Below the pieces are notes generated by a model. That model was not told the origin of the DNA, did no database searches, and saw only the letters and a program-made list of their open reading frames with translations. A stretch of 64,000 bases of DNA from Eledone cirrhosa (Eukaryota), in assembly GCA_964016885.1 (NCBI GenBank), contig OZ024758.1, positions 30,194,001 through 30,258,000 on the forward strand. Reading direction: 5' to 3'. The translations under genes and the position numbers were made by a program. Of the stretch, positions 1 to 64,000 are shown in pieces (positions within the stretch are counted from its first letter, which is position 1; every line of letters begins with the position of its first letter).

Positions 1-375
1 TGTATATCTGTATGTATGTGTATGTATCTGTATGTATATGTATGTGTGTATGTGTATGTATCTATATGTGTGTGTGTGTATATCTGTATGTATGTGTGTG
101 TATGTATGTATGTGTGTGTATGTGTGTGTGTGTGTGTATCTGTATCTGTGTGTGTGTGTGTATCTGGATCTGTGTGTGTGTGTATGTATGTGTGTGTGTG
201 TGTGTGTGTATATATATGTGTGTGTCTGTGTGTATGTGTGTGTGTGTATGTGTATGTGTGTGTGTATATATGTGTGTGTATGTGTATGTGTGTGTGTGTG
301 TGTGTATATATATATGTGTGTCTGTGTGTATGTGTATGTGTGTGTGTGTGTATATATCTGTGTGTGTGTGTGTGT

Positions 376-407
<32 letters not shown>

Positions 408-430
408 GTGTGTGTATGTGTGTGTGTATA
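1..430. repeat. Compound (TG/TA)n microsatellite
   Basis: Directly visible. Confidence 0.97.
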
Positions 431-480
431 TTAATGTGGACATAAAACAATTCATAACAACAACAACAATATCTTGTGTT

Positions 481-700
481 TATGTTTTCTGATTTAGGCA
501 CAAGGCCAGCAATTTTGGGGGAGGGGAAAGTTGATTAAATTGACCTCAGTGCATTACTGGTACTTTACTTTATCAAGCCCGTAAGGATGACAGGCAAAGC
601 TAACCTTGGTGGGATTTGAACTAAGAGCATAAGGGCCGTAACTCTATGCCACAAAACATCGTCCAATGCTCTACCGATTCTGCCAATCCACCACCCTTAT
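481..700 (-). mobile_element. tRNA-derived SINE family A (GCCTTTCATCCTTACGGGGTCGATAAAATAAAGTACCAG core)
   Basis: A-box-like TGGCAGAATCGG, B-box GTTCAAATCC and a core shared with many other copies in the window. Confidence 0.8.
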
Positions 701-799
701 AATAATTGTTTCTACTTTTGGCACAAGGCCAGCAATTACTCAGTACGTTACTGGTACTTTATTTTATCGACCCCGTAAGGATGAAAGGCAAAATAATAA

Positions 800-1760
800 C
801 TAGCAGAATGGCCCGGCGTTGCTCGGGATTTGCTCTAGGGTTCTTATATATTTGATATATATTTATCCTTATCGAGCCTTGTGAAGTAAATACGTTTGTT
901 TATATTTTGTTATTGTGTATGCAAAAATATCTGTACACGAATATATAATTATATATATATATATATATATATATGAAAAAATGGGGAGAAGAATACTGCT
1001 GGTTGCACATGGATAACATGTAATAAAATAAGTCCCTCATCAGTGATTTGCCGACGATCATAGATATTTCATTGCATTAAAAATCATGTACCTCACGTCG
1101 GTGCAATAATAACTAAATTAAGTTATTAGGACAATTAAAACGCGTAAAGCGAGTGAAACAAGATAACAACAAAGAGGATAGCTAACCGTAGAAGGAAGGG
1201 AACAAGCTTCATAGTTATTCTGTTAGCATAAGCTAGGTGAATATATGAGCGCTTAGAAAAAAGACCTTTCAGGAGCGAATTCAAATGTGAGAAAGAGAGA
1301 AAATGATTTCGTCGCGAACGGGGTGAAGTGAGAAGAGGAGAAACAGTGAGTGAGTGAGTGGAAGTGTGAGGAAGAGTTAACTGACATGACAGAGGGGGCG
1401 AAAGAAAGTAGGAGAAACAGAGAGAGCGAGGGAGCGGTAAGAGAGAGAGAGAGAGAGAGAGAGAAAAAAACAGCATCGCAGTAGGTAAATATATGTGAAA
1501 AAATGGGGAGAAGAATACTGCTGGTTGCACATGGATAACATGTAATAAAATAAGTCCCTCATCAGTGATTTGCCGACGATCATAGATATTTCATTGCATT
1601 AAAAATCATATACCTCACGTCGGTGCAATATATATATATATATAAATAACAGATTAAAGTTTAAGCAAAGAATCGCTGCGTTCACCCTTAACGGGATCTT
1701 CTGAAACTAAAAAATCAATCTGTGAACGCAGAAGTAAATATTTAAAAAAACATTACACAC

Positions 1761-1814
<54 letters not shown>

Positions 1815-2135
1815 TACACACACACTATATATACATATATACACACACACAGATAGCGACGTCATAATGTCGTAATGCAGACAGCCAGGTATTATAAGGG
1901 CGCAACGTTATATCTATGTATCTATCTAAAAAGAAAGACTAAGAATTATAGAGAGAGATCGCTAAATCGACTAATGCGGTCCCTAGGGTATTGAAAATTT
2001 GAAATATTCTTTGCTCAAAACACTCACAGGACCATAAGTATTACATGTGTAAAGTTTGAAAACAATCAGTTGGGTGTTTCTCGAGTTTTAGGGAGCTGAC
2101 AGACAGACAGACATTCTCTGTTTTAGATATATAGA
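800..2135 (-). mobile_element. Non-autonomous Helitron, family 1
   Basis: Minus strand begins TCTATATATC..(TGTC)n and ends with hairpin CCCGAGCAACGCCGGG plus CTAG; inserted between A and T; second copy at 10578. Confidence 0.82.
974..1630. mobile_element. Unclassified element with ~135 bp direct terminal repeats, nested in the Helitron's (TA)n tract
   Basis: 974-1108 is nearly identical to 1497-1630; the segment is absent from the second Helitron copy. Confidence 0.6.
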
Positions 2136-2270
2136 TAATAATATCATCATCAGCAGCAGCAGCATTATTTTATTGTTATTAAAAAATATAATTCTATTAC
2201 AATTGACTAAGTTTTGTATTTTTGTAACTGAAGTTGAAAAACATGAGAATCATAGAATAAAGAGGGAAAC

Positions 2271-3563
2271 TGTGTCAGTGTGTGTGTCTGTGTGTGTCAG
2301 TGTATGTCAGTGTGTGTGTGTATGTCAGTGTGTGTGTGTCAGTGTGTGTGTGTCTGTGTGTCAGTGTATGTCAGTGTGTGTGTGTATGTCAGTGTGTGTG
2401 TGTATGTCAGTGTCTGTGTGTCAGTGTATGTCTGTGTGCGTGTATGTCTGTGTGTCAGTGTATGTCAGTGTGTGTGTGTATGTCAGTGTCTGTGTGTCAG
2501 TGTGTGTCAGTGTGTGTGAGGTGGGGATGGGTGAACAATATTATTTTGTTTATGCAATCAGGGGATTCTGAGTTCAGTTTTTCTGTATAAATAGTCTTAT
2601 CAAGCCATCTTGTATCATCATCACCATCATCATCACCATCATCATCACCATCATCATCATCACTATAATTATCATCACCATCACCATTTTCTTTTTCATC
2701 ACCATCATCATCATCACCATCATCATCACCACCACCATCATCACCATCATCACCATCATCATCACCATCACCACCACCATCATCACCACCATCACCACCA
2801 TCATCACAATCACCCCCCCCCCTTCATATGTAACCAAACATCTGTTTTACTTGTTCTCTTTTTTACACTTGTTCCCATCTGTTCAAATTGGAGCTGATCA
2901 CACACATACACACACATACATACATGTGTGTATGTGTGTGTGTGTATCTATGTGTGTGTATACACACATAGATACACACACACACATACACACACATAGA
3001 CACACACATACATAGAGACACACACATAGACACACATACATAGAGACACACACACACACACATACATAGAGACACACACACACATAGATACACACATAGA
3101 CACACACATACATAGAGACACACACACATAGACACACAGACACACATACATAGAGACACACATACATAGAGACACACACACACACATAGATACACATATA
3201 CACACACATACATAGAGACACACACACTCATTGATACACACATACACACACATACATAGAGACACACACACACAGACACACACATATATACATAGACACA
3301 CACATACATAGAGACACACATACATAGAGACACACACACACATAGATACACACATAGACACATACATAGATACATAGAGACACACACACACACAGACACA
3401 CACATAGACACACACATACACACATAGACACACGTACATACATAGACACACGTACATACATAGACACACACACATACAAGGACACACACACACATAGACA
3501 CACACATACATGGACACACACACATACATAGACACACATACATACATAGACACACACAGACAC
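2271..3563. repeat. Cluster of microsatellites: TG-rich (2271-2520), CAT/CAC (2615-2812), CA-rich (2898-3563)
   Basis: Directly visible. Confidence 0.95.
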
Positions 3564-3744
3564 ATTAATGAAACTACAACACTTTAAAATATAGACAGAG
3601 AAATGCACTACAAGTAGCCACGTAAATATAAGTGTGGAGAAGTGTCGCAGTGGGCCAGGCAACCTCTGTAGTCCTTGTAATAAAATGAATCCAGTACACT
3701 TTATAAAGCTGTTGACAATGGAGACATCATTGAGTAGAGAGGCT

Positions 3745-4162
3745 CTTTTGGAATAACCTCTGGAATGATGGCTCTTGGAATAACAACCTCTGGAATAACA
3801 ATCTCTCTAATGATGGCTCTTTTGGAATAACAATCTCTCTAATGATGGCTCTTTTGGAATAACAACCTCTCTAATGATGGCTCCTTTGGAATAACAACCT
3901 CTGGAATAACAATTTCTCTAATGATGGCTCTTTTGGAATAACAATCTCTCTAATGATGGCTCTTTTGGAATAACAACCTCTCTAATGATGGCTCCTTTGG
4001 AATAACAACCTCTGGAATAACAATTTCTCTAATGATGGCTCTTTTGGAATAACAATCTCTCTAATGATGGCTCTTTTGGAATAACAACCTCTGGAATAAC
4101 AATCTCTCTAATGATGGCTCTTTTGGAATAACAACCTCTGGAATAACAATCTCTCTAATGAT
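3745..4162. repeat. Minisatellite of variable ~32/47 bp units (TCTCTAATGATGGCTCTTTTGGAATAACAA with or without CCTCTGGAATAACAA)
   Basis: Tandem units visible. Confidence 0.9.
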
Positions 4163-5229
4163 AAAATGTACCCAGTACAGTCTGTAAAGCGGTTGGTGTT
4201 AGGAATGGTTATCCTGTTATAGAAAGTATGCTTATAATTGTAATATATGAGTGTGACATGATTTTACAAACGATTGAGGAGAGTAGTAACTCTAAATACG
4301 AACTAACTTGGTCCTTGATGACCTGTCTAACACATGCCAGCATGAAAGGTGGGTGTAGAGTGAGGACAACAGTGATGGTGATCCCACACACACACACACC
4401 ACACACACACCACACATACACCACAAACATACACAGGCACACACATGTTGATAAAACTGTCAACTGGCAAGGTACTCAACATCCAACAAAAATACAATTG
4501 GTCAAGATGTGGAATCTCTATTGTTGAAAACAATAAAACATTATAAAGATGCAGTATTGAAGTGTTTGTTAGATTTGAAATTCTTAGGTGTAGGAATCTC
4601 AAATACAGAACATAACTGTAGCTATAGTTGATTGCTATAAATAATAGATTAAAAAAATTGTGTAAAGTACCACTTTTTCCATCTATAGAGGTATTTACCT
4701 GATTTTCTAAGCTATTGATTATAGCAATCAACTGTGGCTACAATTATTTATTGCATTTGGGATTCCTACATCTTCTAAGAATTTCAAATCTAACAAAATC
4801 CTGCAATACTTCATATTTATGTTTTATTGTTTTCAACACTAAAGATTCCAAATCTGAAAACAATTCTCTTTTTTTTTTCCCCAAAATATTTCAAAATCCT
4901 GTATTTGTTATTTGTCTCAATTGTTTTGTGACATTTCAAAATGGTTATTATTTAAAATATTAGATTTCCAAAAATTATTGAGCTACGTATGTGAAATTGC
5001 AGTGACCTGTTGTTTTGTTCCATGTTATTGAATGATATTGGTCCTGAAGCAATCAAAACTGTCTTGATATTTGACATTCAGATAAAGTTATCACCAATGA
5101 GAGTGAGAGAGAGAGAGTGAGTGAGTGAGTGAGTGAGTGAGTATCGGGAAAATGATGTTAATAAAATTAAAATGATACATACAGATATATAAAAGGAAAA
5201 CAAAAATTACTATTAAATCCTTCACATAC

Positions 5230-6500
5230 ACACGTACACCAGGTCTGAACATAGTGGAACCAAACTCCCACTGTCACCACTTCTGTCTTTCTCGCTCTCT
5301 CATCTCTCATTGGCAAATGGGGGCCCATGCATTGGCCTCCCCGCAGCCCTGGCGAACAGAATAGAAAAGGCATTTCCCCAGAGAATGGTGAGAGACACAA
5401 TGGAAGAGCCATTCCAGCTCACAAGGCTCATACCTATGGGTAGCCAACTCTGTGTTGATGGTGCTGAGTAGGGAGGTGGCCCCAGGGGCCAAGGACATCA
5501 GAAGTCTCCACTGCTACGGGGTGTTGATGGTGGTAAGTAGGGAGGTGGCCCCAGGGGCCAATGACATCAGAAGTCTACACTTCTACGGGGTGTTGATGGT
5601 GGTAAGTAGGGAGGTGGCCCCAGGGGCCAAGGACATCAGAAGTCTCCACTGCTACGGGGTGTTGATGGTGGTAAGTAGGGAGGTGGCCCCAGGGGCCAAG
5701 GACATCAGAAGTCTCCACTTCTACGGGGTGTTGATGGTGGTAAGTAGGGAGGTGGCCCCAGGGGCCAAGGACATCAGAAGTCTCCACTGCTACGGGGTGT
5801 TGATGGTGGTAAGTAGGGAGGTGGCCCCAGGGGCCAAGGACATCAGAAGTCTCCACTTCTACGGGGTGTTGATGGTGGTAAGTAGGGAGGTGGCCCCAGG
5901 GGCCAAGGACATCAGAAGTCTCCACCGCTACGGGGTGTTGATGGTGGTAAGTAGGGAGGTGGCCCCAGGGGCCAAGGACATCAGAAGTCTACACTTCTAC
6001 GGGGTGTTGATGGTGGTGAGTAGGGCGGTGGTCCTAGGGGCCAAGGACATCAGAAGTCTACACTTCTACGGGGTGTTGATGGTGGTGAGTAGGGAGGTGG
6101 CCCCAGGGGCCAAGGACATCAGAGGTCTCCACTGCTACGGGGTGTTGATGGTGGTGAGTAGGGCGGTGGTCCTAGGGGCCAAGGACATCAGAAGTCTACA
6201 CTTCTACGGGGTGTTGATGGTGGTAAGTAGGGAGGTGGCCCTAGGGGCCAAGGACATCAGAAGTCTACACTTCTATGGGGTGTTGATGGTGGTGAGTAGG
6301 GAGGTGGCCCCAGGGCCAAGGACATCAGAAGTCTCCACTGCTACGGGTTCAACCACAAACCTGTTGGAGAGCAACCGATATTTAGTGACTTTACCCTTCT
6401 CAGGCTGAAGTGCAGCAGAGCCTGTGTTAGTCGCAGACTGCACCAGGCTGCTGCTGGAGAATGTATAACTGCATGTGGCATCCCAGACGAGGGGTTTATC
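5230..6500 (-). mobile_element. 3' fragment of a CRE-like (RLE endonuclease) non-LTR retrotransposon, interrupted by a minisatellite
   Basis: Minus translation LVWDATC..TF..GSAA..EK.K..KY..L..F..PVAVETS.VLGPGA..LL...EP.ELEWLF matches the C-terminal restriction-like endonuclease region of CRE-type elements. Confidence 0.7.
5452..6347. repeat. 69 bp minisatellite, ~13 units
   Basis: Unit GTGTTGATGGTGGTAAGTAGGGAGGTGGCCCCAGGGGCCAAGGACATCAGAAGTCTCCACTGCTACGGG. Confidence 0.97.
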
Positions 6501-7925
6501 CCCAATTACAACATATTTTAAAACCATATTACTGATAATTATCCTCAATAATCTGTAGTTTTTATTTATCTTTTTGATTTATTTATGTTGTAAGGCAAAA
6601 GCGTAGCCTCACCTAACTCGCAGGTCCTCTCCTTTTGTTGATTTTTGTCTAGATGGGATATATCCGTGAGATCCCTACCCACCTAACCTCTGGCCAGAAA
6701 TCTAGTACTCAAACAGTAACCATGTCTGATTAAGACAACAGTGAAAGAGACCCACACAAGTCGTCTTTCTGCTTATGTAACATCACTGAACACTATACTT
6801 CCTTCAAGACCCCAACTCCACAATCTATTAATTATTTTTTAAGCTATTTCAATTAATTTATTTATCTTTAAAAAGATGTTTCCATTTATGTAATCAGTAT
6901 GTTTGGAAAGATACCTTGCTACCCAATCCCTCCAGGAAAGGGCCACAATCCATCTCCACTTTGTGAGATCTTGAGCAAGTTTTGGAACTTGGTACCAGTT
7001 GGTCCTTCTTTTTGGCAGGTCTTCTTTCATAGTTGCACATCAAATGGTTATTGGTCAACCTCTAAGTCTCTTGCCTCCAGGTGCCATCTAGGGTAACTAA
7101 CAGGGAGGTACGCATGTACACACACAAACCACCACCACCACCGCCACCACAACCACCCCCACCCCCACAACCCCCACCACCACCACCACCACAACCACCA
7201 CAACCACCACCGCCACCACCACCACCACCACTACTACTACTACTACTAATTTAACTATTTCAACAGAAAAGTTAGTAGAGCTGTAGTGTCATCTGAAAGT
7301 GTTAAATATTATTAATAAAAAAAGAAGTAAGAAATAATTAATAGTAATTGTAACAGTTTTGAGAATGAAGTCTGTTTTGTCATGACATGTGAGAAGTTTG
7401 TTAATTATACTGGTAATTATAATAATTAGTACATAGCTAATGGTGTAGGAAAAGTGGTAGGATGTGAGGACTAAATCTTTTAGTTTTGTACCGAGTCACA
7501 ATTCCATTCTCAAACACTACAGGGGTCAATATATGATATCTGTTGTTGGGAGGGTCATATACCCATCTGGGGTCAGTAGTGTAAATACCAATAATTGTTT
7601 CTACTTTTGGCACAAGGCCAACAATTACCCCAGTGCATTACTGGTACTTTATTTTATCGACCCCCGTAAGGATGAAAGGCAAAGTTAACCTCGGTGGGAT
7701 TTGAACTCAGAACGCAAAGGGCCGTAACTCTATTCTAAAAAACATGGTGTCTGACCCTCACTGATACTGCCAATTCACAAATAATATACTGATAGTTGAT
7801 TCAATTGACTATAAAGACCTTTCCTTCAAATTATTTGTTGATTAAGTCTATAATTATTAAACCAATCCTGTTTAACTGTTTTCTAATAAATACTCATCCA
7901 AGTATCAGTTTGTTATAAAAATAAT

Positions 7926-9035
7926 TGTTTCTTCTTTAGGCACAAGGCCACCAATTACCCAGTTCATTACTGGTACTTTATTTTATCGACCCCGTAAGGA
8001 TGAAAGGCAAAGTCAACATCGGTGGGATTTGAACTCAGATTGTAAAGGGACGTAACTATGCTGGAAAGCATGGCGTCCGACCCTCTCCCGATACTGCCAA
8101 TCCACCACCCTAACATGGCGTCCAACCCTCTCCCGATACTGCCAATCCACCACCCTAACATGGCGTCCGACCCTCTCCCGATACTGCCAATCCACCACCC
8201 TAGCATGGCGTCCGACCCTCTCCCGATACTGCCAATCCACCACCCTAACATGGCGTCCGACCCTCTCCCGATACTGCCAATCCACCACCCTAACATGGCG
8301 TCCGACCCTCTACCGATACTGCCAATCCACCACCCTAACATAGCGTCCGACCCTCTCCCGATACTGCCAATCCACCACCCTAACATGGCGTGTCAGACCC
8401 TCTACCGATACTGCCAATCCACCACCCTAGCATGGCGTCCGACCCTCTCCCGATACTGCCAATCCACCACCCTAACATGGCGTCCGACCCTCTACCGATA
8501 CTGCCAATCCACCACCCTAACATAGCGTCCGACCCTCTCCCGATACTGCCAATCCACCACCCTAACATGGCGTCCGACCCTCTACCGATACTGCCAATCC
8601 ACCACCCTAACATAGCGTCCGACCCTCTCCCGATACTGCCAATCCACCACCCTAACATGGCGTGTCAGACCCTCTACCGATACTGCCAATCCACCACCCT
8701 AGCATGGCGTCCGACCCTCTCCCGATACTGCCAATCCACCACCCTAACATGGCGTCCGACCCTCTACCGATACTGCCAATCCACCACCCTAACATAGCGT
8801 CCGACCCTCTCCCGATACTGCCAATCCACCGCCCTAACATGGCGTCCGACCCTCTCCCGATACTGCCAATCCACTACCCTAACATAGCGTCCGACCCTCT
8901 CCCGATACTGCCAATCCACCACCCTAACATAGCGTCCGACCCTCTCCCGATACTGCCAATCCACCACCCTAGCATGGCGTCCGACCCTCTACCGATACTG
9001 CCAATCCACCACCCTAGCATGGTGTCCGACCCTCT
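7926..9035 (-). mobile_element. SINE A with tandemly amplified 5' head, 19 bp TSD
   Basis: TSD AGTTTGTTATAAAAATAAT at 7907-7925 and 9036-9054. Confidence 0.88.
8069..9035. repeat. 45 bp minisatellite (~21.5 units) equal to the SINE A head
   Basis: Unit CATGGCGTCCGACCCTCTCCCGATACTGCCAATCCACCACCCTAA. Confidence 0.97.
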
Positions 9036-9129
9036 AGTTTGTTATAAAAATAATGAAGAAATTTTTAAAAGACTTATTAATTAATATAACATTTTTTGTT
9101 ATTAGGCAAGTGTAAAAGGCGAAGGATTT

Positions 9130-9558
9130 AGGGCGGTGGATTGATAGTATTGGTAGAGCGTTGAACAACATGCTTTGTGGTATAGAGTTATGGCCCTTTA
9201 TGTTCTGAGTTTAAATCCCATCGAGGTTAACTTTGCCTTTCATCCTTACGGAGTCGATAAATAAAGCACCAGTAATGTACTGGAGTCAATTTGGTTGACT
9301 TTCCTCTCCCCCCAAAATTACTTGCCTTGTGCTTAAATCCGAAATCGTTATTAGGCAAGTATAGCGCAGTATCAGTAGAGTATTGGGCAATGTTTTGCAA
9401 TATATAGTTACGTCCCTTTATGTTCTGAGTTCAAATCCCACCGAGGTTAACTTTGCCTTTCATCCTTACGGGATCGCACCTGTAACTTACTGTAGTTGAT
9501 TTAACTGTCTTTCTCTGCTGCCAGAATTGTCACCTTGTGCCTAAATCAGAAAACGTTG
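9130..9558 (+). mobile_element. Two tandem SINE A copies
   Basis: Head, B-box and core repeated twice. Confidence 0.78.
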
Positions 9559-10577
9559 TTGGGCTAGTGTTTAAACCATAACAATATAAGTGCTTATATA
9601 AAATTAACAATGAAGATTTTTAATTTCAATATGAACATTTTATGAAACAAAAGGTTTTCAATCACAAGACCAGTGGACGACCAAGGTATTATCCATCCAG
9701 TCAAGCATTCCTATCTCTACACATCCACCCATTTCCTTTTGGCTTCTTAGTGAATTTGCATGAAAAAACTCTTATGACTAACTTTATTGATGATCTCTTG
9801 CTCTGATTGATTGACAAGATCCCAGACCTCATTCGCTTGCCAGGTAGGGTGGACCTCGTCAAATTGGACCAAGAAAACAATTGGTCTTTCCATTGTTGAT
9901 ACTATCTACCAGGCACAACTCCTGGCAGAAAGAGCAATGTGAAATAAAGTGTCTTGCTCAAGGACACAACGCATCACTCAGTCCAAGAATTGAACTCACA
10001 ACCTCACAATTGTGAATCCAATTCTCTAACCACTAAGCCAGAAATGATGTATAATATTTTTCTGCTTGTTCCACAATATATATTTGAGTGTTGTTAAGCT
10101 TTTGACAAGCTTAATGAAATCAAAGACATAATTGAAATTTTTAATATAATAAAATGTTTAGATGTTATGCTTTCAACAACCATAACTATGATGTAATGTT
10201 GAAGATAATTGAAATCTTTAACATAATGAAACAAATTTATGGAAATCTATAGATTTATTCATCAGCAGGTCTTGCTGGCTGTTCTCTGCTGCAATCCTTT
10301 TGCCATTTTGTCTTTGGGGTGCAGCTGAGATATACTGCCTAGACTAAGGTGTAGAGTCTGCTGCGCTCTTGTCCTCTCCTTACTTTCATTTTTTTTTTTT
10401 TTTCTTGCATACATTATATATAGGGTGAGTTTTTGCAAGGTTCACAGATAACTTCTTGAACATCTACTTCAAAATGTCTTGAGGAATAGGGTCAGCTTTT
10501 CAAACTCTTACTTTAAGTATATATTTTAACTACTTTTGTTTGATGTATTTATGATTTTCTACTGTTTGACCAGAATG

Positions 10578-10715
10578 TTAGTAAATGGCCCAGCATTGCT
10601 CGGGATTTGCTCTAGGGCTCTTATATATTTGATATATATTTATCCTTATCGAACCTCGTGAAATAAATACGTTTGTTCATATTTTGTTATTGGGTATGCA
10701 AAATTATCTGTACAC

Positions 10716-10751
<36 letters not shown>

Positions 10752-11544
10752 AGGCACATGGCTTAGCGGTTAGAGCATTGGCCTTGCAATCGAAAGGTTG
10801 TGAGTTCAATTCTCAGACCGGGTGATGTGTTGTTTCCTTGAGCAAGACACTTTATTTCACATTGCTCCAGTTTACTCAGCTGTAGAAATGAGATGATAGG
10901 GACTGGGGTCCCTATCATTCCACTGTAAAGTGGTCGTGCAGGCGATACGGCAAAAAAAAGCACCCACCACTCACTGTAAATGAGGTTGGTGTTAGGAAGG
11001 GCATCCAGCTGTAGAAATCGAGCCAGAATCAGTTCCCGTCCCACCCTTGCAAGCAGGGAAAAGTGGATGTCAAATGATGATGATGATGATTTAACAGATT
11101 AAAGTTTAAGCAAAGAATCGCTGCTTTCACCCTTAACGGGATTTTCTGAAACTAAAATATCAATCTGTGAACGCAGAAGTAAATATTTCAAAAAACGTTA
11201 CACACTATATATATATATATATATATATTTATTCACACTATATATACATATATACACACACACACCGTGTCATAATGTCATAATGCAGACAGCCAGACAT
11301 ACAGACAGATATTATAAGGGTGCAACGTTATATCTATGTGTCTATCTAAAAAGAAAAACTAAGAATTATAGTTTATAGACTAATGCGGTCCCTAGTGCAT
11401 TAAAAATTTGAAATATTTTTTGCTCAAAACACTCACAGGACCATAAGTATTACATGTGTAAAGTTTGAAAACAATCAGTTGGGTGTTTCTCGAGTTTTAG
11501 GGAGCTGACAGACAGACAGACATTCTCTGTTTTAGATATATAGA
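10578..11544 (-). mobile_element. Helitron family 1, second copy, with nested SINE B
   Basis: Colinear with 800-2135. Confidence 0.8.
10749..11090 (+). mobile_element. tRNA-derived SINE family B (CORE-like domain, (ATG)n tail)
   Basis: TGGCTTAGCGG A-box, GAGTTCAATTC B-box, CCTTGAGCAAGACACTT core, tail GGAAGGGCATCCAGCTGTAGAAA...GATGATG. Confidence 0.85.
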
Positions 11545-11799
11545 TTATTTGGAATATAAATGTTTGACTGATTGGTTATTTATGACTCACCTTGTATTTT
11601 AATAGAAATTTCTTGAATAAAGTGCATCAAGATATAAATAAAAAAGACATAAAATGTACAACAATTCCCACAGGTCTCACTAATTTTGTGTAATGTTTGC
11701 AAATTTGAATCAGTTCATATTCCATGGAACCACAAGAGTACCAATGTTTTTCAGTTTGGCTCTTAACCCTTTAGCATTTACATTATTCTATATTTACTA

Positions 11800-12297
11800 C
11801 TAGCAGTGGTACCCGGCGTTGCACGGGATAAGGTATTTTAGAACGCGGGTCGCCAACAGACCTAATCGTGGAAAAACTGCATGCTTGGACAATATGTAAA
11901 GAAAATAAACCGAATACTCTGATGGCTGGATAATCTAAGATTTTCCTCGATGAAGTAGGAAAAATGAAGGTTTTCACCTAATGCGGGCCCTAGGGGATCA
12001 ATAAAATGAATTTTTTTTATGTGCATATTATGCCTTGAAATTTCGGGAAAATCAGCTAGACGTAACGCCTCGAAAAAGGAAAAGCTGAAAAAAATAAAAT
12101 TTTTCACCTAATGCAGGCCCTAGGCCATAAAAAAGTTGGATTTTCTTTGCTCACGGTATGAAGAAGGGACTGACTAATACATAGTTATAATTTCAAGGAA
12201 ATCGGTCTGACGTAACGCCCCAAAAAACCTATAGAAAGCTGGAAAAAAACGCAGTTTTTCACCTAATGTTAAAGATTATCCAGCCATCAGAGTATTC
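11800..12297 (-). mobile_element. Helitron family 2, 3' portion, inserted into a TTAA MITE end (11763-11799)
   Basis: CTAG terminus plus CCCGGCGTTGCACGGG hairpin; internal TTTTCACCTAATGCGGGCCCT subrepeats; same family at 17598. Confidence 0.75.
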
Positions 12298-15200
12298 GTG
12301 ATGGTGGTGGTGGTTGTTGTGATGGTGGTTGTGATGGTGGTGGTGGTTGTTGTGATGGTGGTTGTTGTTGCGATGGTGGTTGTTGTGATGGTGGTGGTTG
12401 TTGTGATGGTTGTTGTGATGGTGGTTGTTGTGATGGTGGTGGTGGTTGTGATGGTGATGGTTGTTGTGATGGTGGTGGTTGTTGTGATGGTGGTTGTTGT
12501 GATGGTGATGGTTGTTGTGATGGTGGTGGTGGTTGTGATGGTGGTTGTGATGGTGATGGTTGTGATGGTTGTTGTGATGGTGGTTGTTATGGTGGTGGTG
12601 GTTGTGATGGTGGTTGTTGTGATGGTGGTGGTGGTTGTGATGGTGATGGTTGTTGTGATGGTGGTTGTAGTGATGGTGGTGGTTGTTGTGATGGTGATGG
12701 TTGTTGTGATGGTGGTTGTAGTGATGGTGGTTGTTGTGATGGTGGTGGTGGTTGTGATGGTGATGGTTGTTGTGATGGTGGTTGTAGTGATGGTGGTTGT
12801 TGTGATGGTGGTTGTAGTGATGGTGGTGGTTGTGATGGTGGTTGTTGTGATGGTGGTTGTAGTGATGGTGGTGGTTGTGATGGTGATGGTGGTTGTTGTG
12901 ATGGTGATGGTTGTTGTGATGGTTGTTGTTGTGATGGTGATGGTTGTTGTGATGGTGGTGGTTGTTGTGATGGTGGTTGTTGTGATGGTGATGGTTGTTG
13001 TGATGGTGATGGTTGTTGTGATGGTGGTGGTGGTTGTGATGGTGATGGTTGTTGTGATGGTGGTTGTTGTGATGGTTGTTGTGATGGTGATGGTTGTTGT
13101 GATGGTGGTGGTGGTTGTGATGGTGATGGTTGTTGTGATGGTGGTGGTGGTTGTGATGGTGGTGGTGGTTGTGATGGTGGTTGTTGTGATGGTGATGGTT
13201 GTTGTGATGGTTGTTGTTGTGATGGTTGTTGTTGTGATTGTGATGGTTGTTGTGATGGTGGTTGTTGTGATGGTGATGGTTGTTGTGATGGTGGTTGTTG
13301 TGATGGTTGTTGTTGTGATGGTGATGGTTGTTGTGATGGTGGTTGTTGTGATGGTGATGGTTGTTGTGATGGTTGTTGTTGTGATGGTGATGGTTGTTGT
13401 GATGGTGGTTGTTGTGATGGTTGTTGTTGTGATGGTGATGGTTGTGATGGTGGTGGTTGTGATGGTGATGGTTGTGATGGTGGTGGTTGTTGTGATGGTT
13501 GTGATGGTGGTGGTTGTGATGGTGGTGGTTGTTGTGGTGGTGGTGGTTGTTGTGATGGTGGTTGTTGTGATGGTGGTTGTGATGGTGATGGTTGCTGTGA
13601 TGGTGATGGTTGTTGTGATGGTGGTGGTTGTGATGGTGATGGTTGTTGTGATGGTGGTGGTTGTGATGGTGGTGGTTGTTGTGATGGTGGTTGTTGTGAT
13701 GGTGGTTGTGATGGTGATGGTTGTTGTGATGGTGGTTGTTGTGATGGTTGTTGTTGTGATGGTGATGGTTGTGATGGTGGTGGTTGTGATGGTGATGGTT
13801 GTGATGGTGGTGGTTGTTGTGATGGTTGTGATGGTGGTGGTTGTTGTGGTGGTGGTGGTTGTTGTGATGGTGGTGGTTGTTGTGGTGGTGGTGATGGTGG
13901 TTGTTGTGATGGTGGTGGTGGTTGTGGTGGTGGTGGTTGTTGTGGTGGTAGTGATGATGGTTGTTGTGATGGTGGTGGTGGTTGTTGTGATGGTGGTGGT
14001 TGTGATGGTGGTGGTTGTTGTGGTGGTGGTGGTTGTGATGGTGATGGTTGTGATGGTGGTTGTTGTGGTGGTGGTGGTTGTTGTGGTGGTGGTGGTTGTG
14101 ATGGTGATGGTTGTGATGGTGGTTGTTGTGGTGGTGGTGGTTGTTGTGATGGTGGTTGTTGTGATGGTGGTTGTGATGGTGGTTGTGATGGTGATGGTTG
14201 CTGTGATGGTGATGGTTGTTGTGATGGTGATGGTTGTGATGGTGATGGTTGTTGTGATGGTGGTGGTTGTGATGGTGATGGTTGTGATGGTGGTTGTTGT
14301 GATGGTTGTGATGGTGGTGGTTGTTGTGGTGGTGGTGGTTGTTGTGATGGTGGTGGTTGTTGTGGTGGTGGTGGTGGTTGTGGTGGTGGTGGTTGTTGTG
14401 ATGGTGGTGGTTGTTGTGGTGGTAGTGATGGTGGTTGTGATGGTGGTGGTGGTTGTTGTGATGGTGGTGGTTGTGATGGTGGTGGTTGTTGTGGTGGTGG
14501 TGGTTGTGATGGTGATGGTTGTGATGGTGGTTGTTGTGGTGGTGGTGGTTGTTGTGATGGTGGTTGTTGTGATGGTGGTTGTGATGGTGGTTGTTGTGAT
14601 GGTGATGGTTGCTGTGATGGTGATGGTTGTTGTGATGGTGGTTGTAGTGATGGTGGTGGTGGTTGTGATGGTGATGGTTATGATGGTGATGGTTGATGTG
14701 ATGGTGATGGTTGTGATGGTGGTGGTTGTTGTGATGGTTGTGATGGTGGTGGTTGTTGTGGTGGTGGTGGTTGTTGTGATGGTGGTTGTTGTGGTGGTGG
14801 TGATGGTGGTTGTTGTGATGGTGGTGGTGGTGGTTGTTGTGGTGGTAGTGATGGTGGTTGTTGTGATGGTGGTGGTGGTTGTTGTGGTGGTTGTGGTGGT
14901 GGTGGTTGTTGTGGTGGTTGTTGTGATGGTGGTGGTTGTTGTGGTGGTAGTGATGGTGGTTGTTGTGATGGTGGTGGTGGTTGTTGTGGTGGTTGTGGTG
15001 GTGGTGGTTGTTGTGGTGGTTGTTGTGATGGTTGTTGTGATGGTGGTGGTGGTTGTTGTGATGGTGGTGGTTGTGATGGTGGTGGTGGTTGTGATGGTGG
15101 TTGTTGTGATGGTTGTGGTGGTTGTTGTGATGGTGGTGGTGGTTGTTGTGATGGTGGTGGTTGTGATGGTGATGGTTGTGGTGGTTGTTGTGATGGTGGT

Positions 15201-16208
15201 GGTGGTTGTTGTGGTGGTAGTGATGGTGGTTGTGATGGTGGTGGTGGTTGTTGTGATGGTGGTGGTTGTGATGGTGGTGGTTGTTGTGGTGGTGGTGGTT
15301 GTGATGGTGATGGTTGTGATGGTGGTTGTTGTGGTGGTGGTGGTTGTTGTGATGGTGGTTGTTGTGATGGTGGTTGTGATGGTGGTTGTTGTGATGGTGA
15401 TGGTTGCTGTGATGGTGATGGTTGTTGTGATGGTGGTTGTAGTGATGGTGGTGGTGGTTGTGATGGTGATGGTTATGATGGTGATGGTTGATGTGATGGT
15501 GATGGTTGTGATGGTGGTGGTTGTTGTGATGGTTGTGATGGTGGTGGTTGTTGTGGTGGTAGTGGTTGTTGTGATGGTGGTTGTTGTGGTGGTGGTGATG
15601 GTGGTTGTTGTGATGGTGGTGGTGGTTGTGGTGGTGGTGGTTGTTGTGATGGTGGTGGTTGTTGTGGTGGTAGTGATGGTGGTTGTTGTGATGGTGGTGG
15701 TGGTTGTTGTGGTGGTGGTGGTTGTGGTGGTGGTGATGGTGGTTGTTGTGATGGTGGTGGTGGTTGTGGTGGTGGTGGTTGTTGTGATGGTGGTGGTTGT
15801 TGTGGTGGTAGTGATGGTGGTTGTTGTGATGGTGGTGGTGGTTGTTGTGGTGGTGGTGGTTGTGGTGGTGGTGGTGGTGGTTGTTGTGATGGTGGTGGTT
15901 GTGATGGTGGTGGTGGTTGTGATGGTGGTTGTTGTGATGGTTGTGGTGGTTGTTGTGATGGTGGTGGTGGTTGTTGTGATGGTGGTGGTTGTGATGGTGG
16001 TGGTGATGGTTGTGGTGGTTGTTGTGATGGTGGTGGTGGTTGTTGTGATGGTGGTGGTTGTGATGGTGGTGGTGGTTGTGATGGTGGTTGTGATGGTGGT
16101 GGTGGTTGTTGTGATGGTGGTGGTTGTGATGGTGGTTGTGATGGTGGTGGTGGTTGTTGTGATGGTGGTGGTGGTTGTTGTGATGGTGGTGGTGGTTGTG
16201 ATGGTGGT
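12298..16208. repeat. 3.9 kb compound trinucleotide satellite (GTG/GTT/ATG)
   Basis: Directly visible; source of the poly-His/Asn and poly-Val/Met ORFs. Confidence 0.97.
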
Positions 16209-17597
16209 AGAGATAATAGTATAATGGTTTCTGATTTAGGCACAAGGCCAACAATTTTAGGGGCGTGGAAAGTTGATTGAACGACTCCAGTGCATTACTG
16301 GTACTTTATTATATCAACTCCATAAGAATGAAAGTCAAAGCTAACCTCAGTGGGATTTGAACTCAGAATGTAAAGGGCTGTAACGCGATGCTGCAAAGCA
16401 TGTTGTCCGACACTCTACCGATACTGGTTGTGATTGAATGATAAAGATGATAATCATCATCACCATCATCATCATCCTCGATTAACGTCTGTCACCCACG
16501 CTAGCATGGGTTTAGACGGGAATTGTCCCACTTGAGGTAAGATTTGTCGTCTCGCTCGTATAGGACTGTCTGGCAGGTTTTCTACGGCTGGATGCCCTTC
16601 CTAACACCAACCACGTTTACAGTGTGGACTGGGAGGTTTTTACCGTGTTACCTTCATGGCCACATTACAGCGTGGACTGTGTTTTTTTGTCGTGACACCT
16701 ACACAATCTCATTTATTTAGGACTGGATGTTGTGGTACCAACATAACTTTACAGAGAAAGGGGTGGTGTTGATGATAATAAAGTTAAGATCTGCCATAGT
16801 TCTTACTGTTTGGCCCTAGGTAAGCCCTAATTGAACAGATCCTTGACCATATGATCAAACAGCAATCCAGCATTGACCATTCTATCTATTTAGGGCTATC
16901 TAGAATTGTGTTGCCTAATGTGTCTTTTAACATGGGATTTGAGTATTTGGTTGCTATTTTTAGCAGGTTGAGCTACTATGTAGAGGCTACTGTCTCATTT
17001 CTTTGATTGGAAATTTCTTTCCTGGAAGAAGATTCTATTGCTGTGTGCTTAGGGGTTTGGTAATGTCCCCTTAGTACTTTCTTTTGTATGTAAATGACAC
17101 ACACACACACACAGCAGAGTTCTATGAGCCAGTGAGATGGCCTTCATAGTTGTTCAACTTGCCAGAAATAGCAGCCAAATAATCCCATATCACTTTCTGT
17201 CTTTGAAAACAAAGTACAGTCACACTGGATAATGTAGTTATAATGTTGTTATGAATGTATAGAATGTAGTTATAAACTGGATAAAATATGGGATGGTCAT
17301 GACTGGAATGCTTTTGACTATAGATCTATTTGATTAAGGCAGATCTGGGGTTAAAACTAACTCATATTTCTATGTATATTATATCATATTACACATTCAC
17401 TCCTTAACATTTTGCACACAAGTGTTATCTTTATGATCTAGACTCTAGACAACTAGATATCTCAAGCATGAGCTCTTTATTACTTTAACTTACTCATACT
17501 AGTTTGACAAACAAGGGAAGCCTCTATGTAGTCACTGGGACTGCTAGAAATAGCACACAAACCCCTTTCAAATCACACCCTATGGTTTTATAAAATA

Positions 17598-18458
17598 CTA
17601 GCAGTTGCACGGGATAAGGTATTTTGGAACGCAGGTCGCCAACAGACTTAATCGGGGAAAAACTGTATGCCTGGACAATATGTAAAGAAAATAAACCGAA
17701 TACTCTGATGGCTGGATAATCTTTAAGATTTTCCTTGATGAAGTAGGAAAAATGCAGGTTTTCACCTAATGTGGGCCCTAGGGGATCAAGAATATGAATT
17801 TTTTTATGTGCATAATATGCCTTGAAATTTCGGGAAAATCGGCTAGACGTAACGCCTCAAAAAAGCCCTAAAAAGCTGAAAAAATGAAATTTTTCACCTA
17901 ATGCGGGCCCTAGGCCATAAAAAAGTTGGATTTTCTTTACTCACGCTATGAAGAAGAGACTGACTAATACATAGTTACAATTTCAAGGAAATTGGTCTGA
18001 CGTAATGGAGGCACATTGGCTTTGCAATCGAAAGGTTGTGAGTTCAATTCTCAGACCGAGTGATGTGTTGTTGCCTTGAGCAAGACACTTTATTTCACAT
18101 TGCTCCAGTTTACTCAGCTGTAGAAATGAGATGATAGGACTGGGGTCCCTATCATTCCACTGCAAAGTGGTCATGGAGGTGCCACAGCAAAAAAGCACCC
18201 AGCACTCACTGTAAATGAAGTTGGTGTTAGGAAGGGCATCCAGCTGTAGAAATCAAGCCAGAATCAGTTCCCGTCCCACCCTTGCAAGCAGGGAAAAGCG
18301 GACGTAAAATGATGATGATGTAACGCCTAAAAAAAACCCTAAAAGTTGAAAAAATGCAGTTTTTCACCTAATGCGAGCCCTGAAACAAGTAATATACATG
18401 TAAAGTTTGAAAAAAATCGGTTGGGTACTTTTTGAGTTTTAGGGATTCAAACTCACAG

Positions 18459-18499
<41 letters not shown>

Positions 18500-18525
18500 G
18501 ACAGACATCCTCAGTTTTATAAAAT
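17598..18525 (-). mobile_element. Helitron family 2 copy with nested SINE B (~18008-18320)
   Basis: Matches 11800-12297; other end has (CA)n ACAGACAGACAT. Confidence 0.75.
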
Positions 18526-18537
18526 ATGGTGCTATAT

Positions 18538-18766
18538 CACCTTGATCACCTTGACCGACCAGTCTGTCAGGCGTCCATTCAGCGCTGCTGGTCACAGCAC
18601 GCTGTCCATTCCTCTCTGGATCGTGCTTTCCTCATCCATGTAGTCCCAATCGTATTCCTAAAATCATAACTCCACCCCTGTGGAGGCCTTCCGAGTGGTC
18701 GTTTCCAGAATATATGCACAGCAAGTTCAGATGGGCTGGACACGTCGCCTGGTTCACCGATAATCG
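18538..18766 (-). mobile_element. Short RTE-clade LINE insertion with inverted 5' segment and 12 bp TSD
   Basis: TSD ATGGTGCTATAT; minus strand reads KRPLGRPP..W, plus strand reads KFRWAGHVA.FTDNRW. Confidence 0.75.
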
Positions 18767-19247
18767 ATGGTGCTATATACAAAACAGAAATGGGACAGAG
18801 ATACGGTTAGAACATCTTTGATCTTAGATCTGTTCAATCACATCTGACCTTAAGATAAGTAATAGCAACAATGAAGTATATGAGTCAAGAAGGGTGTTTC
18901 TACACGGTTACTTCACTTGTTAGAAATAGCAACCACATTCCCTCAAATCACACCTACAGGAAATTCTTGTGCATGGGAAAGTTCTTCAAATGGCTTCATG
19001 CTAACCGCTTTGCCTGCTCTCATCTGTTTCTACTTATAAGTGTGTAAATTGTCCAATTAGAAATATATATGATGTCATGTATATATACTGTATATCTTTT
19101 AATTGTTGTTGTTGATTAGTACTAAGTCAGCTCTCATTAAGCAGACCTATGATCAAAGACACTGACCATTCCCATCTTTTTGTATATCTATAATGTAAAT
19201 GGACAAATAAATGAATGAGGTGATGAATTGACAGTCATTAGAATGTT

Positions 19248-19880
19248 AGATAGAATACCTAAAGTCACCAACTAGTTGTCCTAGATAGAATACCTAAAGT
19301 CACCAACTAGTTGTCCTAGATAGAATACCTAAAGTCACCAACTAGTTGTCCTAGATAGAATACCTAAAGTCACCAACTTGTTGTCCTAGATAGAATACCT
19401 AAAGTCACCAACTTGTTGTCCTAGATAGAATACCTAAAGTCACCAACTTGTTGTCCTAGATAGAATACCTAAAGTCACCAACTTGTTGTCCTAGATAGAA
19501 TACCTAAAGTCACCAACTTGTTGTCCTAGATAGAATACCTAAAGTCACCAACTAGTTGTCCTAGATAGAATACCTAAAGTCACCAACTTGTTGTCCTAGA
19601 TAGAATACCTAAAGTCACCAACTTGTTGTCCTAGATAGAATACCTAAAGTCACCAACTTGTTGTCCTAGATAGAATACCTAAAGTCACCAACTTGTTGTC
19701 CTAGATAGAATACCTAAAGTCACCAACTTGTTGTCCTAGATAGAATACCTAAAGTCACCAACTAGTTGTCCTAGATAGAATACCTAATAGTCACCAACTA
19801 GTTGTCCTAGATAGAATACCTAATAGTCACCAACTAGTTGTCCTAGATAGAATACCTAATAGTCACCAACTAGTTGTCCG
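19248..19880. repeat. 35 bp minisatellite, ~18 units
   Basis: Unit TAGATAGAATACCTAAAGTCACCAACT(A/T)GTTGTCC. Confidence 0.97.
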
Positions 19881-19944
19881 TGAGAACATTTTGGTGGTTT
19901 GCTGAAAGTTTGGACATTATTTGCAATTTTTATGTTTTGTTAAT

Positions 19945-20120
19945 GATTGTTTCTACTTTAGGCACAAGGCCAGCAATTACCCAGTGCATTACTGGTACTT
20001 TATTTTATCGACCCCGTAAGGATGAAAGGCAAAGTTAACCTCGGCGGGATTTGAACTCAGACCATAAAGGGCCGTAACTCTTTGCTGCAAAGCATGGCGT
20101 CCGACCCTCTACCAATACTT
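19945..20120 (-). mobile_element. SINE A
   Basis: Matches the family consensus. Confidence 0.85.
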
Positions 20121-20638
20121 ATATGATAAAATAAGCATTTATAATTTTGTTATATTTAATAGGTGCATTTCATATTAGTAAAATAGAAGTTCTCTGATCA
20201 TTATTTTACAAATGTATTTATCTTTTAAAAAAATTCATATTAGTGTTCTGCAGGATTTAGTATTATGACAGTACTGGTCTGTGGGGTCCAAATGTTGGCG
20301 ACCACAGCCTTATAGTATTTGTTCTTGATCTCTGAATTTTGAGTTCAAATTTCGCTGAGATCAACTTTTTTATTTTACTTTCGGTATCAATATATAAAGT
20401 ACTGTTCCAGGAGAGTTGATAGGAAGAATTGTTAGAATATTGGATAAGATGTCTTGGAATATCTGTTCTGGTTCTTTGTATTCTAATGGTAATGCCTGAG
20501 ACTGATGCCTGACACTGGTGCTAAGCTGTATTGGCATTTACCTTTTTCTTGGACAGAGGCACAAAGAGTGCAAAAACTTTGGAGAAGAAATTTCCAGGTA
20601 CTGAGGCATAGTCACGCAAGACATACAAATGCCATCCA

Positions 20639-20868
20639 TTAACTCTTTAACATTTAAACCAGCCGTATCTGGCCAGAACTTTCCCACCTCTTTCTGTTCA
20701 AACTGGCTGTAACTGGCCACTCATACCGATGTTAAGGTATTGTTCTCAAAATAAATAACATCAAAAATCTCATAGATTCGATATTATGTGAGATAATTAT
20801 GTAAGGTAAAGCCTTTACTGTGAAAATACAATAGTATATATAGAGTAATGTAAATGGTAAAGGGTTAA
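20639..20868. mobile_element. piggyBac-like MITE family 1 (~225 bp, TTAA TSD, TIR CCCTTTAGCATTTA)
   Basis: TTAA flanks and TIRs; about nine copies in the window. Confidence 0.82.
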
Positions 20869-20952
20869 AGATGTTGATGTAAATGATATATTTTCTATTT
20901 TCAGATTTGAGGAACTAAACAACTCCTAAGAAATCTGGTGTATGAGGCTAAA

Positions 20953-21019
20953 ATGGGACTTATCTGTGGCAGCCACTCCCAGGGCCATGAAAATGCAGCT
21001 AAAGATAAAAAAAAAGATA
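20953..21019 (+). CDS. PALD1: Paladin-like coding exon 1 (MGLICGSHSQGHENAAKDKKKD)
   Basis: Acceptor tttcag at 20904, in-frame upstream TGA at 20908, aaaATGg context, donor gtaagt; phase 1 matches the next exon. Confidence 0.72.
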
Positions 21020-24000
21020 GTAAGTATAAAGATTTATTTTCTGGATTTCTTTAGATGTCGGACTTCCAAAAGAGATTAAAATTCTTTGATCTGTTTTCAT
21101 CACTTCCCTCAACTATCTGATTACCTGACTATGCCATTGAAAGAAGGATTTCTAGTAGAATCTTTTATCTGAAAACCTTTATTTGATCTTATGCTTTCAT
21201 AATTAGGTACAACTAGCAGAAAACCACCCTCAGGTGGTTTTCTGATAGCATGTGTAGTGTGTATATTGATATTATACACAAGTATATATACATGTAGATA
21301 TGATCAGATAAAATCGTAATTGACAATATACACAGAAATTGAACGAAGACTGTGTTACACTGTCTTATGTAATCAGTAACGTAATCCATGACACATGAAA
21401 AAAAGACGATATTATATATAAACTGCATTAGGAGAAAATTAGTGACGGAAATATATGAATGTTTATTTAAGCGATCGCTAACCGGAAGTGTTGACATTTG
21501 AAAATTTTAAAGAAGTGAATCTTAAAATAAGCAACAATATTATTTATATTTAATCAAGAATAACGAAATTTAGTAGATAAATTATGTAATATTCATTCAT
21601 TATTTATTCAAAGTAATCCAACTTATTTTACAAACGGGATAAAAAAATATATTCTGGAAGCAGTCCCGCTCTCCTTTATTATAGTTTAGATTTTATTTTC
21701 CATTAACAATAATAATTTCATCATTTTTAGAAATGAGATAGCTTAAATGCAGAAATAACTGTAAAACTAGAAATTTGGGTAAGACACCCTAGAGATGGAG
21801 AAGACACCCTAGAGATGGAGAAGACACCCTAGAGATGGAGAATTGCTCAGTATATTTAAAATTTGCCCATGAGTTGGTAGTTCCCTATCTTATCTACAAT
21901 GGGTATATAGCAACCTATTCTCTTATAACGACACTAACACAATCAGTATTAACACTTTTCTAATGAAATACACTGCCTATGTGTTTGAATAATTTTTGGA
22001 AAGAATCAAATAATTGTTTCTACTTTTGCCACAAGGCCGCCAGCAATTACCCCAGTGCATTACTGGATGAAAGGCAAAGTTAACCTTGGCAGGATTTGAA
22101 CTCAGACCGTAAAGGGCCATAACTCTGCTACAAAGCATTGCGTCCAACCCTCTACCGATACTGCCAATCCGACTGAAAGAATACGATCGCGAATACAAGC
22201 AGCCAAAATGGGATTCCTCCGAATGGTCTTGGGAGTAATGTTACTTGGTAAAGTGCATAGCTTGGAGATGAGGAGAGAGGCACTCCAGGTAGAGCTGCTA
22301 CTCCTAATTGAGAGATCACAGCTCCGATACTATGAGCATGTGGTTAGAATGTCTCAGGAAAGAATAGCTGGACAGATTTTATGGGTAAAAACCAACCGGC
22401 AGGAGACCCAGGGGTAGACCCCGAGCAAGATGGTTGGATAACATCCATGGTTGGTCTCACTTGGGGATCCAGGCTGATCAGTTGGAGATGGTTGCTTCTG
22501 ACAGGACCTACTGGAGGGAGTGTTTGAAGACTCTGCCCCCATGACCCTCTCAGGAGTATGTGAGCAAAGAAGATGATCAAATATTTGGATGAGTTTAATA
22601 AAATAACCAACTCTTTTATTAGTAAGCTGATATTTAGAACATTACTTAACAATTTTTTGATATATATGTAGCAAGAGTTGCCTCTCTTGTTGCGATGATC
22701 ACATCACCAATAGATTAACGCTCTCTAGACAGGAAGTAGCTGGAGTTACTTCCCATTGGGGGTGGCAGAACCCTTTTTGTCACTTCCGTCTTGGACCCTA
22801 TAAAAGGTATACTCAGAGCGATCTCTCTCTCATTTTGCCCTTTCGGCTCCTTGCCTTCGGCCAGGCGTCTTCGGCCAGGTGCGTTCGCCTGGCAACCCTA
22901 AATATGGTCTCTTGCGAGCTAACTTCAAAATGGTAACAAATAACTTTACTTCATTCTTTCATCTACTTTCATTGACTTGTCAACCATTCTGTTCTGCATA
23001 ACTGCAACTTGTAAATTAAACTTTATACACACAACCTAGTGTTTTGTTATATTCATACACACCAGTATTTTGTTATATATATTATGATAAAAGGATTTAA
23101 TATAAGTATAAACATTTTAACATGAGCAGTTTTGTATCATAAATCCAGGGTGGTTTCAGGTAGTTTGGTATCAAAGGGTTAATGAAATAATTTTATATTG
23201 CTATGCTGTGTACCTTTCGGTTTTTAGAATAGATACACTGTATCCCTGCGTAAGAGACAACTAAGAGGGTTGGTATCAGGAAGGGCATCTGCCTATAAAA
23301 CATCTCAAAACATCCCATCCAACCCATAAGGATAAAAATCCCATAACTCCTTCTGGAGTCATAGAGGTACCGTTATATGGCGGAGGACAACTCTCTCCAG
23401 GTCTGAACACAGCTGATTTTTTTCTATAAAGGAAGAATCGACCCCAGTACTGCACTGGTACTTTTTTTTATCAACTTCGAAAAGATGAAAGGCAAAGTTG
23501 ACCTCGGCAGGATTTGAACTCAGAGCACGTAATGAGGTGGGACGAATACTGTAAAGCATTCTATCCGATGTCTTAATGACTCTGCCAATTCGCCACCTAT
23601 CCAGCATGGGAAAATTGACCTAGAAATGATGATGATGATGATGCTTTTCCTAAGCATATATAATCAAGTAAACTTGCTAAAGATACTAGGCCCTTCATGA
23701 GAATCTCTCAAGATCTTCCATGGCTATCACACATATCTATAACATTGGCAAAATTGCATCACAAACAGTAAGCTTCGGCAAAACTGCATCACAAACAGAA
23801 AGCTTCCTCTTTAGGGCTAGGAAATACTTTGGCTCCAATATGCTTTTAAACCTCTTCAAAACTCAAGTACTATCCATCTTGAAGTACTGTTAACAGAACT
23901 GGGATGATACACATACAAACATTGTAAACAACATGTCTATCAAACAAATTAACAAAGATTCACACGCTACCAACTTGCTAGAACCACTGCCTCTCAGGAT

Positions 24001-27000
24001 GTCCTGTTATGTAACTTTGCTTTTTCTATTATAACTTTGATGGTCTCTGTTCCTCTAAACTAGTTAGCTAGAATCCTCTTCTGTCAACCCACATGATGCA
24101 ACCACTTTCCACGAATCTTGTCAGTTTTGATTGTATATCATCACCCAAATCTTGCACAAAATATTTACCCACTTACAGGCTTGTAGAAACCATGCCAAGC
24201 CCAAACTGGAATGTACCGGGTGTCTTAAAAGCCACAAGACCATTTCCAATGATAATATAAAAATATAAAAAATGGTCTAGTAACTTTTGGGACACCCTGT
24301 ATATAAGTGAGACAAGACCCTCCAGCCCAACCCATCTAGCTCTGATTAAAATACTGCCCTGGTTTGTGATGATCCAGCCAACCCATGCCAGAATGGAAAA
24401 GCAGACATAAAATGATGATCATGACATGCACCAGCAGGAATATCAAACATATCAATCTGACAAAGTCTGCAAAGTTATGGCGCTATCTATCATCCAAGCT
24501 TTGAATCTTTTAAGCCTTTAGTTACCAACCCAGCCAAATCTGGCTCTGGTTCTATGAAATAAAACCACCCATTTTAAAGGTTTCCAATTTAAATTAAAAT
24601 CTCCCAACATAATCTTATATAAGAATCTTTCATTAAATTACTACACATGGTGGTGGATTGGCAGTATTAGTAGAGGGTCGGAAGCCATGCTTTGATGCAT
24701 AGAGTTATGGCCCCTTCCATTCTGAGTTCAAATCCCACCGAGGTTAACTTTGCCTTTCATCCTTACGGGGTTGATAAAATAAAGTACCAGTAATGTACTG
24801 AGTAATTGCTGGCCTTGTGCCAAAAGTAGAAACAATTAAATTACTACACATACATCATCATCATCATCAGCATCGTTTAATGTCTATCTTCCACGCTAGC
24901 ATCAGTTAGACGGGTTTCTCCCATTCGAGGCAAGTTGCTTTGGGTGACTGTGACTTGCTTATATAAGACTGTTTCTGACTGGTTTTCTACGGCTGGATGC
25001 CCTTCCTAATGCCAACCACATTTACAGTGTGTGCTGGGTGCTTTTTACCCTGTCTCCTACATGACCACTTTATAGTGTGGACTGGGTGCTTGTTGTCATG
25101 ACATCTACATGACCACTTTACAGTGTATATAAAGCAAACAATATATATATATATATGTAGGAGGCACATGGCTTAGTGTTTAGAGCATTGGGCTTGCAAT
25201 CGAAAGGTTGTGAGTTCAATACTTGGACCGGGTGATGTGTTGTTTCCTTGAGCAAGATACTTTATTTCACATTGCTCCAGTTTACTCAGGAGGAACGCCA
25301 ACAGTGTGAAACAGAATCTGTCAGCTTCTCTTCCTTCCATTGCTGAAAAAAGAAGCAAGTGACATAGTCACTACTTTAAAATAATAGCGCAAAGTCTTCA
25401 AAATGTTTTAAATCAAACATACGGTATGTTACCAAATTTACTATACATGCATTCATGTATACATCGCTATTTCAGAGCACCAATCCTAATATATATATAT
25501 ATATATGTATTCATTTTATTAAGGCTATATAGAGGAGGCACATGGCTTAGTGGTTAGAGCATTGGCCTTGCAATCGAAAGGTTGTGTGTTCAATTCTAAG
25601 ACCGGGTGATGTGTTGTTTCCTTGAGCAAGACACATTATTTCACATTGCTCCAGTTTACTCAGCTGTAGAAATGAGATGATAGGGACTGAGGTCCCTATC
25701 ATTCCACTGCAAACTGGTCGTGGAGGTGCCACGGCAAAAAAGCACCCAGCACTCACTGTAAAGTGAACGTGTAGGTGCCATGGCAAAAGAAAAAGCACCC
25801 AGCACTCACTGTAAATGAGGTTGGTGTTAGGAAGGGCATCCAGCTGTAGAAATCAAGCCAGAATCCGTTCCCGTCCCACCCTTGCAAGCAGGGAAAAAGT
25901 GGACGTAAAATGAAATGATGATGAAATGATATAGTGAGTCTTGTTACTCTGGAGTTATGACCCTGTGATAATCAGGTGAAACACCTGATGGAACCATAAA
26001 ATATCTTTAACTCTTTCTACATCTTGGCAGAGTTCATTTAGCATCTTTGGATTTTTTCACTGCCAAGTAGAACCCAACTTTTTCCAAGTTCTCTTGTATT
26101 TCTTTTAAAAAATTTAAATTTCCAACTGTTTAATCTACTGAAGGTATATTAGCTTTCTGAAATTAAACTAACAATTTTGAAAATTGCAGAATAGAAACTT
26201 ATGATGTTCTTGAATTGATTTTAAAGTAATGCCTTCTTTTGATTTTGATTTCAGATACCCCTTTCAAGCGCAATAATGTTATAATCAGCTTCAAGAAAAA
26301 TGTTACAGAAGAATATCAAGACTTTAATAAGATGGAGAGTTTGAAGTTTGGCAAGTTAGTTGAAGAAACAGCAGAACATATTTTGATTGATGTTAGTTTT
26401 TTCTGACTTCTTTTTTGATTTTCTAAAACAGAGGTTCTCAAAATTGGCGCTACCACACCCCTGGGAGAGGCATTGAGAAAGGGCCTAATGTGGGGGCGGT
26501 AGAGATGTTATAATAGTATAGGATAAAGATCCCATAACTCCTTGTGGGGGCGTAGAGGCACCGTCATACAGTGTGTCTGGGGCACTTTAAAGACTGGCGG
26601 AGTCCAACCCTCTCCAGGTCTGAACACAGCTGATTTTTTCTATAGAAAAAGACTCGACCCCAGTACTGGACTGGTACTTTTGTTTATCGACCTCGAAAGG
26701 TTGAAAGGCAAATCCGGCAGGATTTGAACTCAGAGCCCACAATAAGGTGGGATGAATACCATAAAACATTCTAGCCGACATCTTAACGACTTTGCCAATT
26801 TGACGCCTAATAATAGTTTATTAAATATCAAATGATACATATATATAAGTATAGTAAAATATAAAATATATATTTATTTTTATATATATATAAATATATT
26901 ATATTATTTATTATATATAAATGGAGGGCGGTGGATTGGCATTATCGGTAGAGGGTCGGACGCCATGCTTTCCAGCATAGTTATGTCCCTTTACGATCTG

Positions 27001-30000
27001 AGTTCAAATCCCGCCGAGGTTGACTTTGCCATTCATCCTTACGGGGTCGATAAAATAAAGTACCAGTAATGCACTGGGTAATTGCTGGCCTTGTGCCTAA
27101 AGTAGAAACAATTATTTATTATATATAAATTAACGATTTTATTTATTATATATTATTTACAATTTGTGTGTAGGTAGGTCTCTCTGGAAATAGGGGTGAG
27201 GTGGGGGGCTGAGGGTGTTACGTGGTCATGAGGGGAGGGCGGTAGCCCCAAAAGTTTGAGAACCTCTGTTCTAACACATTGATTTTAACCCAGGAGAATA
27301 CACAATAATGTTCCTTTATCTAATAAGAAAGATCGTGTTAATACTGCCATGACATGTGAAGGTGGCTGAGTGGTTAGAGACTTGGATTCACAATCATGAG
27401 GTTGTGAGTTCAATTCTTGGACTGGGTGATGAGTTATGTTCTTGAGCAAGACACTTTATTTCATGTTGCTCTTTCTGCCAGGAATTGTGGCTGGTAGATA
27501 GTATCAGCAATGGAAAGACCAATGGAAACATGGTTTCCTTGGTCCGATTTGATGAGGTCCACCCCACTCGCGAATGAGGTCTGGGATCTTGTTGATCAAT
27601 CAGAGAATATTGCTTGGGGTGATGATGATGATATATCTTATTGGTACTAATTTTATGTATCCATTGAGGCACATGGCCTTGCAATCGAAAGGTTGTGAGT
27701 TCAATTCTCAGACCGGGTGATGTGTTGTTTCCTTGAGCAAGACACTTTATTTCACATTGCTCCAGTTTACTCAGCTGTAGAAATGAGATGATAGGACTGG
27801 GGTCCCTATCATTCCACTGCAAAGTGGTCGTAGAGGTGCCACGGCAAAAAAGCACCCAACCCACACTGTAAAGTGGACGTGTAGGCATCACAGAAAAAAA
27901 GCACCCAGCACTTACTGTAAAGAGGTTGCTGTTAGGAAGGGCATCCAGCTGTAGAAATCAAGCCAGAATCAGTTCCCGTCCCACCCTTGCAAGCAGGGAA
28001 AAGTGGACGTAAAATGATGATGATGATTGAGTGATGAAAAGTAAAGTTAACATGAATTAATACTAGTTTTTTCCATAGACTTTATTTGAGTCATTATCAA
28101 CAAGATTACTATTTGCTGTTCCTTCTTATGCAGGTTCACTTTCATCTCATTTGCCTCTTTACATGTCACAATATTTCTTACTATACATCTCTGTTCATCT
28201 GTCATGAATAAAAAAGTTTGTAGTTGCGAAACTTGTTCAATATAGCAATCAAATCTTTCCCCACGACTGAATTTGACTCGTAAATCATGCGTTTTAAGTT
28301 TAAAATCTGAGAACATTATGCTCCATAGTAAAGATCATTAGAAAAGGTGATCAAATGCTTTCTTCGGTTGGTGCCCTTCATATTTTAATTCTGCTCAAGT
28401 ACAGGTGGTACTTTACTAAATGACCAGTGCCTGAATATCTAATTTTTCCCACTTTTCATGGTAACCAGACATATTAGTACCTACAAACTTTCTTGGATTT
28501 TATGGATGTATAGTTTAGGAGAAATAATGTAGTTCTGCTCAAATACAGCTGACCTGGAGTTCACATAGTTCTGCTCAAGTATAATTGAAATGAGATATAG
28601 CTTGGCTCAAGTTGATCTGAGACATGTACAGCTTGGCTCAAGTGCAGTTGACCTGGCCATCCAAAGATTATAACTGTCCATGTGTGAAAGTTTTCAGGTT
28701 GGCATTGATTGAGGAATCATAAGTTTTTCCTAGCTGTCACGAATTTGAAAATTACTCCTCCATTTTAATTACACAGTTCAGTAAATAAGTTGTATGTTGG
28801 TATTTTTATGCATTTTTGTAGAAAAAGTTGTGGTTTATATGTGAGTAGATATAATATATTTCATTGGCTATTTTATTGTCAACCATAATATGACAATTAA
28901 CAATAAGGTAATCAGAGTTGTCTGCAGCATCAGTTGCCATCGAGATGTCAGGTATCCTTGGACTCTGTATAGCTGACCTCCTCCATAAAATCGGAATGAC
29001 AGCAGCCCATCTGAGGAAGGAACCTCGCAAGGTGGGATGGCTATTGCAGTGGGTGTTGCTGGCCATTGTCTGCGGCATTGCCTTTGCTATTTTGTCTGTG
29101 ATGTGCAGCCAAAAGACCACTCTCACTTAGGTGACACCCTCTCCCTTTCCCCCCTTTCTTTTGTTACTTAACCCTTTAGCATTTAAACCGGCCATATCCG
29201 GCTAGAAATGTCTCACCTCTTTCTGTTCAAACCAGTTGAAACTGGCCGCTTATACTGATGTTAAGTTATTGTTCTCAAAATAAATAACATCAAAATCTCA
29301 TAGATTCGATATTATGTGAGTTATTATGTAAGATAAAGTGTTTACTACAAAAATACAATAGTATATATAGAGTAATGTAAATGCTAAAGGGTTAATAACC
29401 CTTACCCTTTCCCTCCCTGTCCTCTCATTTATAGTCTTTTACAATGTTTCTTTCTTTTTCTTTGATTGATTTCTCTTGATGTGTTTCTATTGAATATTAT
29501 TATTATATATATGTTACATTATATATGTTACATTACATATGTTACATTATATATGTTACATTATATATGTTACATTATATATGTTACATTACATATGTTA
29601 CATTATATATGTTACATTATATATGTTACATTATATATGTTACATTATATATGTTACATTATATATGTTACATTACATATGTTACATTATATGTTACATT
29701 ATATATGTTACATTACATATGTTACATTATATATGTTACATTATATATGTTACATTACATATGTTACATTATATATGTTACATTATATGTTACATTATGT
29801 TACATTATATATGTTACATTATATATGTTACATTACATATGTTACATTATATATGTTACATTATATATGTTACATTACATATGTTACATTACATATGTTA
29901 CATTACATATGTTACATTATATATGTTACATTACATATGTTACATTATATATGTTACATTATATATGTTACATTACATATGTTACATTACATATGTTACA

Positions 30001-33000
30001 TTATATATGTTACATTACATATGTTACATTATATATGTTACATTATATGTTACATTACATATGTTACATTATATATGTTACATTATATATGTTACATTAT
30101 ATATGTTACATTATATATGTTACATTATATATGTTACATTATATATGTTACATTACATATGTTACATTATATGTTACATTATATATGTTACATTACATAT
30201 GTTACATTACATATGTTACATTATATATGTTACATTATATATGTTACATTACATATGTTACATTATATATGTTACATTATGTTACATTATATGTTACATT
30301 ATATATGTTACATTATATATGTTACATTATATATGTTACATTACATATGTTACATTATATATGTTACATTATATATGTTACATTACATATGTTACATTAT
30401 ATATGTTACATTACATATGTTACATTATATATGTTACATTATATATGTTACATTACATGTTACATTACATATGTTACATTATATATGTTACATTACATAT
30501 GTTACATTATATATGTTACATTATATGTTACATTATATGTTACATTACATATGTTACATTATATATGTTACATTATATATGTTACATTACATATGTTACA
30601 TTATATATGTTACATTACATATGTTACATTATATATGTTACATTATATATGTTACATTATATATGTTACATTACATATGTTACATTATATATGTTACATT
30701 ATATGTTACATTACATATGTTACATTATATATGTTACATTATATATGTTACATTACATATGTTACATTATATATGTTACATTACATATGTTACATTATAT
30801 ATGTTACATTACATATGTTACATTATATATGTTACATTATATATGTTACATTATATATGTTACATTATATATGTTACATTATATATGTTACATTACATGT
30901 TACATTACACATGTTACATTACATATGTTACATTATGTTACATTATATATGTTACATTATATATGTTACATTATATGTTACATTATATATGTTACATTAC
31001 ATATGTTACATTATATATGTTACATTACATATGTTACATTATATGTTACATTATATATGTTACATTACATATGTTACATTACATATGTTACATTACATAT
31101 GTTACATTATATATGTTACATTACATATGTTACATTATATATGTTACATTACATATGTTACATTACATATGTTACATTATATATGTTACATTATATATGT
31201 TACATTACATATGTTACATTACATATGTTACATTATATATGTTACATTACATATGTTACATTACATATGTTACATTATATATGTTACATTACATATGTTA
31301 CATTACATATGTTACATTACATATGTTACATTATATATGTTACATTACATATGTTACATTACATATGTTACATAGGGCGGTGAATTGGCAGTAGCGGAAG
31401 AGGGTCGGATGCCATGCTTTCTAGCATAGTTACGTCCCTTTACGGTCTGAGTTCAAATCCAGCCGAGGTTAACTTTGCCTTTCATCCTTACGGGGTCAAT
31501 AAAATAAAGTACCAGTAATGCACTGGGTAATTGCTGGCCTTGTGCCAAAACGTAGAAACAATTATATGTTACATATATTACATAAATTATGTTTATAAAT
31601 AACAAAAAACTCAACTTAAAGTATTAAATTGTCTTAACCCATTAGTATTTAAACCAGCTGTATCTAGCCAGAATTCTCTCACCTCTTTCTGTTTAAACTG
31701 GCTGTAACTGGCTGCTCATACTTATGTTAAGGTATTGTTCTCAAAATGAATAATATCAAAATCTCATATATTTGATATTATGTGAGATAAAGCCTTTACC
31801 ATGAAAATACAATAGTATATATAGAGTAATGTAAATGTTATGTGAGGTAAAGCCTTTACTGTGAAGATACAATAGTATATATAGAGTATATATATGTTAT
31901 GTGAGATATTATGTGAGGTAAAGCCTTTACCATGAAAATACAATAGTATATATAGAGTAATGTAAATGTTATGTGAGGTAAAGCCTTTACTGTAAAAATA
32001 CAATAGTATATATAGAGTAATGTAAATATTATGTGAGGTAAAGCCTTTACCATGAAAATACAATAGTATATATAGAGTAATGTAAATGTTATGTGAGATA
32101 TTATGTGAGGTAAAGCCTTTACTGTAAAAATACAATAGTATATATAGAGTAATGTAAATGTTATGTGAGATACTATGTGAGGTAAAGCCTTTACTGTAAA
32201 AATACAATAGTATATATAGAGTAATGTAAATGTTATGTGAGATATTATGTGAGGTAAAGCCTTTACTGTGACAATACAATAGTATATATAGAGTAATGTA
32301 AATGTTATGTGAGATATTATGTGAGGTAAAGCCTTTACTGTAAAAATACAATAGTATATATAGAGTAATGTAAATGTTATGTGAGATATTATGTGAGGTA
32401 AAGCCTTTACTGTAAAAATACAATAGTATATATAGAGTAATGTAAATGTTATGTGAGATATTATGTGAGGTAAAGCCTTTACTGTAAAAATACAATAGTA
32501 TATATAGAGTAATGTAAATGTTATGTGAGGTAAAGTCTTTACTGTAAAAATACAATAGTATATATAGAGTAATGTAAATGTTATGTGAGATATTATGTGA
32601 GGTAAAGCCTTTACTGTGAAGATACAATAGTATATATAGAGTAATGTAAATGTTATGTGAGATATTATGTGAGGTAAAGCCTTTACTGTAAAAATACAAT
32701 AGTATATATAGAGTAATGTAAATGTTATGTGAGGTAAAGCCTTTACTGTAAAAATACAATAGTATATATAGAGTAATGTAAATGTTATGTGAGATATTAT
32801 GTGAGCTAAAGCCTTTACTGTGAAGATACAATAGTATATATAGAGTAATGTAAATGTTATGTGAGATATTATGTGAGGTAAAGCCTTTACTGTAAAAATA
32901 CAATAGTATATATAGAGTAATGTAAATGTTATGTGAGGTAAAGCCTTTACTGTAAAAATACAATAGTATATATAGAGTAATGTAAATGTTATGTGAGATA

Positions 33001-36000
33001 TTATGTGAGCTAAAGCCTTTACTGTGAAGATACAATAGTATATATAGAGTAATGTAAATGTTATGTGAGATATTATGTGAGGTAAAGCCTTTACTGTGAA
33101 AATACAATAGTATATATAGAGTAATGTAAATGCTAAAGGGTTAAACTAACATTCAGCTGTTACTTTGTGTTTATGATATTTCTCTCATTGGATTTGATAT
33201 TATTGTAGAACAAATTCTTTCTGGTATCAGACCGAGATGTGGATTATGAAGGAAAACCATTGAAAGAATCTGAATTATTCCATTCATATTGGAAGGCAAA
33301 TCACTTGCCTTTGTATGGCTTGGCTCAACCTAACACTGCTACCCTGAAGAAGATGCTAGATATGCTTTTAGCACATAATAATAAACCAGTAAGTTTCACA
33401 TTGCTCACCAGATATATTGCCTTGTGTGTGTGTGTGTGTGTGGGGGGGGGGGATTATAAAAAAATATTGTAGTAGGCACATGGCTTAGTGGTTAGAGCAT
33501 TGGCCTTGCAATCGAAAGGTTGTGAGTTCAATTCTCAGACCGGGTGATGTGTTGTTTCCTTGAGCAAGACACTTTATTTCACATTGCTCCAGTTTACTCA
33601 GCTGTAGAAATGAGATGATAGGGACTGGGGTCCCTATCATTCCACTGTAGAGTGGTCGTGGAGGTGCCACGGCAAAAAAGCACCCAGCACTCACTGTAAA
33701 TGAGGTTGGTATTAGGGAGGGCATCCAGCTGTAGAAATCAAGCCAGAATCAGTTCCCGTCCCACCCGTGCAAGCAGGGAAAAGCGGACGTAAAATGATGA
33801 TGATGATGATGATGATTGTCTCTGAGTTTTGTATTTTAACTTTTTCTTCTATATTTGTATATATTAGGATGGTGATGACATTTGACAATACTGTTTCTTT
33901 ATCATTGTCATGAGTAACACCACCACCATCATCTTATCACCACAACCACCACCACCACTGCTGCAACCACCATCATTACCACCATCATCACTGTTGCAGC
34001 AATCATCATCATCTTCATCACCAACATCAATATAAACATCCTCTCCATCACCATCATCATTACTAGTTAACATCTATACTCCATACTAGCATGGGTTAGA
34101 ACGGTTGTCACATATTGAGGCTAGACTGTTTATGTACCACATCTTGCTTGTACATTCCATTTTTGGCTGGGTTTCTAAGGCTAGATGCCCTTCTTAATGA
34201 TAACCTCTTTACAGCGTGTACTAGGTGCATTTTATCATGACCCTGGTAATACCACCTTACAGGGTGGATTGGGACTTTGGTTGTGGCTCTAGACTTCCAC
34301 CTTACAGAGTGGACTGGGTGCTTTTTATCATGTCACTATCACTACATTTATGACAAACAACTGTTCCAATTAAAATAAAGTCCTTTCACTCATATAACCA
34401 TTTGTCATTTTCTTAATATTGGCTGAAAGTGCCATAATTAGCTTTCTGGCTTACTGTTTAAAATATATGAATAATAAAAGAATAACTTTATATAGCTCAT
34501 CAGCTTCTATCATATAAACATTTAACAAGATGGAAGAGTCGATAGTGTAAAAATACACACACATGTACACCAGGTCTGAACACAGAGGAGCCAAACTCCC
34601 ACTGTCACCACCTCTGTCTCTCCCACTCTCTCATGTACACCAGGTCCCAACACAGAGGAGCCAAACTCCCACTGTCACCACCTCTGTCTCTCCCACTCTC
34701 TCATGTACACCAGGTCCGAACACAGAGGAGCCAAACTCCCAGTCACCACCCCTGTCTCTCCCACTCTCTCAAGTACACCAGGTCTAAACACAGAGGAGCC
34801 AAACTCCCACTGTCACCACCTCTGTCTCTCCCACTCTCTCATGTACACCAGGTCCCAACACAGAGGAGCCAAACTCCCACTGTCACCACCTCTGTCTCTC
34901 CCACTCTCTCATGTACACCAGGTCCCAACACAGAGGAGCCAAACTCCCACTGTCACCACCTCTGTCTCTCCCACTCTCTCATGTACACCAGGTCCCAACA
35001 CAGAGGAGCCAAACTCCCACTGTCACCACCTCTGTCTCTCCCACTCTCTCATGTACACCAGGTCCCAACACAGAGGAGCCAAACTCCCACTGTCACCACC
35101 TCTGTCTCTCCCACTCTCTCATGTACACCAGGTCCCAACACAGAGGAGCCAAACTCCCACTGTCACCACCTCTGTCTCTCCCACTCTCTCATGTACACCA
35201 GGTCCCAACACAGAGGAGCCAAACTCCCACTGTCACCACCTCTGTCTCTCCCACTCTCTCATGTACACCAGGTCCCAACACAGAGGAGCCAAACTCCCAC
35301 TGTCACCACCTCTGTCTCTCCCACTCTCTCATGTACACCAGGTCCCAACACAGAGGACCCAAACTCCCACTGTCACCACCTCTGTCTCTCCCACTCTCTC
35401 ATGTACACCAAGTCCGAACACAGAGGAGCCAAACTCCCAGTCACCACCCCTGTCTCTCCCACTCTCTCATGTACACCAGGTCCGAACACAGAGGAGCCAA
35501 ACTCCCAGTCACCACCCCTGTCTCTCCCACTCTCTCATGTACACCAGGTCCCAACACAGAGGAGCCAAACTCCCACTGTCACCATCTCCCTCGTCATCCC
35601 CATCTCTCACTATTATGAGCAAATGAGGTCCCATTTCTTCTGATAATATAAGGCTTATAAAATATAAAATACATTTTATTTCTTAAAAACAAACACCATT
35701 GATTTAACCCCTTTAGAGTATAGTAAATCTAATGTATTTTATTGTAGGTTTTGCTGTTTAATTTAAGAGAAGAACCAGTTCTTATACTGGCAGTGAACCA
35801 AAATGCTGAAAATACTGTGTCGTATTCAATTCGCACGAAGGAGCAACCATCTGAATGTGTTGTGGTAGGATTAAGTGAAGAAGAGGCAAATGACAATGAA
35901 CTGTTACTTCGCAAACAGGTATGTTACCTTTTCTCTATATATATATTTATGACCCCCTACTGCAGACCTGTGAACTCTCCCCATCCGATGGGGAGATCTA

Positions 36001-39000
36001 CCCCCCCCCCCCACACACATTTTGGGGTGGGTGAGAGATGTCTTCTCTTGTGAAAATGGGTATAGCTTTCATCATGTAAAATCTCTCTATTTTGGTGCAC
36101 TTTTTTTCATGGTACTCTCCATTTCAGTTTTTAGAGGTTGGCAGGTCTGCCTACTGACAGTGATGTATTGTTGGGTGTGTGTGGGAATGCAGCTACACCA
36201 AAAATTGTTGTTGGAAAATTTAGTTATTTTTGTCAGAAAATTATGAATGACAGCACTCCCAAAAATGACAGGAGTAATAAACTTATTAGTCTACTGATAT
36301 ACAATATTGATTTCTAATTTAGGCATAAAGCCAATAAATTTGGGGCAAAGTTTATTAACCATTTATCATTTACATTACTCTATATTTACTATTGTATTTT
36401 CATTGTAAACACTTTATCTCACATAATATCGAATCTATGAGATTTTGATATTATTTATTTTGAGAACAATACCTTAACATAAGTATAAGCAGCTGGTTAT
36501 GGCTTGTTTGAACAGAAAGAGATGAGAGAATTCTGGCCGGATATGGCTGGTTTAAATGCTAAAAGGTTAAATCAATCCCACTACTTAACTGGTACTTTAT
36601 TTTATTAACCCCAGAAGGATGAAAGGCAAAGTTGACTGTGGTGAGATTTGAACTCAAAATGCAATAAACCAGAAGAAATACCGCAATGTTTTATCTGCCA
36701 CTCTACCAATTCTGCCTTATTATAATGTTAATTGTTTCTACTTTTGGCACAAAGCCAGCAATTACCCAGTGTATTACTGGTACTTTATTTTATCGACCCT
36801 GTAAGGATGAAAGGCAAAGTTAATCTTGGCGGGATTTGAACTCAGAATGGCAAGGGCTGTAACTCTATGCGTCAAAGCATGGCGTCCGACCCTCTACCGA
36901 TACTGCCAATCCACCGAATGTTAATGTATACAAAGGAAAAGATGCTTTTGATCTCTTAGACACACAGACAGTCTCATCTCACCTTCTATAAAAGAAACAG
37001 AACTACTATGTTGTTTGATATTATTGGTAGGTTAAACCCAGAGGCGTAACAAGGGAAAATAGCGCCTATGGCAAGCGATGAAATTGCACCCCCATCCAAA
37101 CAGCTCTGTGTTTTTACGAATGGGCCTAATAATTTATGTAAATGGTTTAATGATCCAGCCACTATAATGCTTCTCACTCATCATAATCAAAGACAGAAGT
37201 TTCTTTCTTCACTCACTGACGATAGTTTATCCAACTTTAGTAGAAAGTGCTCCCAATTCAAGTGGGTCCCATGACACATGCTATGCTCCATACCCTAGTT
37301 ATGCCCCTTGTTAGAGCTGTATATACACATAGTTATGTCTTAGTATATGCCTAAACTTTAGTATAGATTTAGGCAAACAAGTCTATGCTAAGTGTCTTGC
37401 AAAGAGATGTAGGGATATTGCCAAGTTCAAGCTAGTTGGTAAACTGTGGTTTTTGCCCTGGATGCAGCACAGCCAACCAAATATTCACATTGTGGCAGGT
37501 CTTTGAGAAGGAGGATGAGGAGAAGAAGAAGAGAGAGTTTGAGTATTTCAATCAAACCTGTTCACTGAACTATAGTATAATGTAGCAGAATACTATAGTA
37601 TAATGTAGCAGAATACTCCATGGATACTTATCTCCTTAACATAAATTTCAGGCAGCTCCATGTGATATAGTGTGTAACAAGGCTGGGCCCTAAAATCACA
37701 AGTACAATCTATTAGTGGGCTTCTGCACAGTTTATGCCTACCCAATTTCAAATCAAACACCCAAAGATATGATAGAGGATACTTGCATGAAGTGTTAGAC
37801 AATGGGATTCAACTTGAAATATATATCCTTGACCTGAGCATTTTCTGAAGTTATCCAATATACATAGCTAAAATATATATATACTAACATATATAACAAA
37901 TATATGACTCTCTTCAAGTACTTAAATCCAAGGATTCTTTCACAGGTTTTAAAATATGCTGCGACAAATAATAACTTTGAGTTTCCTTTTTACAACTGCA
38001 TTGAGAAAGAACCCAAAAGTTACAGTGTGCAGTATGAAGACTTTCTCATTACCTCCAATGAGATGTATTGCAGATTAAAGTTTGAATATCCAGGTATCAG
38101 GTAAGCAAAATGTACACCCAATAAACTGCTGTAGGTTTCTAAAGGTAAAAATACCTTGTATAATTTGTGGGACGGGAGAAGATGGAAGTGGCCTTCTTTC
38201 ATTGTATTACATTTTTAATGAAAGCTGAAATAATTTCTATAAAATATATTGTTAATAACTTAGAGGAGAAAAAGCATCAGCCACACCTATTTCAGAGCCT
38301 CTGTGGCTGGTGGGAAGAAGATAACCTCCAGCTAAATACTTGCAACAAGATGGTGATATTAAAGAACAGAAATGGTCTCACCAACAGGTTCTCACACTGT
38401 TACCATACAAACTGAGGCTATGCTAGAAGACATGTGACTTGGTGATCTGACTCTGTATAATACTTTATAATAATTTCTACTTTTGGCACAAGGCCAGCAA
38501 TTATCCTAGTGTATTACTGGTACTTTATTTAATCGACCCCGTAAGGATGAAAGGCAAAGTTAACCTCGGCGGGATTTGAACTCAGAATGGCAAGGGCCGT
38601 AACTCTATGCTTGGTGTCCGACTCTCTACCGATACTGCCAAATGATTGTTGGGTGAAGAAGTGCCAGGAAATCCCAGTGGAGGGAAGCTGCAGTAGAAGT
38701 AGACCAAGGAAGACCTGGGTAGAGGTGGTGAGAGCTGATTCTAAATCAACTCACAGTGATGACACAAGAATGTGACAAATGGAGAGATGCTATGCTGAAA
38801 AGGACCGGTCCAACCCATGCAAGTGTGGAAAAGCACAAATACAGCTTTTTCCTTCCAGACATAATAAAGGAGACCAAGCAGCTGAACATTTGGCATGTAA
38901 CTGAACATTTTATATATACTGGGATTTTTTCAACACACTGACGTGTATGTATAAGTGTGTGCATGGATGTGTGTGTATATACATACATTTATATGTATGA

Positions 39001-42000
39001 TTATATACATATAAACGTGCAAACACAGACACACTTACAAAAATACACACTCACAGACATACACTCACACAAATACACACACATTCACACAAATACACAT
39101 ACATTCACACATACACGCAAATACACACACATTCACACAAATACACATACATTCACACATACACTGACACATAGTGTAGCAAATGCAACGCCAGCTTTGC
39201 TATAGGTTTTTCACCATCCCATTCCTTCCTTTTACAGACACATACGAGGTGGGTCAGAAAAGTTCCCGGACTGATGTCACAAAAGATTTATTTCAAACCC
39301 AAACTTCACACTAAGAGTTTTCTCTTTCAAAGTAATCCCCCTGGAGTATGTAACTGTAATCTTAGCTCTCTGCAGCGATCAAACTTTTTTCTTCATAATT
39401 TTATATACATGTCCTCTGTTTCAGGTCGTCAAGCAACGAGCGCAGAGTAACAAACAAACTTGAAGTTTCTGGTACGGTTGGGGAAAACTCCGTCAGAAGC
39501 ACTGGGATTGCTGCTGCAAGTGTATGGAGATGAGACGATGTCACGCTCACCTGTTTTTGAGTGGGGCAAGATGACCCCAGGAGCGGAAGGCCCTCAACAG
39601 CCAGGACTGAGGTCAACGTTGAGCCCGTCAGGTAGATGGTGCGTAGCGATGGTCGGCTTACTGTTCGACTGATGGCAAATGAGCTGGGCATGAATTGGGA
39701 CAGTGTCTGGAAGATTCTCACAGAAGATTTGGACATGCGGAAAGTCTGCGTGAAGATGGTGCCAAAACGGCTGAACGATGACCAGAAGGGTCGACGCATG
39801 CAAGTGTGCCAGGACATCCTCGAGGGTCTTGAAAGCGAACCAGACTTGCTAGGGACAGTCATCACCGGTGATGAGTCATGGATCTTCGAGTACGACCTGG
39901 AGGGGACCCGTTTTGAAGACGTGGACGACATCAAAAAGGCTGTGACGACGGAACTGCGGAGGATCCTGGAAGAATCCTTCCAGGAGTGGATGTAAGCATG
40001 GCAGAAAAGGATGGAAAAGTACATTAGACTCCAGGGGGATTACTTTGAAGGAGAAAACTCTTAGTGCGAAGTTTGGGTTTGAAATAAATCTTTTGTGACA
40101 TCAGTCCTGGAACTTTTCTGACCCACCTCTTACATACTCAAAAACACACACATACACTCATTGTGTGCTCAAATTTATATATAGATTAAGATAACTGGGT
40201 TGCTACAGTTTGGCTGATTATAAATAAAACTTGTTTCACTCCTACTTCACAGTTAGCCTTAGCTAATAATTAAAATAAAAATTGATTTTTAACAGAAAAC
40301 TAAAGAAATCCTTGTAAAAGATCTCTCTCTCCAAATTTAAATATAAATCCTTTCAGGATAATATTTCTAACAAAATGGATGAACTATAAATTTCAGTTAA
40401 TTTTGAAACTACTTTATTTGCTGGCTTACTGGATAGCCCTTAATATAAGACACCCCTTTGTTTTACAAGGACATTTTGAGAAAAAAGAATTATAGTATAT
40501 TTCTTCATAAATTTATTAAAAATTATCAGTTTTTTTTCAGAAACTCTTAAATTCAACATCACTTGTAATAATTGTAATAATTACTGTATTAGTAGTACTA
40601 ATAGTAATAAAAACTACATTTTTTAACCATGATTGTCCTCACAAAAAAAGTGCATCCAATAAGTCAGTAAATATGGTAATCAATTTGTAAACTTACTAAC
40701 TTGTTCTTTATTAAATTGGCTTAACAAAAGGTTCTTAACCTGTTGACTGCCGCAAATATTTTACACAGCTACAGTTGCTGTGTTGACTACTGTGTATATT
40801 TTACACAGCTACAGCTGCTGTGTTGATTGCTGTGTATATTTTACACAGCTACAGTTGCTGTGTTGAGTACTGTGTATATTTTACACAGCTACAGTTGCTG
40901 TGTTGATTGCTGTGTATATTTTACACAGCTACAGTTGCTGTGTTGATTGCTGTGTATATTTTACACATCTCCAGTTGCTGTGTTGACTACTGTACACAGC
41001 TACAGCTGCTGTGTATATTTTACACAGCTACAGTTGCTGTGTTGATTGACACAAATATTTTACACAGCTACAGTTGCTGTGTTGATTGCTGTGTATATTT
41101 TACACAGCTACAGTTGCTGTGTTGATTACTGTGTATATTTTACACAGCTACAGTTGCTGTGTTGATTACTGTGTATATTTTACACAGCTACAGTTGCTGT
41201 GTTGATTGCTGTGTATATTTTACACAGCTACAGTTGGTGTGTTGACTACTGTACACAGCTACAGCTGCTGTGTTGATTGCTGTGTATATTTTACACAGCT
41301 ACAGTTGGTGTGTTGACTACTGTACACAGCTACAGCTGCTGTGTTGACTGCTGTGTATATTTTACACAGCTACAGTTGGTGTGTTGATTGACACAAATAT
41401 TTTACACAGCTACAGTTGCTGTGTTGACTACTGTGTATATTTTACACAGCTACAGTTGTTGTGTTGATTGCTGTGTATATTTTACACAGCTTCTGTTGCT
41501 GTGTTTACTGCTGTGTATATTTTACACAGCTACAGTTGCTGTGTTGACTGTTGTGTTTATTTTACACAGCTACAGTTGGTGCGTTGACTGCCGCAAATAT
41601 TTGACACATCTACAGTTGCTGTGTATATTTTACACAGCTACAGTTGCTGTGTTGATTGCTGTGTATTGTTTACACAGCTACAGTTGCTGTGTTGACTGCC
41701 GCAAATATTTGACACAGCTACAGTTGCTGTGTTGATTGCTGTGTATATTTTACACAGCTACAGTTGCTGTGTTAATTGCTGCGTATATTTTACACAGCTA
41801 CAGTTGCTGTGTTGATTGCTGTGTATATTTTACACAGCTACAGTTGCTGTGTTAATTGCTGCGTATATTTTACACAGCTACAGTTGCTGTGTTGATTGCT
41901 GTGTATTGTTTACACAGCTACAGTTGCTGTGTTGACTGCCGCAAATAATTGACACAGCTACAGTTGGTGCGTTGACTGCCGCAAATATTTTACACAGCTA

Positions 42001-45000
42001 CAGTTGCTGTGTTGACGGCTGTGTATATTTTACACAGCTACAGTTGCTGTGTTGACTGCCGCAAATATTTGACACAGCTACAGTTGCTGTGTTGACTGCT
42101 GTGTATATTTTACACAGCTACAGTTGCTGTGTTGACTGCTGTGTATATTTTACACAGCTACAGTTGCTGTGTTGACTGCTGTGTATATTTTACACAGCTA
42201 CAGTTGCTGTGTTGATTGCTGTGTATATTTTACACAGCTACAGTTGCTGTGTTGACTACTGTGTATATTTTACACAGCTACAGTTGCTGCATTGACTGGT
42301 GTGTATATTTTACACAGCTACAGTTGCTGTGTTGACTACTGTGTATATTTTACACAGCTACAGTTGCTGCATTGACTGCTGTGTATATTTTACACAGCTA
42401 CAGTTTTCTGCATTGACTACTGTGTATATTTTACACAGCTACAGTTGCTGTGTTGATTGCTGTGTATATTTTACACAGCTACAGTTGCTGTGTTGATTGC
42501 TGTGTATATTTTACACAGCTAGAGTTGCTGTGTTGACTGCTGTGTATATTTTACACAGCTTCAGTTGCTGTGTTGACTGCTGTGTATATTTTACACAGCT
42601 CCAGTTGCTGTGTTGACTACTGTGTATATTTTACACAGCTTCAGTTGCTGCATTGAGTACTGTGTATATTTTACACAGCTACAGTTGCTGTGTTGACTAC
42701 TGTGTATATTTTACACAGCTACAGTTGCTGTGTTGACTACTGTGTATATTTTACACAGCTACAGTTGCTGTGTTGACTGCTGTGTATATTTTACACAGCT
42801 ACAGTTGCTGTGCTGGGTTTTTTCCCCACTAAAATAACTATTTTTTTAAACAGACATTTATTAAGAACACATGTCTGAATGATTGAAAAACGTCACATCA
42901 ATGAACTAGTAACCCCATCTAGCTTTGAAGTTATGAACTGTTGGAAAGGAGTTCAAACATATTAGGATGAGTTATCTCATCTGTGGAACTGGAGTGTATA
43001 CATGTTAGGATGAGTTATCTCGTCTGTGGCACTGGATTGTATACATGTTAGGATGAGTTATCTCGTCTGTGGCACTGGATTGTATACATGTTAGGATGAG
43101 TTATCTCGTCTGTGCCACTGGAGTAGATACATGTTAGGATGAGTTATCTCGTCTGTGCCACTGGAGTAGATACATGTTAGGATGAGTTATCTCGTCTGTG
43201 GCACTGGAGTCTATACATGTTAGGATGAGTTATCTCGTCTGTGGCACTGGAGTGTATACATGTTAGGATGAGTTATCTCGTCTGTGGCACTGGAGTGTAT
43301 ACATGTTAGGATGAGTTATCTCGTCTGTGGCACTGGAGTGTATACATGTTAGGATGAGTTATCTCGTCTGTGACACTGCAGTCTATACATGTTAGGATGA
43401 GTTATCTCGTCTGTGGCACTGGAGTCTATACATGTTAGGATGAGTTATCTCGTCTGTGGCACTGGAGTGTATACATGTTAGGATGAGTTATCTCGTCTGT
43501 GGCACTGGAGTGTATACATGTTAGGATGAGTTATCTCGTCTGTGACACTGGAGTGTATACATGTTAGGATGAGTTATCTCGTCTGTGGCACTGGAGTCTA
43601 TACATGTTAGGATGAGTTATCTCGTCTGTGGCACTGGAGTGTATACATGTTAGGATGAGTTATCTCGTCTGTGACACTGGAGTAGATACATGTTAGGATG
43701 AGTTATCTCGTCTGTGGCACTGGAGTGTATACATGTTAGGATGAGTTATCTCGTCTGTGGCACTGGAGTGTATACATGTTAGGATGAGTTATCTCGTCTG
43801 TGACACTGGAATGTATACATGTTAGGATGAGTTATCTCGTCTGTGACACTGGAGTAGATACATGTTAGGATGAGTTATCTCATCTGTGGCACTGGAGTGT
43901 ATACATGTTAGGATGAGTTATCTCGTCTGTGGCACTGCAGTCTATACATGTTAGGATGAGTTATCTCGTCTGTGGCACTGGAGTGTATACATGTTAGGAT
44001 GAGTTATCTCGTCTGTGGCACTGGAGTGTATACATGTTAGGATGAGTTATCTCGTCTGTGGCACTGGAGTGTATACATGTTAGGATGAGTTATCTCGTCT
44101 GTGACACTGGAGTGTATACATGTTAGGATGAGTTATCTCGTCTGTGGCACTGGAGTCTATACATGTTAGGATGAGTTATCTCGTCTGTGGCACTGGAGTG
44201 TATACATGTTAGGATGAGTTATCTCGTCTGTGACACTGGAGTAGATACATGTTAGGATGAGTTATCTCGTCTGTGGCACTGGAGTGTATACATGTTAGGA
44301 TGAGTTATCTCGTCTGTGGCACTGGAGTGTATACATGTTAGGATGAGTTATCTCGTCTGTGACACTGGAATGTATACATGTTAGGATGAGTTATCTCGTC
44401 TGTGACACTGGAGTAGATACATGTTAGGATGAGTTATCTCATCTGTGGCACTGGAGTGTATACATGTTAGGATGAGTTATCTCGTCTGTGACACTGGAGT
44501 AGATACATGTTAGGATGAGTTATCTCGTCTGTGGCACTGGAGTGTATACATGTTAGGATGAGTTATCTCGTCTGTGGCACTGGAGTGTATACATGTTAGG
44601 ATGAGTTATCTCGTCTGTGACACTGGAATGTATACATGTTAGGATGAGTTATCTCGTCTGTGACACTGGAGTAGATACATGTTAGGATGAGTTATCTCGT
44701 CTGTGACACTGGAGTGTATACATGTTAGGGTGAGTTATCTTGTCTGTGGCACTGGAGTGTATACATGTTAGGATGAGTTATCTCGTCTGTGACACTGGAG
44801 TGTATACATGTTAGGATGAATTATCTCGTCTGTGCCACTGGAGTCTATACACGTTAGGATGAGTTATCTCGTCTGTGACACTGGAGTGTATACATGTTAG
44901 GATGAGTTATCTCATCTGTGGCACTGGAGTGTATACATGTTAGGATGAGTTATCTCGTCTGTGGCACTGCAGTCTATACATGTTAGGATGAGTTATCTCG

Positions 45001-48000
45001 TCTGTGACACTGGAGTGTATACATGTTAGGATGAGTTATCTCGTCTGTGGCACTGGAGTGTATACATGTTAGGATGAGTTATCTCGTCTGTGACACTGCA
45101 GTCTATACATGTTAGGATGAGTTATCTCGTCTGTGGCACTGGAGTGTATACATGTTAGGATGAGTTCTCTCGTCTGTGGCACTGGAGTGTATACATGTTA
45201 GGATGAGTTCTCTCGTCTGTGACACTGGAGTGTATACATGTTAGGATGAGTTATCTCGTCTGTGACACTGGAGTGTATACATGTTAGGATGAGTTATCTC
45301 GTCTGTGGCACTGGAGTGTATACATGTTAGGATGAGTTATCTCATCTGTGGCACTGGAGTGTATACCTGTTAGGATGAGTTATCTCATCTGTGGCACTGG
45401 AGTGTATACATGTTAGGATGAGTTATCTCGTCTGTGACACTGGAGTGTATACATTTTAGGATGAGTTCTCTCGTCTGTGGCTCTGAAGAGGTTAATTAAA
45501 ATTAAGATGGAATCTTTTAATTTGAATATAAACATTAAAATAATATAAGAGACTTTGTATCAGAGAACCTGAGGAGATCTCAGGTAAGTTTATATCAAAA
45601 GAGTTAAATAAATGTAATATATTTCATGTCTCTATTTTCAGGTATAATAGATTCTGTTTGCCGCTATATTCAGCATCAACTGAGGAACAATTTGATTCTT
45701 TCATTACATTTATGACGGTAAATGTTCCAAGAATTTTATTTCTGTGTTTATCCATTTCTGCCTTTTTTTATTTACTTACGGGGCTTTTATCATCATCATC
45801 ATCATCATCATCATCATTTTACGTCCGTTCTTCCCCGCTAGCATGGGTTAGACGGGTTGTCCTGTTGTGGGCAGTGTCCAGTCGGCTGACCTTGTCTTGC
45901 TCATACAGGAACTGATTCTGGCTTGATTTCTACAGCTGGATGCCCTTCCTAACACCGACCTCATTTACAGTGAGTGCTGGGTGCTTTTTCTTTTTCCGTG
46001 GTGCCTAAACATCCACTTTACAGTGTGGGCTGGGTGCTTTTTTGCCGTGGCACCTCCACGACTGCTTTACAGTGGAATGATATGGACCCCAGTCCCTATC
46101 ATCTCATTTCTACAGCTGAGTAAACTGGAGCAATGTGAAATAAAGTGTCTTGCTCAAGGAAACAACACATCACCCGGTCTGAGAATTGAACTCACAACCT
46201 TTCGATTGCAAGCCCAATGCTCTAACCACTAAGCCATATACAATAAATGACCGATAAGATTTTAAAGCCAGTACAATGCGGTAGAAATATATAAAAGGCA
46301 GAGGATGATCAATAAAACAAAACTAAGTAATGTATTTACCTAGTATATTTCAACACAATATTCCAGAGTTATTACATTTGAAAAGAGGGTTATAGCTTCT
46401 GAAACTTAGACATTTATTACATATATCACAATGCTTCGTATTAACTATACCAATTTAAAGATATAGTTTTCTTTTTTTTCTTCTTATATTTAAAACAGCC
46501 ACATGTGTTTGATGTAAAGCAGGCTTCCAGTCTTCCAGGTATATTCATAGGTAAAGACAAAAAGGATGAGCGATGTGCAACTGCAGTTGTTCTGTGTAGT
46601 CTTTTCTATGGCAATATCTTAGGATTTCCACATGAAGCCAAGTAAGTACTAGAAAGGATAGATAGATTTATATATAAAGTAATGTTGTAATGAAGGTGAC
46701 TGAGCACTAGAAACAATTGACTATAAAAGCTAAATATGGTAAGTATTTTAAGGTGAAATCTTGCCATAGCCAGTTTTGCTTTTTATCTCTCTGTGGCTGA
46801 TAAATAATTCCTTGTTTTGGGTGGCTGAGGCACTGCTCATTTTTCATTTTCTGATTTCTTCTTCCTTTTCTGTTCCCTTTAGTCATGTGTTTTGTTTTTA
46901 TTAGATACTGCTCAATTATTTTTTATATTATGTTAATTGTCTTTCATGACATTGAGAGTAACAACTTTATTTGGAGATATGATTCCTTGTTGTTGTTGAG
47001 ACTTTAGTCAGCCTTGATCAAGTAGAACCTTGATCAAAGGCCTGCTAACCATGACCATTTTATTTTTTCATCATTGTCATTATCATTACTACCATTTTGC
47101 ATCTGTTTTTCTAAGTTTAAAAGGATCAGACAAGTCTTTTCCAGCATAACTCTCTTCAACTTGAAGTGTTCCTTCATCAAAAATATTTCAACCATGACAA
47201 TCCTGTCATAATTTCAGACATAGAATACATAGAACCACATTATCTAATGTATCCTTTCTTTTTTAAAAGTGTAGAGTGTAATTTGAGGGAGATCTGATTG
47301 CTATTTTTAACAGTAAAGCAACCACTTAGAAACCCCTTTGTAAGCTCAATCTTTTAACCCTTTAGCATTTACATTGCTCTATATTTACTATTGTATTTTC
47401 GCGGTAAAGGCTTTATCCCGCATAATTATCTCACATAATATCAAAGATTTTGATATTTATTTTGAGAACAATATCTTAATGTTGATATGAGTGGACGGTT
47501 ATGGCCAGTTTGAACAGAAAGAGGTGAGAGAATACTGGCTGGTTTAAATGCAAAAGGGTTAAGTATTGGTCTATAGCAAAATGAATGAGTAATGTACTTT
47601 GCTGAAGGGTGTAATATACAGTTTATTTTAAATTTGAACATATGACTTACTGGGTTAATAGTTAATTCTCAGTTTTTTTGGCAATTCACTTTCAGCAATT
47701 CAGGAACCAAAATCAATCTATCAAAACCAATTTATGAAAAAGGAGAATTCCAAGTAATTCGAACTTTGACAAGTCAGCTACCAGATGGTTTGAAGCGGAA
47801 ACATCAGGTAAATGGTTACATCATCTGCTTTATATAAACATCATCATTGTAATCATTAATATTATTATTATTGGTAGAGGGTCGGATGCCATGCTTTGCA
47901 GCTTAGAGTTACGGCCCAAGATCAAATCCCGTCGAAGTTAATTTTTCCTTTCATCCTTACGGGGTCGATAAAATAAAGTACCAGTAATGCACTGGTGTTG

Positions 48001-51000
48001 ATTTAATCGACTTTCCCCTCCCCCAAAATTGCTGGCCTTGTGCCTAAAGTAGAACCAATTATTATGTTTTTTTTTTCAATAGTTTCACCATAGAAGCAAC
48101 AATATGATTCTTATTCATGTTCGGTTTTGTCTTTTGGGCATATGGTACTGTGTTTCTATGCCGTTTATTCGTCCATTTTTCCATGCTTGCATAGGTTGGG
48201 TGGGTCCTTCTCAGCACAGCGTCTCTCCACTCACTGCGTTTCTTCATCATCTATATATATTTGATCTGTGATGTACTGGTGTTCTGTCCAGGGGAGGAGT
48301 CTTGAACTCTCAGTTACTTCATGCCATGGAAACCGGGATAAGCACCAGCCTGGTCAGCATCTAAGCTTGAGACAGACTTTAGATATATTTGATCGACAAA
48401 ATCGTACCTCCCTCACTCACTGAGTGGGGTGGAACTCATCAAACTCAGCAAATATTTCTATTGTTCTTTCCATTGCTGATACTATTTACCAGTCATAACT
48501 CCTGGCAGAAAGAGCAATGTGAAATAAAGTGTCCTGTTCAAGGATATAACTCATTGCCTGATCCAAGAATTGTTAGATTTCAGTGTTTGAAAAAGTTTGG
48601 GAAATCCTGATCTAATGCAATAAAGAATTCAAGCCCCTACCAACTTCGCACAAAAAGATGCACTAATAAAAATAATCTTTATAACTGGAATATTGTGTCT
48701 GTTGCAGGTTGATGTTATCATTGACATGTGTTGTGGCGATGGAATCAATTTACGACATAATATATTACAAGCTAGAAATTTGTATTCTAAGCTGCGAGAA
48801 AACAATCAAGTAAGTTTTGTTTAAATTTTCAAAAAAAATTTCTAACATATATCTTCAGATTCCAACTAATAAAAGTTGTGATGCACAGACACCCGGGACA
48901 CCATTCCAATACCAGACACCCGGTACACCATTCCAATACCAGACACCCGATACACCATTCCAATACCAGACAACCAGCAAAACGTTAGATGGCACTATTT
49001 TTTCATGTTTGATTGATTGAGTGTCTATATTAATAATAATGAAAATTATTGTGTTCAGTGCTCAGGTGCACTACAACTCATCAAAGGTGCATGTATAGTA
49101 CATAGAATAATGTACAAAAGTCAAGAAAGTGAACAATATATGAGTCATGATATACACACAGACACACATGCATGCATGGAGGGGAGATATTATTTGTAGA
49201 GTTAGCAAATTTTGGGAAGCATGGAAGTTTTGAACGATGCAGTTACTCGACAGCTAAAACTGGTATTTCAGAAATGATAGCTGTTAAAAAAAACCTTAAT
49301 TATTATATTACTGCCATTTTATTTAGTTATTTTATTAACCCTTTAGCATTCACATTATTTTATATATACTATTATATCTTCATTTTAATGGCTTTACCTC
49401 ACATAATTATCTCACATAACATTTACATTACTCTATATATACTATTGTATTTTCACAGTAAAGGCTTTACCTCACATAATTATCTCACATAACATTTACA
49501 TTACTCTATATATACTATTGTATTTTCACAGTAAAGGCTTTACCTCACATAATTATCTCACATAACATTTACATTACTCTATATATACTATTGTATTTTC
49601 ACAGTAAAGGCTTTACCTCACATAATTATCTCACAAAACATTTACATTACTCTATATATACTATTATATTTTCACAGTAAAGGCTTTACCTCACATAATA
49701 TCTCACATAACATTTACATTACTCTATATATACTATTGTATTTTCATGGTAAAGGCTTTGAAATCAAAAGGACTGATCCTGAAATCTACAACTCTTTCCT
49801 ACAATCAGACCTGGACACAATGCAGCAATGGATCACAGACTGGCAACTGAAGCTGGCTGTGGACAAGTGTTACACCATGCATTCTGGGAGGAAATATCCA
49901 GCGTCCACATACTCCCTCCACAACACTGATATCAAGAAGTCCTCTTGTGAATGTGACCTGGGCATTACTGTCAGCAACGATTTGCGTTGGACAAAGCACG
50001 TCTCTAAGATTGTCAAGAAGGCCGAGGGTGTCTTGGCATCACTCAGCGAGACCTTTGTTAGCCGCTCTCCAGCCATCTATTTAAAGCTGTATACAGCTAT
50101 GGTACGACCACACTTGGAATTCTCATCATCAGTCTGGAACCCCTATCTTGCTCAGAACATTGACCTCCTGGAAACTGTTCAGAGACGTGCAACCAAGCGC
50201 ATACCCTCCATCAGACACCTACCATACTCTGAACGTCTTGCTTCCCTGGGCATGGATTCATTGAAGCTCCGACGTCTGGTAAACGCCCACAAAGTTATTA
50301 ACCATTTCGCCAACAACAACCCTGAGCACCTTTTTGATCTCCATGTGTCTAACACACGTGGACATGCCTACAAAGTCAGAAAACAGAACAGCTCCAATAA
50401 CTTTCAGAAACATTTTTTCACGCTTAGAGTTGCTGAAGCATGGAACAAACTGCCTGTGTCAGTTGTTAGCTGCCGAGACACTGCATCCTTTAAAAGCCTC
50501 ATGCTTCCCGAAATTCGCCAAAACTACGTCTGATGTCCCCCTTCCATACACATGCACATGTGTATATCATGACTCATGCACTGTTCATTTTTCTGACGTT
50601 TGTACTATACATACACTTTTGATGAGTTGTAGTGCACCTGAGCACTGTACACAATATTTTCATTATTATATTATTATAATTACCTCACATAATATCGAAT
50701 CTATGAGATTTTGAAAGTATTTATTTTGAGAACAATACCTTAACATCAGTATGAGTGACCAGTTACAGCCAGTTTCAACAGAAAGAGGTAGAGAATTCTA
50801 ACCGATTTTGGCCGGTTTGAACACTAAAGTAATAAAAAAAAAAAATGATCAGCTCTATTGAAAGTGAATCATGAGGTTGGTGGTGGGTGTATGCCTGTGG
50901 TTGTAATATTAATAGGATAAGGCCAGCAGATTGGCAGTATTTGTTCTGGCTCTTTATAGTCTGAACTCAAATCCTGCTGAGGGCAACTTTGCCTTTCATC

Positions 51001-54000
51001 CTCCTCAGGTTGATAAAATTAAGTACCAGTCATAGACGGGGGTCGATAGATTGGCTTTCCTCATTTCCTGAAATTGCTGGCCTTCTGCCAATATTAGAAA
51101 GAACAGTTATGATGTTGCTTGTTGTGGTATCAATAATTTTTTCTACATTAGGCACAAGGCCAGCAATTACCCAGTGCATTACTGGTACTTTATTTGTTGT
51201 GGTATCAATAATAAAGATGTTCACATGATGCTAATATAATAACCGTAATCATCATCATCACCGTTTAATGTCTATTTTGCCATATTTGCATGGGTTAAAT
51301 GGGTGACCAGAGACAAGTCTGGCCACTGGACACACCATACCTTGTTCAGACAGAACTGTATTTTGGCTGGGACTTTTACAGCTGGATGCCCTTCCTAACA
51401 CCAACCAGTGTCGAACTAATTATAAACTGTATACTGCTGCGACCTGTAGCCGTGCCTTTCCCTTCCTTTTCCATTTCCATACCACAAAAGACACTTGAAT
51501 TTTTTACATTTAAAATTATAGATCATATAAAATATTGGCAGGAATATAATTACAATATTAATGATCTTCATATGAGGCTAATATTTATATTGTTAATAAT
51601 TGTGATATTGATACATATATTGTTCATATGAGGCTAATAGCTGACTTCATCATCATCATCTAGTTTATGATTGTGCAGGACACAATTAATCCCTAAGTAG
51701 GGACAGTGCTCCTTAGCGTCTCGCTCCATGTGTTTCTGCCAGTCTCACTTGGGCCAGGCCAATTAATGTTAATGTAATGTTAATAATTATGATATCGATA
51801 CATATGATGTTTAACCCTTTAATGTTCAAACCGGCCAAAAACCGGCCAGAATTCTCTACCTCTTTCTGTTGAAACTGGCTGTAACTGCCCACTCATACTG
51901 ATGTTAAGGTATTGTTCTCAAAATAAATACTTTCAAAATCTCATAGATTCGATATTATGTGAGGTAAAACCTTTACCATGAAAATATAATAGTATATATA
52001 GAGTAATGTGAATGCTAAAGGGTTAATGTATTGCTAAAGTCTTCTAAATATTATTTAACCTCCACAAATAGATCCAAGAATCTCAGGTGGCAGCAAAGAA
52101 GGCACTTGAATATCTAGAGCGTTATTTCTACTTGATCTGTTTTAATGCATATCTTGCTGAACAGGTAGGTATATATTTTCTATCTTAATAATCAATAAAC
52201 ATTATTCCTTGTCTATATTTTTTCTATATATTTGTATGGGCTGAATTAAGAGTTTATCAATTTCAGGTTTGCGAGATACATTATTGTCAACAAAGGTTTG
52301 TGATGTGGCCCTTAAAAAGTATAATAATAATTTCTTGCATAAAAATCATGATCTCTTACAATGAGCCAATGAGAGAGCCTCTATGTGGTTGTTTAGCCAA
52401 TCACTAACTCTAATTTAGAAGATGTATGATCAAAGGCATTTCAGCCATGGCCTCCATGTCTTTATTGGGGTGTAAATGGTTACATTATCTAATGGGTCTT
52501 GTCTTTAGAAATAATTGTTTCTACTTTTGGCACAAGGCCAGCAATTATCCCAGTACATTACTGGTACTTTATTTTATCGACCCCGTAAGGATGAAAGGCA
52601 AAGTTAACCATGGCGCGATTTGAACTCAGAATGGCAAGGGGCATAACTCTATGCGTCAAAGCATAGTGTCCGACCCTCTACCGATACTGCCAATCCACCG
52701 CTCTTTAGATATAATGATAATGCATGACATGTGGGAGATTTGGTGTCTATTTCTAGCAGGTTTTGCCTCTATGTAGATGCTCTATTGGCAAGCTGCTGTT
52801 AGCGGTAGTTAAAGAGTGTTGATTCAGACACTTAGTTCATCTTTTCCCACCATCATATGGTTGGCATCATATGAATTATCTATGAGAATCATCATCATCA
52901 TCATCATTTTACGTCCGCTTTTCCCTGCTTGCAAGGGTGGGACGGGAACTGATTCTGGCTTGATTTCTACAGCTGGATGCCCTTTACAGTGAGTGCTGGG
53001 TGCTTTTTTGCCATGGCACCTCCACGACCACTTTGCAGTGGAATGATAGGGACCCCAGTCCCTATCATCTCATTTCTACAGCTGAGTAAACTGGAGCAAT
53101 GTGTCTTGTTCAAGGAAACAACACATCACCTGGTCTGAGAATTGAACTCACAACCTTTCGATTGCAAGGCCAATGCTCTAACCACTAAGCCATGTGCCTA
53201 AAAGACCATAACAGAATTTACAGTCCATGAGAGTCAAACATGAAGGACTCTGTCTATGTATTTCAACTAATTTTGAAAATAATCTACAATTTGAAGGGAT
53301 TTAATGAAATAACTTTCTCGTTATAAAGTTGGTGTTTAGAACATAACTTAACAAAAGTTTCTTGAATAAAATTATGATGGAAACATTTTTAAAATGGCCA
53401 GTTTTGTTTGTATTATAGAATCAGTGAAGGCATGTGGCTTTGTGGTTAGGGTATTCAGCTTATAATTGTAAGGTTGTGAGTTTGATTCCCAGCAGCACGT
53501 TTTGTCTTTGAGCAAGACACTTTATTTCACGTTGCTCCAATCCATTCAGCTGACAAAATTGAGTTGTACCTATAGTTTGAATGGCCAGCCTTGTCACATT
53601 CTGTGTCATGGTGAATCTCCCTGAGGACTACGTTATGGTTACACATGTCTGTGGAATGCTCAGCCACTTGCACGTTAAATTCATGAGCAGGTTGTTCCAT
53701 TGATTGGGTCAACTGGAACACTCACTGTCATAACTGACGGAGTCAGTCAGTTAAAATCAGGGCAGTTTCTGACAGTTTAGTATCAATAGAATTAGAAATC
53801 TTAGCAGTGGATTTATTCATAATTCTAAATTTTTTAATCATATATTTGGAAATCTATATAGTTGTTAGGCTGCCATTAATAAAATATAGCCAAGAGTTTA
53901 TAAAGTTGTCTTTACAATTCTCCACAATAACTATTACCAGTTCAATCTGACAACCATTGTTAATATTTCAGAGTAATCAAGGATTTTGTATCAATTTTTC

Positions 54001-57000
54001 CGAATGGATGTTGAAACACCCAAATCTTTATCGCATCCAAGTCCAACTGAATCTGTTTCCCAAGAAGGGCCAAGAGTTGCTGAAAGACTGCATACTGGTA
54101 TATTCTCTTGTTAAATAATATACACTGTGTTTGTTGAATAATATATTATGTATTGTGGACTATACTGTGAGTTGTTAGGTATATTGTTCATTGCATTGTA
54201 TGCTACTTGTTGTGATGTCTATTGTGGGATATGGTGAGTTGTATATTGCATGTTGTATGATATATTGTGGCTGTGGTGTACATTGTGTAATGTATGGTAT
54301 GTTGTGAGATATATGTTTGTTTCTAGTTTTGGCACAAGGCCAGCAATTTGAAGGGAAGTTGACTAAATTGATCCTCAGGGCATTACTGGTACTTTATTTT
54401 ATCGAGCCCGAAAGAAGGAAAGGCAAAGCTAACCTGGAAGGATGAAAGGTAAAGCTAACATTGGTGGGATTTGAACTCAGAATGTAAAGCCCCGTAACTA
54501 TATGCCACAAAGCATGTTGTCGGATGCTCTAATGATTCTGCCAATCCATATAATATATTGCATGGTATACTGTGTAATATATTTTATATTGTATGATACA
54601 TTGTTAGCTATATTGAGCATTGTTTGCTATATTATGAGTATAAATCTGTCACACATGAATGTATGCACACACACACTTTTCATTCTGAAAGACTCATGAA
54701 AGTCTGTGTTTATGTTTACAGCAGTTAAAAATGTTTACATTGTCTCCTTTTATGTACTATAACCTAGAAGTTTAACCCTTTACCATTTACATTACTCTAT
54801 ATATACTATTATATTTTCATGGTAAAGGCTTTACCTCACATAATTATCTCACATAATATCAAATCTATGAGATTTTGATATTATTTATTTTGAGAACAAT
54901 ACCTTAACATCAGTATGAGTGGCCAGTTACAGCCAGTTTGAACAGAAATAGGTGAGAGAATTCTGGCCGGATATGACCGGTTTAAATACTAAAGGGGTAA
55001 TAAATAGAGCTTGATAAAATAACTACCAGACTAAAATATCTACTGAGGTTAATTATAATCAACTAAACCCGTATATTAAGGCTCACATAGGACACTAGAA
55101 GATGGCTGGAAAATATATAAATAGAAATAATTTTTTTTATTATGTCAATGGTTTTTCATTATATTGTGAGAATATGTTTGTTTTCATGTTTAGTTTTTAA
55201 ATTGATATACTTTAAATAGATGAAAGGTATCATCTCTCATGAACCTTGATTCACAAACTTATTTGTTCCTGAAGGCTGTTCGTCATCTGAAATGTTTGAA
55301 AACTGAAACTAATTTTCCCATACGAAATGTTGAGAAAGAGACTGTGTATGAATGACAAACAGATATCACCATAGTCACTAACTACACAGCAAGTGTTGCT
55401 TTCCCTGCTGGTACTCCTAGTTTGTCAGCAACTGTTGTTGTCGGCTTGCGTGTTCGTTACTCAAGACACCATTTGTGAACCAAAATGTTTTATATTTGGA
55501 AAATTATTCGTGAACCGATTTGTTCACGATGAGAAGCATTTATGAACTGACGTTCCACTGTATTTATATACCATGAAATACATTGAGAAATAAGCCAAAC
55601 ACTGCTAATTATATCATAGTAGGATTTCATACTTTTCTATAAAATTGTATGTAGCCTTGTGTATGTAAAAAATCCCATATGTTTGAGCAGTATAACTTCT
55701 TCACCTATAATTATTTGCTTTCGTATTTGAAATCATATTACTTTATAACCATGAAATATATTATTGACAAAAGCAGAAAAGAGGAATTCTTTTATGTTAA
55801 TATTTAAACAGGATGAATTTCTTTGTAGATTTTCTTATAGAAGGAATAATTAGTTTTACAAGCTGGATGATATCACCATTAAATGATGAAGCATGAACAA
55901 AGCTTTTTGTTAGTCAGGCAGACTGAGGTATAGTCAGTGCCGGATTTAGGACAAATCAGGTCCTGTGCTAGTTAAGTTATGAGGCTCCTTACTTGGACCC
56001 TGAAGGAGGTAATTCATTGTAAAAAAAGTTTTGGCAGGAAGATGGGCCTTCCTGGCTTACGGAACCCTGTGCTTAAGCACACCTAAGCACAATGGTAAAT
56101 CCAGCATTGGGTATAGTTACAACATAGTCTATTGAAGGACAGTGATGGTATGGAGCCAGTAATTTCAATATCATAGTAACATTGTACAGGATTTTGATCA
56201 ATTAATAGTTTGAACCACTTAAAAGCTTTAATCTGTAAAACACTGTCGTAATGTTGTAAGTTTGATTCCCTAACACATTGTGTCTTTGAGTAAGATATTC
56301 TATATACTTATATATACAAGGGTCAGCTGAAAAGTTCATAAGCTGACCAAGACACTCTCATGGAATGACCAAATGAGGTTTATTTTTAAATATAGTTCCT
56401 AAAAAGAAACAATGCAGTTATTAACACGAAGAGTTGAAATTAATGCATGCAAGATTTCACAGCTCTAGCATCACTCCTTCATAGTCAGCCTACCCTCATA
56501 ATAACTTATATTAATTATATATGAAGTTTTAAGTTCACCTCTTCTCTAATTCAAGATTGAAGACACATTCAATCAGGAAGATGTTTCAAATTCACAACAA
56601 AGTTTGTGTGTTAATTTCCAAAAGGTCAGCAGTCATCTATCTGTCTATGGTATGGCGCAGCCTTCTTCTAAGGTAAGTTGACGAAGACTCTGTTGTTTTA
56701 ACTCTTTTGTTACCATATTACCTATGACAGACACTGCCTATAGTTTCGAAAATAATCCAGGGTTTGTTGGCATTTTATAACTTTCTCATTATTAAGCTGG
56801 AAGGTTTCTTACATAAAAATTATGATGGAAGGTTTTTAAATAAATGTAAACAGTTTCAAATAAAGAGTTTTGTATTGTAAACCAGGAGCTGTTTCAGGAA
56901 GTTTCATATCAAAAGAATTAATGTTTGATTAAACTCCTACTAAAGTAGCGTTATCTGAAGGCTATGACAATGCAAAACGGGTAAATTTTGGAAAAATTTA

Positions 57001-60000
57001 AGGAAACAAAGATGCTAGTGTGTTATCTGTTATTTTATTTACCTGTTCTAATATTTCGGGACTAAAATCCCTTCATCAGACAGCTGGAATAAGAAACAGG
57101 TTTGGAGATTTGTATATTTGTTGTTATAGGCTCACCACTGTACTGTAAGATGACATACATATAACAACAAAAGCACAAATCTCCCTTAACCTGTTGACTG
57201 TCGCATATATTTTATACAGCTACAGTTGCTGTGCCAGTTTTTTTTCAGTAAAATGACTATTTATTAACAACATAAGACTTCAACATCATTCAAACTATAT
57301 AGAAAAGCAGAAAAACATCTTACCATTCAAATCACATGCATACTATAAGAATAACAGTAATATAAAAAACTCAAATGATCGCCGGGAACAAAATCCATGC
57401 GTAATTTATTTGGTAAACGTATGTCATATCTGAATGATTGACAAACATTACATCAATAAACTAGTAACCCCATCTAGCTTTAAAGTTATGAACTTTTGGA
57501 AAGGAGTTTGTTATGTCCTTTAAAGTTATGAACTTTTGGGAACAAGTTTGTTATGTCCTTATGGATAAATGAGTACACTGCAACAGTGTAATAACAATAT
57601 AATCAAAACAAACGGCAGTAACCACATGTAATGGAATAATAGTCTTTTAAGAACCAACAATCCAACACACTAACTCGAACTGTGAACTTGAACTCCAACT
57701 TTGACTATCAACACATGAACTGTGGAACTAGTACCAACTTTGACTATCAACACACCAACTGTGGGACTAGTACCAACTTTGACTATCAACACACCAGCTG
57801 TGGAACTAGTACCAACTTTGACTATAAACATACCAGCTGTGGAACTAGTACCTACTTTGACTATCAACACACCAGCTGTGGAACTAGTACCAACTTTGAC
57901 TATCAACACACCAGCTGTGGAACTAGTACCAACTTTGACTATCAACATACCAGCTGTGGAACTAGTACCAACTTTGACTATCAACACACCAACTGTGGAA
58001 CTAGTACCAACTTTGACTATCAACACACCAGCTGTGGAACTAGTACCAACTTTGACTATCAACATACCAGCTGTGGAACTAGTACCAACTTTGACTATCA
58101 ACACACCAGCTGTGGAACTAGTACCAACTTTGACTATCAACACACCAGCTGTGGAACTAGTGCCAACTTTGACTATCAACACACCAGCTGTGGAACTAGT
58201 ACCAACTTTGACTATCAACACATGAACTGTGGAACTAGTACCAACTTTGACTATCAACACACCAGCTGTGGAACTAGTACCAACTTTGACTATCAACACA
58301 TGAACTGTGGAACTAGTACCAACTTTGACTATCAACACACGAACTGTGGAACCAGTACCAACTTTGACTATCAACACACCAACTGTGGAACTATTACCTA
58401 CTTTGACTATCAACATACCAACTGTGGAACCAGTACCAACGTTGACTATCAACACACAAACTGTGGAACTAGTACCAACTTTGACTATCAACACACGAAC
58501 TGTGGAACTAGTACCAGCTTTGACTATCAACATATGAATTGTGGAACTAGTACCAACTTTGACTATCAACACACAAACTGTGGAACTAGTTCCAACTTTG
58601 ACTATCAACACACGAACTGTGGAACTAGTTCCAACTTTGACTATCAACACACAAACTGTGGAACTAGTAACGACTTTGACTATCAACACATGAACTGTGG
58701 AACTAGTACCAACTTTGACTATCAACACACGAACTGTGGAACTAGTTCCAACTTTGACTATCAACACACTAACTGTGGAACTAGTTCCAACTTTGACTAT
58801 CAACACACCAGCTGTGGAACTAGTACCAACTTTGACTATCAACACATGAACTGTGGAACTAGTACCAACTTTGACTATCAACATACCAGCTGTGGAACTA
58901 GTAAAAACTTTGACTATCAACACACCAACTGTGAAACTAGTACCAACTTTGACTATCAACATACCAGCTGTGGAACTAGTACCAACTTTGACTATCAACA
59001 TATCAACTGTGGAACTAGTACCAACTTTGACTATCAACACACGAACTGTGGAACTAGTACCAACTTTGACTATCAACACACCAACTGTGGAACTAGTACC
59101 AACTTTGACTATCAACATATCAACTGTGGAACTAGTTCCAACTTTGACTATCAACATATCAACTGTGGAACTAGTACCAACTTTGACTATCAACATATGA
59201 ACTGTGGAACTAGTTCCAACTTTGACTATCAACACACCAACTGTGGAACTAGTTCCAACTTTGACTATCAACACACCAACTTTGGAACTAGTACCAACTT
59301 TGACTATCAACATATGAACTGTGGAACTAGTTCCAACTTTGACTATCAACACACCAACTTTGGAACTAGTACCAACTTTGACTATCAACACACACACTGT
59401 GGAACTAGTTCCAACTTTGACTATCAACACACCAACTTTGGAACTAGTACCAACTTTGACTATCAACATATGAATTGTGGAACTAGTACCAACTTTGACT
59501 ATCAACATACCAGCTGTGGAACTAGTACCAACCTTGACTATCAACACACCAACTGTGGAACTAGTACCAACTTTGACTATCAACATACCAGCTGTGGAAC
59601 TAGTAACAACTTTGACTATCAACACATGAACTGTGGAACTAGTACCAACTTTGACTATCAACACACGAACTGTGGAACTAGTTCCAACTTTGACTATCAA
59701 CACACCAACTTTGGAACTAGTACCAACTTTGACTATCAACATATGAACTGTGGAACTAGTTCCAACTTTGACTATCAACACACCAACTTTGGAACTAGTA
59801 CCAACTTTGACTATCAACACACACACTGTGGAACTAGTTCCAACTTTGACTATCAACACACCAACTTTGGAACTAGTACCAACTTTGACTATCAACATAT
59901 GAATTGTGGAACTAGTACCAACTTTGACTATCAACATACCAGCTGTGGAACTAGTACCAACCTTGACTATCAACACACCAACTGTGGAACTAGTACCAAC

Positions 60001-63000
60001 TTTGACTATCAACATACCAGCTGTGGAACTAGTACCAACTTTGACTATCAACACATGAACTGTGGAACTAGTACCAACTTTGACTATCAACACACGAACT
60101 GTGGAACTAGTACCAACTTTGACTATCAACACATGAACTGTGGAACTAGTACCAACTTTGACTATCAACACACCAATTGTGGAACTAGTACCAACTTTGA
60201 CTATCAACACACCAACTGTGGAACTAGTAACAACTTTGACTATCAACACATGAACTGTGGAACTAGTACCAACTTTGACTATCAACACACGAACTGTGGA
60301 ACTAGTACCAACTTTGACTATCAACACACCAACTTTGGAACTAGTAACAACTTTGACTATCAACACACGAACTGTGGAACTAGTACCAACTTTGACTATC
60401 AACACACAAACTGTGGAACCAGTACCAACTTTGACTATCAACACACGAACTGTGGAACTAGTACCAGCTTTGACTATCAACAGACCAGCTGTGGAACTAG
60501 TACCAACTTTGACTATCAACACACAAACTGTGGAACTAGTTCCAACTTTGACTATCAACACACGAACTGTGGAACTAGTTCCAACTTTGACTATCAACAC
60601 ACGAACTGTGGAACTAGTACCGACTTTGACTATCAACACACAAACTGTGGAACCAGTACCAACTTTGACTATCAACACATGAACTGTGGAACTAGTTCCA
60701 ACTTTGACTATCAACATATGAACTGTGGAACTAGTTCCAACTTTGACTATCAACATATGAACTGTGGAACTAGTTCCAACTTTGACTATCAACACACAAA
60801 CTGTGGAACTAGTAACAACTTTGACTATCAACACATGAACTGTGGAACTAGTACCAACTTTGACTATCAACACACGAACTGTGGAACTAATTCCAACTTT
60901 GACTATCAACACACCAGCTGTGGAACTAGTAACAACTTTGACTATCAACACATGAACTGTGGAACTAGTACCAACTTTGACTATCAACACACCAACTTTG
61001 GAACTAGTACCAACTTTGACTATCAACACACCAACTGTGGAACTAGTACCAACTTTGACTATCAACACACAAACTGTGGAACTAGTACCAGCTTTGACTA
61101 TCAACATATCAACTGTGGAACTAGTACCAACTTTGACTATCAACAGACCAGCTGTGGAACTAGTACCAACTTTGACTATCAACACATGAACTGTGGAACT
61201 AGTACCAACTTTGACTATCAACACACAAACTGTGGAACTAGTACCAACTTTGACTATCAACACACCAACTTTGGAACTAGTACCAACTTTGACTATCAAC
61301 ACACCAACTTTGGAACTAGTACCAACTTGCCCACTTACTCAGGCCACTACTATTTATATGTAGTTTTACAGTCCATTCTTGCCAGGGGGTGTTGTACTCT
61401 CACACAACAGAGTTCATAACTTTGAAGTTATGAACTGTTGGAAACAAGTTCAAACATGTTAGGACAAGTTGTCTCGTCTGTGGCACTGAAGAGGTTAAAC
61501 TTCTTGGCCTTATGCCTGAATAACAAGCCATTATGACTTTACCAAATATAATAAAGGTTTTTGATTTTGGCACAAAGCCAACAATTTTAGAGGGGGCGGG
61601 GGTAAGTCGATTAAATTGACCCCAGTGTGCTACTGGTACTTATTTTATCAACCCCGGGATAAAAGGCAAAGTTAACCTCAGCAGAATTTGAACTAAGAAT
61701 GTAAAGAGACGTAATTATAGACCACAAAGCATGTTATCTGATGCTCCACCAATAATGTCAATCCACTGCCTTTCTCCAAAATATAATACAAAAACTATAT
61801 TGATTGGTTTAAACTCTTCAGTGCCCTACACAAGATAACTCACCCTAACGTCATTTTACTGAAAAAACAACCCAACACAGCAACTTTAGCTGTGTAAAAT
61901 ATATGTGGCAGTCAACAGGTTAATGTGGCAGTCAACAGGTTAATGTAGCAGTCAACAGGTTAATGTGGCAGTCAACAGGTTAATGTGGCAGTCAAAAGGT
62001 TAATGTGGCAGTCAACAGGTTAATGTAGCAGTCAACAGGTTAATGTGGCAGTCAACAGGTTAATGTGGCAGTCAACAGGTTAATGTAGCAGTCAACAGGT
62101 TAATGTAGCAGTCAACAGGTTAATGTGGCAGTCAACAGGTTAATGTAGCAGTCAACAGGTTAATGTGGCAGTCAACAGGTTAATGTAGCAGTCAACAGGT
62201 TAATGTGGCAGTCAACAGGTTAATGTGGCAGTCAACAGGTTAATGTGGCAGTCAACAGGTTAATGTGGCAGTCAACAGGTTAATGTGACAGTCAACAGGT
62301 TAATGTGGCAGTCAACAGGTTAATAATCTTTTAATCTTTCCTATTTTTCCTTTCCTATTTTTCAGTCTGTTCGTAAGATCATGGACCATTTGATGAATGG
62401 TAAATCGTATTCCCATGTTGTCTTTATCAATCTACGTAATGACATAAGTATTGAAGCTCAGGGTAAACTGTTTTACATGAGTAATGTCTCTGATGCGAAT
62501 AAACAACCAGTCTATTTTCATGTAAGTTTGAAACATTTTCATTGCTTTTCAATTCTCCTTCTCTCTCTTTCTCTTTTAGTTTTTTTGAAATCCAGTTTAG
62601 AATAGGTACATCATATCTCTGCATGTTGTAAGGGGTGACTAAAAGAGTTAGCACCTAAAGTGGCATCTGGCCATAAAACAGTGCCTTGAAAAGGACCTCA
62701 TGATGAGGCTCAGAGTAAATGCTGTAAATTAGTTGGTATTAGGAAGGAAATTCAGCCATAGAAATCATGTCAAAAATGGAACATATGAGGAAAAGATGGC
62801 TGACCAGTCAGAACAGCCTGTTTAACCCTTTAACATCTACATTACTCTATATTTACTATTATATTTTCACAGTAAACACTTTATTTCATATAATTATCTC
62901 ATATAATATCAAATCTATGAGATTTTGATATTATTTATTTTGATAACAATACCTTAAGGTCAGTATGAGTGGTTAGTTACAGCTGGTTTGAACAGAAAGA

Positions 63001-63457
63001 GGAGAGAGAATTCTGGTTGCATATGGCTGGTTTAAATACTAAAGGGTTAACCAATGTAAACATGGAAAATAGACACAAAACAGTGATGATGATGGTGAAG
63101 GAGAGGCTTCTCAATAAAAAGGTTTCTTTTAAACTGCATCACTTGGTCCTTGGTTGCCTTGAAATGCCAGCATTTCAACCAAGCCTTTGATTCCTTCCCT
63201 ATCAGCATTTTGTCCTGTGGTTGGACATTTAGAGCATCAGTCTCACCAGTCTGGAAGGACCTGGCAAATTTAACTGCCCTCCTCCTCTAACTAACTTATA
63301 ACAGCAAGATTAAAAATGTCTATTTATTTTTTTTTAATTAACCCTCTTTTATTACTTTGTCTTTTACTAGATTTTTATATGATGTATTCAATGTTTTTGT
63401 ACCTTGTAGGATATAGAGAGTTTATTAAGTATGGAAGCATTAAAGACACATTTCAAA
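20953..63457 (+). CDS. PALD1: Paladin-like (PALD1 family) protein, probably a pseudophosphatase in domain 1; 14 coding exons, 561 codons, 3' part beyond window
   Basis: Manually spliced exons keep frame across all GT-AG junctions (1683 nt). Paladin motifs appear in the expected order: EHILI-NKFFLVSD, LYGLAQP, FNLREEPVL, EEQFDSF, KGEFQVI..LPDG, VD..ID, ALEYLERYFYLICFNAYL, FSEWM..HP.LYR, VYGMAQPS, FINLRND. Orthologue versus paralogue status is unresolved. Confidence 0.88.
22172..22560 (+). mobile_element. RTE-clade LINE 3' fragment, degenerate
   Basis: RIRSRIQAAKMGFLR...IERSQLRY..HV.RM..ER...PTGRRPRGRP..RW. Confidence 0.8.
22667..23077 (+). mobile_element. Probable solo LTR
   Basis: TG start, CCAAT at 22707, TATAAAA at 22799, CT-rich tract, ATTAAA near 23015, TGTTAyA-like end; GC/CpG richer than flanks; TSD ambiguous. 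Confidence 0.5.
24214..24301. mobile_element. Tiny Tc1/mariner-type MITE remnant
   Basis: TA-CCGGGTGTCTTAAAAG ... CTTTTGGGACACCCTG-TA. Confidence 0.6.
24648..24836 (+). mobile_element. SINE A
   Basis: Family consensus; flanked by duplicated TTAAATTACTACACAT. Confidence 0.85.
25533..25925 (+). mobile_element. SINE B (a partial copy also lies at 25160-25290)
   Basis: Family consensus. Confidence 0.85.
26255..26391 (+). CDS. PALD1: Paladin-like exon 2 (TPFKRNNVIISF...GKLVEETAEHILID)
   Basis: tttcag acceptor, gttagt donor, 137 nt; resembles the paladin VVITYNCKEEFQ...GRL..PEHYLVQ region. Confidence 0.85.
26429..27268. mobile_element. hAT (Charlie-like) MITE with nested SINEs
   Basis: TIR CAGAGGTTCTCAAA / TTTGAGAACCTCTG; 8 bp TSD TTCTAAAA / TTCTAACA; SINE A at 26923-27112 and a related SINE at 26521-26808 inside. 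Confidence 0.82.
27666..28027 (+). mobile_element. SINE B (a related CORE-type SINE lies at 27360-27615)
   Basis: Family consensus. Confidence 0.85.
28918..29130 (+). mobile_element. Degenerate CRE-like retrotransposon 3' coding fragment
   Basis: VAIEMSGILG..ADLLHKIG....KEPR..GWLLQ.V.LAIV.G.AFAILS resembles the CRE RLE tail and the fragment at 5230-6500. Confidence 0.6.
29168..29395. mobile_element. piggyBac-like MITE family 1
   Basis: TTAA-CCCTTTAGCATTTA ... TAAATGCTAAAGGG-TTAA. Confidence 0.9.
29507..31373. repeat. 14 bp minisatellite (ATGTTACATTA[T/C]AT), ~130 units
   Basis: Directly visible. Confidence 0.97.
31374..31562 (+). mobile_element. SINE A
   Basis: Family consensus; flanks share ATATGTTACATA. 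Confidence 0.88.
31634..33144. mobile_element. MITE family 1 expanded by an internal 60/72 bp minisatellite (31781-33130, ~20 units)
   Basis: Both TTAA/TIR ends retained; the unit equals the MITE subterminal segment. Confidence 0.9.
33209..33388 (+). CDS. PALD1: Paladin-like exon 3 (NKFFLVSD...LPLYGLAQP...HNNKP)
   Basis: tgtag acceptor, gtaagt donor, 180 nt, phase 0/0. Confidence 0.9.
33474..33815 (+). mobile_element. SINE B
   Basis: Family consensus. Confidence 0.87.
34563..35585. repeat. 70 bp minisatellite, ~14.5 units
   Basis: Unit ATGTACACCAGGTCCCAACACAGAGGAGCCAAACTCCCACTGTCACCACCTCTGTCTCTCCCACTCTCTC; single-copy homologue near 5233-5330. Confidence 0.96.
35748..35918 (+). CDS. PALD1: Paladin-like exon 4 (VLLFNLREEPVLIL...ELLLRKQ)
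   Basis: tgtag acceptor, gtatgt donor, 171 nt; LREEPV motif. Confidence 0.92.
36355..36570. mobile_element. MITE family 1 inserted into a SINE A-like copy (36307-36720); another SINE A at 36730-36917
   Basis: TTAA flanks; SINE sequence resumes on both sides. Confidence 0.8.
37039..37309. mobile_element. Probable hAT MITE
   Basis: TIR-like CAGAGGCGTAACAAGGG / CCCTAGTTATGCCCCT; imperfect 8 bp TSD GTTAAACC / GTTAGAGC. Confidence 0.5.
37946..38100 (+). CDS. PALD1: Paladin-like exon 5 (VLKYAATNNN...FEYPGIR)
   Basis: cacag acceptor, gtaagc donor, 155 nt, phase 0/2. Confidence 0.88.
39245..40130 (+). mobile_element. Internally deleted mariner (Tc1/mariner) element with ~103 bp inverted ends
   Basis: TA TSDs; transposase remnants KFLVRLGKTPSE..., MRKVCVKMVPKRL, VITGDESWIFEYD, RFEDVDDIK, GDYFEG; frameshifted, catalytic middle deleted. 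Confidence 0.9.
40741..42812. repeat. 40 bp minisatellite, ~52 units
   Basis: Unit TGTTGACTGCTGTGTATATTTTACACAGCTACAGTTGCTG. Confidence 0.97.
42958..45482. repeat. 43 bp minisatellite, ~59 units
   Basis: Unit CATGTTAGGATGAGTTATCTCGTCTGTGGCACTGGAGTGTATA. Confidence 0.97.
45642..45717 (+). CDS. PALD1: Paladin-like exon 6 (YNRFCLPLYSASTEEQFDSFITFMT)
   Basis: tttcag acceptor, gtaaat donor, 76 nt, phase 2/0; resembles paladin YHRLPLP...EAQLDAF. Confidence 0.88.
45790..46238 (-). mobile_element. SINE B
   Basis: Reverse complement of the family consensus. Confidence 0.85.
46499..46641 (+). CDS. PALD1: Paladin-like exon 7, degenerate P-loop (LPGIFIGKDKKDERCATAVVLCSL)
   Basis: Polypyrimidine tract plus acag acceptor, gtaagt donor, 143 nt, phase 0/2. 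Confidence 0.85.
47354..47562. mobile_element. MITE family 1
   Basis: TTAA/TIR ends. Confidence 0.85.
47696..47807 (+). CDS. PALD1: Paladin-like exon 8 (YEKGEFQVIRTLTSQLPDGLKRKHQ)
   Basis: ttcag acceptor, gtaaat donor, 112 nt, phase 2/0. Confidence 0.9.
48708..48809 (+). CDS. PALD1: Paladin-like exon 9 (VDVIIDMCCGDGINLRHNIL...NNQ)
   Basis: tgcag acceptor, gtaagt donor, 102 nt. Confidence 0.9.
49030..49263 (-). mobile_element. 3' end fragment of a CR1-like LINE (inverted relative to the copy at 49760)
   Basis: Reverse complement resembles 50455-50670 (AGTGCTCAGGTGCACTACAACTCATCAAA). Confidence 0.75.
49335..50830. mobile_element. MITE family 1 with ~5 tandem 73 bp subterminal units and a nested LINE
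   Basis: TTAA-CCCTTTAGCATT start; MITE sequence resumes at 50681. Confidence 0.82.
49760..50680 (+). mobile_element. 5'-truncated CR1-group LINE (RT C-terminal region, open frame to 50533, then 3' UTR and ATT-rich tail)
   Basis: LQSDLD..W...WQL....KC, DLGI, LY.AMVRPHLEF...VWNPY, LE.VQRRATK, Y.ERL, TRGH, FF..RV..WN.LP. Confidence 0.9.
51811..52026. mobile_element. MITE family 1
   Basis: TTAA/TIR ends. Confidence 0.87.
52072..52164 (+). CDS. PALD1: Paladin-like exon 10 (KKALEYLERYFYLICFNAYLAEQ)
   Basis: Hallmark LERYFYLI.FN.YL motif; gtaggt donor; an alternative in-frame acceptor at 52086 is possible. Confidence 0.92.
52510..53199 (-). mobile_element. SINE A (52510-52702) and SINE B (52888-53199)
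   Basis: Family consensus matches. Confidence 0.82.
53428..53742 (+). mobile_element. Older CORE-type tRNA-derived SINE
   Basis: TGGCTTTGTGG A-box, GAGTTTGATTCC B-box, TTGAGCAAGACACTT core, different tail from SINE B. Confidence 0.7.
53972..54097 (+). CDS. PALD1: Paladin-like exon 11 (SNQGFCINFSEWMLKHPNLYRI...DCIL)
   Basis: tttcag acceptor, gtatat donor, 126 nt. Confidence 0.88.
54772..55000. mobile_element. MITE family 1
   Basis: TTAA/TIR ends. Confidence 0.87.
55935..56109. mobile_element. hAT-type MITE
   Basis: TIR CAGTGCCGGATTT / AAATCCAGCATTG; perfect 8 bp TSD GGTATAGT. Confidence 0.8.
56556..56672 (+). CDS. PALD1: Paladin-like exon 12 (IEDTF...VNFQKV..LSVYGMAQPSSK)
   Basis: caag acceptor, gtaagt donor, 117 nt; start of the second repeat domain. 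Confidence 0.88.
57190..61494. mobile_element. MITE family 2, copy 2, with an internal 39 bp minisatellite
   Basis: TTAA-CCTGTTGACTGTC ... GGCACTGAAGAGG-TTAA; carries single copies of the sequences amplified in the 40 and 43 bp arrays. Confidence 0.85.
57695..61327. repeat. 39 bp minisatellite, ~93 units
   Basis: Unit AACTTTGACTATCAACACACCAGCTGTGGAACTAGTACC. Confidence 0.97.
61555..61772 (-). mobile_element. SINE A
   Basis: Family consensus. Confidence 0.78.
61809..62323. mobile_element. MITE family 2, copy 3 (~107 bp, reversed), followed by 21 x 20 bp repeats of its TIR plus TTAA
   Basis: TTAA-ACTCTTCAGTGCC ... then (TGTGGCAGTCAACAGGTTAA)x21 at 61904-62323. Confidence 0.88.
62366..62521 (+). 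CDS. PALD1: Paladin-like exon 13 (SVRKIMDHL...VVFINLRND...PVYFH)
   Basis: tttcag acceptor, gtaagt donor, 156 nt. Confidence 0.88.
62822..63050. mobile_element. MITE family 1
   Basis: TTAA/TIR ends. Confidence 0.85.
63410..63457 (+). CDS. PALD1: Paladin-like exon 14 (DIESLLSMEALKTHFK)
   Basis: tgtag acceptor, gtaagt donor, 48 nt in frame; resembles paladin QLETLEAQLKAHL. Confidence 0.7.
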
Positions 63458-63519
63458 GTAAGTCATTGTTTCATTCTACAAGTCCTTCATGTCATCATAA
63501 TAATTATAATTGATTTATT

Positions 63520-64000
63520 CTTTAAAGCTCAAGTATCTTGGGCCATGTTCACAAGTGATGGAAGGCAGGATGCTGAATTAAGTGCAAGAATTGCAGGAGC
63601 TGGTGCAGTAATGTGTCAGCTTCAGCATTCAGTAACCAGAAAGGAGATAGGCGTAAAAATCAAACTTGCTATCCTCAATTCAGTTTTCGTGTCATGAATC
63701 CTGGTTAATGACCAAAAGAATACGATTGCGAATACAAGCGGTTGAAATGCCCCCCCCCCCCCCCCCCCCCCAGGTCTTTGGAGTTATATTACTCGATAAA
63801 GTGCGTAACTTGGAGATCAGAAAGTCACTCCCGGTAGAGCCACTACTTCTCTGAATTGAGATATCACAGCTCCGATACTCTGGGCATGTGATTAGAATGT
63901 CTTAATAAAGAATCGCTGGACAGATTTTACGAGCAAAACCAACCGGCAAGAGACCTAGGAGTAGAGCCTGAGTAAGATGGTTGGATAACATCCATGAGCT
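63520..64000 (+). mobile_element. RTE-clade LINE fragment, same family as 22172-22560
   Basis: FTSDGRQDAEL..RI..AGAVM, ESW.MT.RIR.RIQA.EM, SQLRY.GHV.RM; frameshifted. Confidence 0.8.

Follow-up and report, generated by a model that had tools for sequence, protein, structure and literature searches.

Which process turns the ends of short mobile elements into kilobases of tandem repeat at this Eledone cirrhosa locus, and does it belong to the elements or to the genome around them? About 30% of the window (the whole 64,000-bp stretch that was analysed) consists of long arrays, and collapsing its 13 long arrays leaves 44,528 bp. The degenerate dinucleotide tracts 9-427 and 2962-3565, together with every array shorter than 300 bp, were excluded before counting; the degenerate GGT-rich tract 12298-16208 is counted among the 13 long arrays, and not among the nine derived from elements. 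The initial annotation had proposed that one piggyBac-like MITE family acts here as a satellite factory through an active, transposase-driven process. We think it reasonably probable that short tandem duplications near element ends were instead enlarged by the minisatellite turnover of the host, and that the fourth array belongs to a separate, likely LTR-derived insert. The features are collected in Table 1.

Table 1. Features of the window, in order of position.
Feature	Positions	Strand	Remarks
Other copy of repeat K	5452..6347		different internal 69-bp array
SINE-like repeat	8069..9036	+	45-bp array from its end
Family B TTAA MITE copy, 72-bp array	31634..33144	-	array stops 8 bp inside element end
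LINE-like repeat K	34562..35588	+	70-bp array at its end
TTAA target-site copy, copy 1 left	40735..40738	.
Family A MITE copy 1	40739..45491	+	in paladin-like gene intron; ~240 bp when each array is cut to a single unit; interior shorter than that of copy 2
40-bp array, x52.7	40741..42812	+	begins 2 bp inside copy 1 left end; overhang TG, 2 bp
43-bp array, x58.8	42957..45485	+	stops 6 bp inside copy 1 right end
TTAA target-site copy, copy 1 right	45492..45495	.
Family B copy, 73-bp array	49335..50836	+	begins 8 bp inside same end as 72-bp array; ~900-bp insertion splits copy
Family A MITE copy 2	57190..61494	+	~400 bp own sequence; ends single-copy; TTAA 57186-57189 and 61495-61498
40-bp tandem duplication, 2.1 copies	57478..57560	+	across MITE/insert junction; 3-bp overhang CTT
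Nested solo-LTR-like insert in copy 2	57509..61409	-	TG...CA ends; ~260 bp once extra units are taken out; GAGTT at 57504-57508 and 61410-61414
39-bp array, x93.2	57695..61328	+	within nested insert, 81 bp from insert end; 7-bp overhang CCAACTT
Near-perfect palindrome	61411..61436	.	opens conserved right-end module of copy 2; hairpin z=-4.1
Family A MITE copy 3	61813..62319	-	~110 bp core; right terminus C -> A; TTAA 61809-61812 and 62320-62323
20-bp array, x21.1	61903..62324	-	unit is TTAA + left TIR of copy 3; 2-bp AT overhang; stops 41 bp before next splice acceptor
Paladin-like gene exon	62366..62521	+	further exon matches ~20953 to 56672

A TTAA-Flanked MITE Family

The earlier view that three TTAA-flanked copies of one element with imperfect TIRs lie here is borne out. 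In family A, all three copies have the TTAA duplication on both sides, the left and right ends are common to all (79-94% identity), and nine bases of the imperfect 13-bp TIR, a length inside the range of about 12-19 bp for piggyBac/TTAA MITEs, pair in each copy. Whole-copy identities (0.84-0.85) were left out of the argument. At up to three mismatches, TIR-like matches in the window fall only in these copies, and the organism-A pieces listed stop at 61496-61499, in or at the TTAA, in 8/8 cases; no empty site came to light. The elements have about 110-400 bp of their own sequence, with no recognisable coding frame. Copy 2 also has a native internal dimer of about 36 bp, which the nested insert breaks. 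A tandem unit of about 36 bp that begins at the palindrome occurs in reads from other places, possibly as a dimer only. Summed contig depth on the family A ends is thousands-fold against about 10-20 over unique flank in two species, although this depth is not a copy number.

The left end, CCTGTT, agrees at all six positions with the piggyBac terminal motif C[C/A/T][C/A/T][T/G/A][T/A/G][T/G/A], as worded in the available part of PMC5381638, and the right end, CCTCTT, breaks it at position 4. The stricter piggyBac-type motif CC[C/T]T, from the accessible text of PMC2872659, is found at neither end. Kolobok/T2-MITE elements, in the part of PMC6004289 consulted, combine a TTAA site with RR (AGGRR) termini; membership of family A in this group was rejected because its ends are CC.

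The host of the copies is a likely octopus gene, paladin-like; they sit in two of its introns and fill 63% and 85% of these. Pfam matched 0/4 of the paladin-like exon pieces. Ten long or retro-like frames of the window gave two Pfam hits, both far below the cut-off, with no transposase or RT call, and a transposase sought across the 64 kb was not found. Rfam over 52400-62400 returned two sub-threshold hits, neither in family A, and both matches of a 20-nt left-end pattern in a metagenome scan are chance, lying in 70% GC contigs. A mainly open-access literature search, made without supplements or Repbase/Dfam and so not establishing absence, brought up no report of family A or of end-biased octopus minisatellites.

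Arrays Built from the Ends of Family A

All four arrays that had been described, with units of 40, 43, 39 and 20 bp, are present, and three of them are indeed made from the element's own ends, the 40-, 43- and 20-mers being pieces of 20-43 bp that lie no more than 6 bp from the family A termini. The claim that all three copies had expanded fails: because the 39-mer array belongs to the nested insert, own-sequence expansion is found in two copies of three. The majority unit of the 40-bp array contains a derived hairpin, GCTGTGTA/TACACAGC. The overhang of the 20-mer uses a flank base, and this array therefore formed in place; it is homogeneous (four unit types, 2%). Array junctions overall have 0-7 bp of microhomology: the overhangs of the 40- and 20-mers are 2 bp long, and none is clear at the 43-mer junction or at the 72- and 73-mer junctions of family B. 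These last three junctions are a point against the reading that we prefer. Units follow one another as ordered variants with multi-unit block duplications, and both edge units of the 43-bp array are 3/35 bases off the array majority, a distance seen in 0/57 inner units.

A Nested Insert Carries the Fourth Array

The 39-bp unit had been taken for an internal part of the MITE. It sits in the nested insert, and the MITE sequence of copy 2 holds no long array. The termini of the insert are TGTTATG/CACAACA (TGTTATG against TGTTGTG, 6/7 bases inverted-identical), and TG...CA ends with short inverted repeats are a feature of solo LTRs. The GAGTT target-site duplication of 5 bp that flanks it, in keeping with the 4-6 bp of solo LTRs, has a chance of about 0.002 at one given site pair. 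The minus strand contains a TATA-like TATAAATAG and, of polyadenylation signals, neither AATAAA nor ATTAAA. The insert boundary, 61409, is where one same-species contig piece ends; two pieces of organism D stop one base earlier, at 61408. In organism D, with neither family A ends nor a 39-mer excess in evidence, the inner part of the insert is repetitive, and it is absent in organism A, where family A is present. Judged by its sequence, the insert is a likely LTR-derived element, separate from the MITE. The 40-bp duplication crosses the insertion junction, and it therefore formed in place.

Reads and Contigs from Other Samples

None of the arrays was seen spanned by a long read or contig, and the array lengths accordingly rest on the assembly. 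That the arrays are assembly artefacts is nevertheless practically negligible as an explanation: with a 661-bp test stretch, go-back joints of the 39-mer were found in 48 raw reads (15 starts) and those of the 43-mer in 7 raw reads (7 starts) of a RAD run from another sample under the same species label, and the variants are ordered in blocks. Both joints are also present in contigs, the 43-mer joint in one organism-A contig, and the 43-mer and 36-mer joints recur in a second species. The 15 joints listed include neither the 40-mer nor the 20-mer junction (64 further joints unlisted). RAD reads cover only DNA near cut sites, and the arrays contain sites for several enzymes. Of 12 listed runs, eight are left out of the evidence. 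Raw-read depth at the right terminus of family A drops only from about 60 to about 45, and among the longest organism-A pieces listed 8/8 run through the right module with no repeat in it, which suggests that most family A copies have unexpanded right ends. Compared with a relative, this species seems to show the stronger expansion.

End Bias across Mobile Elements

Unrelated elements in the same window carry arrays, and most family A right ends seem single-copy; a factory specific to this family is for these reasons unsupported. Arrays occur in 2/10 copies of family B, the second TTAA family, in 1/22 pieces of a family that we take to be SINE-like from its A/B-box motifs (an own-sequence array), and in 2/2 copies of repeat K, each at a different segment; K is presumably LINE-like and has no Pfam hit.

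Random arrays in a repeat-rich region, three of them in family A by accident, would account for some of these counts. Array units lie in dispersed repeats in 7/13 cases against 4.9 expected (p=0.18), and array frequency hardly separates family A, itself chosen post hoc, from family B (2/3 vs 2/10, p=0.20). Chance overlap is very improbable, however, in view of where the arrays begin. In an automated edge test, 6/10 arrays had a repeat-block edge no more than 15 bp away against 1.7 expected, and a curated end-distance test was run because the manner of array collapse shapes such edges. In it, 7/9 element-derived arrays begin no more than 8 bp from an element end against 0.9 expected (p~1e-6), 5/7 when one is taken per copy or junction type (p=7e-5), and 3/5 without family A (p=0.003), all post hoc and from one window. 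In the two TTAA families, 5/5 own-sequence arrays are separated from an end by 8 bp or less. Arrays are found at 5/26 ends of TTAA MITEs vs 2/80 ends of three other families (Fisher p=0.009), or 5/26 vs 4/80 with merely abutting arrays counted (p=0.04), both post hoc in one window. The end bias is real, and it may be stronger in TTAA MITEs. This higher rate at TTAA-MITE ends counts against the preferred reading.

Hairpins were considered as a general cause of arrays and rejected. Strong structure is confined to three of 18 segments, namely the palindrome of the 36-mer, the region of the 39-mer and the middle of family B, the last without an array here. Structure is present in the dimer of the derived 40-mer (z -4.4). 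Because the native end segments of family A form hairpins no more readily than usual (z -0.9 to 0), structure leaves the end bias unexplained.

Origin and Growth of the Arrays

If transposase cut the elements at their TTAA ends and synthesis-dependent repair of the gap, with a sister copy as template, was then aborted, end duplications and internal deletions would arise together, with later enlargement by the host. The end position of all five TTAA-family arrays and the excess of TTAA-MITE ends with arrays speak for such seeding, as do a 43-mer seed apparently as old as the insertion and the coincidence of internal shortening with end amplification in copies 1 and 3, copy 2 having neither. End-built arrays at SINE-like ends, LINE-like ends and the insert junction speak against it, as does the precise excision of piggyBac described in the consulted portion of PMC5381638; copy 3, which has lost the terminal C of its other end, holds a homogeneous 20-mer array, and the window yielded no transposase. 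We judge this seeding rather unlikely as the explanation of the locus, while gap repair is a possible source of the first duplications. The presence of end arrays in both internally shortened copies, and amplification at both ends of copy 1, as abortive gap repair predicts, weigh against the preferred reading. The active, transposase-driven process of the initial annotation is unsupported, because the copies have diverged (7/84, 4/44 and 9/35 base differences, plus large indels), the window lacks a transposase and the arrays grew by many block-duplication steps.

A few array-bearing subfamilies of single origin could also have spread by transposition or gene conversion, as in Xmix/Xstir or miDNA4, with little seeding in place. 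The two family B arrays have one common junction, and their inner units are 2/73 apart when the host halves differ by 13.6%; the second species has 43-mer and 36-mer joints; and the excess of the 39-mer over the adjoining insert sequence ranges from 13-fold in raw reads to 163-fold in contig depth (not a copy number), as would be seen if the array were present in most members of the insert family. Yet the 20-mer, with its target site and flank base, and the junction-spanning 40-bp duplication were made in place, and the array families vary between copies. Pure hitch-hiking is thus unlikely.

Under the preferred reading, host turnover of end-proximal duplications, slippage or microhomology-mediated repair near element ends would have made the seeds. 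Some of them, namely the 43-mer, the family B 72/73-mer and the 36-bp dimer, may be about as old as their family and were probably carried by the transposon. The edge units of the 43-mer, the edge unit of the 73-bp array (9/85, with inner units 2/73 from the family B majority) and the common family B junction would fit such old seeds. Other seeds, the 20-mer with its target site and the duplication over the insert junction, would have been made where they lie. Near-ancestral inner units, block-duplicated variants and the range of microhomology likewise fit old end duplications, some of them probably transposition-borne. The order of variants points to growth to 20-90 units by repeated slippage, unequal exchange and conversion. 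A model in which microhomology makes the seed and slippage or conversion then enlarges it is presented in the available sections of PMC6947457. The expansion process would act on all kinds of DNA in the region, with the MITE as a frequent substrate rather than the engine.

Known Systems and Significance

Family A adds one more example to the tandem repeats already known from MITEs and does not amount to a new system. As far as the consulted parts of PMC6004289 and PMC12628747 describe it, the Xenopus Xmix MITE with its Xstir repeats, a T2-MITE of the Kolobok group, is likewise a TTAA-targeting MITE whose amplified segment became a tandem repeat family riding on the element; Xmix has AGGRR ends and one amplified internal segment, whereas family A has CC ends and several amplified terminal segments. 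Coral CMITEs, in the accessible part of PMC2872659, are short TTAA MITEs with imperfect CC-starting TIRs, piggyBac-like links and tandem arrays ascribed to slippage. The TIRs of CMITE IV-VI are imperfect like those of family A, and the left TIR of family VI also has an ...ACTGCC motif; their arrays consist of whole elements, while family A repeats end pieces of 20-43 bp 21-59 times. No autonomous element matching family A was found. In miDNA4 of Xenopus tropicalis, a Tc1/mariner MITE, copies hold a single unit or a variable array whose growth is ascribed to microhomologies, but the unit is one captured internal satellite and not an element end (available text of PMC12628747 and PMC9659126). 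Minisatellites of Alu, B1 and MaLR LTRs, following the Haber-Louis model in the consulted parts of PMC6947457 and PMC9659126, have units bounded by short direct repeats within the TE, enlarged by slippage or conversion; on that description the 39-mer, with its 7-bp overhang in an LTR-like insert, is a case of this type of TE-derived minisatellite.

An octopus study puts simple repeats at 14.7% (PMC6279123), and a coleoid repeat survey left out the simple and unknown repeat classes (PMC8967140). Cephalopod genomes are rich in both, and the window, where edge units that can be dated and sister copies without expansion serve as internal controls, suggests that arrays of 14-79 bp units stem mostly from transposon ends. 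A broader proposal, doubtful as it is, holds that long minisatellites of this octopod lineage nucleate preferentially in the outermost 10 bp or so of all mobile-element classes, most often at TTAA-MITE ends, where repair of insertion or excision junctions would leave short duplications that a lineage-specific process turns into kilobases. If this is true, minisatellites would arise chiefly at transposon junctions, which would then also be a major force behind the size of introns and of the genome.

Setting and reality of the arrays

The window is AT-rich animal intron sequence. One of five candidate exons, of 52 residues, gave a match, its sole one being Octopus bimaculoides paladin at 80% identity, and tblastn with that protein placed paladin-like exons on the + strand from ~20953 to 62521; the source is accordingly a likely octopod. 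Copy 1 of family A, a non-coding TTAA-flanked MITE, occupies 4,753 of the 7,540 bp of its intron; copies 2 and 3 together occupy 4,812 of the 5,693 bp of another.

Positions in the window of the repeats and gene features discussed
Feature	Position	Observation
Family A copies 1, 2 and 3	40739-45491, 57190-61494, 61813-62319	TTAA on both sides
40-mer and 43-mer arrays (copy 1)	40741-42812, 42957-45485	
39-mer array (within copy 2)	57695-61328	
20-mer array (copy 3)	61903-62324	
Insert nested in copy 2	57509-61409	starts TGTTATG, ends CACAACA; GAGTT on both flanks
72- and 73-bp arrays of family B	31838-33132, 49347-49759	16 kb apart, opposite orientation; inner units 2/73 apart
Family B pair	50676-50836, 51811-52026	1 kb apart, opposite orientation; 5.7% apart versus 9-19% in other pairs; local hop or conversion possible
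LINE-like family K copies	5224-6500, 34555-35640	69-bp internal and 70-bp terminal array, respectively
tRNA match within family C	53135-53192	sub-threshold in Rfam (28.1 bits, cut-off 29); suggests a tRNA-derived SINE
Array adjoining a family C piece	3741-4164	
14-bp array	29506-31373	begins 1 bp beyond one end of a SINE-like copy
GGT-rich array, 3.9 kb	12298-16208	stops ~5-15 bp from the other end of another SINE-like copy; likely an expanded tail
Long inverted repeat	4485-4876	~390 bp, 77% self-match; probably another MITE-like element
Small repeat family D	45495-45607, 56813-56921, 23075-23184	one piece starts at copy 1's right-hand TTAA; a piece also lies 270 bp upstream of copy 2
Splice acceptor, paladin-like gene	62324-62365	41 bp past the end of the 20-mer array; polypyrimidine tract is a 14-bp duplication (62336-62363)

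TRF recovered the four arrays with the positions and sizes described in the initial annotation, and the three TTAA-bordered copies with imperfect TIRs were likewise confirmed, the TIRs matching at 9 of 13 bases in each. The copies have in common a left end of ~50-75 bp and a right end of ~40-85 bp. Family A is old, because single-copy blocks differ between copies (7/84, 4/44 and 9/35 bases) and large internal deletions set the copies apart, the MITE's own sequence coming to ~240, ~400 and ~110 bp in copies 1, 2 and 3. Target site and TIR length agree with piggyBac/TTAA MITEs, and the piggyBac terminal motif, as given in PMC5381638, fits one end only; family A is a TTAA MITE, probably of piggyBac type. 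A Kolobok identity was rejected. The family may already figure in the repeat tables of octopus-paper supplements (PMC6279123, PMC8967140).

The arrays are biological. Their units show ordered variants with recurring multi-unit blocks, and when a 661-bp stretch was compared against 4 of 12 listed sequencing runs, raw reads of another sample carried two of the joints, that of the 39-mer in 48 reads with 15 starts and that of the 43-mer in 7 reads with 7 starts. Against this evidence an assembly artefact, which would have undone the original proposal, is barely conceivable. In that comparison no read or contig spans any array, and the lengths given here are those of the assembly.

The nested insert and the 39-mer

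With the insert taken out, what remains of copy 2 is a MITE in which a ~36-bp segment, single in copy 1, stands twice in tandem. From its TG...CA ends, flanking duplication and ~260 bp, we take the insert to be a candidate solo LTR. The sequencing data are consistent with this. In comparison organism D, depth is 890-3,320 over the inner part of the insert, zero over the family A ends and only 113-169 over the 39-mer; in organism A, family A is present and depth over the insert is zero. Pieces terminate at 61408-61409, the insert edge, and a 40-bp duplication straddles the MITE/insert junction. In the window species the 39-mer exceeds adjoining insert sequence 163-fold in contig depth and 13-fold in raw reads. 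Because of these depths, the 39-mer is an insert-derived repeat amplified in the window-species lineage, and not the internal MITE unit it had been taken for. Family A's own sequence holds three arrays in two of three copies, rather than an expansion in all three as first claimed.

The spread of the insert is patchy: it is repetitive in the window species and organism D, and at 85% likeness organism A lacks it. In other respects organism A seems nearer to the window species (family A and unique flank in common); loss or horizontal transfer is possible.

Other families and the end bias

Thirteen arrays of at least 300 bp, two degenerate dinucleotide tracts excluded, make up ~30% of the window; 7/13 have units inside dispersed repeats versus 4.9 expected, which is not significant. 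Family B (TTAA, ~230 bp, nine copies and a fragment) has arrays in 2/10. A SINE-like family of 22 pieces has one end-built array and two further arrays adjoining copies, family C (16 pieces) has zero self-built arrays, and both K copies carry arrays that differ in the segment amplified, which is what had seemed striking in family A. The SINE and LINE labels are tentative assignments from motifs, for which a Pfam search gave zero support; minus-strand K frames resemble the C-terminus of a LINE endonuclease and had no Pfam hit. In its share of array-bearing copies family A does not differ significantly from family B (p=0.20) and differs marginally from the four other families pooled (2/3 vs 5/50, p=0.04, post hoc).

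Array position relative to element ends is non-random. With termini assigned by the author's judgement, an array edge lies ≤8 bp from an element end in 7/9 element-built arrays, against an expectation of 0.9 (p~1e-6), which makes chance overlap most improbable. The figure is 5/7 (p=7e-5) if each copy or junction type enters only once, and 3/5 (p=0.003) if family A is left out. An automated test placed 8/13 arrays ≤15 bp from a repeat-block edge versus 2.2 expected. TTAA-MITE ends look most array-prone (5/26 vs 2/80 at other ends, p=0.009), all these end statistics being post hoc and from a single window. Hairpin formation was ruled out as the cause of the end bias by structure comparison.

Proposed seeding and growth of the arrays

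Overhangs were 2 bp (40-mer, 20-mer), 3 bp (MITE/insert junction duplication) and 7 bp (39-mer), and the 43-, 72- and 73-mers had no clear microhomology. Some seeds (43-mer, family B arrays) look old. Both edge units of the 43-mer are 3/35 bases off the majority, a deviation present in none of the 57 inner units; in the 73-bp family B array, the distance to the family majority is 2/73 for inner units and 9/85 for the edge unit (inner units of the 72-bp array excluded). The two family B arrays have one junction in common in host copies 13.6% apart, for which an array-bearing common ancestor or conversion between copies are possible readings, and the 43-mer joint is present in organism A. Duplications arising during family activity and partly carried by transposition, or moved by conversion, would fit these observations. 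Pure hitch-hiking of the arrays is unlikely.

The 20-mer formed in place, because it takes in the target site together with a base of the flank, its units are homogeneous, and the far end of copy 3 has lost its terminal C. A requirement for the terminal base in piggyBac excision is reported in PMC5381638. In the 40-mer array, where native-type units are interspersed, the majority unit has a block change through which it can pair with the following segment in a perfect 8-bp hairpin stem, the outcome to be expected if a quasi-palindrome were corrected by template switching.

The old seeds, the in-place 20-mer and the failure of hairpins to explain the end bias lead us to favour, with some reserve, end-proximal seeding followed by host-driven growth. 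Seeding by transposase gap repair, as proposed initially, is helped by the two internally shortened copies (1 and 3) being the two with end arrays, and seems rather improbable. These readings, chance and artefact included, are not wholly exclusive.

Family A beyond the window

Because contig depth is not copy number, only window-species/organism A depth ratios were used: ~1.1 at the left TIR, 1.6-1.9 over the 43-mer and right TIR, 5.2 over the 40-mer core and 5.5 over an internal palindromic 36-mer. The last two ratios suggest over-representation of both units in the window species. Joints of the 36-mer, a fifth unit, occur in 12 contigs and 14 reads, as well as in 4 contigs of organism A, and may in part be native dimers. 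In raw reads the 40-mer core and 36-mer segments reach only 1.5-2x their neighbours and the right end 1.3-1.4x the terminus; the right module is crossed without repeat by 8/8 organism-A pieces and 3 same-species pieces among the longest listed. From this modest excess and these repeat-free pieces, family A seems to seed arrays at other places too, yet most copies seem unexpanded, which speaks against an array "factory".

The arrays work like Xenopus Xmix/Xstir (PMC6004289, PMC12628747), miDNA4 (PMC12628747, PMC9659126), coral CMITE arrays (PMC2872659) and Alu/LTR-derived minisatellites under the Haber-Louis model (PMC6947457, PMC9659126). They are real, misattributed in one case (the 39-mer), and comparable to known MITE-borne repeats. 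That the cross-class end bias holds genome-wide as a junction-seeding process is doubtful for now, and it is a lead worth pursuing.
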